Positions 1-64,000 of a DNA stretch of 64,000 bases are shown piece by piece; position 1 is the stretch's first letter; each line of letters begins with the position of its first letter. A model generated the notes under the pieces. That model was given only the letters and a program-made list of their open reading frames with translations, did not search any database and had not been told where the DNA came from. The stretch is from a virus, in IMG/VR virus record IMGVR_UViG_3300045988_131786, positions 86,055-150,054 of that record; one strand, given 5' to 3'. The position numbers and the translations under genes are program-made.

Positions 1-971
1 AAGAAGTTACCATTGAATCAAAAGATACAAAACTTACTGGTTTAACGGGTGCGGCAGCCGCAGAAGGATTTACCATCACAGGTCATAATTCTGATGGTGG
101 CGACACTACAGCCGCAACTATTAATCCACAAATTAAAGTAGGTAAAACTACACAACCAATAGCAAAATTTGTTGATGGTACTGCTACATTAGACGTATAT
201 AGTACTAAAGACATTGACGATAAGATGAAAGCTCTTAACGCAATGGTTTACAAAGGTACTCTTGGTAAAGCAGGTACAGTAGAAACATTACCTACAACTA
301 ATATTTGCGTTGGTGATACTTATCTTGCTGCTGAAGATGTTACAATTAATGAACATACTGTACATGCTGGTTCTCTTGTAATCGCTAGAGGTACTGAAGA
401 TGCTTCTGGATTTATTACAACTGATACATTAGTATGGGATATCGTTGAAAGTACTCAAGATACTGATACACAGTATAGTTTCCAAGCTATTGAAGGTGGT
501 ATTAAATTACATGGCACCGCAGGTGGAGATACTGGACAGTTAGTAGTTGAAGGAGGCACTGATGTATCTGTAGCTACAGCTAATAGTGATGCATCAGCTA
601 ATCAGACATTAACTGTAAACCATAAAGCTGTTACAAGAACCGATAGTGCTGATGCGGCCTTAGACCAAATCAAAAACGGAGAGACACCAATAACAGTAAT
701 AACTGGTGTAACAACTAGCGAAACAGGACATGTTACTGGTGTTAAAACTCAAAAAATAACACTTCAAGATAGTAATACAACACTTACATCTGTTAGTAAT
801 GCAGTTGCAGCCACAGGTAATATTGCAACTGTTACTTCTACAGTAAAAGGTACTTTAGGTACTGGTGCTGAGACTAGCGCTGCAGGTACTTTTAAAGTAG
901 CCAGTACTTCTATGACTGTGACTGGTTCAAATAGCCAAGTAAATATTGATTTAACTTGGGGCACTTTCTAA
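1..971 (+). CDS. 3' part of a Thr/Gly/Ser-rich structural (fibre- or decoration-like) protein. The reading frame is open from the window start, so the 5' end is missing.
   Basis: Frame 3 has no stop from position 3 to 969. The composition (TGxxT repeats, V/T-rich strands) is typical of phage fibre or Ig-like structural proteins. A terminator follows directly. Confidence 0.55.
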   Translation, partial: EVTIESKDTKLTGLTGAAAAEGFTITGHNSDGGDTTAATINPQIKVGKTTQPIAKFVDGTATLDVYSTKDIDDKMKALNAMVYKGTLGKAGTVETLPTTNICVGDTYLAAEDVTINEHTVHAGSLVIARGTEDASGFITTDTLVWDIVESTQDTDTQYSFQAIEGGIKLHGTAGGDTGQLVVEGGTDVSVATANSDASANQTLTVNHKAVTRTDSADAALDQIKNGETPITVITGVTTSETGHVTGVKTQKITLQDSNTTLTSVSNAVAATGNIATVTSTVKGTLGTGAETSAAGTFKVASTSMTVTGSNSQVNIDLTWGTF

Positions 972-1002
972 TAATTGATTAAAAATAACTTTTAATTCTA
1001 TT

Positions 1003-1047
1003 AGAGAGATTGGAACGGAAGAGAAATGTTTGTTTCATTTCTCTTCC
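1003..1047 (+). terminator. Rho-independent terminator
   Basis: Stem aacggaagagaaatg / catttctcttccgtt is followed by a T-run (ttttttt). The ORF-track start at 1026 lies inside this hairpin and is therefore unlikely to be real. Confidence 0.6.
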
Positions 1048-1088
1048 GTTTTTTTACTTTATATAAAAAGATAGAAAGGAGATACCGC

Positions 1089-4000
1089 ATGAATCCAAGT
1101 TTTAGACCTATACGTGGTACAGAAGAAAAACTTCTAAGTACACCATATCAAGAAGGTTATATATATTTCGCTGTTGACACCGGTAATATCTACATGGATG
1201 CCAATGGTCAAGCTAAAATACCGCTTGGAGGCAGAGGAGCCGCAGTACTATATTCTAAAGTTAAAGGCGCTCAAAATGCTGGTGATGATAATTATACTCT
1301 TTATCAGGATGGTTTAGAAGACCCGAGCCAAACTGTTAGAGAAGGTGATTTAATTATTAATACTGCTGATGGAGCTTTTTATAAAGTTCTTGAACTTAAT
1401 CCAGTAGAAGAAGCAATTATTTGCGCGAGAATCGCTGTAAGTGGCTCTGGTGGTGGTGGCGGAACTGGTGGAGATACTGGTCCGACAATTCGAAGAGGTC
1501 GTTTAACAGTAACTAATGATGGCGAATCAGATATTCTTAATGGTTCACCTTGTACTTTTACTATTACAACAACTTCCGCTACGCAAACTGTTGAAGGAAA
1601 ATTAGAGCCGATTGATGATGAATTACAATTAGCTATTAAATTTATACTAACTGAATCAAATCAAGTTTTTTATACAGAAACTTTAACTGTTAAGCATGGC
1701 CAAACATTCACTTATAATGTAGGAGAGCATTTAAGAACCTCTTCAGATATTACTATTGACTTTAAATTATCAGGTAGTTCAACAAACTCCTTTTATAATA
1801 GTGGACAGCTACAAAGACGAGTTAAAACTCATGAATTAAGTATTGAATGGGTAGCTAGTCAGTTTAGTAATATGAAATACTTTACTGATTCTATTAATAC
1901 CTCAATTCGTTTTTCTACTGGTGCTAGACGTATTCTTGATGTTTATTTTGATGATGCATTAATTTATACAAAAATTTATTCCGCGGAAGCATCAGATGCA
2001 AACGCCGCACCTATTATTACCAGAAATTCTACTATTTATAATTTAGATGGAACTTCTACTGGTAATACTCTTAGTGCAGCTTATTCTCATGGTAGACATA
2101 CCATTAGTGCTAGATTAAGTTTAGCTAAAGCTGATGGTAGCCGTGGTAGTAGCACTAATTTAATCAAAAAAGAAGTAGCTCTTTATCTTGATGAGGGATA
2201 TCCTCTTATTTGGTTTGGTGATATGGAATCTGTTTATTATGAATATGATACTCCATTAGTACCAATTCGTGTATATGATCCACACGCTGGAGCGGCTGGC
2301 GCAGAAGTATATTTATATATTGATGGTTCAGATGCTTTAGATGGTTCTTGCTATACAATTTCTAATGATGCTTCTAATTACTTATATTGGACTCTTACAA
2401 AACTTGCGGCAGGTCAAACAACTATTTATCAAGTTCGTGTAGGAGAAGATAAATATGAAACTTGGGAAACTGTTCCAGAGTTTGAAGTATTAGAAGACCC
2501 AAGAAAGATGGATGTCGCTAGAAGTTCTTTAATTGTTGATTTCGACTCAAGAGGACGTTCTAATTCAGAAGTTGCTCAAAGACGTTCACAATTAAAAATT
2601 GGTGATTCTTATGCTACTTTATCAGGATTTAACTGGTATAATAATGGTTGGGTTATGGATAGCAATAATGTAACCTGTTTAAGAATCAGTAATGGTGCAA
2701 GTGTATCATTACCAATAGGTTCTATGTCATTTGCGGGAAATATAGCTTCTCATACTATTGAGATGAGATTGAAAATTCGTAATGTTCAATCTTATGATAA
2801 ACTTATTACTAATTATACTCGTTATCAAGTAATTAGTGATCCAGATAAATTATCTAGTCCTGATATTGATAGAAGCTGGACTGATGATGTTGTTTTTGCA
2901 GAATTCTTAGCTCAAAAAGCTACAGGGCTTGCAAGTTATGATGCTTATCTGACAAAGAGATTACCAGAATTAAGAGAGCAAAATCCAACAATTCCTACTT
3001 ATGAAGATTTGGAATTTAGTCGTTTACATCGTACATATGACCTTGCTTCTGCAATGGTTAAATATATCGAAAATGAATCTAGCCCTCAAACTGAAGCTGC
3101 AATTTGTCTTGGACCACAAGATGGTTATTTTTCTAATGGAACAAATGCTGTAACAGTAGATTATGTAGAAGATAAAGTTATTAACTTAACTATCGTTTAT
3201 GATAATGGTACTGGTACAAGTAATTTAGGAAATAATAAATTAATGAAATTCTATCTGAATGGTATGTTAACTAGCGTTGCTCGTTCTCAATCCGCAGGTA
3301 GCTGGTCAATTGGAGCTAAAAATCTTATTATTAGTTCTGGTGGATGTGATGTTGACCTTTATAAATTTAGAGTTTATAATCGTGCATTAGGACTTAATGA
3401 AGTTCTTAAAAACATTGCATATGATGATACAGATACAACAGCATGGGATTTAGCTGAGCTTTATGTAGCTAATGAATCTATTGGCGAGGATTACCAATTT
3501 TCTTACAATAAGATGATTGAGTATAATAAAAATCATCCAGATGGTTATATTATGCCTTATATTATCTTTACTACTGATGATACAGATAACTCTACTGGTG
3601 GTAAATTACCTTGGAGAAAAGATACACCTGTAACTGCGGGAATTGAATTTGTTAATACTGGGCTTGAAAGAGCTTATGATAACGGTGATTTAGCCGCAGA
3701 GGCAAAAGCCGCAGGAGTAGAAATTGAAGATTACTATTTACATCATTGTCCTTCTTGGATTTCTGAAGGTGCAACGTTAAGTGTTCAAGGTACTTCTTCT
3801 GAGTTTTATCCACGTCGTAATTACAAAGGTAAGACAAAAGTTAATGTACCACACGTAGATGAAAATGGTGGTACTTCCACTGATGAATTCGGTGATGTAA
3901 GAACAGATACTGTTTATACTATGAAATGTCATAAAGGACCTTTCAAAAAGAAATATGATGCTGGCGAAGCAAAACCTCAAAAATTCTTCTATTATGATAA

Positions 4001-7000
4001 TAATACAGTAGGTACTAATAAATTTACTTTAAAAGTAGATTATATGGAATCTTCTGGTACTTATAATATGGGTCTTGCGAATTTAGTCAATACAGCTTAT
4101 TCACATCATCCATTAAGAGATTATAATAGTGCAGAAGCTTTTGTTACTGGAACCGCAGGAAAAGAAACTCTTATTTCAGCATATCCTGCTAATGGATTAT
4201 GTTGGTACAGAAACCATAAAGGTAATTGGAAATGTGCATCAACTGGCGACGCTAGTAGAGATGAACAATTAATTACTACTCCTTATGGTGATGTATTAGG
4301 AGATATTTCTTGTACAAGTGCCGCAGATTTTGCTAAAGGACCATGGCAATTAGCTAAAGAGCAAGGACAAACTAAAGTTCTTGGTGGAACTAAGAAAACT
4401 TTACCAAATTCATTAGATGACATTGATACTATTACTAATAATATTAATCAAACTAGTGAAAACGGTACTTATGATGACCTTAAAGGTTATATTAACAAAT
4501 GGTATTCATATGTTCCAGGTACATTATCTCCTATCACTGTAGGTAATTTAAGTGACTATAGAACTTCTGTTCAAGGATTCCCTACTTTAGCATTCTGGCA
4601 GACAAAAACTGGAAAAGAAAATAAACAAGAACCATTATTTATTGGACGTTATAATATGTTACTTGATAAAGGTTCTGCTGAAGCATATGGATTTAAACTT
4701 GGTGGAAGTTATAAACAAGCTTTTATTGAAGGTAATCCATCAGTAGCTGATGTCGCTGAATGTTGGGAATTTGAAAACAACTCTCGTGGTTATTGTTCAT
4801 TTAGAGACCCATGGAGTCGTAAGGAACTTTCCTTTAAAGCTCCAGTAGGAGAAAGTAATGAATTTACCGCAAAAGGCGCACCTATTGTTGCCGACTATTT
4901 TGAATATAGATATAATGCTAATGATGATTATATTGATATGCTTTATAGTATGAATGCTTCTTTTGAAAATACTAATACTATAAAGAAATTACAAAAACAG
5001 TTTGGCGCAGACCAAATTACTGATATTGCTTCTGGTCGTAAAAAATTACTTGATTTATATAGTAATTGGGAAAGAGCAGTAGCATGGGTATGGTCAACTG
5101 CAACAGATGCTGTAATTGATGGAAAAGCTGTTCCTACTCTTGGTTCTTATAATAAAATTGAATTAGCAGAATATGTTTTTACTCCAAATAAATTTTATAT
5201 TGAGGATGAACAAGGCGGATATAAATTTGCTACTGAATATAAAACTGGTATTTCTTATTACTTAATGAATAATGATAAACAATACTATGGTGTTACAGTA
5301 ACAAATGAAGCTAATAAGGTATATGTAGCTAATAAATATTATACTTTAGAGAATGATAGCTATGTTCTTGCTGAGGGAACATATGATTCTAGTGAAGCAT
5401 ATTATGAATTAGTACAAGATACAAGTAAAATTGATGAGTTTTGGAAGCTTCCAGCGCCAGTAACTTATGGAATAACAACTTATGAATATGATACACAAGA
5501 ATATCGTTTAGCTAAGTTTAAAAATGAGGTTGAAGATCACTTTAATCTTGAATACTTAGTAACATATTTTGTAATTACTGAAGTTCTTGAATGTTATGAT
5601 TCTCGTGGAAAGAATGCAATGTTTGCTTCTTGGGGTCCTCAAAAGGCTAAAGGAGATTATATCTGGTATCCAATTTTCTACGATATGGATACACAGTTAG
5701 GTATCAACAATACTGGTATTCCTTCTTTTGAATATAACATTGATGCTACTGAAGATGGAACATTCTCTACTAATGATAGTGTTCTGTGGAATAATTTGTA
5801 TGCGCTGTTTAAAAATCTGATTACAGATAAATATGAGCAGTTAACAGGAGTTCCTAGTGATTATTTTGGTGGAACACTTGCAAATCCTCCATTTGTTAAC
5901 GTAGAAACTATTCAAAGTTGGTATACATGTGACCCTAAATATATTAAGAGTTATTCTGTAAAAGGAGTTAGACCTTTACTTGCTCTTAATCTTGATGAGC
6001 AATATAAATATATCTCTATTACTAATGGTAAAGTCGGTTATCAATATCAAAATGGTGAAATAACCCAAGATACAAGTAACACTTATTTCTATGCTTTACA
6101 AGGTGATAGAAAATTATCTAATAATCAGTTCTTAACAAACCGTTTGAATTATATTGATTCATGGTTGGCTGTAGGAAACTACAAGCGTGGCGGCGCAAAT
6201 AGAATTCGTTCTCGTGTATCCGCAAATAATGCACAAAATACATCAGATAAATGGATTGAGGGTACTTCTACTAATGGTGCTAGTGGTCTTATCATTAATA
6301 CACCTTATTATAAAGAAGACGGAAAAACTAAAACTCATTTATTCGATGGTGAATATTGGATTACAATGACACCTGTTCGTAATATGTATGTAACTGTTGG
6401 TACTGATGCGGCAAATTTCCCATCTCTGAAATATTCTGGTACTCCTGTACGTTTTGAAACTTCGGACTTGGAAAAAGGTGTACGCGAAAGTGGTAACTAT
6501 CGTGAGCAGTTATATTATATTTATGGACTTGACCAAATGAAATCACTTGGAGATTTAAGTAGATTATATTTCCAAGAGTTTGAACTTTCTGGTAAAGCTT
6601 CTAAGATGGTAGATTTACTTCTTGGATATGATGGAACTGATGAAGAAGGAAGTCAATATAAAAATAGTGGCGTAAATGATTGGACAATCCCAGCTGCTGC
6701 AGGTACTATTACTGGTGGTATGCCATTATTAAGAGAGGTTAATTTAAGTAATATTACTTTTAAAAACCAAACTCCTACATTTGATTTTTCAAGTTGTGAA
6801 AAACTTGAGAATTTCCGTGATATTGGTTCAAACATTACTCAAGTTACTTTTGCTGATGGTGTTGCTTTAAATACTTTGTATTTATCTGATTCTACAGTAA
6901 ACTTAAAACTTGTTGAAGCTAGATTACTTACTGATTTAGTAACTGATGAAAAAGCTCCAATTACTAGAAAGAAAGACAATACACTTACAGCTAAACCTGG

Positions 7001-8972
7001 TTTATTTATTGATGGTTTAACAAATAATAAGCAACAAACTAAACTTATTACTTTTGATATCCAAGGTGGTAATTTAGGTTATAATAGTTATAAACTATTA
7101 AAACTTTATATTGACGCCGCAAGTCATACAGATGCAAATGCAACTCGTAGTATTAATCTTACTGATGTTCAGTGGAGTCCATATGTTAAAGTTACTGATT
7201 CAGATTTAGGATTTAGTAATACTGCTAAATATTTTAAGGATGATGGACATTTCGGATTAGTTGCATTTACTAGAGATAATTATGATGAAGTAGGTTTCTC
7301 TGGATGGTCTCAATTAATCAAAAATGAAATGATTTATGAATATACACCAACCGCAATAAATGGTATCACTTTAGATGAAGTTAATGGTGTAACGAATATT
7401 ACAGATACAGCTCTTTTTGAAGAACTTGTAAGTAATGTTCATTATCTTAGCACTGCAGAATCTAATAATGAAGTTCCAAATATTACAGGTTATGTATATA
7501 TTAATAATGAAACTGCTGTTGATGAAGGAACAATTCAAACTAAGTTAGCAAGTAAATTCCCTGGTTTAACTTTCTTCTTTAATAAAGTTGACAAAGGATA
7601 TGCGGCTAGATTTGTTATTCTTGAAAATGGTGTAGAGACATTAATTGGAACTGATAAGATTAGTAAGCAAAACTTTAATACTTTCTTTACTAATCCATTA
7701 GAAAGAACAGAGACTGCATTTAGTCCAAGCAGAATTAATGCTTTAAGACCTACTAAAGACTTCTTAGGTTGGAGTACAACTAATGACAGAAATGGCTTAG
7801 TTGAAACATATGATGAAGTTGCTACTGGTCTTGGACTACCTGTAACTCATACATGGAAAGACTTGAAGCTAGAAAAAGATAAATATGATTATACTTTCTA
7901 TGCAGTGTTTGAAGACCACCACTGGAATATTTCATTCTATATGGTTGAAGCTGACGGAAATTATACTCCAATTACAAAAGATACTTACTCTTATGTTGGC
8001 GGACAAGTTGTAGTAAATAAAGTTCCAATTTCTTATAAGGCGGTTCATGGTACTACTTTACATGACCCTGGCGTTAATGTAGTTCGTAGTGATGAAGTTA
8101 ATTTGGCTAAAGACCAACGTTATAGATTCATTGGCTTTACAAGAAAAGTAAATGGTAAAAATGTTTATTCTGCGGAAAATGCAGTTAATGTAGTAGATTT
8201 TTCTAAAATAGTTGCAACTGCAAATACAAGTTTTTATGCGGCATTTGTAGAAGAAAGTGTTTATGATAAAGTCACTGACGATAAATATTTTGACTATGTA
8301 GATATACGAATGGATGGAGCTTCTGGATATAGACTTGAACTTAAATCTAAATATCGTAATGCTGGATTCGGAGGTAAAATTACTTTACCAGTAGAATACA
8401 ACGAAAAGCCTATCCTTCAAATTAGCGGATTTGGTGGTAGAGATTCTAACCATACAAATATTACTCATGTATTCTTTAAAGGAACACCAAAGGTTAAATC
8501 TATCGCAGCAAATTGCTTCCAAAATTGTAACCAATTAAAATATTTCCAATATCCAGATACTATAACTGAATTAGGAGCATATTGTTTCCAACTTACAAAT
8601 TCACTTGAAGCTTTTAGACTTAATAAAGGTTTAAAAACTATTGGCGATAATGCTTTAAACCAAGCATTTGAAGAATCATCTGCTCCTTATGAATTATATA
8701 TTCCAGGTACAGTTAGTCAACTTAATCAAAGTGGTCTTTCTTACTTAAAGAGTAATATTACATCTATTGTTATTGGTGGTCCTGGAGATGGAACTAACTT
8801 AAAAACTCTTAGTACTAATGCTTTATCTCAGAACCATAAAGCAAGTAGTATGACTGTTTACTCTAATGGTCCACTTGAATCTTCATTCAAGACATTGTTG
8901 GAGGCAGCTTCTACAGATCCTTTAACAGGATTTATTAAACCTAACGTAACTATTAACTATGTAAATGCATGA
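1089..8972 (+). CDS. Giant tail, host-recognition or adhesin protein of about 2,627 aa. It has an N-terminal tail-fibre-like motif, an internal concanavalin/LamG-like segment and a C-terminal BspA-type leucine-rich-repeat region.
   Basis: ATG at 1089 is preceded by AAAGGAGAT. The N-terminus has YFAVDTGNIYMDANGQAKIPLGG. A LamG-like stretch KFYLNGMLTSVARSQSAGSWSIGAKNLIISSGG...DLYKFRVYNRALG lies around 3230 to 3400. The C-terminus has repeated xxCFxxCxxLxxIxxP/GxxVxxIGxxAFxxxxxL units (FKGTPKVKSIAANCFQNCNQLKYFQYPDTITELGAYCFQLTNSLEAF...), typical of BspA-like LRRs. Confidence 0.7.
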   Translation: MNPSFRPIRGTEEKLLSTPYQEGYIYFAVDTGNIYMDANGQAKIPLGGRGAAVLYSKVKGAQNAGDDNYTLYQDGLEDPSQTVREGDLIINTADGAFYKVLELNPVEEAIICARIAVSGSGGGGGTGGDTGPTIRRGRLTVTNDGESDILNGSPCTFTITTTSATQTVEGKLEPIDDELQLAIKFILTESNQVFYTETLTVKHGQTFTYNVGEHLRTSSDITIDFKLSGSSTNSFYNSGQLQRRVKTHELSIEWVASQFSNMKYFTDSINTSIRFSTGARRILDVYFDDALIYTKIYSAEASDANAAPIITRNSTIYNLDGTSTGNTLSAAYSHGRHTISARLSLAKADGSRGSSTNLIKKEVALYLDEGYPLIWFGDMESVYYEYDTPLVPIRVYDPHAGAAGAEVYLYIDGSDALDGSCYTISNDASNYLYWTLTKLAAGQTTIYQVRVGEDKYETWETVPEFEVLEDPRKMDVARSSLIVDFDSRGRSNSEVAQRRSQLKIGDSYATLSGFNWYNNGWVMDSNNVTCLRISNGASVSLPIGSMSFAGNIASHTIEMRLKIRNVQSYDKLITNYTRYQVISDPDKLSSPDIDRSWTDDVVFAEFLAQKATGLASYDAYLTKRLPELREQNPTIPTYEDLEFSRLHRTYDLASAMVKYIENESSPQTEAAICLGPQDGYFSNGTNAVTVDYVEDKVINLTIVYDNGTGTSNLGNNKLMKFYLNGMLTSVARSQSAGSWSIGAKNLIISSGGCDVDLYKFRVYNRALGLNEVLKNIAYDDTDTTAWDLAELYVANESIGEDYQFSYNKMIEYNKNHPDGYIMPYIIFTTDDTDNSTGGKLPWRKDTPVTAGIEFVNTGLERAYDNGDLAAEAKAAGVEIEDYYLHHCPSWISEGATLSVQGTSSEFYPRRNYKGKTKVNVPHVDENGGTSTDEFGDVRTDTVYTMKCHKGPFKKKYDAGEAKPQKFFYYDNNTVGTNKFTLKVDYMESSGTYNMGLANLVNTAYSHHPLRDYNSAEAFVTGTAGKETLISAYPANGLCWYRNHKGNWKCASTGDASRDEQLITTPYGDVLGDISCTSAADFAKGPWQLAKEQGQTKVLGGTKKTLPNSLDDIDTITNNINQTSENGTYDDLKGYINKWYSYVPGTLSPITVGNLSDYRTSVQGFPTLAFWQTKTGKENKQEPLFIGRYNMLLDKGSAEAYGFKLGGSYKQAFIEGNPSVADVAECWEFENNSRGYCSFRDPWSRKELSFKAPVGESNEFTAKGAPIVADYFEYRYNANDDYIDMLYSMNASFENTNTIKKLQKQFGADQITDIASGRKKLLDLYSNWERAVAWVWSTATDAVIDGKAVPTLGSYNKIELAEYVFTPNKFYIEDEQGGYKFATEYKTGISYYLMNNDKQYYGVTVTNEANKVYVANKYYTLENDSYVLAEGTYDSSEAYYELVQDTSKIDEFWKLPAPVTYGITTYEYDTQEYRLAKFKNEVEDHFNLEYLVTYFVITEVLECYDSRGKNAMFASWGPQKAKGDYIWYPIFYDMDTQLGINNTGIPSFEYNIDATEDGTFSTNDSVLWNNLYALFKNLITDKYEQLTGVPSDYFGGTLANPPFVNVETIQSWYTCDPKYIKSYSVKGVRPLLALNLDEQYKYISITNGKVGYQYQNGEITQDTSNTYFYALQGDRKLSNNQFLTNRLNYIDSWLAVGNYKRGGANRIRSRVSANNAQNTSDKWIEGTSTNGASGLIINTPYYKEDGKTKTHLFDGEYWITMTPVRNMYVTVGTDAANFPSLKYSGTPVRFETSDLEKGVRESGNYREQLYYIYGLDQMKSLGDLSRLYFQEFELSGKASKMVDLLLGYDGTDEEGSQYKNSGVNDWTIPAAAGTITGGMPLLREVNLSNITFKNQTPTFDFSSCEKLENFRDIGSNITQVTFADGVALNTLYLSDSTVNLKLVEARLLTDLVTDEKAPITRKKDNTLTAKPGLFIDGLTNNKQQTKLITFDIQGGNLGYNSYKLLKLYIDAASHTDANATRSINLTDVQWSPYVKVTDSDLGFSNTAKYFKDDGHFGLVAFTRDNYDEVGFSGWSQLIKNEMIYEYTPTAINGITLDEVNGVTNITDTALFEELVSNVHYLSTAESNNEVPNITGYVYINNETAVDEGTIQTKLASKFPGLTFFFNKVDKGYAARFVILENGVETLIGTDKISKQNFNTFFTNPLERTETAFSPSRINALRPTKDFLGWSTTNDRNGLVETYDEVATGLGLPVTHTWKDLKLEKDKYDYTFYAVFEDHHWNISFYMVEADGNYTPITKDTYSYVGGQVVVNKVPISYKAVHGTTLHDPGVNVVRSDEVNLAKDQRYRFIGFTRKVNGKNVYSAENAVNVVDFSKIVATANTSFYAAFVEESVYDKVTDDKYFDYVDIRMDGASGYRLELKSKYRNAGFGGKITLPVEYNEKPILQISGFGGRDSNHTNITHVFFKGTPKVKSIAANCFQNCNQLKYFQYPDTITELGAYCFQLTNSLEAFRLNKGLKTIGDNALNQAFEESSAPYELYIPGTVSQLNQSGLSYLKSNITSIVIGGPGDGTNLKTLSTNALSQNHKASSMTVYSNGPLESSFKTLLEAASTDPLTGFIKPNVTINYVNA

Positions 8973-8987
8973 TAACGGAGGCTTAAC

Positions 8988-9200
8988 ATGACAAAGGTTA
9001 AATTATATGTCTATCTGGGGACCAATGGAACCATTGAGTCTCCGGTCCATTTGGAAGATATATTTTACACTACTCGTTATCGTCTTGTAGCAGACAACAA
9101 CAAAGTTCTTACTAAAGATGGTAAGAACTTTGTCGGTTCTACAACTGTTCCAGAAGATGAAGTTGATGAGTGGAAAGAAGTTCCAGCTGGACAAAAATAA
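8988..9200 (+). CDS. Small hypothetical protein (70 aa)
   Basis: ORF with GGAGG 8 nt upstream of the ATG. It sits between structural genes. Confidence 0.4.
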   Translation: MTKVKLYVYLGTNGTIESPVHLEDIFYTTRYRLVADNNKVLTKDGKNFVGSTTVPEDEVDEWKEVPAGQK

Positions 9201-9313
9201 TTATAAATAATAATTTATCTTTCAGAATATTGTGAAAGAAAATACAAGCGGTTTCTGATTGTGCTTCGCGCCAATCGGGAGCCGCAATAATATAGAAAGG
9301 ATTGGGCATTTAG

Positions 9314-11479
9314 ATGATTACAAAACAGACTAAAGAGTATGGTGACCTTTTTAGACAAGCATCAGAAGACCTTAAAAAGTATAATACTAGTTATCAGCTA
9401 ATTTCTGACCCAAAGACTCAAGATAAAACACCAATTTTAAAAACAAATTATGTTGTAATTGAGTTAACTGCGGATGATTATGTTCCAAAGACATATTACA
9501 TCCAAAAGAGTGAAGGTGTTTACGAAATTGATAATAGTCTTACTTTTACTCCTGGTCAGACTTATTACTATGATGCGGCTGAACAGATTACCAGTTTGGA
9601 TGAGTATTTTTCATACATTGAAGATTTGAATCATATTAATCGTAAATATACAATTCTTCCATTAGATGAAGAGCCTTTTGTAATTGATGCTAATACAAGA
9701 ACTATTACAGTTCCTAAGTCTTTTAAGACTAATGGTATTAGTGTTCAAGGTGATGAAGTTGCAGAAACTATTTATTTTAAAATTGATAGATTCTTCGATG
9801 CTACAGACCTTGACATGATGGACATTTATGTTCAGTGGCGCTCTTCTGAAGTTGATGAGGAAGGTAATCCAGTAGAAAAGGTATCTCCTATCTGGGTTAA
9901 AGATATTGAAAGTCAGCCAGGTTATATTATTTTTGGTTGGCCTATCAGCTCAAAAGCTACTGCTGTAGATGGTAAAATTCAGTTCTCTGTTCGTTTTTAT
10001 AAATATGATAGAGAAACAGAAAAACTTACTTACAGTTTATCTACATTAACTTGTACTGCTGAAATTAAGCCTTCTCTTAACTTTGACCTTCCAGGAATTA
10101 TTAAAGATGGAAAAGAAAGAATTGATGATGCAACTAATCTGATTAATAACAGATTTGTTAATTCTACTGGAACTACGGGCGGAACACCTGCCGCAGAACC
10201 TTTATTCGTTAAAGACCTTGATGGTAAACCATTTGTTGATGAAAAAGGAAACAATGTTAAGGAAGCATTTCTTGATAAGAGAACTGGAATCCTTAAAGAC
10301 CATGTTGAGGCTGTTTCTACAGATGGTGGCGCAATTACTTATACATGGAAGAAATATAATATTGATACTAACGAAAGAATGCAAGGATTAGATTCTGATG
10401 GTCAAGATGTAATGCCTTATGAAACAGTTCATATTGAATCTACGGATACAGAACGTAATCCTAATAAACTTTATTATGTTTCTTCTACTATTTCTGATGG
10501 TTTAACTCCTGTATATACTTTATACAAAGGTGCTATTCCTCCAGAAGATGAAGAAACAATTATCTATGAGAAAGTTTCTCAAGGAACTATGAATTCTGTT
10601 GGTAAATATATTGTTACTTCTACAAATCGTGTTAAACAGAGTAGAAAAACCGCAGATAGTACAATGGTTTATATTAAGAAACCATCTGAAGTTGTCGTTG
10701 AGGAAAGCTTTAAAGATAGCCTTAGTGCAATTATTCCTCCACAAGCAAAAGATTCAGATGTACCAGGAAGTGTTACTTTAAATGTTAAAGCAACTACTCA
10801 GGATACTGTTGACAAGAAACCTAATGAAGTTACTTATCAGTGGTATAAGAAACCTATTACTGCAAAACCAGATGATAAGACTGAATGGGAAAAACTTACA
10901 CCTGGTGGAACTGGAAGCAGCTATATGGTAACAGGTTATGATGCTGTTGTTGGCGGAGTGCATGAAGGCGACGGTTACTATAAAGCTATTGTAACAAATA
11001 CACTTAATAAAGAAGCTGTTTCTACAGAATCTAAAGTATGTCGTGTTACTCACAAAGCTTCAGTTCCTGCTATCAAAGAAACTACTGACCTTTCTAAACC
11101 AGTAAGTTTAGCTAAGAGAATTGGTTTCTCTATTGAGGGAAGTATTCCAGCAGAAGCTGGTGAAGCTGGCAGAACTGACCAAGATACTTTTGAATATCAA
11201 TGGTTTATTTATAGATATAGTAATATCAATAAACTTCAAGAGGATAGAGAAAAAGCAGAGAAACAAGAATATCTGTTTGATAAAGACCTTGAGATTGTTG
11301 GAGCTACTAAAGCTAAAATTAAGCTTGAGGATTATACGATTCCTGCGGCTGCAGATTCTGATACCTGGGCTGGTTTAACAATCTTCTGCCAGGTAACAAA
11401 TGTTTATAATGGAACTAAAGCAGTTCGTTGTTCTAGATTCTTTGATATTCTTCGTGATGCTGCGGCAGATGGTGAATGA
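9314..11479 (+). CDS. Structural protein with an N-terminal domain shared with the next gene and three Ig-like (BIG-like) domains
   Basis: 721-aa ORF. It contains repeated Y-x-W-(Y/K)-K ... G-x-Y-x-(A/C)-x-V-T-N units (TYTWKKYN..., TYQWYKKP...GYYKAIVTN, EYQWFIYR...IFCQVTNV), characteristic of Ig-like folds on phage virion proteins. Confidence 0.55.
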   Translation: MITKQTKEYGDLFRQASEDLKKYNTSYQLISDPKTQDKTPILKTNYVVIELTADDYVPKTYYIQKSEGVYEIDNSLTFTPGQTYYYDAAEQITSLDEYFSYIEDLNHINRKYTILPLDEEPFVIDANTRTITVPKSFKTNGISVQGDEVAETIYFKIDRFFDATDLDMMDIYVQWRSSEVDEEGNPVEKVSPIWVKDIESQPGYIIFGWPISSKATAVDGKIQFSVRFYKYDRETEKLTYSLSTLTCTAEIKPSLNFDLPGIIKDGKERIDDATNLINNRFVNSTGTTGGTPAAEPLFVKDLDGKPFVDEKGNNVKEAFLDKRTGILKDHVEAVSTDGGAITYTWKKYNIDTNERMQGLDSDGQDVMPYETVHIESTDTERNPNKLYYVSSTISDGLTPVYTLYKGAIPPEDEETIIYEKVSQGTMNSVGKYIVTSTNRVKQSRKTADSTMVYIKKPSEVVVEESFKDSLSAIIPPQAKDSDVPGSVTLNVKATTQDTVDKKPNEVTYQWYKKPITAKPDDKTEWEKLTPGGTGSSYMVTGYDAVVGGVHEGDGYYKAIVTNTLNKEAVSTESKVCRVTHKASVPAIKETTDLSKPVSLAKRIGFSIEGSIPAEAGEAGRTDQDTFEYQWFIYRYSNINKLQEDREKAEKQEYLFDKDLEIVGATKAKIKLEDYTIPAAADSDTWAGLTIFCQVTNVYNGTKAVRCSRFFDILRDAAADGE

Positions 11480-11506
11480 TTAATTAAGTAAAGGAGGTCA
11501 TTAAAA

Positions 11507-12097
11507 GTGATTACAACTCCACAAGAATACTATGACTTACTTTACAGAATTCAGGATGAAAATAAACCAACTCTTGCGCTATTACTTCCTAGTGATGAAA
11601 AAATCTTTGAAATAGATTTGAATACGCGTAAGATTGATGCTCCTAAATATTTAAGCGTAGAATTAGACCATAAAGCTGAAACAATTTATTTTAAAATCGC
11701 AAGATATTATGATAATATTGATTTAGCTAATATGACTTGTATAGTTCAATATATTAATGCTAAAGGTGAGGGCCGCGTCTATGCGGTCCCTTACTATGAT
11801 GTTGATACTTACTCCGACGAGAATATGATGCTTTTTCCTTGGTGTATAGATGGAGAAGCAACAAAAGCCGCAGGTAATGTATCATATTCAGTACGTTTTT
11901 ATGATATAGATGAGTCTGGTACTTATTTACGTTATAATATTAGTACTCTTCCTTCAAAAAGTGAAGTATTACATGGTATTGCACCAAAGACTGATATAGA
12001 TGATTCCAATGATTATTTAGCTAGTTTTAAAGACCAGTTATTTGCGGAAATTAAGAAAATTTCTGAATATGATTTACATTGGGAAGACCACTTTTAA
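11507..12097 (+). CDS. Structural protein (196 aa) whose domain is paralogous to the N-terminus of the 9314..11479 product
   Basis: GTG start with AGGAGG 7 nt upstream. The motif ...IDLNTRKIDAPKY...AETIYFKIARYYDNIDLANM...VQYIN...VSYSVRFYDIDE aligns with ...IDANTRTITVPKSF...AETIYFKIDRFFDATDLDMM...VQW...IQFSVRFYKYDRE in the preceding protein. Confidence 0.55.
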   Translation: MITTPQEYYDLLYRIQDENKPTLALLLPSDEKIFEIDLNTRKIDAPKYLSVELDHKAETIYFKIARYYDNIDLANMTCIVQYINAKGEGRVYAVPYYDVDTYSDENMMLFPWCIDGEATKAAGNVSYSVRFYDIDESGTYLRYNISTLPSKSEVLHGIAPKTDIDDSNDYLASFKDQLFAEIKKISEYDLHWEDHF

Positions 12098-12104
12098 CTC
12101 ATAT

Positions 12105-12142
12105 AGAGAGGGTGACCTGCGGGTTGCCCTCTCTTTTTTTTT
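12105..12142 (+). terminator. Rho-independent terminator
   Basis: agagaggg...ccctctct stem followed by ttttttttt. Confidence 0.55.
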
Positions 12143-12232
12143 GGACAAAAATAATTAAAACAAAATTAGATATTTTTATAAATTCATAGAGATATAAAAA
12201 ACTTAAATGAAATGAGAAAAAGGAGGTTAAAC

Positions 12233-15200
12233 ATGGCAGACAATACAATAGCTAATGCTATTAAATTTTTAAAAGGCGAAGAAAAAAGTTTGCCTGCAAC
12301 CAAAACTGAAGGTCAAGTATATTTTGCCTATAAGAATGTCGGCACCGCAGAAAAACCTTCATATACAGGTGCTATTTATATAGATACTCCTATTGGAGGA
12401 ACTCAAACTAGAGTAAAAATGACCGCGAATGCGGATATAGCAGATAAAGCATTTAATGATTCTGCTGGATTAAATATTAGAGAAACTTATTTAAGTAGTT
12501 TAGGATATACAGATGATGGTAAGCAAACTATATTAATTAAAGGTAGTGGAAATAACCAAACAAAAATAGCATTACCAATAGCTAGTACAACTAAATCTGG
12601 TATTGTTACTACTGATGCTCAAAGTTTTGGTGGAACAAAGACTTTTGCTACTATTAATTCTACTAATTTAACTGTAACTGGTTCTAGTGGTTTTAATTAT
12701 AGTGGTATTGAAACTGCTACTGAAAGTAAAGCACGACCTATATGGTTTGCAGATAATTCTGGTAATGGTAAACCTGTAGTTAATATTAATTTTACTTATA
12801 ATCCTGCTACTCAGACTCTTAGTGTTGCGAATTTATCTGGAACCGCAGATAAAGCCAATAAAGATAATGCTGGATATGATATTAGAAGCACTTATATTAG
12901 TAATATTACTTTAGATGATAGTATTATGACTATTACTAAAGGGTCTGGAGCTACTTCAACATTAAGTATAAAAGATAAACTTTATAGTGGTGATGAAATA
13001 ACAACTAAAGATGATTTAGATGATTTTATTGAGACTAATGTTTTTAAATTTGGACATATAGGTCCTATAGAAGGCTATAACGGCTTAGAGAAAAATGATG
13101 GAATTATTTTAAGCAGCTCTTGGAAAACTACTCCAAATTATGGTCATCAGATTTTTATAGATGATAGTGGTTATGCTTTAAGACATAGATATAGAACTAA
13201 TAAAGTTTGGTCAGATTGGGCTTCAATTCTTGATTCAACTAATTATAATAGTTACGCTCCTACTAAGACTGGTGGCGGAGCTTCTGGTACTTGGGGTATT
13301 AATATTTCAGGTAATGCCGCGAGTGCTAATAAATTAAATACTAATGCAGGTTCAGCAATCTTACCAGTGTATTTTTCTAACGGTGTGCCAGTAGCTTGTA
13401 GTACAAATTTAGGAGTTAGTATAACAGGAAATGCAGCTTCTGCTACTAAATTAACTTCAAGTGCAGGCTCTGCTACACAGCCTATTTATTTTAAAGATGG
13501 GAAACCAGTAGCTACTACTTACTCTTTGAATGCTACTGTAAAAGCAGGAGTATCTAGTAGAATAGCTTATTATTCTGGAAATAATGAGATTTCAAGTGCA
13601 AGTTCTTTAAAATATTATACTACCACTAATAATAAAAAAGCAATACAAACTATTTTACGAATTTGGGGTTCTACTTATGGTAATGACATAAATACTACAA
13701 TTAGCGGTAAAGCAAGTTCTTTGAGTTGGAATGATGGCGGTCCGCAAATACAATTTAGTACTTCTGAAGCGGGAGCCCAAGATGGAGCTTTAATTTTTAC
13801 AGACCATGATTCAGCAGGTATTGGAGCAAGTTTTCATTTTGTATCAAATCAAAGCGAATGGAGCGTTGTTTCTAAAAGATTTGTTGCAAAAACAAGCGTA
13901 ATTATTGGTCAAGAAAATCATACTGCTAATAATCAAGGTTATAATTTATATGTTAATGGAACTGAATATATTAATGGAATTTTAACAGCTGTTGGTGATT
14001 GTAAATTTATTGCTCATGGTAATGAATTCAATTTTGTTCCAACATTAAAAGCTTCGACAAAGGTATGGTTTAATTATAGACAAACTGGTGGACAACCCAC
14101 AGATGGTGATTTTATTATTAATGAATATATTTTTGGCAATGGAGCAAATAAAGCTTTAGCAAGCATTAAAGATGGTTTATTTTCCGGAGCAGCTACTTAT
14201 GTACGTGATTCTAATAATAATACGAATAATATTTCAATAACTTATTCTAAGGCTGGACAAGCTTCAACTTCTTGGCTTGCTTCTTGGAATGAATATGAAT
14301 TAGGCCGAATTTCCCCCGCTAATATTACTGCGGGTAAAGCTACTAAATTAGCTACAGCACGTACTATAACTTTATCTGGAGCTGTAACTGGTTCAGTTAG
14401 TTTTGATGGTAGTGCAAATGTAACTCTTACTACAAGTGTTAATCATACGCATAGTCAATATTATGATTCAAATATATCAAGAACTAAAAATACAGTACTT
14501 GCTGCACCAAATGGAACAGATGGAAAAGCTATCTTTAGAAGTTTGGTGGCTGCAGATATTCCTTCTTTAACCAAAAGCAAAATATCTGATTTTCCAACAT
14601 CTATGCCCGCAAGTGATGTATACGCTTGGGCGAAAGCTTCTACGAAACCAAGCTATTCTTGGGGTGAGATTACTGGTAAGCCTAGTACATTTACACCAAG
14701 TAGTCATGAGCATAGTTATATTATTGGTTATGGTACTAATACGATATCATCATCAAGCAAAGATACTCCTGCTGAATGGGGAAAATGTAAATGCAGTGTT
14801 CATTGGTATACTACATCTAATTATATTACTGACCAACCAACTCAGTGGGGATACTTGGTAAATATTGGAACTCCTGGCGAAGTTCATCAATTATGGTTAT
14901 CTCAACCAGGTGGAGCTATTGCCCATAGAGGTGGAAATGCTAACGGGTGGGAAGGTTCATGGAAAGTCATGCTTGATTCTTCCAACTATACTTCTTATAC
15001 AGTTACAAAATCTGGTTCGGGTGCATCTGGTACTTGGGGAATCAACGTTACAGGTAACGCCGCCACAGCAACCAAGCTTCAAACAGCACGTACTATTAGT
15101 TTAACAGGTTCAGTTACTGGTTCTGGAACTTTTGATGGATCTGGTAATTTAAGTATTACAACTTCAACTAACCATTCACATAGTCAGTATTTGCCATTAG

Positions 15201-15640
15201 CCGGTGGCACTATGACTGGTACTATTAATTTTACTGTTAATAAATTAGCTTGCAATTTTAGAAGTGGTAGCAATAGCTTTCGTTCTGGTGTAATGCATCA
15301 ATCAGATGGAAATGAAGCTTTAGTTTTTGCAGTAGCAAGGGCAACTACTAGTTTTATATTTAAATGTGGACAAGATCCTGTTGGTATGACGTCTTCTACT
15401 TGGAAGAATATTACCCCTTCAATGCAAATAAGAAATCAAAGCGTATATATAAATTATTTAGTTAAAAGTGATGCAGTAGCAAGTTATAATTTATATGTAA
15501 ATGGCACTACTCGTTGCAATGGAACTTTAGGAGTAGGAAATGGTTCGAATGCGGAAATAGATTTTTTCCCTAATAGTGCTTCAATTATTGGCGCTAGAAT
15601 TAAAGCTTATAGCGATAGAATAGAATTCATATTTAGTTAA
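12233..15640 (+). CDS. Long tail fibre protein (about 1,135 aa) with internally duplicated repeat modules
   Basis: ATG at 12233 has AGGAGG 6 nt upstream; the track's ATG at 12212 lies inside the RBS. The N-terminus GQVYFAYKNVGTAEKPSYTGAIYIDT is fibre-like. Duplicated blocks are TGGGASGTWGINISGNAASANKL / SGSGASGTWGINVTGNAATATKL and ARTITLSGAVTGSVSFDGSANVTLTTSVNHTHSQYY / ARTISLTGSVTGSGTFDGSGNLSITTSTNHSHSQYL. Confidence 0.75.
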   Translation: MADNTIANAIKFLKGEEKSLPATKTEGQVYFAYKNVGTAEKPSYTGAIYIDTPIGGTQTRVKMTANADIADKAFNDSAGLNIRETYLSSLGYTDDGKQTILIKGSGNNQTKIALPIASTTKSGIVTTDAQSFGGTKTFATINSTNLTVTGSSGFNYSGIETATESKARPIWFADNSGNGKPVVNINFTYNPATQTLSVANLSGTADKANKDNAGYDIRSTYISNITLDDSIMTITKGSGATSTLSIKDKLYSGDEITTKDDLDDFIETNVFKFGHIGPIEGYNGLEKNDGIILSSSWKTTPNYGHQIFIDDSGYALRHRYRTNKVWSDWASILDSTNYNSYAPTKTGGGASGTWGINISGNAASANKLNTNAGSAILPVYFSNGVPVACSTNLGVSITGNAASATKLTSSAGSATQPIYFKDGKPVATTYSLNATVKAGVSSRIAYYSGNNEISSASSLKYYTTTNNKKAIQTILRIWGSTYGNDINTTISGKASSLSWNDGGPQIQFSTSEAGAQDGALIFTDHDSAGIGASFHFVSNQSEWSVVSKRFVAKTSVIIGQENHTANNQGYNLYVNGTEYINGILTAVGDCKFIAHGNEFNFVPTLKASTKVWFNYRQTGGQPTDGDFIINEYIFGNGANKALASIKDGLFSGAATYVRDSNNNTNNISITYSKAGQASTSWLASWNEYELGRISPANITAGKATKLATARTITLSGAVTGSVSFDGSANVTLTTSVNHTHSQYYDSNISRTKNTVLAAPNGTDGKAIFRSLVAADIPSLTKSKISDFPTSMPASDVYAWAKASTKPSYSWGEITGKPSTFTPSSHEHSYIIGYGTNTISSSSKDTPAEWGKCKCSVHWYTTSNYITDQPTQWGYLVNIGTPGEVHQLWLSQPGGAIAHRGGNANGWEGSWKVMLDSSNYTSYTVTKSGSGASGTWGINVTGNAATATKLQTARTISLTGSVTGSGTFDGSGNLSITTSTNHSHSQYLPLAGGTMTGTINFTVNKLACNFRSGSNSFRSGVMHQSDGNEALVFAVARATTSFIFKCGQDPVGMTSSTWKNITPSMQIRNQSVYINYLVKSDAVASYNLYVNGTTRCNGTLGVGNGSNAEIDFFPNSASIIGARIKAYSDRIEFIFS

Positions 15641-15655
15641 TATAAAAATTTAATA

Positions 15656-15694
15656 GGTTAAGGTCAGTTAATTTGACTTTAACCTATTTTTTTT
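15656..15694 (+). terminator. Rho-independent terminator
   Basis: aggttaaggtca ... tgactttaacct stem followed by tttttttt. Confidence 0.6.
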
Positions 15695-15728
15695 ATACTA
15701 TTTTTTAGATATAAAGGAGATTAAATAT

Positions 15729-16646
15729 ATGTTATGGGATAAAAAAGATAATTTATATGCTGAAGGATCGAGCGTCAGAAATGATAAACCCTACTTTTAT
15801 TATTATTATGAAAATCATTCACAATTTTTTATTTCTAAAGATTGGGTTGCATACTATCCCGGCCCTGGCTTTACTGAAGGTTATGTAAATAATACTTTTG
15901 AATCTGGACCTCAGTATACTTATGATAAAGCACATATGAAAACTGTAAAGCACACTTTAAAAAATGGAACATCTTATAATCTTTATACAGTTTTTATGGC
16001 TACCAATGGATTTGGACGAGAAGGAGCTGTACTATTTCGTATTTGGTCAACAGATGATTCAACAAGATCCCCTGCTTTTGGGGTTATAAGTGCCACAGGT
16101 TATGGTGCTGCCACTATTTCAGAAACATCAGGAATAAAAGATGCATGGGTATTATTAAATTTAACTTACAACCAATCTTCAAATTCTTATATATTTAGTA
16201 TGAATAGATATGATTGTACATCAAAAAGATGGTTGAGTAATAGACTTAGTACTGAAAATAATAATATTAATTTTTCACAGTCTGGTCTTAATGCTTTGAA
16301 AATGCCCAATGGTTATAATCCTCAAGAATTTAGTGAATATTTTCCAAAATTTATAATAAATATGTCTGAACCAGGTGAATATGGTTTTTCTAATTTTTTA
16401 GGATATAGCGTTAATATTACTGAAGCAGAAGCAGAAGAAATCATAAATGGAAAATTTTTTTATTCTAAAACTAATAATTCAATGTATGCTTTATTTTATA
16501 ATGAATATACTCAAAAAGAAGCTTACCCTAATACAACTTTTTATTATGATGGGACTATAATACCAAGAGGACAATTAGTTGAGGGTGCAATAAATCAAGT
16601 ATGTAAAAATGGCGATATAAAATCTCAAGAATTTATTGAGTATTAA
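15729..16646 (+). CDS. Hypothetical protein (305 aa), Tyr/Asn-rich, located between the tail fibre gene and the cassette array
   Basis: ORF with AAGGAGAT 8 nt upstream of the ATG. Its stop codon lies 2 nt upstream of the first copy of the conserved 47-nt module. Confidence 0.5.
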   Translation: MLWDKKDNLYAEGSSVRNDKPYFYYYYENHSQFFISKDWVAYYPGPGFTEGYVNNTFESGPQYTYDKAHMKTVKHTLKNGTSYNLYTVFMATNGFGREGAVLFRIWSTDDSTRSPAFGVISATGYGAATISETSGIKDAWVLLNLTYNQSSNSYIFSMNRYDCTSKRWLSNRLSTENNNINFSQSGLNALKMPNGYNPQEFSEYFPKFIINMSEPGEYGFSNFLGYSVNITEAEAEEIINGKFFYSKTNNSMYALFYNEYTQKEAYPNTTFYYDGTIIPRGQLVEGAINQVCKNGDIKSQEFIEY

Positions 16647-16648
16647 TT

Positions 16649-16695
16649 AACTTAAATCAACTACTATTAACGGAAACTTATCCGTCACTGGGAAT
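16649..16695 (+). repeat. Copy 1 of a 47-nt direct repeat module (aacttaaatcaactactattaacggaaacttatccgtcactgggaat). The module encodes (Q/*)LKSTTINGNLSVTGN.
   Basis: Nucleotide-identical to 17038..17084 and 17478..17524, as read directly from the sequence. Confidence 0.9.
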
Positions 16696-17031
16696 ATCTC
16701 ATGTCCTGGATTAAGAGCAAATTTTGGGTTGATAACTTATAATTATGGTAATTTAGGTTCACTAGGAGGAAATTATTGTTATTGGAATGATTTTTTCTTA
16801 TATGCACATATTGCATTTCAATTTCCAGATAATATTCCTGGTGGAACTTTATTAATGACATTTCCAGCTTCATCAACTGCAAATCTAACTAATATAGGAT
16901 TTTGCGGTTTCAATAATGCGACACAGACACAAAACATTGTAGCATTTAATTTTATTGGAAATAAAATGTATATGTGTACAAATAGACCGGCTGCAGGTAA
17001 CTTTAGCTTTGATATTATTTTACCTAGATAA
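16651..17031 (+). CDS. Cassette 1. The open frame runs from the module (LKSTTINGNLSVTGN) into a roughly 110-aa variable domain. There is no canonical start codon or RBS, and a TAA sits immediately 5' of the module.
   Basis: The frame is open from 16651 to the stop at 17029..17031. The ORF track calls only 16729..17031, from TTG. This first cassette is the most divergent of the three. Confidence 0.4.
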   Translation, partial: LKSTTINGNLSVTGNISCPGLRANFGLITYNYGNLGSLGGNYCYWNDFFLYAHIAFQFPDNIPGGTLLMTFPASSTANLTNIGFCGFNNATQTQNIVAFNFIGNKMYMCTNRPAAGNFSFDIILPR

Positions 17032-17037
17032 AAAATT

Positions 17038-17084
17038 AACTTAAATCAACTACTATTAACGGAAACTTATCCGTCACTGGGAAT
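17038..17084 (+). repeat. Copy 2 of the 47-nt direct repeat module
   Basis: Identical to copies 1 and 3. Confidence 0.9.
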
Positions 17085-17429
17085 TTGGTTAAAAATGATA
17101 GTTGGACAGGTAGTGTTAACTGTAATTCTGGTTTTGTACTTACTATTAGATTTTACAAAGTAAGTAATTTAGTTTTTGGAACTTTTGATTTTGCTACTCA
17201 AGCTGGAAAAACTATACCACCTTGGAAATGGATTAACATTTGTCCCGCTGGAACTATACCGATTAATTTTAGACCAAAATCAAGTAATAAAGATATGATG
17301 ATTTCTTTACAAGGTGTTGGTGCAGGTAAAGTTGGATTTAATATTGATGGAAGTATTGATATGATGTGTTTTGATACTTTTCAGTCACAGCATGAAGGTG
17401 GTATGCAAGTTATTTATCTTGTAGATTGA
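17040..17429 (+). CDS. Cassette 2. The module frame continues into a variable domain paralogous to cassette 3. There is no ATG or RBS; a TAA lies immediately 5', and a TTG at 17085 follows the module.
   Basis: The translation LKSTTINGNLSVTGN-LVKNDSWTGSVNCNSGF...FATQAGKTIPPWKWINICPAGTIPINFRP...GAGKVGFNIDGSIDMMCFDTF...GGMQVIYLVD aligns with cassette 3 (WTGSFACNSGY...FATASEKSIPAWKWTRISPAGAIPSNFRP...GAGAINFNADGSIDVNCYGTF...GGLQVIYPIN). Confidence 0.45.
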   Translation, partial: LKSTTINGNLSVTGNLVKNDSWTGSVNCNSGFVLTIRFYKVSNLVFGTFDFATQAGKTIPPWKWINICPAGTIPINFRPKSSNKDMMISLQGVGAGKVGFNIDGSIDMMCFDTFQSQHEGGMQVIYLVD

Positions 17430-17470
17430 GATATTCCAATTTTTTGTAAACAAAAAGGAGGAAAATTTAC

Positions 17471-17866
17471 ATGGCGCAACTTAAATCAACTACTATTAAC
17501 GGAAACTTATCCGTCACTGGGAATTTTAATTATAATAATTATTGGACGGGTTCTTTTGCTTGCAATTCTGGATATAAAGCATCAGGCACCTTATGGAGAA
17601 TAGGTAATTTGGTTATTGGCTATTTTACTTTTGCTACAGCAAGTGAAAAAAGTATACCAGCCTGGAAATGGACTAGAATTTCTCCTGCTGGAGCTATTCC
17701 GAGTAATTTCAGGCCAAATGTAAATAGATCCCAATCTATTGCATTACAAAAAATCGGTGCAGGAGCAATAAATTTTAATGCAGACGGAAGTATTGATGTA
17801 AACTGCTATGGAACTTTTGGTGGACCTTGGGCTGGAGGATTACAAGTTATTTATCCTATAAATTAA
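17471..17866 (+). CDS. Cassette 3. This is the only copy with a canonical RBS and ATG (MAQ + LKSTTINGNLSVTGN + variable domain). It is a putative tail-fibre tip or adhesin-like protein of 131 aa.
   Basis: AAAGGAGG lies 9 nt upstream of the ATG. The module sits at codons 4 to 18. The variable domain is paralogous to cassette 2. Confidence 0.7.
   Translation: MAQLKSTTINGNLSVTGNFNYNNYWTGSFACNSGYKASGTLWRIGNLVIGYFTFATASEKSIPAWKWTRISPAGAIPSNFRPNVNRSQSIALQKIGAGAINFNADGSIDVNCYGTFGGPWAGGLQVIYPIN
17478..17524 (+). repeat. Copy 3 of the 47-nt direct repeat module
   Basis: Identical to copies 1 and 2. Confidence 0.9.
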
Positions 17867-17906
17867 GATATTCTAATTTTTTAGAAATAAAAAGGAGATA
17901 TTAAAA

Positions 17907-18185
17907 ATGAGATTACATGCAGGAGATGTAGTTAGACATTTTAAACGAGAAACTCTTTCACAAGAAGAACAGGAAAACACTAAAAAATATTTATATATAA
18001 TTTATGATATAGCAGAACATACTGAAACTGGTGAAAAGCTAGTAATATATCATAACTTATATGAGCCATTTAAATTATATGCTCGTCCAATAGATATGTT
18101 TATGAGTAAGGTGGATAAAGAAAAATATCCAAACATAAAACAAGAATATAGATTTGAACTTTTGGAGGATAAGAAAGATGAATAA
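17907..18185 (+). CDS. DUF1653-like small protein
   Basis: AAAGGAGAT RBS. The motif ...YLYIIYDIAEHTETGEKLVIYHNLYEPFKLYARPIDMF resembles the DUF1653 family, as recalled from memory. Confidence 0.45.
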   Translation: MRLHAGDVVRHFKRETLSQEEQENTKKYLYIIYDIAEHTETGEKLVIYHNLYEPFKLYARPIDMFMSKVDKEKYPNIKQEYRFELLEDKKDE

Positions 18186-18576
18186 TTTAGATATTTTAAA
18201 ACAAATTTTTGATGTATGTATTGTACCTTTAATTGCAATTTTAACTTCTTATTTAATTAGTTATATTCAAGTTCAAAAAGAGCAATTAAAGAAAAAAACA
18301 AATAATGAATTGCTAAATAAATATATTGACATGGCAGCTAATACTATTGCAGATTGTGTTACTACAACTAATCAAACATATGTAGAAGCCTTAAAAAAAG
18401 AAGGTAAGTTTGATGAAGAAGCGCAAAAGGTTGCCTTCCAAAAAACTTTAAATGCGGTTTTAGCTTTACTTACTAAAGAGGCTAAAGATTATTTAACTGA
18501 GGCTTATGGAGATTTGAATTTATATTTAACTAATAAAATCGAGTCTACAGTTAATGAGAAGAAAACTTCTAAATAA
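18178..18576 (+). CDS. Small membrane protein with one N-terminal transmembrane helix
   Basis: ATG at 18178 is preceded by GGAGGA. Hydrophobic stretch IVPLIAILTSYLISYI. A terminator follows. Confidence 0.45.
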   Translation: MNNLDILKQIFDVCIVPLIAILTSYLISYIQVQKEQLKKKTNNELLNKYIDMAANTIADCVTTTNQTYVEALKKEGKFDEEAQKVAFQKTLNAVLALLTKEAKDYLTEAYGDLNLYLTNKIESTVNEKKTSK

Positions 18577-18589
18577 TACGTTACCAGAA

Positions 18590-18627
18590 GGGTAGGTTCT
18601 TAGAAAAAGAACCTACCCCTTATTTTG
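18590..18627 (+). terminator. Rho-independent terminator
   Basis: gggtaggttc...gaacctaccc 10-bp stem followed by a T-rich tail. Confidence 0.65.
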
Positions 18628-18721
18628 CGTTATACCAAAAATTTTTTAGAAAAATATCTTGGGGTATAGGAGAAAACTGGGCGAATGAAGTAAAAGATTA
18701 CCAAAAAATTCGCATATACTT

Positions 18722-19177
18722 ATGAAAGGAAGAGGAGAAAAAGTTAATAGAAAGAAGGTAAGTAAAATGTATCCTAATTACAATTATTACCCACCTCGCC
18801 AACAGCAACAACAACCGCAACCTCAAATTCCTCCTTTTCTTAAAGGTAGACCAGTATCTTCATTAGAAGAGGTTAGGGCTATTCCAATAGACTTTGATGG
18901 TTCTGTTTTTTACTTCCCAGATATAGCCAATAGAAGAATATATACAAAACAAATTAATTTAGATGGGACAGCATTAATAAACATGTACGAATTTAAGCCT
19001 ATTCCAGTAGCACAAGAATCTACTACTAATACAAATACAGATGCCTTTGTGACTAGAGAAGAATTTGAAGAAACAATGTCAAAAATTAAGGAAATGTTTG
19101 CGGCGATGCCGGCTCAGAGCCCGCAACCGGTGCAAAAAGAAGTAACTAAGAAACCCGCAGAAATGCCAAAATTTTAA
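18722..19177 (+). CDS. Hypothetical protein with a Gln/Pro-rich N-terminal region
   Basis: ORF. The alternative internal start MYPNYNYYPP at 18767 cannot be excluded. Confidence 0.4.
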   Translation: MKGRGEKVNRKKVSKMYPNYNYYPPRQQQQQPQPQIPPFLKGRPVSSLEEVRAIPIDFDGSVFYFPDIANRRIYTKQINLDGTALINMYEFKPIPVAQESTTNTNTDAFVTREEFEETMSKIKEMFAAMPAQSPQPVQKEVTKKPAEMPKF

Positions 19178-19189
19178 GGAGGAAACCGC

Positions 19190-19435
19190 ATGAATAACAT
19201 AAATCCTATGCAATTAATTCAGATGATTAAAGGCGGTCAAAATCCGCAACAACTTATGATGAGTATACTTGAACAACAAATGCAAAATACTCCAATGGGA
19301 GCTAATCTATTGTCTTTAGCAAAGCAAAATAGAAGTGCAGATATTGAACAAATCGCCCGCAATATATGTAAACAAAGCGGAAAAGATTTTGATAAAGAAT
19401 TTAATGCTTTCAAGCAAATGCTTGGGCTTAAATAA
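19190..19435 (+). CDS. Small hypothetical protein (81 aa)
   Basis: AAGGAGG 7 nt upstream of the ATG. Confidence 0.45.
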   Translation: MNNINPMQLIQMIKGGQNPQQLMMSILEQQMQNTPMGANLLSLAKQNRSADIEQIARNICKQSGKDFDKEFNAFKQMLGLK

Positions 19436-19459
19436 TAAATTTTAAAGGAGGACATTAAT

Positions 19460-20227
19460 ATGTTCAATAATGCAGCTAGTGGCTATAGTTTAGCCGATAT
19501 CGCAGCCGCTACAGGTTCTACCCGCAATGACAATGGTTGGGGCTTTGGTGGCGATGGAGCTTGGTGGATTATTATTTTATTCCTGTTCTGTTTCGCAGGA
19601 TGGGGAGGAAATGGAAATGGTCTCTTTGGAGGCGGTTCCACAGGTTCTGGAATTACTGATGGTTATATTTTAACATCAGATTTTGCCAACATTGAAAGAA
19701 AAATTGATGGTGTAAATAGTGGTGTTTGTGATGGATTTTATGCCATGAACACAGGCATGCTGAATGGATTTGCTGGTATTAATAATAATATTACACAGCA
19801 AACAATTGCAGATATGCAGAATACCAACGCTATCAACGCAGGTATTACTAATTTAGGTACTCAGTTACAGCAATGTTGCTGCCAAACAAGATATGAAGAC
19901 GCTCAGAACTTTGCTCAATTAAATTATAATTTAGCAGACCAAGAATGTTCAACTCGTAGAGCTGTTACTGATGCGACAAGAGATTTAATGGAAAATCAAA
20001 ATGCTAATACTAGAAGTGTATTAAGCGCAATTCAAGAAATGCAAACACAGGCACTGCATGATAAGATTACTGAACTTACAGCTGTTAATTCTGACCTTAA
20101 ATTCCAAGCTAGCCAGGCAGCTCAGAACAGTTATCTAATCAATGCACTTAACCCTTCACCTGTACCTGCATACACAGTTCCTAACCCTTATTCAAGTTAT
20201 AGAAGCTGTGGATGTTCAACTTTATGA
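19460..20227 (+). CDS. Gly-rich membrane protein with one transmembrane helix and a coiled-coil / Gln-Asn-rich tail
   Basis: AAAGGAGG RBS. WWIIILFLFCFAGW transmembrane helix; GGNGNGLFGGGSTGSG; CCC and C-terminal CGC motifs. Confidence 0.45.
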   Translation: MFNNAASGYSLADIAAATGSTRNDNGWGFGGDGAWWIIILFLFCFAGWGGNGNGLFGGGSTGSGITDGYILTSDFANIERKIDGVNSGVCDGFYAMNTGMLNGFAGINNNITQQTIADMQNTNAINAGITNLGTQLQQCCCQTRYEDAQNFAQLNYNLADQECSTRRAVTDATRDLMENQNANTRSVLSAIQEMQTQALHDKITELTAVNSDLKFQASQAAQNSYLINALNPSPVPAYTVPNPYSSYRSCGCSTL

Positions 20228-20296
20228 TTAATTAGTTTGACTACTAGGGAGTCTGCCAACTCCCTAGATAGTTAAATTCCTGAAAGGAGACTATAT

Positions 20297-20719
20297 ATGG
20301 AACTAACTAGTAATGTAGTACAAACTGTAAACCCAAATGGTAATGTTGTATTTATTACAACAAGAATCCCTGGTAATTGCTCAGTTCTTCATACCGAGGG
20401 AAGTGGAAATATTAAAATGAGAGGCTTGTCTAATAACCAATGCCGCTCAAGATTCAAGGTAACTTTCACTGGTAATATTGCGGTTCCAACTGGCGGTACT
20501 GCAGGAGCTATTTCATTAACTATCACTATAGATGGTGAAGCAGTCCGTACCGCGCAAATGATTGTAACACCTGCCGCAGTAGAGCAATATTTTAATGTAG
20601 CTTCATGTGTATACATTGATGTACCTACTGGATGCTGCTCAACCGCAGGAGTAACTAATACTTCAACACAAGCGATTAACGTTCAAAACGCTAATCTTAT
20701 AGTAGAAAGGGTGGCGTAA
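20297..20719 (+). CDS. Small beta-rich Cys-containing protein, possibly with a TNF/C1q-like fold resembling exosporium or BclA C-terminal domains (weak)
   Basis: GAAAGGAGA RBS. Alternating hydrophobic beta pattern; CC pair near the C-terminus. Confidence 0.35.
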   Translation: MELTSNVVQTVNPNGNVVFITTRIPGNCSVLHTEGSGNIKMRGLSNNQCRSRFKVTFTGNIAVPTGGTAGAISLTITIDGEAVRTAQMIVTPAAVEQYFNVASCVYIDVPTGCCSTAGVTNTSTQAINVQNANLIVERVA

Positions 20720-20722
20720 TAT

Positions 20723-21259
20723 ATGCATAGACTATATGATATGAAAAATTGTTTAATTAGTGCTGCCCAATCTCAAATGGGAAATCTTCAAGATTGTAAC
20801 GCTGAAGAGCTTGGTGAAGTAATTGATATGATAAAGGACCTTGAAGAAGCAATTTATTATTGCACAATTACAAAAGCTATGAACGATAAAGAAGAAAGTA
20901 ATCCTTCTCAATATCGTATGTATTACAAAGAAAGAGGAGGACATGATTATGATAATTCCTCTTCATATATTAACTATCCTAGAATTGATAAGTATAATGA
21001 TAAAAGCAATGAACCTTATCGAGAGAGAGAATTTCCTTTAGAGATGCGGGATGCTCGCGAGGGTCGCAGCCCAGTACGTCGCCGCATGTATATGGAATCT
21101 AAAGAACTTCATAAGGATAAAGTAACTGCAATGAAAGAACTTGAAGAATATATGCAAGAATTAAGTTCTGACATTTGTGAAATGATTGAAGACGCTTCTC
21201 CAGAAGAGAAACAACTGCTTCAAAAGAAAATTATTGCTTTATCAAATAAAATACAATGA
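20723..21259 (+). CDS. Hypothetical acidic protein
   Basis: 178-aa ORF overlapping the next gene by 4 nt. Confidence 0.4.
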   Translation: MHRLYDMKNCLISAAQSQMGNLQDCNAEELGEVIDMIKDLEEAIYYCTITKAMNDKEESNPSQYRMYYKERGGHDYDNSSSYINYPRIDKYNDKSNEPYREREFPLEMRDAREGRSPVRRRMYMESKELHKDKVTAMKELEEYMQELSSDICEMIEDASPEEKQLLQKKIIALSNKIQ

Positions 21260-21573
21260 TTAAAATAAATGGAGAAACCTGGAGAATATTCTTGGTTTCT
21301 CCTAATCATCCAATTCTATATATTAATGGTTCTTATACACTTGGGGCTTGTGATAATGTTACTCATTCAATTTATATTAATGAAAACCTTAATTCTCATA
21401 AAATGAAAAAAGTATTATGCCATGAATTAACACATGCCGCAATGTTTAGTTATGAGGTAGAATTAACGCTAGAACAAGAAGAACTACTAGCGGATTTACT
21501 TGCTACTTATGGGCAAGAAATTATTGATATGACAAATGAAATTTTTATTAAATTAAAGAGGAATATTTATTAG
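21256..21573 (+). CDS. Putative zinc metallopeptidase-like protein (HExxH)
   Basis: LCHELTHAAM motif. The size and context match small SprT/DUF955-like phage proteins. Confidence 0.4.
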   Translation: MIKINGETWRIFLVSPNHPILYINGSYTLGACDNVTHSIYINENLNSHKMKKVLCHELTHAAMFSYEVELTLEQEELLADLLATYGQEIIDMTNEIFIKLKRNIY

Positions 21574-21603
21574 CATGATTAATAAATATTCTTCTTTTTT
21601 CAT

Positions 21604-22035
21604 TTAATCAGTAATATGTTTTGCTTTTTGTACAACTAAAGCAAATAAACTATCACCATTATGGTTGCCTTTTAAACCATTATAAGCATCATGGTCTTCA
21701 ATGCACTGTTGGTATTCTTCCAACGTTATTTCGTGGTCTTCAGCTAATAATGCTTGGCATTCAGCTATAAATTCTTTCTTTTGCATTGAAAGAATTCCTT
21801 TTCTAAGAGCATCTAACTGTTTTTGTAACTCTTGGTCGCCATCTCTTGATTCTTTTTCTATCGCATCATATCGAGAAAACATATCTTCTTTAAGATTTTC
21901 ATAAAATTTAGCACGTTCAGAATTTTGTTCTTCTTCTTTCATTTTCATATATTTCTTAAAAAAGTATCCACCAAGTGCAATTATTAAGCCAAAACCAAAT
22001 TCAAGCCAATATTTAATTACAAAATCTAGTAACAT
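21604..22035 (-). CDS. Membrane protein (N-terminal transmembrane helix), hypothetical
   Basis: 143-aa ORF with an N-terminal hydrophobic helix. It is the first gene of the - strand block. Confidence 0.4.
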   Translation of the reverse strand: MLLDFVIKYWLEFGFGLIIALGGYFFKKYMKMKEEEQNSERAKFYENLKEDMFSRYDAIEKESRDGDQELQKQLDALRKGILSMQKKEFIAECQALLAEDHEITLEEYQQCIEDHDAYNGLKGNHNGDSLFALVVQKAKHITD

Positions 22036-22096
22036 GGTGTTCCTCCTACCTTAATTCTCATATAGAATTAAAAAATAGGAAGGTCAAATTTACTTA

Positions 22097-22588
22097 TTAA
22101 GACCAATCAAACATTTCTGTTTCTTCTTCTTTTACAAAATAGTGAGTTCCAATACATATTGCATCAGCTTCATCTTCTGTACATTTTAATCCATAAGTAG
22201 ATTGAACATATGCTTGCGCGTTTTTCTTTTGTTCTGCTCTAACTTTACCTTTAATCTGTAAAGTAGAACGCCATTGCACTGCTAAAACTGAACTATTAGG
22301 CATTTTAGTTTCTGTAAAATATTCACATAAAACTCCAATAACTTCTGCGAGTTTTTTAAATGTTAATACATTGTTCCCCGCACCAGTTTTTAATTGTATA
22401 TCTTCAAAAATGACTTCATCTACTTCATACTTTTCAATTAATTCCTTAACCTTATTTTTAATATTCATTAACCTTTCACCAAAATCTTTATCGGTAAAAG
22501 TAAAATGTCCATAATCAAGAAGTTTGCCGTCTTCAAAAACGGCAAATCCTGATATTCGACTACTTTGGTCTAAAGCTAAAAGTTTCAT
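22097..22588 (-). CDS. RuvC-like Holliday junction resolvase
   Basis: N-terminus LALDQSSRISGFAVFE (D...S/T...G pattern of phage RuvC-like resolvases); about 160 aa. Confidence 0.55.
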   Translation of the reverse strand: MKLLALDQSSRISGFAVFEDGKLLDYGHFTFTDKDFGERLMNIKNKVKELIEKYEVDEVIFEDIQLKTGAGNNVLTFKKLAEVIGVLCEYFTETKMPNSSVLAVQWRSTLQIKGKVRAEQKKNAQAYVQSTYGLKCTEDEADAICIGTHYFVKEEETEMFDWS

Positions 22589-23160
22589 TATATAGTAGAG
22601 ATAAGGACTGAAGATACTGCAACATCATCAGTGGAACCGAATCCGCCAGCTCTTGTCTTATTAAACTGAATATCATTTGAAGCTTTATAATACTTTTTGA
22701 TAATACCCTGTCCAATAATGTCTCCTTTTTTAATTTGAATAGGATAAGGACTTAAATTAATTAATTGAAAGAAAATTTCACCTTCATTAGCTTCACAGTT
22801 ATAATAATCCGCATCAATAATACCAACACCATTAGCTAAGATAAGCCAATATTTAAGTGGGGTAGATGAACGAACTGAAAGCTCGAGGTATTTATCTGTT
22901 GGAAGTTCACATTTAACTCCAGTAGATACAAGAACTGGTCTTGCTCCTGGTTTATCGGTCACTTTTTTCATCATGTCTAATGTTAAAATTGAATTTTCTG
23001 GATAGCTATTTTTGCACATTTCTGTTATTGACTGATAATATGGCGGAATCACTACATCTTCCGCGGCAGCCATATCATAACCTGCGGCGTTTGTAGTTGC
23101 GCGTTCAGGCATCTTAATATCTTCATCTTTAAATTTAGATACTTTTTCAAATTTAATCAT
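22588..23160 (-). CDS. dut: dUTP diphosphatase (dUTPase)
   Basis: Motifs AGYDM, RSSTPLK, GIIDADYY, RAGGFGSTD. Confidence 0.8.
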   Translation of the reverse strand: MIKFEKVSKFKDEDIKMPERATTNAAGYDMAAAEDVVIPPYYQSITEMCKNSYPENSILTLDMMKKVTDKPGARPVLVSTGVKCELPTDKYLELSVRSSTPLKYWLILANGVGIIDADYYNCEANEGEIFFQLINLSPYPIQIKKGDIIGQGIIKKYYKASNDIQFNKTRAGGFGSTDDVAVSSVLISTI

Positions 23161-23397
23161 TTATTCTACCTCGTAACTAATCAAAACTGACTGGTCAGGT
23201 TCTTTTTCATCTGTAAAGGTTTTTGTTAAGGTTACTCTATACCATTCATCAATAACTTCACCTTTAGATTTTCTTTCTTTATGAACACAACTATATTTTG
23301 ATAAATTACCTTCCTGCTTTGCCTCTTCTAATAGAGTATTTGCTTCACTTTCTGAATCCAATCTATAAACTTCTGTTGTTCCAAGTAAATATTTCAT
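23161..23397 (-). CDS. Hypothetical protein
   Basis: ORF in the co-directional array. Confidence 0.35.
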   Translation of the reverse strand: MKYLLGTTEVYRLDSESEANTLLEEAKQEGNLSKYSCVHKERKSKGEVIDEWYRVTLTKTFTDEKEPDQSVLISYEVE

Positions 23398-23409
23398 TTA
23401 TTTTCTCCT

Positions 23410-23667
23410 TTACTCATTAACTTTTATTTCTACTACATTATGTCCATATTCTGATTTGCTATATTCTAAAATATTATTTTTTATTTCATCTAAATAGCTT
23501 GCATTACCCATTAAATGTGCAGTTCCAATATGACGACTTCTGCAAAAATCAGTAATTGTTTCTACCGCTCTATTTAATGGAATTTTTTCGTCTATAGTTT
23601 TATCTTCTGTTTGAATTTGAACTGTCATATCAAACATAGAAAAGATACAATATAAATCTTTAACCAT
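23410..23667 (-). CDS. Hypothetical protein
   Basis: ORF in the co-directional array. Confidence 0.35.
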   Translation of the reverse strand: MVKDLYCIFSMFDMTVQIQTEDKTIDEKIPLNRAVETITDFCRSRHIGTAHLMGNASYLDEIKNNILEYSKSEYGHNVVEIKVNE

Positions 23668-24217
23668 TAAAATTCACCATTCCTTCATCCCAACCACCAA
23701 GATATAAACAAGTAATTTTATCTTGATATTTAATCCAAAATTCAACAACTTTTTGAGTTTCAAGATAAGAAATATCATATATTTCAGAAAATTCAGATAA
23801 AAGGTCAACTGCGGTTTCCATTAAACTTTTTTCTGTATCATCTTTAACTCGATTTAAAATTGTAAAATAACCTATTTCTTTTCCATACAAAAGATATAAA
23901 TTATCATCTGTATCTTTATCGAATGATTCTTGACAAGCTTTAATCGCGCCATTAACTTTTCTTTTTGCCATAGGTCCGAGTTGTTCAACTATTGATTTAT
24001 TAATATCATATAAATTTAAAGCTAATTGACCTGTTGCTGTTTTTTTGACATCTACTGGTTCCCAATTATTTCCATTAAAAAGAAAATATTGGTTATTATC
24101 TTCAGTACAAGCAATTTGTCCTGTTGTATATTTTTCTTTTGATATTCCTAACTCAAAAATATTTTTAGCATAAATAATACTTTCTTGAGCAGGAGCTTCA
24201 ATTATTTCTTCACTCAT
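23660..24217 (-). CDS. Hypothetical protein
   Basis: ORF in the co-directional array. Confidence 0.4.
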   Translation of the reverse strand: MSEEIIEAPAQESIIYAKNIFELGISKEKYTTGQIACTEDNNQYFLFNGNNWEPVDVKKTATGQLALNLYDINKSIVEQLGPMAKRKVNGAIKACQESFDKDTDDNLYLLYGKEIGYFTILNRVKDDTEKSLMETAVDLLSEFSEIYDISYLETQKVVEFWIKYQDKITCLYLGGWDEGMVNFNG

Positions 24218-24269
24218 AATATTTGTTTCCTTTTCGCTTTATATATATAATTATATAACTTTTTATATA

Positions 24270-24776
24270 TTATGTCAACTTTACAAAATCTCCAGCTTCA
24301 TTTCGTTCATAAATATCTTGATTACTTGAACCACGCAAAAGTAAAGTAATATCTCTTTTATTTTGTTCAAAAGGTCCATCTATAAGAACATCTGTAAATC
24401 CAAGAATTACTTTAATATAACTATCATTCATTTGGTCTAATTCTTTTTTAGTATAACCTGTCCATAAATAAACTTTTAAATCTGGAATCTTAATTTTAAG
24501 ACAAGATAATATATAACAAATGTCTTCTCTATTTTGCGGCGCCAGTGGTTCTCCACCTAAAATGCTAAAACTTCTTTGAATACCATTACTTTTAATTGCA
24601 TCATAAAGTTCTTCAATTAAAAGGTCAACATCTTTTTCATACCCGCCATTAAAATCCCAGGCTTCCGAGTTATGGCACCCAGGGCAGTGTTTATCACAAC
24701 CCTGAGTGAAAAGAGATACAGTAAAACCAGATTTTGTATTTACAACATCATTTTTAATTATTCCAAAATAACGCAT
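24270..24776 (-). CDS. nrdG: Anaerobic ribonucleotide reductase activating protein (radical SAM)
   Basis: CDKHCPGCHN cysteine cluster. The small size fits. It lies immediately downstream of nrdD. Confidence 0.75.
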   Translation of the reverse strand: MRYFGIIKNDVVNTKSGFTVSLFTQGCDKHCPGCHNSEAWDFNGGYEKDVDLLIEELYDAIKSNGIQRSFSILGGEPLAPQNREDICYILSCLKIKIPDLKVYLWTGYTKKELDQMNDSYIKVILGFTDVLIDGPFEQNKRDITLLLRGSSNQDIYERNEAGDFVKLT

Positions 24777-27100
24777 TATTGTTCTAACCTTCCTATATGT
24801 TTTATTCTGAGATTAACTTCATTCTGTTTACCCAAATTAAATGCGGTTTTATAATTACCAGTTAAATAACCAGTTACTCTACGTAATTGCTGAATATTTT
24901 TACTTCCGCATATTGGACAGCAATCATTAAATTCTCCAGTATAACCACAATCTAAACATGTATCATTAGGTACATTAATTGCAAAGTAAGGAATATCATG
25001 GTCCATAGCATATTGAACAATTTCGTTCAAAGCATCTAAATTATTTTTAACTGCACCATCTAATTCGACGTAAGTTATACATCCCGCAGAAGAATATCCT
25101 GTTAATTGACATTCAATATCAATTTTTTCAAAAGGAGAAACCTCTTTCCAAACTGGAACATGCATTGAATTAGTAAAGAAATCTTTATCACTTACATCTT
25201 TAATTACACCATATTTAGCTCTAAATTTCTTAAGCGCAGTATAACAGAGATTTTCAGCTGGGGTATAATATACTCCGAAATTAAGTTTATATTTTTCTTT
25301 AAATTCCGCGCATCTGTCTTTAAATAACTGCTCAATCTTTTTAGCTAATTTCATTCCTTCTGAGGTAGTATGGTCTGTACCAATAAGAATTTGTAAAGCT
25401 TCAGCCAAACCTAATTGACCGACAGCTAAAGTACCATGCTTAAGTGCGCTTCTAATTCCTTCTTCTGGAACATAACCAGCCATAGTCCCATTTTCATACA
25501 TAAATTTTGCAGAATCCGCAGGTTGAGAACAAATCCAATCAAAACGTTCAATTAACATATCTTTAGCTTCATGAATCTTTGTATCTAATAAATCCATGAA
25601 AGCATTAATATAATGCTCATCTGTTACACTAAATGGATTACATTTTATATCTAATTCATACTCTTTATCAATTTTTTCTTTAGCTTCCATCGCTAATGTA
25701 GGCAATATGATAGTTACAGGACAGATATTACCTCGTCCATCTTTCTTCTGACCGAAACCATTAATGTCCCACCCGTTGGCTGTGCGGCAGCCCATAGTTG
25801 AGAAGTAAGTCGTTGGGTCGTCTGGATCATATCCTGCATTACCGCTCCAATCACAATTCGCATAATTAGGATAAAGTCTTGCCGCAGTTGATTTAAGAGC
25901 CAGTCTATATAAATCATAATTTGGTTCTCCTGGTTTACGATTAACACCTTTCATACATTGGAAAATACCACATGGAAAAATGCTTGTTTTATGAATTTTA
26001 CCTACTCCCGCCAAAGAACCTTCAAGTAAAGCCTTAATTACCATTCTTCCTTCTGGAAGAGTACATGTTCCATAATTAATAGAAGTAAAAGGTAATTGGT
26101 TACCGCTTCGAGATTGTAATGTATTAAGGTTATGATACATACCTTCAACGGCTTGTTTTGTTTCTTTTGTTGTCATATCCATTGCATATTTATAAGCTGC
26201 TTCATTTCTAATAAATACATCATCATTAATAGAAGCATTAGTTTTAATCCATGTTTCTTTTGCATTGGATAAATCAAAATCTTCATAAGTTCCAGTTAAT
26301 CCAAGCATTTGACCTTTTTGACAATACTTAACACCGTCTAAGAAATGTTTATAAAAACTTTTACGAACATATGGAACTGCAGACCAATCAAGATGAGTAG
26401 CAGAAACGCCTCCAAATTGCTGTAAGCTTTGAAGCTGAAATAATACTGCTAAAAGTTGAAAGAATGTACTGATGCTGTTTGCTGGACGCACATCAGTTTG
26501 TCTTGTATTAAAGCCTTTTTCCATCAAAGGATCTATTGGCAAACTCAAACAGTTATGTGAGCCAACAGCATATGAGCCTGCATCATGAATATAAATTTCA
26601 TTATTCATATGATTCTCTCTGGATTTCTTAGAAATAATATAATCAAAAGCATATTCTTTTGTCATAACTTCTGCGGCTTCACCTAAACGTCCTCCAAAAG
26701 AATGCTCATCTACATTAGCATTTTGATTTTGAACATTGCGGGCTTCCAATTTTTCTCTAATTGGCGCAATAAAAACTGCTTCATGCTCACGTTGTACTTC
26801 TTGTTTATAACGATAACGAATATAAGCTCTAGCTACATCTCTGCGTTCAGATTGCATAAGCTCATCTTCTACCATATCTTGAATATCCTCAACTGAAACT
26901 GCAGTTGCTTTTTCTTCATCAAGATCATACATTGCATCTTCAATTTCTTTAGCAATATCTCTTGCAGTATCATCCTCATAAAGCTGACCGTCTACCTCAA
27001 TTAAGGCTTTATTAACTGCATTTATAATTTTTTGTCTATCAAAGGGAACTAAAGTTCCGTTACGTTTTTGTATCTGCAACATAATGTTGTATTCCCCCAT
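24776..27100 (-). CDS. nrdD: Anaerobic ribonucleoside-triphosphate reductase (class III, glycyl radical)
   Basis: N-terminal ATP-cone-like region. Zinc motif C-terminal CLDCG...CPICG. Glycyl-radical motif RRVTGYL near the C-terminus. Confidence 0.85.
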   Translation of the reverse strand: MGEYNIMLQIQKRNGTLVPFDRQKIINAVNKALIEVDGQLYEDDTARDIAKEIEDAMYDLDEEKATAVSVEDIQDMVEDELMQSERRDVARAYIRYRYKQEVQREHEAVFIAPIREKLEARNVQNQNANVDEHSFGGRLGEAAEVMTKEYAFDYIISKKSRENHMNNEIYIHDAGSYAVGSHNCLSLPIDPLMEKGFNTRQTDVRPANSISTFFQLLAVLFQLQSLQQFGGVSATHLDWSAVPYVRKSFYKHFLDGVKYCQKGQMLGLTGTYEDFDLSNAKETWIKTNASINDDVFIRNEAAYKYAMDMTTKETKQAVEGMYHNLNTLQSRSGNQLPFTSINYGTCTLPEGRMVIKALLEGSLAGVGKIHKTSIFPCGIFQCMKGVNRKPGEPNYDLYRLALKSTAARLYPNYANCDWSGNAGYDPDDPTTYFSTMGCRTANGWDINGFGQKKDGRGNICPVTIILPTLAMEAKEKIDKEYELDIKCNPFSVTDEHYINAFMDLLDTKIHEAKDMLIERFDWICSQPADSAKFMYENGTMAGYVPEEGIRSALKHGTLAVGQLGLAEALQILIGTDHTTSEGMKLAKKIEQLFKDRCAEFKEKYKLNFGVYYTPAENLCYTALKKFRAKYGVIKDVSDKDFFTNSMHVPVWKEVSPFEKIDIECQLTGYSSAGCITYVELDGAVKNNLDALNEIVQYAMDHDIPYFAINVPNDTCLDCGYTGEFNDCCPICGSKNIQQLRRVTGYLTGNYKTAFNLGKQNEVNLRIKHIGRLEQ

Positions 27101-27152
27101 TCTAAATTTTGTGTCTCATACTATATTTAGACGAAAGCTATAAACTTTTTAG

Positions 27153-27740
27153 CTATTTCTGCCCTAATTGCATCGCATAGATTTCATTAATTAATAACAT
27201 AATATGCTTAATATTTTCTTCTAACTCTGTTAAATTATCATTATAAAGAGTATCTTCAAAAGAAAATTCTTGTTCTAAACCATCAAAATCTATATCATCA
27301 GCTTTAAAACGTCTAATAATTTCATATACATTAGGATTTTCTTCTCGCTCAAGTTGTCTAATCATTCGTTGTTTATCCGAAGCAACAACATAGAATGGAA
27401 ATAATATGATATCTTTATTATGTGAAAGGGCTTCAATTCCCGCAGGATTAAATACTCCAATATTTATCTTACTTTTGGATAAAGAATCATATGAAGTTCC
27501 GTAAAACCAATTATTAAAGCAAGTAGCTTCTAACATTTCACCTTTAAGAACTTTTTCCGCAAACTGCTCGGGATTAAGAAAATAATAATTTATTCCATTC
27601 TGTTCTCCGCTTCTAGGTTCACGAGTAGTACATGAAATTATTTCGTGAATAAAAGGGGCGTCTTTTGTAACGCCCTTTAATATTGTATCTTTTCCGCTTC
27701 CAGCTTTACCAACCAATGCTATAATAATATATTTATTCAT
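27153..27740 (-). CDS. Guanylate kinase-like nucleoside monophosphate kinase
   Basis: P-loop GKAGSGKDT and the motif SCTTREPRSGEQNGINYYF (S-x-TTR-x-PR-x-GE-x-G-x-Y-x-F). Confidence 0.65.
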   Translation of the reverse strand: MNKYIIIALVGKAGSGKDTILKGVTKDAPFIHEIISCTTREPRSGEQNGINYYFLNPEQFAEKVLKGEMLEATCFNNWFYGTSYDSLSKSKINIGVFNPAGIEALSHNKDIILFPFYVVASDKQRMIRQLEREENPNVYEIIRRFKADDIDFDGLEQEFSFEDTLYNDNLTELEENIKHIMLLINEIYAMQLGQK

Positions 27741-30700
27741 TTTCTTCTAAACCTTGATACCTTTCTGTTTTTAATAATAAATCTCCATTATCTTCTAATT
27801 TATCAATTTTGTATAATTGATGTCCGCCACTAGAAGCATACTTTTTAGCTACAAATTCATCTCCACTTCTTATGCCTTGTACTATAATCATATTTCCACG
27901 GTTAAACCAGCTCTTTTCTACTACGTGTTTAGCTCCATCTTCACCACGCTCAGATATCTGCTTATCAAAGAGAGAAAAATATTCCTTTCTAAATTTAACA
28001 CTAACAACTCCATCAGTTGTTAATAAAGATACAGTTCCTTTATCTTTATTTTTTGCAATACAAGTTCCGCAGATTTTAAATAATTTAAACATTTTAATTT
28101 CTTTGTTGCCTTTATAAAATACTTTATCTACTATTGGTTGTTCTGGTAAATCTTTAAAATTACTTAAACCATATTTACCCATATTAACATGCGCTAATTC
28201 ATGCTCATGATAATAAAAGCATAATGCTTTCATTTCCCAAGATGAATAATTTCCTTCTGCATAATTTTTCCAATCTGTATAAAAAATTCTTTCATTTAGG
28301 TTTTGTAGAATTTTTTCTTTATCACTCGCAATCCAATTTCTGAAAACATCCATTTCTTTATGATAAACTCGTTCCCAAGACTTTACATTTAATTTATTTC
28401 CATCCTCAATAAGTCCTTCTTTTTCAGTTTCTGTTAAGAAATCCATTGAACGTTCATCAAGAATAAAATAAGCTGCGGTTTTAGATGGTTTACACATAGC
28501 CTTTAAATATCTATTAAATTCATAGATTCTTCTAGCTAAAATTTTTTCATCTGTATCTTCTGGTAATAATCCATAATGAATTAATCCTGGAAGATTAGAT
28601 AAAGTAAGATTTTTCTTTTTATCACAAGTTTCCCATATAAACCAAGCCATTGCCAGTTTTCTTTCCATAAAAATATCAAAAGCTCCGCCTTTTATTAAAG
28701 AAATCATAGCCTGTTTATTTGGCTTAACTTTATAATAATAATCTTTTATTGATATATATGGACGATTTTGAATAGTTCTTTCAATCACATCATCACCAAC
28801 ATTCAACATAGCCTTTAAACCAAAAAGAATTTTATTATGTTTAATATCTGGTTTAAATCCAAAATCAGATGTATTAATATCAACTAAAGAAATTTTAGTA
28901 TCTGTCTGCATAATTTTACCAATAGCATTTGCAATCTTGGTATAATCTGTACTTCCATTAGCCTCAAGTTCTCCACTATCAGTAATAAGACAAGCTGTAT
29001 TCCATAAGATAGTTGGATAATGATAAGCTAAATTCATTTCCTGTAAAGCTACCAGTGAATAAGCTAAAGTATGAGACTGATTAAATCCATAACCCTTACT
29101 CATAGATACCAATACTTCCCATACATATTTTGCGAATCTAGAATCTATTCCTTTTTCTGCGGTTGTCTTATAAAATTCTTCAGTTAATTTATCAAATGCT
29201 GCAGGATTCTTTTTAGCAATAGATTTACGTAATCCATCCGCCCAGGTCAGAGAAAAACCACCAAGTTCTGGAAGCTGTACAAGTTCCATAAATTGTTCCT
29301 GCGCAATACATAAACCATAAGATGAATCAAGAATTGGCTCAAGGATTTCTTTTTCCTTTTTACCCAAACCCCATTTTGCAAGTTCTTTATCCCAAGCTGT
29401 AGGGTCATTCTTAAATCTTGCTAATTTGTCTGTTGGCATCTCTGTACTACCCTCTTGCGCCATAAGTCGAATGGTTGAGTTTAATACTGCTAAATCATCA
29501 ACTGAAGTTGGTTTTAAAGTTGTAATACCTTTAATACCACTTTGTTTTTCCATCTGAAACAATGAAAGAATTTTATGTTGCCAAATCATCTTCCACATTT
29601 CTTTAGAATCTCTATCTATTCTATAAATTCCAAGAACTTTTTCATAGGTTTCTTTTAATGTTGGCTCTGGAGTAACATATCCATCCTTAACTAATAAATC
29701 AAGGCAAACATGAATTTTATCTTCAGCTTCAACTGAAAGAGCATCATATTTAATTAATGATACATCCTCTGCATCATGCAAATCAAACTGCGTACAAATA
29801 GTTCCATCAGGCGCTCTCATAAGACCAGTAGAGTTTGTAAATGGTTCATCTACAAAAATAACTCCACCCGCATGAATACCAGATCCGCAAATTAATCCCT
29901 CAATCTTTTGCGCGACCTCCCACAATTCAGGATAATCGTCTCTCATGGCTTTAACAAAAGATGCTACTGGTTTCATATCTTTTTCTTCATCACCATAATA
30001 AACCTGCTTTAAAGTTCTTAATTGTCCTCTATCTGCGGGGATTAGACTTGCTAAATACTGAGCTTCATCAACATCAATTTTTAAACCTCTTGCCGCAGTT
30101 AAGATAGCCGCCTTACTTTTTTCTGTTCTGAAAGTTGTTACATTAGCTACTCTATCTTCACCATAAAACTCTCTAAATTTATTTAATACTGCTGCTCTTT
30201 TGGAACCCTCAATATCAAAGTCTACATCTAAGACAGATACACGTTCAGGATTAAGAAATCTCCAAGCAAAAGTTCTAGTTTTTTCTCTAAGTGGATTAAT
30301 CTGTGTAATTCCTAATACATAAAGAAGAATAAATCCAACACCAGAACCACGACCTGGTCCAACTAAAGAACCAGCTTCCCAACATAAATCAATAATCTGC
30401 TGAAGATTAAGATAATATGCTGACCAATGTGCTTTATTTACATTTGAAGAAATCCAAGTCATTTCAAGATTACTATTAATTTCATCATATGATTCTTGAT
30501 TTTGTAAATCTGAATGTTCTACAATACCATCAAGGATAGCTTTAACAAGTTCTCTATCACCTACAAAATCTGATTCATTAAATGTTTTTAACATTGGAAT
30601 CTTCTCTATCCAATCTGTAGTTAATTGAGAATAGTAAGTTTTCCATTTTAAGGAAGGAATCTTTAAAGGTTTTAAAATTGAATAATCTTCACATTTTTCC

Positions 30701-31581
30701 TTTATTTTCAATATATTTTCATATGCAGTATCTAACTCTTCTCTGGTTAAATCTAAATGCTCTTCAAGGTCATCTGTATCCATAAGATAAGTTGTTGCAT
30801 AAAAAGCATCTACTTCACGTTCCTTATCCTGAGAATTAAGATACGCTTTATGAATCTCTCTATCTTCTTTTTTAAGATAATGACTATCTGTTGTTATGAT
30901 ATATGGAATCTTTGTATGATTTGATAACTCAATTAACTTGCGGTTAACATAAGTTTGTTCTTTAGACGCAGAAGGTTGTAATTCTAAATAAAAATTACCC
31001 CTTCCAAATACAGATTCCATAAGATAACACCAATTAATAATTTTTAACCATAAGGCTTCTGAATCTGTTTGCTGATATTTTAAAATTTGAGTTGGCAACA
31101 TACCGCCAAGGCATGCAGAAGATCCAATTACATGACCTGGATTTTCTTTAATTATATCTAATAAATCTTGATAATATGTAGGAACTCTTCTTTGTCCACC
31201 CGCTATATAACTGCGATGCCATGCTCTTGTAGAGATTTCACAAATTTGCTGATAGCCAATTAAATCTTTCGCTAAAAGAATAAAGTGATAATATTTATCT
31301 TCACCTCTAACAAAATTAGTTTCATTTAATCCATCTCTACAAAGATAAATTTCATTACCCATTATTACTTTTAATGGGATATTTTTTTCTTTTATTTTTT
31401 TATATATTTTTTCTACCCTAACCGCAGATGCAATAGTTTCATGGTCAGTTATTGCAACAACAGAATGACCTAATTCAGCCGCTCGGTAAATTAGGTCTTC
31501 TTCATGAATAATACAGTCCAGTAAACGAAGATTTGACATCTGGGTATGATTATGTAATGATCCTGGATATAACATTCGCAC
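27733..31581 (-). CDS. dnaE: DNA polymerase III alpha subunit (DnaE-type replicative polymerase) with an N-terminal PHP domain
   Basis: PHP motif SLHNHTQMSNLRLLD at the N-terminus. The 1,282-aa size and conserved palm-region motifs are consistent with Pol III alpha. Confidence 0.8.
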   Translation of the reverse strand: MRMLYPGSLHNHTQMSNLRLLDCIIHEEDLIYRAAELGHSVVAITDHETIASAVRVEKIYKKIKEKNIPLKVIMGNEIYLCRDGLNETNFVRGEDKYYHFILLAKDLIGYQQICEISTRAWHRSYIAGGQRRVPTYYQDLLDIIKENPGHVIGSSACLGGMLPTQILKYQQTDSEALWLKIINWCYLMESVFGRGNFYLELQPSASKEQTYVNRKLIELSNHTKIPYIITTDSHYLKKEDREIHKAYLNSQDKEREVDAFYATTYLMDTDDLEEHLDLTREELDTAYENILKIKEKCEDYSILKPLKIPSLKWKTYYSQLTTDWIEKIPMLKTFNESDFVGDRELVKAILDGIVEHSDLQNQESYDEINSNLEMTWISSNVNKAHWSAYYLNLQQIIDLCWEAGSLVGPGRGSGVGFILLYVLGITQINPLREKTRTFAWRFLNPERVSVLDVDFDIEGSKRAAVLNKFREFYGEDRVANVTTFRTEKSKAAILTAARGLKIDVDEAQYLASLIPADRGQLRTLKQVYYGDEEKDMKPVASFVKAMRDDYPELWEVAQKIEGLICGSGIHAGGVIFVDEPFTNSTGLMRAPDGTICTQFDLHDAEDVSLIKYDALSVEAEDKIHVCLDLLVKDGYVTPEPTLKETYEKVLGIYRIDRDSKEMWKMIWQHKILSLFQMEKQSGIKGITTLKPTSVDDLAVLNSTIRLMAQEGSTEMPTDKLARFKNDPTAWDKELAKWGLGKKEKEILEPILDSSYGLCIAQEQFMELVQLPELGGFSLTWADGLRKSIAKKNPAAFDKLTEEFYKTTAEKGIDSRFAKYVWEVLVSMSKGYGFNQSHTLAYSLVALQEMNLAYHYPTILWNTACLITDSGELEANGSTDYTKIANAIGKIMQTDTKISLVDINTSDFGFKPDIKHNKILFGLKAMLNVGDDVIERTIQNRPYISIKDYYYKVKPNKQAMISLIKGGAFDIFMERKLAMAWFIWETCDKKKNLTLSNLPGLIHYGLLPEDTDEKILARRIYEFNRYLKAMCKPSKTAAYFILDERSMDFLTETEKEGLIEDGNKLNVKSWERVYHKEMDVFRNWIASDKEKILQNLNERIFYTDWKNYAEGNYSSWEMKALCFYYHEHELAHVNMGKYGLSNFKDLPEQPIVDKVFYKGNKEIKMFKLFKICGTCIAKNKDKGTVSLLTTDGVVSVKFRKEYFSLFDKQISERGEDGAKHVVEKSWFNRGNMIIVQGIRSGDEFVAKKYASSGGHQLYKIDKLEDNGDLLLKTERYQGLEENE

Positions 31582-31642
31582 TTTATCCTTTACTTCATAA
31601 TAATTCTTCTTTTACTTATATATATTACTAAATTTTTTAATA

Positions 31643-32269
31643 TTAATCAATTAAAGTATATTTGCGGCCGGTTATTTCTTCATAAATACCAACCCATGTA
31701 TAAAATAAAGGCTGATACATACGAGGAACCCATTCAAAAGACTGACATATAATTAATATATCAGTATTTTTAGCCAAATCAATTAAAGAATAATCTTTAA
31801 GTAAATGATCTTCAACATTATAAATTTCAGCGGCTTCATCAGGTAAAACATCTGATAGTGGATTTGATACCCAATCATAGTGATTGATTACTTTAGTATC
31901 AAAAAGTTTTTTTACCCAATTCCCGCACTGTGATTTTCCTACTATTGGTTTTGTCCAATCTTCGATTTCATAGCCTATATCGTGATGATGATCAATATTA
32001 ACAAGGTTTGCATCTCTATATTTACTAACTAATGGAACAATTTGCTCATGTGAACGAATAAATTGAATTTTGTCTTGCGGCAATGCTTTTATAACATCTA
32101 CAATATATCTGGTAAGATACTCATAAATGTTTAAATCTGCGGGAACATTGCTTAAAAATGGATAGTCTTCAATTATACTATCCACTTTAAAATCTTCATT
32201 AACTGCATTATTATATACTCCAATGCTTGGTCCCATAATAATATCAAAGTCTATTGTAACTATATTCAT
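31643..32269 (-). CDS. Hypothetical protein with a His-rich motif (NIDHHHDIGYEIEDW)
   Basis: 208-aa ORF. The metal-binding-like HHHD cluster has no family assigned. Confidence 0.35.
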   Translation of the reverse strand: MNIVTIDFDIIMGPSIGVYNNAVNEDFKVDSIIEDYPFLSNVPADLNIYEYLTRYIVDVIKALPQDKIQFIRSHEQIVPLVSKYRDANLVNIDHHHDIGYEIEDWTKPIVGKSQCGNWVKKLFDTKVINHYDWVSNPLSDVLPDEAAEIYNVEDHLLKDYSLIDLAKNTDILIICQSFEWVPRMYQPLFYTWVGIYEEITGRKYTLID

Positions 32270-32277
32270 ATTTTCTC

Positions 32278-33474
32278 CTAATCTGCAAGTACTACAAGTT
32301 TAACTCCAGCTCTTGTACAAGCTGTATACATAGCTGAACGATGTTCAGCTTTATCAAATGGAAATCCTTCTTCAAGTGCTAATACTTTGGGCCACTCACT
32401 ACCTTGGGCTTTCCAAAAAGTTAAAGCATATCCATATGTGAGTTCTTCTGGAACCATGTCTTTATATTTTGTTTTATTTATTTTATATTTCATTTTATTA
32501 TCTAAGATAGGAATACCAGTAGTAATACATTGTTCATCGCAATGTAATGCATCAAAAATATCACCATAATCTGTAATAAAAGTTCCCTTTAAATAACCAA
32601 CTCTATTTTCTGGAATACCAAAAGAATTAAAACGTTCAGGTAAATAAAATGCTTTATAATCAAAATCATTTAAGGTTCCAACGCATCCATTAGTCAAATA
32701 ACCACCTTTGTCTGACATAATATCCCAATTATTTCTAAGAACAATAAGTTTTTCGCCTTCCTCTATTGGCTTTGTATAACCTTTTAGTTGTCTTGCTATT
32801 TGATTAAGCTGATTACGAGTTCTATTTGTAGCACATAATGTTTGGTCTGCCCAAGTAATCATTGTTGGATCAAAATCTTTTTTAGGTAAAACTATTGCAT
32901 CATCTGATTTAAAACCACTAATAGATTCACCATTACGTATTCGCATACTTAAACGAATAATACCACTTTCTTGCGCTTGTCGCATAATCTCATTAAGAAA
33001 TATATGTGGTGCATATAAAAGATTATTATTCTGACTTTTCTCGATTGGTGGAAGCTGACCTGGATCGCCGCAAAAAATAACATAAACAGGATAACTTAAA
33101 AGCAATTTTGTCATATCCATTGGGAGCATAGAACATTCATCTACAACAACTACTTTTGCATCTATTGATTCTACTGGTTCTCTTGTAAATTTTCCATTAG
33201 GCAAAGGTTTAGTTTTATATAATAATTTATGTGCGGTTTTACAATTAGGATTTCCTTTTTGACGTAAAACTTCTGCAGCTTTACCTGTATAAGCACAATA
33301 AGCTACATCTAATTCTGGATCAACTCCATAAGAAGAAAGAGCTGAAATAATAAATCTAATAAGAGTTGACTTTCCGGACCCCGCGTACCCAGATATTACG
33401 GTACATTTCTCTCCGTCAAGGTATCTTTGAACTGCGATTTTAAGTCCTTGTTCTTGTCGTAATGTAAGTTCCAT
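32278..33474 (-). CDS. SF1B Dda/RecD-like DNA helicase
   Basis: Walker A GYAGSGKSTLI; motif II VVVDECSML; C-terminal RecD-like domain. Confidence 0.65.
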   Translation of the reverse strand: MELTLRQEQGLKIAVQRYLDGEKCTVISGYAGSGKSTLIRFIISALSSYGVDPELDVAYCAYTGKAAEVLRQKGNPNCKTAHKLLYKTKPLPNGKFTREPVESIDAKVVVVDECSMLPMDMTKLLLSYPVYVIFCGDPGQLPPIEKSQNNNLLYAPHIFLNEIMRQAQESGIIRLSMRIRNGESISGFKSDDAIVLPKKDFDPTMITWADQTLCATNRTRNQLNQIARQLKGYTKPIEEGEKLIVLRNNWDIMSDKGGYLTNGCVGTLNDFDYKAFYLPERFNSFGIPENRVGYLKGTFITDYGDIFDALHCDEQCITTGIPILDNKMKYKINKTKYKDMVPEELTYGYALTFWKAQGSEWPKVLALEEGFPFDKAEHRSAMYTACTRAGVKLVVLAD

Positions 33475-33785
33475 TAGAGAATCTCAACCACCTTTCCGTA
33501 GATACTGCGTTTTGTAATCCAACCATTTATATGCCCATGATTATTTGAGATTTGAAATTGATTATTATTTCTAATAGCTGTTATTTTGTGTAAATAAAAA
33601 TGTCCATTCACTTTGCAAAATACAATATCATTTTTCTTTAATTCTACATTGTCTGCGGGAATAACTCTTACCGGCTGCCCTGACTTCAGAATTGGGGTCA
33701 TAGATTGGCCAAACCCTGTAACAATGCACTCTTCACCCTTTTGGAGATGAATAGCTGTAATTAAATTTTCTTTTCCCTTATACAT
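33474..33785 (-). CDS. S24-like (LexA/UmuD C-terminal domain-like) peptidase fold protein
   Basis: GQSMTP Ser motif and a downstream Lys (VFCKVNGHFYLHKI), in about 100 aa. Confidence 0.4.
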   Translation of the reverse strand: MYKGKENLITAIHLQKGEECIVTGFGQSMTPILKSGQPVRVIPADNVELKKNDIVFCKVNGHFYLHKITAIRNNNQFQISNNHGHINGWITKRSIYGKVVEIL

Positions 33786-34165
33786 TAGTCGTGTTCTCCC
33801 AATAAATCATCTAAAATTTGGCAAAACCGCATAAAGTCTCTTTCCGCACGTTTATCCGCCCTTTCTTTTGCTGTATATGGATCTTTACCGTTTTTTCTAG
33901 CTTCAATCGCTTCAAGCTCAGCCTGTTTATATCTAGCTTCCTTAAAACGAAAAACTAAACTATCATAACCATAACCTTTTACTCTTTTTTCATCTTTTAT
34001 CTCAGTCTTTTTAGCTGCTTCCTCTTTTTCTCTTTTTGCATCTTCTTCCTTAGAAACTCTAATTAAGTCTGTAAGGTATGCAGCCACAATACTCATCGTC
34101 ATACTTGTTTTTGATTTTTCTTCTGCTCTACTTTTATATAACTCTAATTGTCCTGTTCTAATCAT
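33785..34165 (-). CDS. Hypothetical charged protein
   Basis: ORF. Confidence 0.35.
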   Translation of the reverse strand: MIRTGQLELYKSRAEEKSKTSMTMSIVAAYLTDLIRVSKEEDAKREKEEAAKKTEIKDEKRVKGYGYDSLVFRFKEARYKQAELEAIEARKNGKDPYTAKERADKRAERDFMRFCQILDDLLGEHD

Positions 34166-34224
34166 ATTTTTTACCTCTTTTATTTTTATACATTATTATT
34201 ATACTATATTATTATAATAAAATA

Positions 34225-34262
34225 AAGACAAGCTATACTTAACTTGCCTTTATTTTTTAAGG
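34225..34262 (-). terminator. Probable bidirectional rho-independent terminator downstream of the RecJ-like gene
   Basis: aagacaag...cttgcctt stem with T/A runs on both sides. Confidence 0.4.
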
Positions 34263-34362
34263 AAAAGATTAAAAATCCAAAAATTGGATTAAAAAATTCT
34301 AAATCACTTTTTTAATTTGGGTTTGCGGTTAAAGCATCTGCCACCGGCACGAGTCTAGATAA

Positions 34363-36156
34363 TTAAAAATAATATTCAGTGCTTCCAACTATTTGATAGT
34401 CTTCAATTAAAATTTGAGGAGTGACTTCTCCGCCCCAAGCATTTTTTGCACATTTACCAACCAAATCAATTTTTACACTTCCGTTTTCAGAACGTAAAGC
34501 TTCATACTCTTCTTCAGAAGCTTTAAATTTCATTATGTCAACTCCGCAAGGCAATTTAATTCTAATCGTTGGATTTTTGTCTTTTGATAAAAGCTGAATG
34601 TTATCTTTAGTAATATTTAATCCTTTAATACCAACATATGCTCTATCAAAATCTTGCCCCCACAAATCATTAAATCCAGATATATCTAAAATTCTTTGTT
34701 TATCTCGTGGAGTTAAATTTTTTTCAAATAAATAATCAACCTTATAAATTGGATTACTTGAATACTGTGAAAGTAATTCATCAGACTGTTCAATAAAAGT
34801 GTCTATTTTACTAGCATCAAGTGAACATCCTGCCGCGTTTTGATGACCTTGAACCCAATTAACACCATCACATTGTTCAAGTGCCGCTTTAAAATCCATT
34901 AGCCCATTCTTAGTATAACCTCTCATGGAACCTTCATAAGTACCATGGTCAGTTTTTGTAAGTACCATACAAGGTCTTTGATATTTAGCCATATGTTTAT
35001 TTGCAACTAGACCTCTTATGGTTCCTTCTACTTCTTTACTTTCCAAAAGAAAAGTAAGTATCTTATGATTAAGTAGATTTTCCTCTTTAATCTTCTTATC
35101 AAGAAATAACATTGCATTATCTTCTAGGCGGGTTTGTCTATTTTTAATATTTCCAATTACTCGCACAGCTTGTAAGACTAAATCTTCTTGTTTACCTGTT
35201 TCTTTACCTCTTTTTATTTCTGGAATTTTTTTATGAGCTTTATATTCAAGCATTGAATCAAAAATTAAATGTTTTTCATTTAATTCACCTGTTCTAGTTG
35301 TGGCATTTATAAAAGGAACTATAAAGAAAGCTGCTCCTATATCTGTACAAGCTTGAGTTTCATATGCACTAGCATAATCTGTTTTTCCTAATGGAAAACC
35401 ATTTTTGTCTAACATATATTCAATAAAAGGATTATGAATATTATCTTCATTTAAACCTTTCATAATGATATGCTTAGTTTCAAATGAATGTAAACTCATC
35501 ATATCACCAATATTAGCTAAAGCCACAAGGTCAAGTAATTGATTTGCATAGTTAGTATTTAAAATAGAGTCAATATATCGACAAAATTGCCAAGTAACAC
35601 CAGCCCCGCAAAATTCTTTATTTGGATAATCAGAAAGTTGATTATTAATTATAATAGCATCTTCGCTTATTTTATCAGCCAAGTGATGGTCTAAACAAAT
35701 AACTGCTATATCTTTATCTTTTAATATTTTATGATACTCATAATCATTACTTCCCGCATCTGGTAATAATACTAATTTATATTCTGATTTTGCAAATTTA
35801 TCATAACAATCTTCTAGTCCATGTTGTTTGCCCGAATGCATAAAATAATCTAAATTATTTTCAACCCAAGTAGGAAAAAAATAATGAAGATAATTAATAA
35901 GAATCGCCGCACTACAATATCCATCACAATCACAATCTACTACAATTACAGCTTTTTGTTTATTAGCTACCGTTGTAATTATATAAGATAAAGCTTGATA
36001 TAAATTATTTTTACCTAAAAGAGTAAAATCATTAATATCATCATCTGTTGTATTAAGATAATGATAAAACTCTTCTGGCGGAATTCCTCGATTTAATAAA
36101 ATCTGTTCAATAGTAGAATATTGTTCTTGTACACTATTTAATAATTCTAATCTCAT
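34363..36156 (-). CDS. RecJ-like DHH-family single-strand DNA exonuclease
   Basis: DHH motifs VVDCDCDGYCSA and ICLDHHLAD; 597 aa. Confidence 0.65.
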   Translation of the reverse strand: MRLELLNSVQEQYSTIEQILLNRGIPPEEFYHYLNTTDDDINDFTLLGKNNLYQALSYIITTVANKQKAVIVVDCDCDGYCSAAILINYLHYFFPTWVENNLDYFMHSGKQHGLEDCYDKFAKSEYKLVLLPDAGSNDYEYHKILKDKDIAVICLDHHLADKISEDAIIINNQLSDYPNKEFCGAGVTWQFCRYIDSILNTNYANQLLDLVALANIGDMMSLHSFETKHIIMKGLNEDNIHNPFIEYMLDKNGFPLGKTDYASAYETQACTDIGAAFFIVPFINATTRTGELNEKHLIFDSMLEYKAHKKIPEIKRGKETGKQEDLVLQAVRVIGNIKNRQTRLEDNAMLFLDKKIKEENLLNHKILTFLLESKEVEGTIRGLVANKHMAKYQRPCMVLTKTDHGTYEGSMRGYTKNGLMDFKAALEQCDGVNWVQGHQNAAGCSLDASKIDTFIEQSDELLSQYSSNPIYKVDYLFEKNLTPRDKQRILDISGFNDLWGQDFDRAYVGIKGLNITKDNIQLLSKDKNPTIRIKLPCGVDIMKFKASEEEYEALRSENGSVKIDLVGKCAKNAWGGEVTPQILIEDYQIVGSTEYYF

Positions 36157-36184
36157 AAGTTAAATAACTCCTTTCATCTTTCTA

Positions 36185-36484
36185 TCACTCTCCTTTATCA
36201 AAATCAATTTTATTTACTGAGCTGACTTCTTTTCCATACCCAGCTTTTTCATCAAGAGATTTTTTCATTTGATTTAGCATATCTACAAATTCATTAAACT
36301 CCCAATAATCTTGGAAAATAAAACTAATCATATTTGCATCAATTATATCTAATGCATCTTTATGTTCCCGAGAAAATTTACATTTAGCCCAATATCTGTC
36401 TCCATGAATAGGTACTTCTATATTAAAACCCGCATAATCTCTTAATGGATATTTATCAAGGTTAAAAGGCTCATCTACTATCAT
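36185..36484 (-). CDS. Hypothetical protein
   Basis: ORF. Confidence 0.35.
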   Translation of the reverse strand: MIVDEPFNLDKYPLRDYAGFNIEVPIHGDRYWAKCKFSREHKDALDIIDANMISFIFQDYWEFNEFVDMLNQMKKSLDEKAGYGKEVSSVNKIDFDKGE

Positions 36485-37593
36485 AATAAAATCCTTTCTT
36501 TAAATAATGTAAGAAACTTTTCTTTTCCTTCATCTATTGGAGCATCTTTATACCTAGTTATCATTTCTTTGTCGAAAATAAAAGAAATATTTACATAATT
36601 ACTATATTTTGAATGAAGTTTTAAAAGATTCTTTTTAAGATGTTGAAATTCTGCATCTCCTATTTCTTGGAACTGTCTATCAAAAGCTACTATAATTTCT
36701 TCTACACTTGCGCGCAATAGCATTTCTATCTGATAATTAGAAATATTAGAACCACAACAAGCTACTGAAATATCATTATCTATACCAAAATAACTTTTAT
36801 ATTTTAAGCAAGATTTTTCCGATTCAAACACAATTACTTTCCGAATTTTTGAGATATTTTCTTTAATATAATAGTAATTATATAAATTCATTCCAAGAGG
36901 GTGATTATACATTATCTGATTAATTCTAAGTGGTCTATATTTTCCATATAATTCCGCTTCCTCTTTAATCATTGTTCTTCCACGAATTCCTACAAGTCTA
37001 CCAGTTTCATCAACATGCGGAATTGTGATTTGCGCCCCTCCTGGATAATAACCAATACGCATAAAATCTAATACTTCTTGACTTATATCTTCATCAATCC
37101 AAGGCTTTAAAATTACATCATAATTAAATCTGTCTAAGATTTGTTTATTATATTCTTTAAGAGTAATTATTCCTTGCTTTTTTGGTTCAATACTTTCTAT
37201 TCTTTCATATCCAGAAAAGATTTTAAAATCTTCGCTGTTAATTAATTCTTCTTGTTCTTGAACATATTCTCCAGAAAATCCAAAATAAGAAGCAACCCAT
37301 CGAACTGCATCATTTAAGTCAATATCTATATCTTTTTGGATTTTATTAACTTTTCTACACAATTCAAATACATCAAAAAAAGATTCCGCACATCCAGTAT
37401 AACAAATAAATAAACCACTATTTTCATAAAAATAAAGTTTTCTACTTCCTATACCTGGTGGATTATGACATATTGTAGAAGAAATGATGCCGAAGTTTGT
37501 ATACTCCGGCTCACCTCCCCATAATTGAAGTAAAGCAAAAATATGTTCAATTTGTAAATGTTCACGTATTTCTACTTTATCATAATTAATCAT
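36481..37593 (-). CDS. DnaG-like DNA primase (CHC2 zinc finger plus Toprim-like region)
   Basis: CHNPPGIGSRKLYFYENSGLFICYTGC matches the CHC2 zinc-finger pattern. Acidic Toprim-like segment VIVFESEKS. Confidence 0.5.
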   Translation of the reverse strand: MINYDKVEIREHLQIEHIFALLQLWGGEPEYTNFGIISSTICHNPPGIGSRKLYFYENSGLFICYTGCAESFFDVFELCRKVNKIQKDIDIDLNDAVRWVASYFGFSGEYVQEQEELINSEDFKIFSGYERIESIEPKKQGIITLKEYNKQILDRFNYDVILKPWIDEDISQEVLDFMRIGYYPGGAQITIPHVDETGRLVGIRGRTMIKEEAELYGKYRPLRINQIMYNHPLGMNLYNYYYIKENISKIRKVIVFESEKSCLKYKSYFGIDNDISVACCGSNISNYQIEMLLRASVEEIIVAFDRQFQEIGDAEFQHLKKNLLKLHSKYSNYVNISFIFDKEMITRYKDAPIDEGKEKFLTLFKERILL

Positions 37594-37594
37594 A

Positions 37595-37888
37595 TTAAAC
37601 TACATGTACATTTACACATGTTCCCATAAGACCATGAAATTCATTTACACAATAACAAAGATACTGATATTTAGACATTTTCTTTTCCTGCGGAGTTCCA
37701 TGAGCCTTTCTATCAGCTAAATAATCGTTTGCCATAACAAGTGGCATATTATATTCAAATGGTCTAATCAACATACCAGAAGTAGCTTCAACTTTTCGTT
37801 TTGCATCAGCTTTAGTATTTACTTTAACTTTATCATTTCCGTTATTAGTTCTTTTTACTTTTCCTTTAAAATTTCTTTTTTCTGCCAT
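37595..37888 (-). CDS. Hypothetical basic protein
   Basis: ORF. Confidence 0.35.
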   Translation of the reverse strand: MAEKRNFKGKVKRTNNGNDKVKVNTKADAKRKVEATSGMLIRPFEYNMPLVMANDYLADRKAHGTPQEKKMSKYQYLCYCVNEFHGLMGTCVNVHVV

Positions 37889-37903
37889 ATTATATATTCT
37901 CCT

Positions 37904-38411
37904 TTATTCTTCAAATGTCATCATTTTATCATCATCTAAAACATTGATAGAGACATTATCTATTTCTATTATATCATAATTATAAGTTGTAGCAAACATA
38001 GGTTCAATTCTACAAGTTCCTAAATCTGCTTTACAAAATAGGTAAATTCCTTTATACCTTCCTCGTCTATTTTTATATATTGATAATTTAATTGTTGGCG
38101 TATCAAAAGCATTTGTTGCTAAAATACTTTGAAGAGCTTCTAAATCTCTAGTTGTGACGCTAAGTAAAATACTACCATAATCAATTTTATCTGCGATTGA
38201 TTTTGCTCCACGAAGTAAATTCTGGTCAGGTGTTTCTGAATCTTTATAAGTCCCATTTAACTGAGTCGCAGACATAATAAAGATACCATATTGATTACAT
38301 AAATCTTTTAAGCGATTAGATAACATAAAAAGAATATTATCTTCTCTAAGTTTTACCCCACCGGAGCGTTTAGTTATCTCTTCAAGAATCTTTAGGCTAG
38401 TATGTATATAA
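37904..38411 (-). CDS. DnaB-like replicative helicase, exon 2 (C-terminal part). The upstream boundary is approximate.
   Basis: ...LSNRLKDLCNQYGIFIMSATQLNGTYKDSETPDQNLLRGAKSIADKIDYGSILL matches the DnaB region [29 protein letters not shown]...ADLIM. The in-frame extension upstream of the annotated Met (…HDYIHTSLKILEEITKRSGGVKLREDNILFM) continues the DnaB alignment. Confidence 0.6.
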
Positions 38412-39474
38412 TCGTGACGCGAACTTCTTATATTTCTATAAGCGCTGACTATCTCTTACTTAACTAATATAAGTTAAGGAAACCGTTTCGGCATTTAACT
38501 AGCTTCGTTACCTAAAACTAGACTATGTACTAATAATAGCCCTACTTCCCTGCCCAGAAGGCTTAGGGAATAGTCGATACAGGTTCTTTAGACGTTTTTC
38601 CAGGTTCTTTTTTTAATAATGTCTGCAACGGTTGATTTTGATATACCATAATTTTTAGCTAAATTTTCATAAGAAATATTATTTTTTTCTCTATCTTCCC
38701 TAATCTGTTTAACTAATTCAGCATTTAATTTAGTATGTCTTTTTCTAACTTTAAATACTTCTGGCATGATTAAACCATATCTTTTTCCAGACCATATATT
38801 TAAAAAAGAATTAAAATGTAGCCTATCTTTGTATTTCTCATTATATATTTTTGTTGGACTTTCATTATTTAGATAAGCTTTTCTAAGTTCAATAATTTCT
38901 GACTCTGTTAATTTTGCTTGACCCCAAATTTCTTTTTTTCTATGCTCTAAAGTTTTCGGTTTAGAGCAATTTTTCCCACCATCTTCTACATTATAACCAT
39001 TAGGAACTTTAGTATTATAAAAATTAATATAATATATTTCTAATTCATTTAAAATATTTATATCATCAATATCTTTTACCAAAATTTCATATTTAAAGCT
39101 TTCATATCCATATTTTCTAAAAGCTTTATGTAATAAAGAATTATAATCAGAATTATTTGGATTTTTATATGCTGATTTATGTGCTGCATATCTTGCTTTT
39201 GGATTCACAGTTTGTCCAATATATTTTTTATTATTTTTTAAATTTGTATAACAATATATAATTCCCATATGTTATACCTCCTTTCATAATTAATATGAAA
39301 GGAGTCAGAAATTATTTAACTACTTACGTCCAAAGTTTCCCACGGGACTCCCTTATTTTTCAATTTAGGGTCCCCCGTTAGCATACATACCATTGTTTTG
39401 GTGTATGTATACCCCTAGCAGTCACTAGGCAAAGTTTTTCATTGTCCCAACACCCTTTTAATAGGGTTGAACAC
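38412..39474 (-). mobile_element. Group I intron (boundaries approximate) interrupting the DnaB-like helicase gene and carrying a GIY-YIG homing endonuclease ORF
   Basis: The helicase reading frame is broken between the two exons. The intervening DNA contains GC-richer structured segments (agtttcccacggga..cccgttagc ; ctgcccagaaggcttagggaatagtc) that recur at about 90% identity in the second intron at 44080..45158. Confidence 0.6.
38588..39268 (-). CDS. GIY-YIG homing endonuclease (intron-encoded), with a C-terminal helix-turn-helix
   Basis: GIIYCYTNLKNNKKYIGQT...R...H (GIY-x10-YIG); EDGG; C-terminal HTH (ISKSTVADIIKKRTWKN). GGAGG RBS upstream. Confidence 0.8.
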   Translation of the reverse strand: MGIIYCYTNLKNNKKYIGQTVNPKARYAAHKSAYKNPNNSDYNSLLHKAFRKYGYESFKYEILVKDIDDINILNELEIYYINFYNTKVPNGYNVEDGGKNCSKPKTLEHRKKEIWGQAKLTESEIIELRKAYLNNESPTKIYNEKYKDRLHFNSFLNIWSGKRYGLIMPEVFKVRKRHTKLNAELVKQIREDREKNNISYENLAKNYGISKSTVADIIKKRTWKNV

Positions 39475-40509
39475 AAACCTAACATCATGGTCGCGAATAT
39501 TCCGCTTTATTGTATTTTCTATATCCTGCAAATTAAAGTCTGGTAGTTCTTCTACATATAAAGGAGCTTTTGAAAGAATTTCCGCAGCTTTGAGTACTCT
39601 ATCTTCCTCATCACCTTCATATTTACCATTTAAAATATGTTCTTCATTTACATTTGAAAGAAAAGCTAACATCATTGTTTGTATTTCTTCCAATTCCTGC
39701 TCAGTTGTAATAAATAAAGTAGGATTACAAGCCCCTGTACTTATCCAACCAAATGTTTCATTATATATATGACTACAAGCTATATAGCAAGCATCTGCCA
39801 CCATTGACCTTGTCTTGCCAATCCCCGTGGCGGCTGACCGCAAATAAAACTTCTTTAATCTTGCACCACGAGTAACTGTATTAATAAGAGGTCCATATAA
39901 TGGAACACCTACTTCTGGATATTGTTTAAATTTTTCAATTAAATCAAAAACACCTTCGCCCGCTTGCTCACTAGCATTTTGAACATCATCAACATATTGC
40001 ATTCTGATAAGTTCAATTTTATCATTCACTCTACTGGCTATGTCGGTTAAAGAACAATTATCAAGTAGCTCTTCTTGTTCTTGTTTCTTTTTCATATCTA
40101 ATATATTATCTGGATCATATATATCAGATACATCAATCCCAAAATTATCAAATGCTCTTAATAGAGTCATTTTTTTAAGTCGATTATAATAATAATCAAA
40201 AGCTAAAGGGGAAGCACCATCTGAGGCTTTAATTAACCACTCTTCACCTTTTTGCTGCTTATATAAAGCTCCACTAGTTGGATGTGTTTCAAAAAAATCA
40301 GATACAGTTTTTAAATTTACCTCTTTTGCGCCTTGCTCATGAATTTTATATAAAGCCCCAAAAACTATTTTATGAAATTCATTAGAAAAGTCTTCTTCAT
40401 TTATTGTATATCTATCTTTTTCATCTAATAAAGATAAATTTTTAAATACATTTCCTATAACTTGAACTATAGCCGAAACATCTACATATTTACTTGCCAT
40501 TAATATCAA
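39475..40509 (-). CDS. DnaB-like replicative helicase, exon 1 (N-terminal and RecA-like core). The 3' boundary is approximate.
   Basis: Walker A GIGKTRSMVADACYIA; APLYVEE (the DnaB APIYIDD region); ...RDHDVRFVF parallels DnaB RDHGGLSLIMIDY. Confidence 0.65.
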
Positions 40510-41014
40510 CCTCCTCGTCTAAAAAACTAAATTTCTTTTTTGATTTTTTAATTTTTCTTTGTGGCTGAGGGATTGTTATATTAATAGTTTTAGGTATATA
40601 ATTTTCAATATTTACTTCTGAATTTCTCTTATTAACGCTCCACATCTTATAGTAATAATTCTTAGCTTCTTCATATACATATGGAACTATTCCTATTGAA
40701 CGACTAGCTTCATCTTCAATAGCATTACCCTGTACTTCATAAAAATATATTAATGCTTTATGAATACCAGAATATGTAAAGCCTAATTCAGTTACATATT
40801 TTTTAATAAGCAAATTTGTTCTTGCAAAATCATATTTACCATTATATAAAGTATATAAATATTTGTTTAAATTTGCTTTATCAACTTCTGTTTGATTTAT
40901 TGGTCCCTCTGGACATTTTTTATGAGCATATCTTCTTGAACTCACTTGAATAAAAGGAACTTTATCCCTATCAAATTGTCGCCCACAATTAACACATTTA
41001 CAAGGATGTGCCAT
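40490..41014 (-). CDS. Zinc-ribbon protein, hypothetical
   Basis: CKCVNCGRQF...HKKC near the N-terminus. Confidence 0.35.
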   Translation of the reverse strand: MAHPCKCVNCGRQFDRDKVPFIQVSSRRYAHKKCPEGPINQTEVDKANLNKYLYTLYNGKYDFARTNLLIKKYVTELGFTYSGIHKALIYFYEVQGNAIEDEASRSIGIVPYVYEEAKNYYYKMWSVNKRNSEVNIENYIPKTINITIPQPQRKIKKSKKKFSFLDEEVDINGK

Positions 41015-41107
41015 TTCTTTTTCCTCATTTCAATTTATATATAAATATTAACATATTTTAATAAAAAAATCAAGATAAGATAACTTACCTTGATTTTTCA
41101 TTTGACT

Positions 41108-42085
41108 TTACAGCAAATCTTCTTTAATTTCAGAAACAATTAAATAAATAATCTCTGCTTGTTCTCTCGTAGCATCAGATACTTTCTTTCCTTTTCCGAG
41201 GTATTTATCTACAATTTCTGTAATTTTTTCGCTGTTTTTTGTATCTCTCTGCATCAGCTCTCCAACTACAGTCTGAAATTCTGCCATAAGGGCATCAAAG
41301 TCATAAGTTGGTGCTTCTGTTTTCTCCATTTTCTCTTCTGTCACAAATTTATTGTCATGCTCTGCGGCTTCCTTATCAATAGCTGCATGAATGGTATCAA
41401 CAAGGGCATTATAATTCATTTCAATACAATCAGGAATATACTTAAAACGACAACCGCACTCAATAAATCCTGTTCTATCTCTTAAAACAAGAATAGAATT
41501 TTCACTACCATTCTGTTTTGCATATCCATAGATATCAGCCATACCACCAATAATTTCTCTTGTGGAATTGGAAAGTGCTGGGCGAATATTTGTTACATTA
41601 CCATTATCGTCTTTTGCTTCCTTATCATGTCCAAGAAAGAAAACTGCATAACCAAGCTGTGTAAGCCCTCTAAATACTTCATTGAATTCGTCTTTAAACT
41701 TAGACCATCCTTTTCCATAACCAAGGTCTCCAAGCTCTTCAATTCCATTTTGCTGACAAATATATTTCTTACATTTATCTGCGGCAACATCAATAGTGTC
41801 AACTACAACTGCTTTATAAACCTCTTTTACTTCTGGCTTTTTAAGTTCTCTATAAACCTGTTTCATCTCGCCCCAAGTTGTAATATCCTGAGCCATTACA
41901 CCAGGAAGAGCATTATATCCTGCCTCAAAAGCTAAAAGCAAAGCCCCTTCCATCTGAGTTGCTAAAGTAGTTTTTCCAGTCTTATATCCGCCATAAAGAT
42001 AGGTTATATACCCGCTGAGGTCTTTACTAACTTTATGTGGTTGAATTCCTAATAAATTAATTCCCATTCTTTTTATCTCCCTCAA
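41108..42085 (-). CDS. Sak4-like (AAA_24 family) RecA-fold ATPase
   Basis: YLYGGYKTGKTTLA Walker A with LLLAFEAG following. Size about 325 aa. Confidence 0.55.
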   Translation of the reverse strand: MREIKRMGINLLGIQPHKVSKDLSGYITYLYGGYKTGKTTLATQMEGALLLAFEAGYNALPGVMAQDITTWGEMKQVYRELKKPEVKEVYKAVVVDTIDVAADKCKKYICQQNGIEELGDLGYGKGWSKFKDEFNEVFRGLTQLGYAVFFLGHDKEAKDDNGNVTNIRPALSNSTREIIGGMADIYGYAKQNGSENSILVLRDRTGFIECGCRFKYIPDCIEMNYNALVDTIHAAIDKEAAEHDNKFVTEEKMEKTEAPTYDFDALMAEFQTVVGELMQRDTKNSEKITEIVDKYLGKGKKVSDATREQAEIIYLIVSEIKEDLL

Positions 42086-42199
42086 TTATATATGCTACTT
42101 TATCTATTAGCTTTTTCAATGCCAGTAAAATTTTTACCAACATAAAAATCTTTATTTTAATATCTTCTTTTTTTAAAATACCACAATCATTAACTACAT

Positions 42200-42232
42200 A
42201 CATATCTAAAAGATATGTATGTAGAATTTTGA
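42200..42232. promoter_or_regulatory. Perfect 13-bp inverted repeat (ctacatacatatc taaaa gatatgtatgtag) in the intergenic region upstream of the Sak4-like gene
   Basis: Read directly from the sequence. No T-run follows on either strand, so it is more likely an operator or processing site than a terminator. Confidence 0.3.
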
Positions 42233-42267
42233 TTAAATCTTCAACAGTTAAATAACCATTTTACTTA

Positions 42268-43224
42268 TTAGAAATTAAAACCTCCGCTTGCAGAAACTGC
42301 TGGCTTAGCAGTAGCTGATGCCGCAACAGGTGCCTGATTAGCTTTCTGTTCTTTCCACTCGATTGCTCTCTGTTTTACTCCTGCAAGATATGTTTCTCTT
42401 TCTGAAACAAGCTCTGCAAGCTTCTCCGCAGTAATGAAATCTTCAGAATCCCATTCATAAGGTACTTTTGCACTTCTGGTAAGTACATATTCCTTACGAG
42501 TGGAAGTAGATTCTCTTACAATATCATCACCGAAAGCATTCTCTTCTCGAATCTCTTTAACAATAGTTGTATTAATCTGATTACCACTAACTTCAGTACA
42601 TAATGGATTTTGATTAGAAATTTCACATCCTTCAAAATAGTCCATAGCGTTGGTATTATAAACCATTAACTCAATTGGAAGAATCTGACCTCTAAAATCA
42701 AAACATACTCCACCAAGTGTCATTCTTTCTGGAAGCTTTCTTTCCTCATCTTCTTCAATTCTTGTTGCTCTAGTAATTACCATATCAAGAGTAAAATAAT
42801 TACGAGAAGAATCATTAATACCATCAGTAATTACATGAACGAATCCGCCTTCATTTCTTTTTGGAGAAGCTAATTTCCACTCTCCGCCATTCTCAGTATA
42901 AAAATCATTCAAACCAATAGCAGAATCAATTCTTAACTTTGCGGCTCCATCTTTTCCAACTTCCATTGCGGTTTTAAGACGACCTTCAATAATATCTTTT
43001 AAAACTGTAAACGTTGCATTTGATTTTCCTGATGAAGTTACTGCAGTTACATATGTGAAATGAAATTCAACAATATTTTTTAACTCCTCATCAGTGGCAA
43101 TTCCAATTGTTCCTCTAATGAATTCAGTCCCTGGTTTCTTTGAATTTGGACCACTTACTTTCATCTCTAACTCATGCTCATAAAGATATCCTTCTGCGTG
43201 AACTACATTTTTCATTTTCTTCAT
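42268..43224 (-). CDS. Hypothetical protein with an acidic/Ala-Ser-rich C-terminal tail, possibly a ssDNA-binding partner of the Sak4-like ATPase
   Basis: Position upstream of the Sak4-like gene; C-terminal tail ...ASGGFNF. The functional suggestion is weak. Confidence 0.3.
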   Translation of the reverse strand: MKKMKNVVHAEGYLYEHELEMKVSGPNSKKPGTEFIRGTIGIATDEELKNIVEFHFTYVTAVTSSGKSNATFTVLKDIIEGRLKTAMEVGKDGAAKLRIDSAIGLNDFYTENGGEWKLASPKRNEGGFVHVITDGINDSSRNYFTLDMVITRATRIEEDEERKLPERMTLGGVCFDFRGQILPIELMVYNTNAMDYFEGCEISNQNPLCTEVSGNQINTTIVKEIREENAFGDDIVRESTSTRKEYVLTRSAKVPYEWDSEDFITAEKLAELVSERETYLAGVKQRAIEWKEQKANQAPVAASATAKPAVSASGGFNF

Positions 43225-43260
43225 ATTATTTTTTCTCCTTTAAAATAAAATTTTAATTAA

Positions 43261-43617
43261 TTAAGATATTTCGATATTTTTTCCTTTTTCTGTAATCGCA
43301 TAAAGAACTGGGTCTTGCCCTACTTTATCTACAAAACCATCAGAGCAGAGCTTTCTAATTCCACCCGAAACAACTCTAGAAGAAACTAACAATCCTTCTC
43401 CTATATCTTTTGCTTTCCACACTTCTGTAGATGGATTATCTTGTAGGAACTTTAATATCATTTTTCCCATATCAGTTAATATTGGTTTTTCAGCTGAATC
43501 TGTTGTACTTTTAAAAAGTCTCCAATATTCAACTGCTTCTGGATCAAACTCTGATAAATCTTCTTTTTCATTCATCAAAGTATCAATCATATTAATAAAT
43601 TTTTCTTTTTTTGTCAT
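43261..43617 (-). CDS. Small winged-helix-like putative DNA-binding protein
   Basis: VSSRVVSGGIRKLCSDGFVDKVG resembles wHTH recognition helix-wing regions. Confidence 0.35.
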   Translation of the reverse strand: MTKKEKFINMIDTLMNEKEDLSEFDPEAVEYWRLFKSTTDSAEKPILTDMGKMILKFLQDNPSTEVWKAKDIGEGLLVSSRVVSGGIRKLCSDGFVDKVGQDPVLYAITEKGKNIEIS

Positions 43618-43690
43618 TTTTTAACTCTCTTTCATTAATTTATATATTAATGATATAAAATTTAATATATAAAATCCAATAAAAGATTTT

Positions 43691-44079
43691 TTATTCAAAC
43701 AAAAAGTCATCAGCATAAGGCAAATATTTCGCAAATTTAATAAAACTGTCTAATTCTGAATCTATTCCATCAGTTTTACTCCATTCAACAAGTTTATGCC
43801 CTTTTCTTTGCTGAATCATTGTACGAATATTTTCATAACTCATTGTTACTGTGCGAGTTTGGAGCCATGATTCTGGAAGCCAGCACACAAGCTCTTTCCA
43901 GTAACGTTTATCTTTAGTTGCCAGATATTTCTGACGCAAACCCTCAAGAAATTGAATAAGATAATCAATTTCTTCTCCAGAAGTAATAATATCTGGACAA
44001 TAATCTCCTGTTTCAAAGCAATCTAAAGTAATTGGTTTACTTGTAAGTTTATGCATTGTAGATGTAGAATTTGCGGTTG
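43691..44079 (-). CDS. ThyX-fold (FAD-dependent thymidylate synthase-like) protein, exon 2
   Basis: After splicing, the junction reads APLYW|WKEFDTYKIGTTANSTSTMHKL, aligning with ThyX [27 protein letters not shown]. The C-terminal LPESWLQTRTVTMSYENIRTMIQQRKGHKLVEW aligns with ThyX [34 protein letters not shown]. The ThyX sequences are recalled from memory. Confidence 0.55.
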
Positions 44080-45158
44080 TACCGATTTTGTAAGTATCAA
44101 ATTCCTTCCCATTTATGGACTATCTTTTACCCCTTTTGCAATAAAGGAGGATACCATTTCGACATTTAACTAACTTCGTTACCTAAAATTAGACTACGTA
44201 TCAATAGTAGCTCTACTTCCCTGCCCAAAAGGCTTAGGGAATAGTCTCTACAGGTTCTAATTATATTAAATCTTCAATAGTAAAATTTTGGTTATATTTA
44301 ATAATTTTCAATGGAATATTATGCTTTTCACAATATTCTCTTTTTCTCTTATCATTTTCAATAAGATTATCCCATTCTTTTCCCCAACTTCCTTCAGGTC
44401 TTAAATAATGTTGTAATCCATTAAATTCGATAAGACTTTTTAATTCTCCATTAGAAAATATTGCGAAATCGAATCTTAATCTTCTTCCACCAATTCCGTT
44501 TAAATCAGAAAAAGTGTATTGAGTAGAAAATTCATAATTTCCATCAATAAGCATTTTAGTAATTTTCTGTTCTCCTAAAGAATGAAGACATCCACAAGAT
44601 TGTATACCAACAGAACGTATATTGCTTCCTTTTGTTGTAAAAATATTTCCACAATGCTTACAAATACATTTCCAATGAGCAATTCCTTGCGGAGATGAGC
44701 CGTCTCTTTCAAGAACTTTAAAATTATCATCCTCATAACCAGTCATATCAACAACATTTTGAACGGCTTTTTCTTTTTGTAAACACCCGCATGATTGAGT
44801 ATGATTAGAATTAAGATTTCTTGTATCTACGTCTAATTCATTACCACAATCACAAATACAATGCCATTTACCACCTTTTATATAATATTGAGGTGTTAAT
44901 CGACCAAATTTTTTACCTGTTAAATCAACTCTTGGTTTAGATTTTCTTGTTTGTTTTTCCATATTAAATTATCTCCTTACTTTTTATCGTTCTATTATAT
45001 CTAAAAAGTATCCAAGTATAATTTAATAAGTTTGACACGATTTTTTATAATTAGTTTCCCACGGGATTCCAATGGGTGGTTCCCCGTTAGCTATATTTTA
45101 CAAAAATATAACCCTCGCTGATAAGCGAGCAAAGTATTTCATTGGCAGAAAGAATTCT
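44080..45158 (-). mobile_element. Group I intron in the ThyX-like gene, carrying a homing endonuclease ORF
   Basis: Exon 1 ends in U (..tac tgg t|) and the intron ends in G (..aaatg|gg aag), matching group I splice-site rules and restoring the ThyX alignment across the junction. The 5' and 3' structured segments are about 90% identical to the DnaB intron (38412..39474). Confidence 0.65.
44261..44962 (-). CDS. Intron-encoded homing endonuclease-like protein. Its N-terminal half has repeated zinc-ribbon CxxC pairs; its C-terminal domain is Vsr/EDxHD-like.
   Basis: CICDCG...CGCLQKE and CICKHCGN...CGCLHS Cys pairs. C-terminal RLRFDFAIFSNGELKSLIEFNGLQHY resembles very-short-patch-repair / EDxHD-type nuclease motifs. 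Confidence 0.5.
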   Translation of the reverse strand: MEKQTRKSKPRVDLTGKKFGRLTPQYYIKGGKWHCICDCGNELDVDTRNLNSNHTQSCGCLQKEKAVQNVVDMTGYEDDNFKVLERDGSSPQGIAHWKCICKHCGNIFTTKGSNIRSVGIQSCGCLHSLGEQKITKMLIDGNYEFSTQYTFSDLNGIGGRRLRFDFAIFSNGELKSLIEFNGLQHYLRPEGSWGKEWDNLIENDKRKREYCEKHNIPLKIIKYNQNFTIEDLI

Positions 45159-45579
45159 ACCAGTAGAGTGGAGCCGTAATGTCAACTGTTACCATAATTT
45201 GACGTAAAAATTTCCTATGCTCAGGACCTGCTTTAATTAAACGTTTAGCTAAATCCATATCATTTGGACCAATAAAAGCAACATTAGCTATTTGATGGTC
45301 AAAATCAATTTCAAGTAAACCATTTTTAAGTAACCATCTATCATAATCATCTGTTAAATCAGAAGAAGCTTTGCTATAAGTCTCTGGATAATCTGGGTCT
45401 TTGGTCTCTTGAACCCAAGTTTCCGCCACTAAATAATCCTGTTGACTGTCTTCTATATTAATCAAACCAAAAAAACTATCACTCTTATTCCAGCTCTCTA
45501 ATGGATTTCTCATTCCTCTAAGAGCAGGTCCAAAATTATAAGTTTTAATATTTTCAAACTTCATTCTTTTACCTTCCAT
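45159..45579 (-). CDS. ThyX-fold protein, exon 1
   Basis: GPALRGMRNPLESWNKS parallels ThyX GRACYQSWSKPNP. AGPEHRKFLRQIMVTVDITAPLYW parallels [20 protein letters not shown]. Confidence 0.55.
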
Positions 45580-45851
45580 TCTATAACTAATTTCATTTTC
45601 TGTTTTAATTCTACTTCTATAATTAACATATCATTATAACCAAAAGCAGTTTTGATTAATTTAAAATAACGATTATGAATTTCAATTATATCTTCTTTAG
45701 TAGACTTATCAGATTTACCATATTCTGCAACCATTAGGTCACTTATGGTAGGATAACCTTTATATAAATATGTTCGCGGTTTCCCATTATCATACCAAGA
45801 TAAAAAGGTATCACCTAATATATTTTTATTATAATTAGTAAAAAAATACAT
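45561..45851 (-). CDS. Hypothetical protein (96 aa)
   Basis: ORF overlapping the start of the ThyX-like exon 1. Confidence 0.35.
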   Translation of the reverse strand: MYFFTNYNKNILGDTFLSWYDNGKPRTYLYKGYPTISDLMVAEYGKSDKSTKEDIIEIHNRYFKLIKTAFGYNDMLIIEVELKQKMKLVIEWKVKE

Positions 45852-45864
45852 AAGTAATACCTCC

Positions 45865-46854
45865 TTATTTTATACTATAACCAAAATCTTTGGCATGAAA
45901 ATATTCTTGCCAATAATCTTCACGTTCATTTAATTCTTCTGGTTTTACTTTTTCAATTACTTCAAAAGTAAAATTTTCTGGTCCACTCTCTTGCATTGCT
46001 GGATATAATTTATTGCGGGTTGGCGTTTCTGCGCCTACTCCACGTTTGATATGCTGTCGCCAACGCTCTCGAATATTGACCGCCTGCCCAATATAACATT
46101 TTCCATCTAAAATATTTGTAATTTTATAAATACCTGTAATATCTTTATCTCCAATGACTCTACCAATTAAAGCATTATAAGGTTTTTCATAGTACACTTT
46201 ATAAATTACTTTATTAATAGCATCTGGATAACGAATATTAGAACTTACCTCACGTAGTTTTTTAATTTCTGCAACATCTTGTTCTGATAATTGGAGTCTA
46301 TAAAAATCTTGCTGAGACTCTTTTTCTTCTTCACGTTTTTTAGCTTCAACAGCCGCATCTACAAGAGACTTATATTTTTCTAATTCATTTCGGAATTGAA
46401 GAATTTCATTTTTTTTATTTTTAGAATCTTCATTAAAACCTTTTACAATTTCTTCAACAGATTTTAAATAAGCATCTTTATAAGAACTTCTATCTTCTTC
46501 AAGTTTAGCAGATAATTTTTCTGCTTCTCTATCATAAGTATCATTTAATCCATTAATAAATTCTTGTAACTTCATAGATTCTTTATTATAAGAGTCTTTT
46601 AACTTTGTAATTTCACTCGTATAATTAAAAGATTCTTTAGTCAATGCTCTAAGAGTACCTCTCATTTTAGCTATTTTAGATTCATAATCTTCATTAGTTA
46701 AATTAAGAAATTGTTTATTAGATTCTAATTCTTCAATATCAAATTCTAATAATGATTTAGTTTTCTTTAATTTTGAAATTTGATAAATTTCCAGACAAAT
46801 TATAATCAAACCTAAAATACCTAAGAAAAACATTATTAAATATAATACATTCAT
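45865..46854 (-). CDS. Membrane-anchored coiled-coil protein with a C-terminal GIY-YIG nuclease domain
   Basis: N-terminal transmembrane helix VLYLIMFFLGILGLIIICL; about 180 aa of coiled coil (KLKDSYNKESMKLQEFINGL...); C-terminal GIYKITNILDGKCYIGQAVNIRERWRQH...ENFTFEVIEKV...REDYWQ. Confidence 0.6.
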   Translation of the reverse strand: MNVLYLIMFFLGILGLIIICLEIYQISKLKKTKSLLEFDIEELESNKQFLNLTNEDYESKIAKMRGTLRALTKESFNYTSEITKLKDSYNKESMKLQEFINGLNDTYDREAEKLSAKLEEDRSSYKDAYLKSVEEIVKGFNEDSKNKKNEILQFRNELEKYKSLVDAAVEAKKREEEKESQQDFYRLQLSEQDVAEIKKLREVSSNIRYPDAINKVIYKVYYEKPYNALIGRVIGDKDITGIYKITNILDGKCYIGQAVNIRERWRQHIKRGVGAETPTRNKLYPAMQESGPENFTFEVIEKVKPEELNEREDYWQEYFHAKDFGYSIK

Positions 46855-46909
46855 ATTTTTAGAGAAAAAGAGGACAATTAATATTGCCCTCTTTGTTTTT
46901 ATATATTAA

Positions 46910-47278
46910 TTACTCAGCTTCTGTTGCGTCTGGGTCAAATGCCATTCCAGCTGGTGTAAGTTTAAGGAATTTAACTGGTTTATGTGTTCCATCCTCAAGT
47001 TCTACCTCTGCAGGAACGCGAACGCCATATCCTTTACGCTGAATAGCTGCTGTAAAAATACCATCTACACTTTTCTTCGGAATATCAAGTGCTTCAGCTA
47101 CATCTGCTGCTGTTACGTTTGCTCCATCAATCTCTTTCAGATAATTAAATACTTTCTTAGAATTGTCTTTCATCATGGTAATAATCTCCTTTAAATATAT
47201 AATTTGTTTATTTTTATAATAGCTATTTTTACTAGCTTTATTTTTAAATATTATATCAAAAAAATTTTTAATGGTCAA
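46910..47278 (-). CDS. Hypothetical small protein. The real start is possibly the internal MMKDNSKK at 47174.
   Basis: ORF. The C-terminal half is hydrophilic with a helix-like VTAADVAEALDIPKKSV segment. Confidence 0.35.
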   Translation of the reverse strand: MTIKNFFDIIFKNKASKNSYYKNKQIIYLKEIITMMKDNSKKVFNYLKEIDGANVTAADVAEALDIPKKSVDGIFTAAIQRKGYGVRVPAEVELEDGTHKPVKFLKLTPAGMAFDPDATEAE

Positions 47279-47284
47279 ATATTT

Positions 47285-47485
47285 TTATTCGCCATAAAGC
47301 AAATCTAAAACCATTTCATCCAAATCGAATAATTGCTCAAAATCCACTTCGCTAGTTATATTTTCTATTTTGCCTGAAGCTACTTCTTCAGTATACTCAC
47401 CAGATTCTACTTTTTTCTCTATTTCACAAATCTGTCTAGCCATTCTTCTAAGCTGCTTTTTCCCGAAGGATTTTCGAGTGGTCAT
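47285..47485 (-). CDS. Hypothetical small protein
   Basis: ORF. Confidence 0.3.
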   Translation of the reverse strand: MTTRKSFGKKQLRRMARQICEIEKKVESGEYTEEVASGKIENITSEVDFEQLFDLDEMVLDLLYGE

Positions 47486-47533
47486 TTATTTTTTCTCCTT
47501 AATATTTATTACATTTATAGTATACTTAAATTT

Positions 47534-49492
47534 TTAAAAAAAATCAAAGTATTTTTCCTTGAAATCTTTTTCCGACATAATGGGGATACCCAATTTCTTA
47601 GCAGAAACATTTTTAGAACTAGAACTATTAACATCATTATTGATTAAAATATTTGTATTCTTGCTTACAGAGCCAACAACCTGGCCGCCGCAAGATTCAA
47701 TAAGTTCTTTAAGTTCATTTCTATTTTTAAAAGTTGATAATTTGCCTGTGATTACGACTTTAATACCAGATAAACTCTGACTATGTTCTTCTTTTGGTTC
47801 TATTTCATTAAAAATGATAATACCTTTATCAACCATTTCCTTAGCCAATACATAGTCAAAATTAATTAAAGCATCATGCATTTCTGGTCCAAAACCATCC
47901 CAAAGATAAAACTTATTCATAGAATTTATATCATTAATAAAATTATCCCAAGTTCCTTCTTTTTCAGCTATAATTTTAGCATATCTTCTTCCAATTAAAG
48001 GAATTCCCAACGCCGCAATATAGTTCTCCAAATTACAGTGCCGTGCAGTTTCAATAGACTCAAGCATCTTATCAACTGATTTAACTCCAAAACCATCCTT
48101 TTTAATCCAATCTTCCCTGTATTCTTTTAAATTAAAAATATCTTCAGCACAATTAATCCAACCCCAGTCAATTAATTTACCAAAAGTAGCTTTAGATATT
48201 CCTTTTATATCAAGACCTTTTTTACCCGCAAAATGCTCAATACGATTAATAAGCTTTCCATCGCAATCTGGGTTCATACAAAAAAGATTCACTACTCCAG
48301 AAGCAGAAATAATTAATTTTGTTTCACCGCCGCATACAGGACATTTAGTAGGTACTTGAAATACACCATTAATCTTTTCTATTGGCTCTACTTCTGCCCG
48401 CACAATTTGCGGAATAATCATATTCATCTTAGCGACATATACTTTCTGACCTCTATATGGTGTAGTTAATGTTTGCATAAGGACACTTACATTGTGCATA
48501 CTTGCCCGAGATACAGTTGTACCATCTATTTCTATTGGATCAAAAATTGCAATAGGGGTTAAAATAGAAGTTCTTCCCATACTCCACTCAATATCTTGAA
48601 GTGTAGTCTCATATTCTTCATCATAAAATTTAAAAGCATAAGCTGCTCTTGCGTGATGACCAGTTTCACCAAGATTAGTACCATATGCTACATCATCAAA
48701 ACGTCCAACTAAACCATCAGAAGGATAACCAAGTTTCTTTGCGGTTTCAACAAGATAATCTTTTGCATCCTGGTCAAAAGAAGAAATATAAGGTACAATA
48801 AGAAAACCTAACTTTTTTACTGCATCTAAACGTGCCATAAAAGAATTTTCATCATAAAAACCTTTTACAACATTCCATACAACGAAAGTTAAATGGCGCT
48901 TCTTACATTCATTTGCATCCAAAAGACGAATACTTCCAGAAGCAAAATTACGAGGATTTTTATACTCATCCTTAAATTTCTCAAAGTCACTTATTGTACA
49001 AATAACTTCACCATCAATAACCAATTCACTATCATAATCAATATACTGTGGCACTGAAGTTAAAGTTAAAATGTTATGAAGAATATCCTCACCAATTTCT
49101 CCATTGCCCCTTGTTTCTGCGGAAATCAGTTTACCACCCGCATATCGCAAACTACAAGTTAAACCATCAAGCTTAATCATTCCACAAACATCTTTTGAAG
49201 AATCCAAACCCGAAAAATAGTTAAGAAATTCATCCCAGTCTTTAGTTTTATCCAAAGAAAGCATTTTATGATTATGTTTAACTTTTTTAAGTTCAGATTT
49301 AACTTCATATGAGATTTTACCTGTTGGAGAACCCGGTAACGCAATGCCAGATTCGTCTTCAAATTTCTTTAATTCAAAGTATAGTTCATCCCATTCTTTA
49401 TCTGAGACTACTGGATGTCCTTCATCATATGCTTTTGTCCACTTATTTAAAATTTGAATCAATTCATACATCTTTTTTTCAATCTTATCCAT
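47534..49492 (-). CDS. ligA: NAD-dependent DNA ligase
   Basis: Adenylation motif IKLDGLT (KxDG). Zinc finger CPVCGG...CMNPDC. C-terminal BRCT-like region. 652 aa. Confidence 0.85.
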   Translation of the reverse strand: MDKIEKKMYELIQILNKWTKAYDEGHPVVSDKEWDELYFELKKFEDESGIALPGSPTGKISYEVKSELKKVKHNHKMLSLDKTKDWDEFLNYFSGLDSSKDVCGMIKLDGLTCSLRYAGGKLISAETRGNGEIGEDILHNILTLTSVPQYIDYDSELVIDGEVICTISDFEKFKDEYKNPRNFASGSIRLLDANECKKRHLTFVVWNVVKGFYDENSFMARLDAVKKLGFLIVPYISSFDQDAKDYLVETAKKLGYPSDGLVGRFDDVAYGTNLGETGHHARAAYAFKFYDEEYETTLQDIEWSMGRTSILTPIAIFDPIEIDGTTVSRASMHNVSVLMQTLTTPYRGQKVYVAKMNMIIPQIVRAEVEPIEKINGVFQVPTKCPVCGGETKLIISASGVVNLFCMNPDCDGKLINRIEHFAGKKGLDIKGISKATFGKLIDWGWINCAEDIFNLKEYREDWIKKDGFGVKSVDKMLESIETARHCNLENYIAALGIPLIGRRYAKIIAEKEGTWDNFINDINSMNKFYLWDGFGPEMHDALINFDYVLAKEMVDKGIIIFNEIEPKEEHSQSLSGIKVVITGKLSTFKNRNELKELIESCGGQVVGSVSKNTNILINNDVNSSSSKNVSAKKLGIPIMSEKDFKEKYFDFF

Positions 49493-49648
49493 GTAATCTC
49501 TCCATTTCTAATACTATATAATTTGAAGCAAATTGTATTATTGTTAAGCCTTTTAAAGATAAATTAATAAAATCTTCTAATGTCATAGTTATTAATCCCT
49601 GGAAATAGATAGTTGCTCTATCTCCAGGTTGTAACTCATATGCTCTTA

Positions 49649-51985
49649 TCATACTTTTGTTATTGAACTAATATTACCATGCTTAATTAACTGATTTCCA
49701 ATAGCATTTCTACCTTGCAGAGGAATATCTTTAGCAGAAATACAAATTGAATTTGGTACTCCCACTAGAAGAATAGAATCTTCATCAGAAATTAAACTTG
49801 CGCCAATAACCTCTCCAGATACATCTGTTGGTTTATAACAAATTAAGCCTTTTCCTGCTCGTTTTTGTCTAATAGCTTCTTTAAGAGAAACTTTCTTTCC
49901 GAGACCTTTCTCAGAAACAATAGCAATTTGGTCATCTTCATGACGGACTGGTAAAGCTGAAACAACCTCATCTCCATCTGCAAGATTAATACCTTTCATA
50001 CCCATCGTCGCACGAGAGCTAGAAGTAATCTCACTAGAAGCAAATCTAATCATCATACCTTTTTTGGTAATAAGAAGAATATCTTCATCCTTAATAAGAT
50101 TTACAGAAGCTAAACTATCATCTTCCCGCAAATTAATTGCCGCAAGACCAGTTTTCTTTTTAGTCTTAATATATTCTTCAAGACTTGTTTTCTTAACGAT
50201 ACCATTTTTAGTTGCAAATAAAACATAATTTGCATCAGTATCTCTATAAATGGAATAAATGAGAGTTGGCTTTTCATCACTTTCCATTTCAATAAGAGAT
50301 TGTAATGACTGACCTTTAGTTGCATTTGTTCCTACTGGAATATTATCAACTAAGATACGATACATTTTACCTTTATTTGTAAATACCATAAGAGAATCAA
50401 TAGTATTTGTGCGGATAACCGCAGATACAACATCATTCTCGGTTTTAATACCTTTTCCATTTCTTCTCTGGGTGCGGAAACTAGAACTTGGGATTCTCTT
50501 AACAAGACCACCTTCTGTCATAACCACAACACATTTTTCTGGTTCTACAAATGCAATTTCTTTTTCTTCTGGTTTAATTTCAATATGAGTTAATTCTGTT
50601 TTTCTAGGATTACCATATTTTTTTACAAGCGTAAAAATATTTTCAACTAATATATCTTTACGTTTATCAGCACTTTCAAGCAATTCAATTAAATTTGCTA
50701 TAGTTGCATTTAGTTCATTTAATTCATCTTTAATTTTAATTCCGTCTAATTTTGTTAATTGACCAATCGTCATTTTTAATACACAATCAGCTTGATGAGA
50801 ATTAAAATTCCATTTAGTCATTAAATTATTTTTTGCTTCTGCTTTATTATTACTATTTCTAACTATTTCAATTATTTCATCAATATGAGCAATAGCAATT
50901 AATAAACCTTCACATTCTTCTTTTCTTAATTCAGCTTTTTCTTTATCAAAATTATATTCACGAACTAAACATTCATCATTATGTTTATATAATAATTGAA
51001 AATATCTCTCAGTATTTACGAGTTGAGGAATTTTATCAATTAATAAATTTTGATTAGCTGAATATGATTTTTGTAAATCAGTTTTTTTATAAAGCATTTG
51101 TAATACTTTATAGGGGTCAGCTTTTTTATCACAAATTATTTTAATATTAATTCCTTTTTTACCAGAATTATTTAGAATATCTGCTACACCAGGTAATTCA
51201 TCTTGGTCATATAATTTTTTAAAATCTTCCATTAAATCTCTTACACAAGTTTGATAGCAGATTTCTGTAATAATAATTGTATTTTTCTCAACTTCTGCTT
51301 TAGCTCTTAAAACAACTTTACCTTTTCCAGTCTTTAAAATAGTATCTAACTCTTTCTGATTTATAATTATACCGCCAGAAGGAAAAGAAGGACTTAATGT
51401 ATAATCCATTTTTCCTGTTTTAATATAATTAGCATAAGCCGTTGATACTTCAGCTAAATCATAAGGTAACCATTTTTGGGCGATTGTAGTTCCAATCCCT
51501 TCACTACCATTAATCATTAATGTTGGAAGTGGAGAAGGAAGTACCTCTGGCCACTCAACTGTTTCATCAAAATTCATGATGAATGGAACATTTTTCTTTT
51601 TAATTCCAGTAAACATCTCTAATCCAGCTTTACTAAGTCTTACTTCTGTATAACGACTAGAAGCTGCTTCTGGAATAATTTGGTTACCATTAGAACCATG
51701 AAATTCACAAAGAGGAACATTATTTGTAAATCCCTGAGACATACGAGCAAAAGTCTCATAAATAGCTGTATCACCATGCGGCCAAAGCTCTGCGATAACT
51801 CCACCAGATACCTTGGCGCTCTTTACGTGAGGTTTATTTGGAAGATAACCTCGTCTATACATTTCATATAAACAAGCTCTTTGTCCCGGTTTTAATCCAT
51901 CAATTGCAGGGAAAGCTCGCTCTACATTGGTTTGATAACAATAATCCAAAAAGTCTTGTGACATCTCTTCAATAAAATCTATCAT
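49649..51985 (-). CDS. Type II DNA topoisomerase, DNA-cleavage (GyrA/ParC-like) subunit
   Basis: ELWPHGDTAIYETFARMSQGF matches the GyrA HPHGD motif region. 778 aa. Confidence 0.8.
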   Translation of the reverse strand: MIDFIEEMSQDFLDYCYQTNVERAFPAIDGLKPGQRACLYEMYRRGYLPNKPHVKSAKVSGGVIAELWPHGDTAIYETFARMSQGFTNNVPLCEFHGSNGNQIIPEAASSRYTEVRLSKAGLEMFTGIKKKNVPFIMNFDETVEWPEVLPSPLPTLMINGSEGIGTTIAQKWLPYDLAEVSTAYANYIKTGKMDYTLSPSFPSGGIIINQKELDTILKTGKGKVVLRAKAEVEKNTIIITEICYQTCVRDLMEDFKKLYDQDELPGVADILNNSGKKGINIKIICDKKADPYKVLQMLYKKTDLQKSYSANQNLLIDKIPQLVNTERYFQLLYKHNDECLVREYNFDKEKAELRKEECEGLLIAIAHIDEIIEIVRNSNNKAEAKNNLMTKWNFNSHQADCVLKMTIGQLTKLDGIKIKDELNELNATIANLIELLESADKRKDILVENIFTLVKKYGNPRKTELTHIEIKPEEKEIAFVEPEKCVVVMTEGGLVKRIPSSSFRTQRRNGKGIKTENDVVSAVIRTNTIDSLMVFTNKGKMYRILVDNIPVGTNATKGQSLQSLIEMESDEKPTLIYSIYRDTDANYVLFATKNGIVKKTSLEEYIKTKKKTGLAAINLREDDSLASVNLIKDEDILLITKKGMMIRFASSEITSSSRATMGMKGINLADGDEVVSALPVRHEDDQIAIVSEKGLGKKVSLKEAIRQKRAGKGLICYKPTDVSGEVIGASLISDEDSILLVGVPNSICISAKDIPLQGRNAIGNQLIKHGNISSITKV

Positions 51986-53907
51986 TCTTCACTCTCCCAT
52001 AAATCATTTGCTTTATTTCCATTAGCTAATAAAAACTGTCTTCTTCCAGTAACACTTGTTCCCATTAACATTTCAAGATGTTTTTCAGCTTTTATAGCAT
52101 CTTCAACGACTAATTGTTTTACGTTTCTTGTTTTTGGGTCAAGAAGAACATCTGATAATTCATCTGCATCGCACTCTCCAAGACCTTTCATACGATTTAC
52201 TCTATATTTTTCACCAATATGTTTCTTTTTATAATCCTCTAAAGCCTGAGCATCTTTAATATAAATATATTCATTTTTATTTGTTGTTATTCTAAATAAA
52301 GGCGCATATGCTACATAAAAATGACCATTTATAATAAGTTCTGGACATAAACTCCAAAGATTAACAGCAATTAACATTCTGATATTTTGTCCGTCTGGAT
52401 CACCATCTGTATCTGCAATAATCTTACCATAACGCAATTTACTTTTATCATAAATTAATTTGCCCTTATCATTAAGCTCTAATCCTAAAGCTTTAATAAG
52501 ATTATTCACTTCTTGATTAGCCATTACTTTTTCATTTTTATTTTTAAAACTATTTATCATTTTTCCTCTAATCGGGAAAATAGCCTGATACTCAGCTATT
52601 CTCGCACCAACTAGACCTGAAGCAGCACTATCCCCCTCACAGATATGCAATTCCGCCTCCAAACGATTTTCAGTAGAACAATCAACTAACTTAGATGGAA
52701 GATTTGCTAATTTAGATTTTTTATTACCTTTTGTGGCTCTAGCAACTTCACGAGCTTTCTTTGCCGCATTTCTAGCTCTTCGCGCAAGTAATGCCTTTTC
52801 AATAATTGTTTTTACATCTTTTGGATTTTCATTCATCCATTCAACAAAATTTACATTAATTGCTTCAAGAATAAGAGCCTTATCAATGTCTGTTACACGT
52901 ACTTTAGTCTGGCTATCATATTTAACAGATTTTGCTTTTAAATTAAATACAATAATTAATCCTTCATTTAATTCTGCGCCAGTTAAATTTGTTTCATCTT
53001 TTTTATATAATTTATTGTCATTTGCATATTTATTTAATGCACGAGTTAAATTTGCTCTAAGGGTAGTAAGATGAATACCACTTTCTACTTTACCATAATT
53101 GACATAGCTTACAATATCTTCTGAATAACCAGAAGTATAAGTCATACAAATATCAATTAAATCATTACCTTTAACAATATGTGCATTAAAACGCTTTTTG
53201 ATAATTTCATCATCTTTAACTTTTTCATCCACAAGGTCATTAATACCATTCTTAGAATGAAAATCTTCTTCTTTTCCATCAATAATCAATTTAATAGTTA
53301 AAGTTGGACTAAGAGCAGACTCTTCTTTAAATAATGTGCGGATGTCATTCAAATTTGCTTCTGGATTTTGAAAGAATTGCGGGTCTGGAATATAGGTAAC
53401 TTTAGTGCCATGAACCCCAACTTTTTCTTTAGTAATTTCTCTTTTCTGGAATAAACCATCCTTATACCAAAGTGTTTCTCTTTGACCTTTACCATCAGAT
53501 GTAGTAATCATTGAGCTGGATGAAAGGAAGCAAACAAGCTTCATACCAATTCCATTAAGTCCAAGTGCACTACCACCATAAATAGAATCATCAGAATCAT
53601 CATATTTACCAGAAGTATTAATTACTGAAAAACATTCAGAAAGCATTGTTTCACCATCTGGTCTTTCTACTCCTGGAATAAAACCTTGTGCAAAATCTTC
53701 ACAAGTATATTCATTTTTCTTTGTATCCACACTAATGATAATTTCAGTTCCATGACCGATAATATGTTCATCATGTGCATTTGCAAATAGCTCTTTTAAA
53801 AGCTGTGTACTATATTCAGTAGAACCACAATATGTACTAGGTCTTTTTCTTGTAAATTCTCTAGCATCAATATGTTGCGTACTATTCTCATTATACTTTT
53901 TTGACAT
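51982..53907 (-). CDS. Type II DNA topoisomerase, ATPase (GyrB/ParE-like) subunit
   Basis: Toprim ICEGDSAASG and PIRGKMIN motifs; N-terminal GHKL ATPase region. Confidence 0.8.
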   Translation of the reverse strand: MSKKYNENSTQHIDAREFTRKRPSTYCGSTEYSTQLLKELFANAHDEHIIGHGTEIIISVDTKKNEYTCEDFAQGFIPGVERPDGETMLSECFSVINTSGKYDDSDDSIYGGSALGLNGIGMKLVCFLSSSSMITTSDGKGQRETLWYKDGLFQKREITKEKVGVHGTKVTYIPDPQFFQNPEANLNDIRTLFKEESALSPTLTIKLIIDGKEEDFHSKNGINDLVDEKVKDDEIIKKRFNAHIVKGNDLIDICMTYTSGYSEDIVSYVNYGKVESGIHLTTLRANLTRALNKYANDNKLYKKDETNLTGAELNEGLIIVFNLKAKSVKYDSQTKVRVTDIDKALILEAINVNFVEWMNENPKDVKTIIEKALLARRARNAAKKAREVARATKGNKKSKLANLPSKLVDCSTENRLEAELHICEGDSAASGLVGARIAEYQAIFPIRGKMINSFKNKNEKVMANQEVNNLIKALGLELNDKGKLIYDKSKLRYGKIIADTDGDPDGQNIRMLIAVNLWSLCPELIINGHFYVAYAPLFRITTNKNEYIYIKDAQALEDYKKKHIGEKYRVNRMKGLGECDADELSDVLLDPKTRNVKQLVVEDAIKAEKHLEMLMGTSVTGRRQFLLANGNKANDLWESEE

Positions 53908-54096
53908 AAAGAATTTTTCCTTTCTCTTTATTCTTTATATATTATATAAAAATTTTTATAAAAAATCAATAAGATTATGATTTTATCGTGAAAGTATTTT
54001 TTATTAAAATTAGTTAACTGTAGAATTGCTAGAGTTAATAAAAAATATTGAATCTTAATTTTCCGGAGAAATATACTACTGTTAAAAAATTTACAT

Positions 54097-54125
54097 TTGA
54101 CTTTGGAAAAAATTTTTTCTACAAT
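54097..54125 (+). promoter_or_regulatory. Near-consensus sigma70-type promoter (TTGACT - 17 nt - TACAAT) on the + strand inside a - strand intergenic region
   Basis: TTGACT at 54097..54102, a 17-nt spacer, TACAAT at 54120..54125, and an A/T-rich upstream tract. Confidence 0.4.
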
Positions 54126-54131
54126 AAACAT

Positions 54132-54290
54132 ATGGAAAAGAAAAAAAGGGAAAAAGTTTAGTTTAATTATTATATATAAATAATATTTTTTATTAATATA
54201 GGGCGGTTTTGGAAATAAAATGGAAATAATCTCTCTTTAAATAAATATAAGAAGACAGGATACTTAATTGCATCCTGTCTTTATTTTGTT
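54132..54290 (+). ncRNA. Candidate small RNA of about 160 nt, from the predicted + strand promoter to a rho-independent terminator, antisense to the topoisomerase ATPase leader region
   Basis: Promoter as above. The terminator hairpin 54252..54281 (aagacaggat/atcctgtctt) is followed by ttattttg. Only tiny peptides are possible in the interval. Confidence 0.3.
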
Positions 54291-54767
54291 TATAATAATA
54301 TTTAATTTAGGTTTATTATCCGCCGCCAAGGCATCTGCTAACTCATTACCTATAATTCCCGCATGTCCGTGTACCTTTAATATATTTATATTCTTTTTCT
54401 TCTTTTGGATTCCTTGAATATTTTCTTGCCAATATAATGGATACATTTTTTCAAATAAATCTTGATTTTTAACTTCTTGATTCTTTGGACGTTTCCAATT
54501 TGCTTTTCGCCAACCTAAAACCCAATCATTCATAGCATTAACGCAATAAGCCGAATCGCAATATATATTAATTTCTTCATCTTCTGGAAGATTATTTGCA
54601 AATAATAAACCATAAGCTAAAGCTGTTAATTCCATTCTATTATTAGTTACCTCGTCTTGGTATTCTGCTCTATGAGTTATATAATGCCCGTCTTTATAAA
54701 TTACAGTTGCCCATCCACCTTTTCCTGGATTCCCTTTACTGCTTCCATCACAATATATTTCAAACAT
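54264..54767 (-). CDS. rnhA: Ribonuclease H
   Basis: IYCDGSSKGNPGKGGWATVI start; conserved RNase HI acidic residues; HGHAGIIGNELADALA. Confidence 0.8.
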   Translation of the reverse strand: MFEIYCDGSSKGNPGKGGWATVIYKDGHYITHRAEYQDEVTNNRMELTALAYGLLFANNLPEDEEINIYCDSAYCVNAMNDWVLGWRKANWKRPKNQEVKNQDLFEKMYPLYWQENIQGIQKKKKNINILKVHGHAGIIGNELADALAADNKPKLNIIINKIKTGCN

Positions 54768-54866
54768 TTTCTATCACCTTTATTTCTCTTTTAAATATAT
54801 TACTGTAAAAAAGTTATAAAATCAAGAAAAGCCCTATGCAGATATAAAATCTACATAGGGCTAAAA

Positions 54867-55325
54867 TTAACCTTGTGCTTCTTCTTCATCAGAAGTATTT
54901 TCTTCTGTTGAATTACTTTCATTATTATTTAATGATTGTTGTGCCATCATATAAGTTATTCCATTGGCAGTATTTTCTTTAGTGGCTTTTACTGCATAAA
55001 CTGCAAAACCCATTACTTCAGTTACCACTGCTCCAATGAGAGTAACTAATGGAGAGAAATCCATTGGATTTCCTGTCATGCTTGAAATTTTTAAACTCTG
55101 TGCGGTTGCCCATCCTGTAAATAATTCCACAAGGGTACAATTTATAAATAAAAACCCAATTAAAAACTTAGTTGTTGACATTTTTTTGGGTTTCCGCATT
55201 TCTCTTTTTTCTTCGTGCAGTTTTTGTTTTCTTTCAAGAATAACTTTTTCTGCATTCCAATATATTTCTTCTCTTTTAATTTCGTGTTCTTGTTCACGCA
55301 GACTCTTCTTTCTAAAAAGTCCCAT
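54867..55325 (-). CDS. Putative holin (two transmembrane segments, charged termini)
   Basis: Hydrophobic segments FLIGFLFINCTLVELFTGWA and LVTLIGAVVTEVMGFAVYAV. Charged N- and C-termini. Immediately downstream of the endolysin gene. Confidence 0.45.
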   Translation of the reverse strand: MGLFRKKSLREQEHEIKREEIYWNAEKVILERKQKLHEEKREMRKPKKMSTTKFLIGFLFINCTLVELFTGWATAQSLKISSMTGNPMDFSPLVTLIGAVVTEVMGFAVYAVKATKENTANGITYMMAQQSLNNNESNSTEENTSDEEEAQG

Positions 55326-55327
55326 AA

Positions 55328-57034
55328 TTATTTCTTTCTAAGATAATCTTTAGAAGCAAATCCAGTATAAATTACATTTTTATAAGTAAATTGGATATAA
55401 AGCCAAATATCACCATTAGATACATTATAATATCCATAATTTTTTACTTTTGTTCCTTTTGGAATTGCTACTAAAACTGATTTTTTAGTTCCAGCGCCAT
55501 CTCTAACATTTAAAGTTCCACCGTTAGTACTTACTACATAAGTTCCTGCAAGATTTTTATTAAAAGAGTCTGCTCCTTGCTTTGCTGTAACTTTTTTAAT
55601 GTTAGTTGTAGCTGTAGTTGTTTGTTGCTTTTTATTAGCAACATATTTATAATAACTATTTTTTTCACAAGATGTATATGCATATCCTTTTGCTGCGCCA
55701 GGCCATACGATCTTATACCAATTATTACTTGTTTTTCCAAGAACTTCAACTGCAGTTCCCGCAGTAATTAAACCATAAGAAGTATAAGAAGTTCCATTAC
55801 CAGCACGAATATTCATTTCGCATAAAGCTGTTGCAGTTCCAATTCCTTTTCCACAATATGATTTATTTCCTTGTGGAACTTTATTTCCACCTGTAGTAGT
55901 AGAAGTACCTGGATTAAAACTTACATGAGCGCCTTTAGTTACATTTGTAGCTGTATGTGAACGTTCATTAAGAAGAATATCTCCAGGAAGTAAATATCCA
56001 TAACCAGAGGTATATTTACTATCAGTTAAAATAGTAAATCCTGCTCGACTATATGCAGCTCTCATATCGCCTGTATAAGTTGCGCTAATAGTTTGAAGTG
56101 CTGGAATACCGAGTAAATATCCTACAGCTCTAGTATTTGCAATAACGCCAGCAGAACAATCATCTTCACATTTTTTTGTAATTTTAGATGGATCATATCC
56201 AACCAATCTTAAATTATTCCAGTAGCTATCTCTTCCATATTGGTCATATCCAATATTATCGTTTAAAGCTGCGGCACATCCTAGTTCTGCCAATTTCAGA
56301 CCTACTTGTGGATTTTTTGTATATCTAATTACACAATTCCATGGTCTATTATACCAAGAGCGGAGATACCACTCGTCACCAGTTTGGTCACCTGCGGCGC
56401 CACCATGATATTGACCATTCTCATCATGCCCAGAATTAGAAATATAATGAGTTCCTTTACTATAAATATAATTATCATAATTTCCCATATTAGTTACTTT
56501 ACCTCCTGCATATTTATTATAATATTGCTTTCCATAATTTGCTCTTGTGGTTTTTACGCTACTTCCTGTATTTGCTGGACATTCAAATCTCGTTAGCACT
56601 ATATCAGATGCTTCTTGAACACTTTTTGCATTTTTTAATGTTTTTAATACTGTTGGATAAGTTGTAGTTAATTCTTTTATTAACCATTCTAATTGTGTAT
56701 TTTCATCACTGATTGATACACCTTTTGATTTTACTAAATCATATAAACCCGCTTTTCGACTAGGGCTAGTCCATTGACACAAACCATAGCCATAACGTTT
56801 GCCAGGTAAAGGATTTAAAAATGTAGCTCTAGAAATTCTACCAGAATCTATTGCCGCAGTATAAGTAACATCATTGTAATTTTGTCCATTTTGAGAAAGT
56901 CGTTTTAAACATAGCATTTCTACTCTATTGGCTCTCATGCCAGATTCAGCATAAATATTTCCCATTAAACCTGCAACGCCATATTCATTTCCAAGTTGCT
57001 TTAATAAATAATCCCATATGTTCTTGTCCGTCAT
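55328..57034 (-). CDS. Endolysin (peptidoglycan hydrolase) with an N-terminal catalytic domain and C-terminal SH3b-like cell-wall-binding repeats
   Basis: N-terminal GLMGNIYAESG-type lysozyme/glucosaminidase-like motif. C-terminal repeats such as TSNNWYKIVWPGAAKGYAYTS and GDIWLYIQFTYKNVIYTGFASKDYL are typical of SH3b. Confidence 0.6.
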   Translation of the reverse strand: MTDKNIWDYLLKQLGNEYGVAGLMGNIYAESGMRANRVEMLCLKRLSQNGQNYNDVTYTAAIDSGRISRATFLNPLPGKRYGYGLCQWTSPSRKAGLYDLVKSKGVSISDENTQLEWLIKELTTTYPTVLKTLKNAKSVQEASDIVLTRFECPANTGSSVKTTRANYGKQYYNKYAGGKVTNMGNYDNYIYSKGTHYISNSGHDENGQYHGGAAGDQTGDEWYLRSWYNRPWNCVIRYTKNPQVGLKLAELGCAAALNDNIGYDQYGRDSYWNNLRLVGYDPSKITKKCEDDCSAGVIANTRAVGYLLGIPALQTISATYTGDMRAAYSRAGFTILTDSKYTSGYGYLLPGDILLNERSHTATNVTKGAHVSFNPGTSTTTGGNKVPQGNKSYCGKGIGTATALCEMNIRAGNGTSYTSYGLITAGTAVEVLGKTSNNWYKIVWPGAAKGYAYTSCEKNSYYKYVANKKQQTTTATTNIKKVTAKQGADSFNKNLAGTYVVSTNGGTLNVRDGAGTKKSVLVAIPKGTKVKNYGYYNVSNGDIWLYIQFTYKNVIYTGFASKDYLRKK

Positions 57035-57088
57035 ATTTTTCTCCTTTCAAAATTTTATAATAAAAAAGGAAGACCTTTTGGTCTTCCT

Positions 57089-58336
57089 TTACATTAATTC
57101 AGCTTGTTCAGCTATTTTACTTCTATAAATTTTTTGTAATTCAATTTCACCATAATAGTCGCAACCTCTGAATACCTCAGACATTTTTCGCATACCATTA
57201 TTTGCACCACTATATAAAATTGAATCTACTTGATGTTTGGTATCTCCATCAATAATACAAATACTATCTTCTCCAATACGTTGAAGAGCAAGTCTCATTA
57301 ATTCAACACTTAAATTTTGAGCTTCTGTAATATATATGCCTGCATTTAATCCAGTAGTATCAAATCCACGTAAGTCAGACATTGGTAATAACATAAGTTT
57401 TCTGTCAGTAATTAATCTTTCTACTTCAATTCTATCGCCAAGTTTGCTAGAAAGCATATTACCTATTTGTGAATCCAATAACTTATCATTTTTATCGCCT
57501 GGATAATAGCCAAGTTTTGCGGCGCCTTGAGCGGCAATTGTATTACAAAATACTATAATTTTATCTATCTTGCGCTTTTCAAGCTGCTCAAATAGAAAAC
57601 CGAGACTTAAATAACTTTTACCAGAACCCGCACGTCCTTGAATCATTGTAATTTGATTATTATTAAAAGATTCTAAAGCTGCGCATTGGTAAGCATCTTT
57701 TGGAGTAATTTTACCAAACATATAACTTTCAGTTTTATAATAATGAAGTTGTTCAAATCCATTCTCAGTTCTTTTATATTTATCTACTATTTCTCCTTGC
57801 GGATTTTTAATAAATAAATATTCATTAATTAAACAATTGAATTTTTTAGAAATTTCCTTGTCAAATAAATCTGCATAAATTTGTGCTAATTCTTCATCAG
57901 AAGAATAAGTAATTTCTTTAAATCCTGTATAATCATCAGTGCTTTTTTCTACAACTGAGATTATATGGTCATTATCAAAGAAAATTGTTGCTAGTGATCT
58001 TAAGCATAAATCATTAGAACAAAAATAAACTTCGTCAGGATAATTATAAGCAGAAATTAAGATTCTACTATCATTATTATCTGGTAAATTATATTTTTTA
58101 ATTAATTCAGATAAATCATAATAAATATCAGTAATGAACTTTTCTTTATTTTTATCTAAAATTCTAGTTAAATGCCTTGCGGCATATTTAACATCAGCAT
58201 CTTTTTTATCAGAACTTTTTATGTCTTCCAATTCCCGCAATGAAACTGAAGAGATAATTACTTGTTCTTCTGGATTATCAAATAAAGTATCTGCAGTTAA
58301 TAGCAGACTACAAGTATCATAATAGATATTTCTCAT
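57089..58336 (-). CDS. PIN-domain plus PhoH-like ATPase fusion (PhoH2/YlaK type)
   Basis: N-terminal PIN-like YYDTCSLL...D. C-terminal Walker A GRAGSGKSYLSLG followed by PhoH-like motifs. Confidence 0.65.
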   Translation of the reverse strand: MRNIYYDTCSLLLTADTLFDNPEEQVIISSVSLRELEDIKSSDKKDADVKYAARHLTRILDKNKEKFITDIYYDLSELIKKYNLPDNNDSRILISAYNYPDEVYFCSNDLCLRSLATIFFDNDHIISVVEKSTDDYTGFKEITYSSDEELAQIYADLFDKEISKKFNCLINEYLFIKNPQGEIVDKYKRTENGFEQLHYYKTESYMFGKITPKDAYQCAALESFNNNQITMIQGRAGSGKSYLSLGFLFEQLEKRKIDKIIVFCNTIAAQGAAKLGYYPGDKNDKLLDSQIGNMLSSKLGDRIEVERLITDRKLMLLPMSDLRGFDTTGLNAGIYITEAQNLSVELMRLALQRIGEDSICIIDGDTKHQVDSILYSGANNGMRKMSEVFRGCDYYGEIELQKIYRSKIAEQAELM

Positions 58337-58584
58337 TCGTCTTCTTCTGCCTCGCTTTCGTCCTCTTCTACTGTTGGTTCTGTAATAAAACCTATTGAGT
58401 TAGAAGTGGTTTCTTGTGGTTGACTTGCTTTTTCATAATCGGCTCGTAATTTAGCTATTTGAACTTGCATTTTTCCTTTTTCAACTTCGCATTTTTGAAG
58501 TATTAAACTAGAAAAAGAATCAAACAACTCAAGTCCTGCTTTTGCTGTAAACATGCCAAGTAAGAAATATTTTAATTTATTCAT
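58333..58584 (-). CDS. Small protein with an N-terminal hydrophobic segment and an acidic tail
   Basis: ORF with FLLGMFTAKAGL and a C-terminal EEDESEAEEDE. Confidence 0.3.
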   Translation of the reverse strand: MNKLKYFLLGMFTAKAGLELFDSFSSLILQKCEVEKGKMQVQIAKLRADYEKASQPQETTSNSIGFITEPTVEEDESEAEEDE

Positions 58585-58633
58585 ATATTTTCCTTCTTAT
58601 ATAGATTTATAATTTTTAAATTAAAATATTTAT

Positions 58634-59059
58634 TTATTTTTGACCTCTATTACGATTGCGCCTGATTTTTTGGTAAAACTTTTCCTTTTCCGCGATGTAT
58701 TCTATTAAGGTATCTTTCATTTCTTTAAGGGAATTTTCATTTTCTTTAATATCTTTTTCTCTTCTTCTAATTTCTTTTATAAGTAATTTAACTTCACGAT
58801 TTTCTTCATTATAGTATGGATTAAATTTAAGCAAACTATGAAAATCTTTTAAAGCTTTTAATTCTTTTTTAGATTCTTTAATTAAACGCTTTAGAAATTT
58901 AATATTGGCACGAGTTTCTGCAATCTGTAATCCAGTTTTTTCATTCATCATATCTGCATCTTCTGGATGGCAATGAGCTTCACCATCATAAATACTTCCA
59001 TCATTATCTATAATAGTATATTTAGCAATTCCATTATGATATATATAAGTTGTTTTCAT
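58634..59059 (-). CDS. Hypothetical coiled-coil protein
   Basis: ORF. Confidence 0.35.
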   Translation of the reverse strand: MKTTYIYHNGIAKYTIIDNDGSIYDGEAHCHPEDADMMNEKTGLQIAETRANIKFLKRLIKESKKELKALKDFHSLLKFNPYYNEENREVKLLIKEIRRREKDIKENENSLKEMKDTLIEYIAEKEKFYQKIRRNRNRGQK

Positions 59060-59194
59060 ATATCGAATCTCCTTTATTTTATTAAAAAATTATACAATAA
59101 AATAAGGTAATTATCAAATTTAGACATTTTGCTCAAAAAATTTGTATAGGCGAGTGGAAACCAACAAGCGGACCTGACACTAGATACGGGTATT

Positions 59195-59225
59195 AAAAAA
59201 GGAGACCTATAAAAGGTCTCCTCAT
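59195..59225 (-). terminator. Rho-independent terminator downstream of the flotillin-like gene
   Basis: On the - strand, ggagacc ttttata ggtctcc followed by tttttt. Confidence 0.6.
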
Positions 59226-59227
59226 AA

Positions 59228-60775
59228 TTACTCATTTGTATCTATATTTGTTTCTTTAAAAGATTCAACAGCTTTTGTTCCAAGAACGCCAGCTAAAAGA
59301 GATTTAATGTCAATACCAAGAGATTCACTTAGTCCCTCAGAAACCTGAGTTACATTAGTCATAATATCTCCAGCAAGTTTAGATGTATCTCCGCCAAACA
59401 TCATAATCTTATCAACATTTGTATATCCTTTACCAACAGCTTCAGCGATTGCAGGTAACTGCTCGAAGTAAAGTTTAAGTGTTTCAAGTTTCATGTTAAT
59501 AACCGCCGCATCCTGGTAGTTTTTCATTGCTTCCGCTTTCTTCTGAAGACCTTCTGCTTCAGCTTCAAGTTTAGCTTTAATTGCAGCAGCTTCAGCCTCA
59601 CCTTTAGCTTTTGTTGCAGCTGCATCAGCTTCACCCTGAGCTTTTACTGCATCTGCAAGTGCTTTTTTAGCTTCAGAATCTCTCTGTGCTTCTGCAAGAG
59701 CTGCTTCTGCCTGTTTTGTTCTTTCAAACAATTCAGCCTCAGATTTCTTCTGAGTTTCATACAGTTTAGCATCAGCTCTCTGCTGTGCTGCATACTTCTC
59801 AGCTTCAGCGGTCTTTTTAACTTCAGCTTCCAGAGCGCGCTCTTTGATAGCGACTTCTCTTTCTTTTAACTCAATCTGTTTTTCTTGACGAGCAATATCT
59901 GCTTCAGTAGCAGCAACATCTTTAACCTGACGCTGTCTCTCATCCTCAATAGCTTTTGCTGCAGCAGCCTGCGCTTTGCGGGTATCCGCACTTTTCTTTA
60001 AATCTGCCTGTTTGATTTCAAATTCATTGTTACGAACTGCAATTTGTTCAGCAGCTGCAACTTTAGCATCATTGGCAGCTTTAGAGTTCTGAGCTTCTGC
60101 AATAGCAACTTCTCTTTCAGCATTAGACTTAGCAATAGCAGCATTTTTAGAAATCTGTGCCATATTGTCCTGACCAAGAGCAGTGATAAGATTTTTCTCA
60201 TCCTCTAACTTCTGAATATTGCAGGACTCAATCCAAATACCAAGAGCATTCATGTCCTTCTGTGCTTTTGCTTGAACTTCATCTCCAAAAGCCTTACGGT
60301 CATTACATAACTGCTTTAATTCCTGGGTTCCAATGATTTCTCTCATGTTACCCTGTAAAGAATCCTGCAAAGACTGCTCAATCTGCTCTTTAGACATATT
60401 AAGGAAGTTTTTCATAGCTGCGGCAACCATCTCAGAGGTAATACCTTTTTCTTCATCTTTAAGGTCATTCTCAGTAAGGACTCTTACTTTTGCAACTGCA
60501 TCAATATTTACACCAATAAAATCCTTAGTTGGAATATAACCATTTGTTTTAATGTCAATAGACATCTGACGCAATGTTAAAGTATCCAAACGTTCAAAGA
60601 AAGGAATCTTAATACCGGCTTTACCAATTAAAATTCTAGGTTCTTTGTGGAAACCAGAAATAATGTAAGCTGTATCCGGTGGAGCTTTAACATATCCTGA
60701 AGCAATTACCGCGATAACGACAACCGCAAGTAAAACAAAGGGTACGAACGGTAAGATAGTTGTTAGAAAATTCAT
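59228..60775 (-). CDS. Flotillin / SPFH (band 7) domain membrane protein
   Basis: N-terminal transmembrane helix ILPFVPFVLLAVVVIAVIASG. SPFH core GVNIDAVAKVRV... Long Ala/Glu/Lys-rich coiled coil (EAEAA...) typical of the flotillin family. Confidence 0.75.
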   Translation of the reverse strand: MNFLTTILPFVPFVLLAVVVIAVIASGYVKAPPDTAYIISGFHKEPRILIGKAGIKIPFFERLDTLTLRQMSIDIKTNGYIPTKDFIGVNIDAVAKVRVLTENDLKDEEKGITSEMVAAAMKNFLNMSKEQIEQSLQDSLQGNMREIIGTQELKQLCNDRKAFGDEVQAKAQKDMNALGIWIESCNIQKLEDEKNLITALGQDNMAQISKNAAIAKSNAEREVAIAEAQNSKAANDAKVAAAEQIAVRNNEFEIKQADLKKSADTRKAQAAAAKAIEDERQRQVKDVAATEADIARQEKQIELKEREVAIKERALEAEVKKTAEAEKYAAQQRADAKLYETQKKSEAELFERTKQAEAALAEAQRDSEAKKALADAVKAQGEADAAATKAKGEAEAAAIKAKLEAEAEGLQKKAEAMKNYQDAAVINMKLETLKLYFEQLPAIAEAVGKGYTNVDKIMMFGGDTSKLAGDIMTNVTQVSEGLSESLGIDIKSLLAGVLGTKAVESFKETNIDTNE

Positions 60776-60827
60776 AAATTCTTTTCTCCTTTTTATTTAG
60801 TTTTCAATGTACTATTTATTCAAAAAG

Positions 60828-61390
60828 CTACACAGCTTTTTGTTCATTAAATTTAATTTTCATATCTTCAATAATTGTATCTAAAGAAACTGGAAAACAA
60901 TTATGTGCATCAACTGCTACATTATACAGATATGAAATATTATTATAAAACTTATCTTTAAAATGCGTATGACCCGAAAGCCCGCAAATAGCTTGATGAA
61001 GAGATTTAATTTCTCCATTACTTGTTACTGTTGGATAATGACTTAAATAAAAATGATATTTTTTATATTTAAGCATTGTAGCATATCCTTCATCAATAAT
61101 GCCGATTTCAGAGTAAAGGCGGCATCGAGTCGAGGTATCGTGATTCCCACGAACGAAATGTTTATTTCCATTTAATTGCCGCAGACATTCAAGTCCATGT
61201 TCATTATCGCATAACATCAAATCACCAAGAATATACAAATCGTCTTCTGGTTTTACGATTGAATTAAAATTCTTAATAATTGCTTCATTATGCTCTTCAA
61301 CAGAAGTAAAACCTCTTGGTTCATAAATAAAATCTTTATTATGACCTAACCAAAGTGGAGATCACTTGTTAAATAAATCATTCCACTCAT
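60828..61390 (-). pseudogene. Calcineurin-like metallophosphoesterase whose frame breaks about 15 codons after the start. It could be a frameshifted pseudogene, a sequencing indel or a recoding site.
   Basis: Frame A 61390..61346 reads MSGMIYLTSDLHFG then a stop. Frame B, at -1, continues WLGHNKDFIYEPRGFTSVEEHNEAIIKNFNSIVKPEDDLYILGD...GNHD...GHTH. Confidence 0.5.
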
Positions 61391-61391
61391 T

Positions 61392-62135
61392 TTATTCTTC
61401 ACCAACCTTTCTCCATATTCGTCCTCCTACGGTTGAATACCGAGAAGAACCAGCTATACATTTTCCAATGCTTTGTCTATTTATTTTTTCTACTCTTGAT
61501 GCTTCACTAATACTATCATAATAAACAATATCTTTAGGATTATCTTTTTTTATACCATAAATAGCAGTTCTCCTTTTTCGAGTTTTCATTTCTGGAATAA
61601 TAACTTTATTATTTTCATCTAAATAACGAAAAATTAATCCATTACAAGAATAAACGTCTCCATCGCAAATTTGTTTAACTGAACTTGCTCTTGCGTCTCT
61701 ATCCCAACCTTGTTTTTCAGCTGCGTCATGAAGAGAATTATAAATTTCTAAAATTTCATTTTTTTCATTTACTAAAGCACATTTTTTACTAACTTTTTTA
61801 ATATATTTTTGAGTATTTTCATGTGCAAGAGAATTTGATGTTGTGCAAGTTGTTTGATTATATCCGTTAGGAACTAAAGAACTATAATGAATAATTTCAT
61901 AATGCTCATAACCCTGCATTTCTTCTATTGTTAAAAAATCATCTTTTAAAATTTCAAAAGAAAAATTTTTAACTCCATATTTTCTAAAAGCCTTATACAA
62001 GGGATAATTATACTGAGGATTATTTTTATTAAAAGCGGCATTAATATGCTCTTTCCATCTTTTATTAACCCTTGTACTAGAACCAATATAAATTTTATTA
62101 TTTATTTTATTAGTAATTTTATAAACAGTTTTCAT
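61392..62135 (-). CDS. Free-standing GIY-YIG homing endonuclease (Seg-like)
   Basis: VYKITNKINNKIYIGSS...R...H...N motifs. Its stop codon abuts the start of the phosphoesterase gene. Confidence 0.75.
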   Translation of the reverse strand: MKTVYKITNKINNKIYIGSSTRVNKRWKEHINAAFNKNNPQYNYPLYKAFRKYGVKNFSFEILKDDFLTIEEMQGYEHYEIIHYSSLVPNGYNQTTCTTSNSLAHENTQKYIKKVSKKCALVNEKNEILEIYNSLHDAAEKQGWDRDARASSVKQICDGDVYSCNGLIFRYLDENNKVIIPEMKTRKRRTAIYGIKKDNPKDIVYYDSISEASRVEKINRQSIGKCIAGSSRYSTVGGRIWRKVGEE

Positions 62136-62237
62136 ATATAATATACTCCTTTTTCTTTCATTATATTATATAAAAAAGAAAAATAATATATTATATATTT
62201 TTGACCTACATTTTAGACATTATGACAAAAATGTAAA

Positions 62238-62765
62238 TCACTGGTCAGGTAAATCAATTGTAATACCTCCTTCATTTACTTTAGCGATTGCAAAATAAGT
62301 ATATTTTTCAGAAAAAGTTGGTTTTTCAAACTGTTCATTCATTCTACGAATAACTCCTCTAGGAACATAAGCGAGTTCATCGTTTTTTCTTAATTCATTT
62401 CTGCTTAAACAAGTTTCAAGAGGAAGCTCAAAGCTAAAAGGAATAATTTTAACATCTTTAAGATTTAAACTATCAAGTAATTTATTTCTTGATTTCTGAT
62501 TAAGCTGAGTAGCATCCGCAATAACAAAATCAATTTTTTCATCAAGATATTTCTGAATAGTATCAATATATTCTTTCCAAACTTCTTTTTCTTTATCAAA
62601 ATATTGAATATTTTTATTTTCACGAAGTTTAGCAAAACGAATAGCATCTCTTGAAACTATTTCAAAAGTATTCTTTCCAATTCCGTCTACAATTTCTTTT
62701 ATAGAACGAAAAGTAGTAGATTTTCCAGAACCAGGTATTCCACAAGCAACATATAAAGTTGTCAT
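62238..62765 (-). CDS. P-loop polynucleotide kinase-like (AAA_33 / Pnk N-terminal domain-like) protein
   Basis: LYVACGIPGSGKSTTF Walker A plus RDAIR. About 175 aa, as in the kinase domains of T4 Pnk-like enzymes. Confidence 0.5.
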   Translation of the reverse strand: MTTLYVACGIPGSGKSTTFRSIKEIVDGIGKNTFEIVSRDAIRFAKLRENKNIQYFDKEKEVWKEYIDTIQKYLDEKIDFVIADATQLNQKSRNKLLDSLNLKDVKIIPFSFELPLETCLSRNELRKNDELAYVPRGVIRRMNEQFEKPTFSEKYTYFAIAKVNEGGITIDLPDQ

Positions 62766-62766
62766 A

Positions 62767-63036
62767 TTAAATCAACTCTCCCTTTAAATATTCTAAACTT
62801 TCTTCTAACTCTTCTTTAAAAACTCCATCTTCAAAATCCTGTTTAAATTGAAATACATCTTCTTCATTTCTACATTCTACATGATTTACTTCAATGCGAC
62901 AATGTGGACAATACATTTTTTTTCTGTGAAATCTTGCCTTCTGCCCGCCTTTTTTCCTTGGCAAGTCATAGCTTTTATTGCCACATTTCATACAATAAAA
63001 GCTATTAAATACAATATTATTATTTCTTCTTCCCAT
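62767..63036 (-). CDS. Small zinc-ribbon protein
   Basis: CMKCGN...CPHCR cysteine pairs. Confidence 0.35.
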   Translation of the reverse strand: MGRRNNNIVFNSFYCMKCGNKSYDLPRKKGGQKARFHRKKMYCPHCRIEVNHVECRNEEDVFQFKQDFEDGVFKEELEESLEYLKGELI

Positions 63037-63103
63037 TTCTTTTCTTTTCCTTATCTTTAATTGATAAATATATTATATAATAATTTTAATAATTTATCAA
63101 TTA

Positions 63104-63784
63104 TTATACTTTAAAGTAAATGGTTTCAAAGGTTTCAAGGTCTAAAAGAGCTATTGTGTTAGTCCAAAAGGAACCACAATCAATATCAATTTTATGACCA
63201 AGGGCATATGTATATACATATGGCTCTGATTCATCATCTACATCTGCAATATAGCACCAAGGTGTATGTCCATGTACTACATATACATCGGGAAACTCTT
63301 TAAAGTCAAAAGCATCATGAATATGTTTTCTATCCCAAATAAAATCAGTAAGTTTAGAGCCAGGAGTAAAACCAGCATGTGACAATACAACAATTTTGCC
63401 ATCTTTCCGGTAATAGGTTGCAGTTTTCTGGAGCCCCATAATTTTGCGGCACCAAGTTAAATTTGCCCCATCTGCTTCCCATTGTTCACAAGTGGATTTT
63501 CCGCCATTTCTTACATGAAGATAAAAATTATCTCCGCAAAAATAACCATATTTGCTATAATCATCAATGCTTTTAGCTAACATATCCTCATGGTTTCCTT
63601 TAAGAAAAATAAATTGTGGGTCATAATAAATTGACTTAAAACATTTCCAAGGCTCTGGACCACGGTCAACAGCATCACCTAAAAAATATACTTTATCTTC
63701 TGGACCGATAAAGTCTTTAATTTTTTTATAAAGACTATAAACGCCATGAATATCTGAACAACAATATGTACTCATTTTAATCAC
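63104..63784 (-). CDS. Calcineurin-like metallophosphoesterase (Ser/Thr phosphatase or 2',3'-phosphatase-like)
   Basis: CCSDIHG, GDAVDRG, GNHE and VVHGHT motifs in the canonical order. Confidence 0.7.
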   Translation of the reverse strand: MIKMSTYCCSDIHGVYSLYKKIKDFIGPEDKVYFLGDAVDRGPEPWKCFKSIYYDPQFIFLKGNHEDMLAKSIDDYSKYGYFCGDNFYLHVRNGGKSTCEQWEADGANLTWCRKIMGLQKTATYYRKDGKIVVLSHAGFTPGSKLTDFIWDRKHIHDAFDFKEFPDVYVVHGHTPWCYIADVDDESEPYVYTYALGHKIDIDCGSFWTNTIALLDLETFETIYFKV

Positions 63785-63949
63785 TCCTATTAGAATCTCA
63801 TTACTGGTAAGCCTTCTTCTTTTAGCTTTTGATAAATATCTTCTTCTCTGACATCATACCAGGTAGGATGTTCATGTTGAATTAATTGTATCGCTAAAGT
63901 TTCACATACATCCTGTAACTGACTTTTTTCACAACCGCCAAATTCAATC
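63785..63949 (-). CDS. Small hypothetical ORF (about 54 aa), absent from the ORF track
   Basis: ATG...TAA ORF on the - strand (MIEFGGCEKSQLQDV...). It overlaps the next upstream coding region, which is cut off by the window end. Confidence 0.2.
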
Positions 63950-64000
63950 ATTATTAAATCCTCCCTTTAATTTATATATATAAATTAAAGAACTCTCAGA

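Follow-up and report, generated by a model that had tools for sequence, protein, structure and literature searches.

The window analysed here is a stretch of 64,000 nt from a viral contig (IMG/VR record IMGVR_UViG_3300045988_131786, positions 86,055 to 150,054), and every feature of the locus at 60828-63784 is carried by its minus strand (Table 1). The locus is a conserved phage four-gene module composed of a lambda-phosphatase-like metallophosphoesterase (MPE2), an L33-like zinc-ribbon protein, a P-loop kinase of the polynucleotide-kinase (Pnk) clade and a second metallophosphoesterase (MPE1). This gene order is kept in dozens of phage contigs, and in one relative (L299) a single ORF fuses the kinase with MPE1. 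ORF and Pfam analysis confirmed as real the kinase, MPE2, zinc-ribbon and homing-endonuclease genes listed in an earlier note on this DNA. MPE2 starts with GTG (226 aa); public assemblies call a 223-aa product, which begins at the ATG at 63775. The zinc-ribbon protein matched Pfam Ribosomal_L33 at 9e-4, which is under the curated cut-off, and NCBIfam L33 at 2e-4.

Table 1. Features of the MPE2-MPE1 locus, in order along the minus strand
Feature	Position	Strand	Description and evidence
MPE2, lambda-phosphatase/NinI-like metallophosphoesterase	63104..63784	-	Pfam Metallophos 1e-11; PHROG 246 1e-35
CxxC...CxxC zinc-ribbon protein, 89 aa, weakly ribosomal-protein-L33-like	62767..63036	-	PHROG 1257 1.5e-11; synteny
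P-loop kinase, polynucleotide-kinase clade, 175 aa	62238..62765	-	Pfam AAA_33 2e-18, KTI12 5e-10
Remnant of native MPE1 5' end, MKEVLQLIYLTSDLHFCHNV, then stop	62213..62275	-	overlaps kinase 3' end; diverged second copy
Cassette left end	62136..62221	-	remnant's stop, conserved motif AAAATGTAGGTCAAAA (62214..62199), AT-rich promoter-like stretch, endonuclease RBS
GIY-YIG homing endonuclease, 247 aa, NUMOD-type DNA-binding tail	61392..62135	-	Pfam GIY-YIG 2e-7; TIGR01453 1e-25
Restart module: ATG and cassette-borne copy of MPE1 codons 1-14 (MSGMIYLTSDLHFG)	61349..61390	-	ATG 1 nt past endonuclease stop
Predicted RNA hairpin	61353..61388	-	5' arm GAGUGGA (61388..61382), 3' arm (U)CUCCACU(U) (61361..61353); dG -9.5 kcal/mol
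5-nt coding gap TAGGT	61344..61348	-	lies between Gly and His codons of motif I; arrangement GGT-TAG-GT, then CAT
MPE1 body, 171 codons and stop	60828..61343	-	HNKDF...GD...GNHD...SHYP...GHTH...DAH; resume codon CAT

The metallophosphoesterase gene that the earlier note placed at 60828..61390 is not intact: the span is 563 nt, no multiple of 3, and its frame is broken after 14 codons. The ATG at 61390 opens these 14 codons only (MSGMIYLTSDLHFG) before a TAG at 61348..61346, and the other 171 codons (HNKDFIYEPRGF...GD...GNHD...GHTH..., 61343..60828) lie in a different frame, for which the mechanical ORF list held just a 136-aa TTG-started fragment (60828..61238). Because the standard code applies in the window, this TAG is a stop. 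It follows the proposed take-off codon GGT (61351..61349) and shares one base with the proposed landing triplet GGT (61346..61344). When the TAGGT insert was deleted, MPE1 aligned without gaps to the invariant metal-binding motif I, S-D-x-H-F-x-H (S9, D10, H12 and H15); the spacing of this motif is invariant in an 11-sequence alignment and in essentially all of the 80 homologue loci inspected. Only if the 5 nt are skipped do the calcineurin-like motifs DxH, GD, GNH(D/E), H and GHxH all align gaplessly, and as encoded the DxH sits in the separate 14-codon ORF. The joined protein matched PHROG 547 (4e-43) and Pfam Metallophos (1.5e-5), the nearest relative with a solved structure is 1xm7, an uncharacterised protein of Aquifex, and the body is 90-93% identical to the intact genes of four relatives (L001-L004). 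The insert has the identical sequence in four independently assembled samples and the endonuclease is identical in 15 contigs, and the insert is therefore not an assembly error. The same TAGGT is also present in L016, L350 and L360.

Comparison with the relatives indicates that the MPE1 gene is invaded by a mobile GIY-YIG homing-endonuclease cassette, which lies within the codons of motif I and is laid out as a 20-codon native 5' remnant, the endonuclease, a new RBS and ATG with a copy of codons 1-14, and the 5-nt insert. In L001-L004, which are without the endonuclease, MPE1 is intact and is directly overlapped by the kinase. The remnant follows these relatives up to TTTTGTCAT and diverges afterwards; native sequence ends at the CAT at 62222, and the final two codons and the stop are derived from the cassette. 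The earlier note had recognised the endonuclease correctly and described it as free-standing, but it is inserted within the MPE1 gene and is not simply placed between genes, because the second copy of the MPE1 5' end overlaps the 3' end of the kinase. This intragenic mobile cassette, overlooked at that time, is the more remarkable feature of the locus. Its left end is near-identical in L016, shares the motif AAAATGTAGGTCAAAA with L011, and has diverged versions in L174, L338 and L362. Promoter-like matches at the left end were no more frequent than in shuffled sequence, so that a promoter function is suggested tentatively.

Mobility of the endonuclease is supported by presence/absence polymorphism at a fixed site and by co-conversion of the flanks, as for GIY-YIG homing endonucleases. 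L001-L004 and L263-L270 do not have the gene, whereas the window and L016 carry it at one and the same codon; L016 has the window's cassette with an endonuclease 89% identical and a kinase only 49% identical. L016 also has the restart module, of which synonymous variants occur in other lineages, and the endonuclease is better conserved than its flanks. Between L346 and L347 the endonuclease proteins and the tract just past the insert are identical in MPE1 bodies of 85% identity, which argues for homing with co-conversion. In the window, the first 12 nt of the MPE1 body (CAT AAT AAA GAT, versus CAT TCA AAA TCT in relatives) look co-converted from a donor. The protein has a GIY-YIG domain followed by a tail, whose matches to NUMOD1 and I-HmuI_NUMOD-like profiles are weak. 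Its homologues formed 281 clusters at E<=1e-20; in the 12 distinct lineages sampled an MPE gene always lies immediately downstream of the endonuclease, and the kinase lies upstream in 11 (all except L361).

A survey yielded 18 different genes that carry an insert, of 4-7 nt in length, and three MPE subfamilies are represented among them; owing to the common ancestry of the modules, these genes do not count as 18 independent trials. All 18 have intact downstream ORFs (162-221 codons) with all motifs kept, and a 19th gene found later (L377) has 164 codons. The gaps of the related cassettes are 4, 6 or 7 nt and lie at codons 12, 13 or 14. Among the 10 insert variants, the take-off codon and the triplet preceding the resume codon are identical, wobble-equivalent or synonymous in six (take-off/landing GGT/GGT at +5, the window form; CAC/CAT, CAT/CAC and CTT/CTA at +6; CAT/CAC at +7; AAT/AAC at +4), and in the other four the second and third codon positions agree (binomial P ~6e-6, or 6e-4 by a conservative count). 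The commonest variant (GGT TAG C before CAT) and the TGT variants have a landing match of two bases in three only. The insert of L289 is a perfect TTAA tandem duplication, and its matched codons could therefore have arisen by mutation alone. A stop stands right after the take-off codon in nine of the 10 variant classes, the exception being L353 (TGT TTAAAGT before CAT); all three in-frame 6-nt inserts open with a stop codon, and in the +4 variants the identity of the stop co-varies with the take-off codon (xGT with TAG, AAT with TAA). Several hosts of TAG-containing inserts (L340, L342, L344 and L361) are TAG-to-Gln recoded phages, in which this TAG may be read as sense.

RNA folding predicted, in 18/18 insert-bearing genes and in 8/58 native genes (Fisher 1e-11), a hairpin with its 3' arm ending 0-2 nt ahead of the take-off codon; in the window it stops 1 nt short of that codon. 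The predicted hairpin moves with the take-off position, and its arm sequences differ between genes in a mutually compensating manner (covariation), chimeras carrying foreign arms losing ~3 kcal/mol. The z-scores against shuffles were modest (-0.75 to -3.05). Alternatively, the hairpin could act in the regulation of initiation or in transcript stability.

Taken together, these features favour, with a probability of about 0.6, a reading in which the insert breaks the putative target site of the endonuclease and MPE1 is made by peptidyl-tRNA 'stop-hopping'. The insert would destroy the recognition or cleavage site of the endonuclease in the rebuilt MPE1 gene, and the phage would thereby be spared from its own enzyme. 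Full-length MPE1 would be produced by short-range translational bypassing, of which the matched codons (GGT ... GGT at +5) and the stop directly 3' of the take-off codon are present in the sequence: once the peptidyl-tRNA-Gly sits on GGU, with UAG as the A-site codon, the tRNA would unpair and re-pair with the GGU 5 nt downstream, and decoding would pick up again at CAU to give ...TSDLHFGHNKDF..., so that the skipped insert would add no residues to the invariant active-site motif. The hairpin, which comprises the start region and the codons immediately before take-off, would favour forward movement of the mRNA, and the 4-, 6- and 7-nt gaps of the related cassettes would follow the same logic. 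Synthetic stop-hops have an efficiency of ~1%, and MPE1 output might therefore be low.

The main alternative is a selfish knock-out, in which the cassette inactivates MPE1, the micro-insert only shields the rebuilt target site, cassette-bearing phages produce no full-length enzyme and the invasions are recent. Such a knock-out is unlikely, if far from negligible: the 4-, 5- and 7-nt inserts break the frame and the three 6-nt inserts all contain stops, MobA insertions in T4-like phages are also mostly judged to be recent, and among the best 80 MPE1 loci in IMG/VR only one relative has the cassette, as would fit a transient parasite. Omega of MPE1 was 0.06-0.45 on the branches of the window and L016, versus 0.06-0.23 among the endonuclease-less relatives, and relaxed selection was not detectable on these two branches by this comparison; the insertion is not datable by dN/dS, and since each invasion could be recent, low dN/dS and intact downstream ORFs are no proof of selection after insertion. 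A knock-out leaves unexplained, however, that an RBS, a start codon and a copy of codons 1-14 are retained in all cassettes, the copy being conserved at the protein level (Ser is encoded as AGT and as TCN, and His and Asp show synonymous changes); as an alternative pairing partner this copy would even reduce the efficiency of homing. Nor does it account for the hairpin that tracks the take-off codon, or for the lack of further decay in 18/18 genes despite divergence of the endonucleases to ~50% identity.

Less probable still is another type of recoding that leaves 1-2 extra residues in motif I, namely a -1 frameshift in the window (...HFG-LG-HNK...), a +1 shift at GGT_TAG_C of the 4-nt variant (...FG-S-H...) and readthrough of the in-frame 6-nt variants. 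In its favour, +1 shifts are classically stimulated by a stop in the A site, a perfect landing codon is missing from the 4-nt variant, and TAG is readable as Gln in TAG-recoded phages. Against this, one homologous family of elements would need three different mechanisms, TTT GGT T in the window is no X XXY YYZ slippery site, a +1 shift would lead the window variant into a stop (AGG TCA TAA), and the duplicated His/His and Leu/Leu codons around the stops would be left without a reason. Moreover, extra residues are unlikely to be tolerated, because the spacing of S-D-x-H-F-x-H is invariant.

It is very improbable that the endonuclease is housed in a self-splicing group I intron, even though its NCBIfam family is called 'group I intron endonuclease': an Rfam scan of 58000..64000 at E<=1 found no group I intron or other RNA family, the restart ATG follows the endonuclease stop after 1 nt, the 86 nt lying upstream of the endonuclease form an AT-rich, promoter-like stretch, and splicing would leave the 5-nt insert in place. 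It is likewise very improbable that the insert is a sequencing or assembly error, given its identical sequence in four independent assemblies and the related inserts in many contigs.

If the stop-hopping reading holds, the window element would represent a naturally occurring, miniature equivalent of the bypass in phage T4 gene 60, whose insert guards against self-cleavage by MobA and uses matched codons and a stop. In both cases a homing-endonuclease gene lies inside a conserved metal-binding motif of the host gene, the element provides a new start for the downstream part, and a short, here putatively untranslated insert a few codons away combines a stop that directly follows the Gly take-off codon with a landing codon matched to it. 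In relatives of gene 60 the take-off position moves between neighbouring codons and the codons are always matched. The two cassettes have no sequence homology and differ in target (a phosphoesterase here, topoisomerase II in T4) and in nuclease (GIY-YIG here, HNH-type in MobA); the gyrase/topoisomerase genes of the window (49649..53907) are intact ORFs. Whereas gene 60 has a 50-nt programmed bypass, the gap here is 4-7 nt, take-off is at codon 12-14, and MPE1 has its first 14 codons duplicated rather than being divided into two subunits. The stop-containing take-off stem-loop, internal Shine-Dalgarno sequence and 46-residue nascent-peptide signal of gene 60 are absent here, because a 5-nt gap and 14 residues leave no room for them; folds of 101-nt segments were not significantly stable (z -1.5 to +1). 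The conserved 5' hairpin abuts the take-off codon here, whereas the 5' stem-loop of T4 is not conserved among gene 60 relatives. In contrast to that of gene 60, the bypass proposed here is read from sequence alone.

The closest formal match is to synthetic 'stop-hops' (+5/+6 tRNA hopping; Weiss, Dunn, Atkins & Gesteland 1987), which function in E. coli (PMC5009743). These likewise have matched codons around a stop and use 9 nt for one amino acid, a form found exactly in CAC TGA CAT, CAT TGA CAC and CTT TAA CTA; GGT TAG GT of the window corresponds to the +5 form. The synthetic constructs were engineered or selected, in E. coli, and had low efficiency, whereas the present elements occur in nature, in linkage with a mobile element and next to a predicted hairpin. 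According to a 2016 review, no natural occurrence of in-frame stop hopping was known (PMC5009743). The mitochondrial 'byps' of Magnusiomyces capitatus are also short mobile inserts in coding regions that are skipped by ribosomes (as proposed here), with take-off and landing codons matched, sometimes imperfectly; unlike the elements described here, they are 27-55 nt long, occur at 81 per genome in mitochondria with relaxed decoding, and have no association with homing endonucleases. The balance tips slightly towards a large, undescribed natural family of programmed stop-hops, which would comprise at least 281 endonuclease clusters, would have spread its gaps by patch gene conversion into other phosphoesterase genes as well, and would function in gut or rumen phages, whether of standard code or TAG-recoded. 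With such a family, the problem that T4 gene 60 solves would have been solved a second time, independently and by minimal means.

For the kinase, a profile was built from 13 homologues and searched against the PDB, and the best matches were PSTK (9e-19), the kinase domain of Clostridium thermocellum Pnkp (4gp7, 3e-18), T4 Pnk (3e-17) and Pnkp1 (2e-16), with adenylate-kinase-like chains at 6e-4 or weaker. This ranking rules out a dNMP or adenylate kinase and bears out the polynucleotide-kinase type proposed earlier. The P-loop (GIPGSGKST) and the profile place the protein in the polynucleotide 5'-kinase clade (T4 Pnk / CthPnkp kinase / PSTK / KTI12), residues G9, S13, G14, K15, S38, D40, R43, R93 and R126 are invariant among the 13 homologues, and the protein matches PHROG 505 'polynucleotide kinase'. 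MPE2 matched lambda phosphatase (1g5b) at 3e-6 and the CthPnkp phosphatase domain (4j6o) at 0.07; its lambda-phosphatase/NinI-like type is the same as that of the CthPnkp domain, and protein Ser/Thr phosphatases match it equally well.

No RNA ligase, RtcB or Hen1 was detected by Pfam in the minus-strand ORFs of >=120 aa at 21.6-57 kb (31 of 32 scanned, all except the 140-aa ORF 37904..38326; the 370-aa ORF 36481..37593 had no match) or at 57-64 kb. The only ligase found was an NAD-dependent DNA ligase, in agreement with the earlier note, which had seen no RNA ligase in the window. The end-healing module suggested there is thus supported in part, as to the Pnk-clade kinase, the lambda-phosphatase-type MPE2 and the conserved, once-fused gene set, and no RNA ligase to go with it was found among the window ORFs scanned. 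By a weaker argument than for the cassette, and from sequence and synteny, the module is probably a nucleic-acid 5'-kinase/phosphoesterase (end-healing-like) system. The pairing of a Pnk-clade kinase with a metallophosphoesterase of lambda-phosphatase type is shared with Pnkp-type enzymes (T4 Pnk; Clostridium thermocellum Pnkp/Hen1), and the kinase-phosphoesterase fusion of one relative is a further likeness. Unlike in Pnkp, the putative activities would reside on separate polypeptides, the second phosphoesterase belongs to a different subfamily, a zinc-ribbon protein is interposed, and neither a ligase/adenylyltransferase domain nor a Hen1 partner was found among the window ORFs scanned. The kinase and MPE2 both match the Pnkp-like PHROG 8238 and, weakly, TIGR04075, in the domain order of Pnkp.

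Every gene at 58-64 kb of the window was found on the minus strand, and the P-loop kinase, the second calcineurin-like phosphoesterase (MPE2), the zinc-ribbon ORF and the endonuclease were as the earlier note had described them. The first phosphoesterase (MPE1), which had been taken for an ordinary gene, is broken by a TAG and a change of frame at a 5-nt insert. Its ATG at 61390 opens a 5′ part encoding MSGMIYLTSDLHFG, which ends at the TAG (61348..61346), and the 3′ part of 171 codons in a different frame begins with CAT at 61343, has its stop at 60828 and reads HNKDFIYEPRGF...LGDL...GNHD...SHYP...GHTH...DAH; the gap between the parts is exactly 5 nt (ttt GGT TAG GT CAT aat). Judging from comparison of such genes, the MPE1 inserts are probably bypassed by ribosomes in a programmed manner (probability roughly 0.6), and in the window a +5 hop over TAGGT would yield the N-terminal junction peptide (M)SGMIYLTSDLHFGHNK.

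Features of the module region and of further GIY-YIG loci in the window
Feature	Coordinates	Strand	Remark
53-aa ORF		-	first in transcription order in the module region
MPE2	63784/63775..63104	-	
Zinc-ribbon ORF, 89 aa	63036..62767	-	
P-loop kinase, 175 aa	62765..62238	-	
MPE1 remnant, 20-codon ORF (MKEVLQLIYLTSDLHFCHNV, stop)	62275..62213	-	second, diverged copy of MPE1 N-terminus; overlaps kinase 3′ end
GIY-YIG endonuclease, 247 aa	62135..61392	-	
MPE1 region	61390..60828	-	
Predicted hairpin arms	61388..61382 and 61361..61354	-	
SPFH/flotillin (515 aa) and PIN-PhoH fusion	57089..60775	-	come after the MPE1 region
Third GIY-YIG-domain ORF, 329 aa	45865..46854	-	domain C-terminal; adjoins NAD-dependent DNA ligase
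DnaB-like helicase, N-terminal part and half of C-domain	39439..40509		
Second GIY-YIG gene	38588..39268	-	within 37904..40509
DnaB-like helicase, rest of C-domain (LKDLCNQYGIFIMSATQLNG...IYKNRRGR)	37904..38326		

The locus was compared with four IMG/VR contigs that lack the endonuclease (kinase 91-98% and MPE1 90-93% identical to the window's), in which the intact MPE1 start, MKEVLQLIYLTSDLHF(C/S)HSKSFIYEPRGF, is overlapped by the kinase 3′ end. Agreement of the window with these relatives extends to ...TTTTGTCAT and resumes at TTTATTTATGAACC. At the left end of the cassette AAT GTC TAA terminates the remnant of the native MPE1 5′ end, followed by the conserved motif AAAATGTAGGTCAAAA, an AT-rich stretch, an RBS and the endonuclease, which a single nucleotide separates from the new ATG. 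The restart codons for M-S-G-M-I-Y-L-T-S-D-L-H-F-G are foreign, differing synonymously from the native ones, and are followed by the insert TAGGT; the next codons, CAT AAT AAA GAT versus CAT TCA AAA TCT in the endonuclease-less relatives, look like a co-conversion tract. A more distant locus, L016, carries the cassette at the same codon with an 89% identical endonuclease and an identical left end and GGTTAGGTCAT, its kinase and MPE1 being 49% and ~60% identical to the window's, and has endonuclease-less relatives of its own (L263-L270). The same cassette in diverged phages, each with endonuclease-less relatives, therefore marks a horizontally mobile element targeting the codons of metal-binding motif I, and the cassette architecture inside MPE1 is a near certainty.

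At E ≤ 1e-20 the homologues of the endonuclease fall into 281 clusters and come in two sizes, ~246 and ~312 aa. Look-ups covered 12 distinct lineages. In all of them an MPE gene lay directly downstream of the endonuclease and a frame- or stop-disrupting insert was present in the restart copy; the kinase was upstream in 11, and the remnant was recognisable in most. At L361 (logan SRR16020868_117554, 1361..1440) a tRNA-like 3′ end, GGGTTCGAGTCCCACTTGTGGCAC, precedes the endonuclease instead of the kinase, which is another genomic context for the same cassette. A promoter consensus scan gave matches no more frequent than in shuffles, and a scan of IMG/VR with the 16-mer left-end motif gave 78 matches, nearly all by chance. 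Megablast and short "distant" blastn searches of GenBank phages detected no cassette relative, and the cassette was in no cultured phage of the GenBank collection, where the best endonuclease match has 31% identity and the nearest MPE1 homologues (33-37% identity) are intact; homologues with two features under the match were not split, being intact genes with overlapping neighbours.

Insert variants, written from the take-off codon onwards
Sequence before resume codon	Resume codon	Shift	Loci	Remark
GGT TAG GT	CAT	+5	window, L016, L350, L360	
GGT TAG C	CAT	+4	L338, L340, L342, L344, L346/L347, L358	commonest variant
TGT TAG C	CAY	+4	L362, L364, L377	
TGT TAG T	CAT	+4	L361	
TGT TTAAAGT	CAT	+7	L353	without a stop directly after TGT
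CAC TGA CAT	TTT	+6	L011	
CAT TGA CAC	TTT	+6	L176	
CTT TAA CTA	AAT	+6	L174	
CAT TAG G CAC	CTG	+7	L365	
AAT TAA C	CAC	+4	L289	endonuclease absent nearby; perfect TTAA tandem duplication

Six of ten variant classes pair a take-off codon (the final sense codon ahead of the gap) with an identical, wobble-equivalent or synonymous landing triplet (the three bases that directly precede the resume codon); in the remaining four the two agree at positions 2 and 3. With a full match expected by chance at 1.5-6% per variant, the binomial P is ~6e-6, or 6e-4 with B1 and B2 counted once and L289 dropped. The landing triplet of the +4 variants draws on the final two bases of the stop, take-off xGT going with TAG and take-off AAT with TAA, and between L011 and L176 the His codons are swapped (CAC..CAT versus CAT..CAC). 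A stop opens each of the three in-frame 6-nt inserts, which argues for bypass because a tolerated two-residue insertion would need no stop. Removal of the insert gives back the canonical S-D-x-H-F/L-x-H motif in every variant, a motif whose spacing never varies in the alignment and is kept by essentially all 80 homologue loci inspected. In the 18 distinct insert-bearing genes used for fold analysis the downstream ORF is always intact (162-221 codons, all catalytic motifs), and in a nineteenth, L377, it has 164 codons. The restart module (the cassette's ATG and its copy of MPE1 codons 1-14) retains RBS and start codon, with Ser as AGT or TCN and synonymous variation at Asp and His. Such a 5′-end copy is disadvantageous for homing, since it lets a broken end pair with a copy that leaves out the endonuclease; that it was kept despite this cost therefore argues for a translated, useful copy. 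Scanning all loci for a generic X-stop-X pattern proved far too noisy to be evidence by itself, because out-of-frame stops in ordinary ORFs constantly produce the signature.

The take-off site is also marked by predicted RNA structure. In all 18 genes the minimum free energy fold of the 48 nt before the take-off codon is a hairpin (-6.3 to -10.4 kcal/mol) whose 3′ arm terminates 0-2 nt upstream of that codon and whose position follows it (codon 12, 13 or 14). The arms differ among genes in a mutually compensating way (AAAUGAGUA / UACUCAUUU; GAGUGGA / UCUCCACU; GAGUGCUA / UUGGCACU; AAAAUCUGG / UCAGAUUUU; GCAAAUCA / UGAUUUGC; GGUCAGAU / GUCUGAUC). Such a hairpin occurs in 8 of 58 unique endonuclease-less genes versus 18 of 18 insert-bearing ones (Fisher P ~1e-11), with mean ΔG of -5.75 versus -8.73 kcal/mol. 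RNAalifold on 13 restart modules gave no consensus structure, because the hairpin has at least two pairing registers, and chimeras with foreign 3′ arms were used instead; these lost ~3 kcal/mol on average. The hairpin could instead serve initiation control or RNA stability.

The main rival, a selfish knock-out in which the cassette inactivates MPE1, is considered less likely than bypass, though far from negligible. Terminal-branch omega (window 0.17-0.45, L016 0.06-0.14, endonuclease-less relatives 0.06-0.23) gave no sign of relaxed selection, in a test that cannot date the insertion. Several points weigh against bypass, however: the commonest variant matches its landing triplet at only two of three positions, L353 has no stop after the take-off codon, L289 demonstrates that tandem duplication alone can make matched codons by mutation, and the lineages share ancestry, every invasion being possibly recent. 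Furthermore, several TAG inserts lie in phages that recode TAG to Gln, so TAG there may be slow to decode rather than a stop.

Other recoding events are considered improbable. The endonuclease genes of L011 (4048..4986), L174, L176, L340, L342, L344 and L361 contain four to six in-frame TAGs at Gln positions of the window protein, and TAG is evidently decoded as Gln there, a known phenomenon in phages; the window phage, L016, L350, L362 and L364 do not decode it so. The endonuclease is found in both groups, and the cassette family therefore crosses the boundary between standard and recoded codes. TAG recoding in the window phage was ruled out by 94% coverage of the window with standard-code ORFs 100 codons or longer, together with the lack of tRNA genes in the window, where TAG is the rarest stop (6/73); it would not rescue MPE1 anyway, because the 5-nt insert leaves the frame broken. 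Assembly error was excluded by four independently assembled samples whose sequences agree exactly over the junction and its surrounding 640 nt (439 nt for the shortest contig), and the endonuclease protein is identical on 15 public contigs; a group I intron by an Rfam scan (E ≤ 1) that found no intron or other RNA family in 58000..64000; and termination-reinitiation by the lack of an MPE1-frame start codon near the stop, a downstream start missing the DxH motif.

The inferred element resembles the T4 gene 60 element in its matched codons, the stop after take-off, the shift of take-off between adjacent codons and the proposed protection from its own nuclease, and would be a homing-endonuclease-associated bypass of a known type in a new form. 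Programmed bypassing in bacteria and phages is essentially one homologous family, the gene 60 cassette, called still unique in a 2022 preprint survey, and according to a 2016 review in-frame stop hopping had no known natural occurrence; an earlier proposal has forward bypassing driven by pairing of the exiting mRNA. Literature searches gave no description of this cassette element. If bypassed, it would be a second, independently evolved and far simpler natural system (5-nt gap, 14-codon leader, one hairpin), minimal, experimentally tractable and fully dissectable; nuclease immunity by an untranslated insert would be a recurrent evolutionary solution, and annotation would systematically mistake genes with short frame-breaking inserts beside mobile nucleases for pseudogenes or truncated ORFs. 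In public annotations the MPE1-type genes here appear as fragments of 82, 136 or ~155 aa.

Members of two further phosphoesterase subfamilies (the HENAIKFDGRPF type and the HSNIINYCNRPF type) also carry the exact micro-inserts with no full-length endonuclease adjacent, namely GGTTAGC before CAT in L358 (IMGVR_UViG_3300045988_158685) and GGTTAGGT before CAT in L360 (IMGVR_UViG_3300035520_000497), which suggests that the insert patch may spread alone by gene conversion. L289 (IMGVR_UViG_3300031992_000039, 2459..2510) reads TTT AAT TAA C before CAC, with an AAT/AAC match, a 5′ hairpin and neither kinase nor endonuclease nearby, and may have either an ordinary frameshift or an immunity patch left by a hit-and-run event. 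L307 (IMGVR_UViG_3300031853_000038, 2450..2560) has an intact MPE1 (MSIYLISDTHFGHDREF) between endonuclease-like fragments, without the insert yet retaining the AAAAUGAGUAUU/GAUACUCAUUUU hairpin; it may be a cassette after insert loss or from before the insert arose. In the MPE1 homologue of L318 (IMGVR_UViG_3300031992_000032, 2501..2580) an in-frame TGA followed by GGAGG (GAT TTT ATA TGA GGA GGC CCT) stands at the conserved FIY/WxPRGF motif and may reflect TGA recoding, a recoding site of another kind or a defect. A pattern scan of genome contigs gave 29 matches, 28 of them chance (mostly ABC-ATPase "...F(V/I)SHD" H-loop codons in another reading frame) and one real, L377 (CACYVR010000001.1, a 138.8-kb contig of the rumen MAG "uncultured Methanobrevibacter sp."), whose MPE gene reads MSNIFLTSDTHFC-TAG-C-HDKPFIYANRGF. 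This is probably a phage contig mis-binned with a methanogen MAG, and its context points to a rumen or gut origin.

As to the end-healing role proposed in the earlier note, the kinase is placed among Pnk-type enzymes by profile matches to PSTK, the CthPnkp kinase domain, T4 Pnk and Pnkp1 (1e-16 to 1e-18), adenylate-kinase-like proteins matching just weakly. MPE2 is lambda-phosphatase/NinI-like, and together with the kinase it matches a Pnkp-like 737-aa phage family in Pnkp domain order; the nearest solved relative of MPE1 is an uncharacterised Aquifex protein. The order MPE2, Zn ribbon, kinase, MPE1 occurs in dozens of contigs, and a single 369-aa ORF containing 2012..3043 of L299 (IMGVR_UViG_3300028888_000271) fuses kinase and MPE1, a Rosetta-stone link suggesting that the two act together. 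As the note had said of the ligase, Pfam found no RNA ligase, RtcB or Hen1 in the replication-module ORFs of the window (gyrase A and B, NAD-dependent DNA ligase, RNase H, Pol III alpha, NrdD/NrdG, guanylate kinase, dUTPase, RuvC, DnaB and a RecJ-like protein). End healing is thus a reasonable guess for what the locus defines as a widespread kinase/phosphoesterase module of large phages.

The zinc-ribbon protein has a weak similarity to ribosomal protein L33 (Pfam 9e-4 and NCBIfam 2e-4, neither reaching the cut-off), also matches PHROG 1257 and may be a phage-encoded L33-like protein. The SPFH/flotillin and PIN-PhoH genes also trail the module in several relatives (L016, L254, L338, L342, L344, L340 and L362), and the conserved neighbourhood therefore exceeds four genes. 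Homing-endonuclease-like genes are abundant in the window, and the second GIY-YIG gene appears to split the DnaB-like helicase, whose pieces have ~260 nt with several stops in between.
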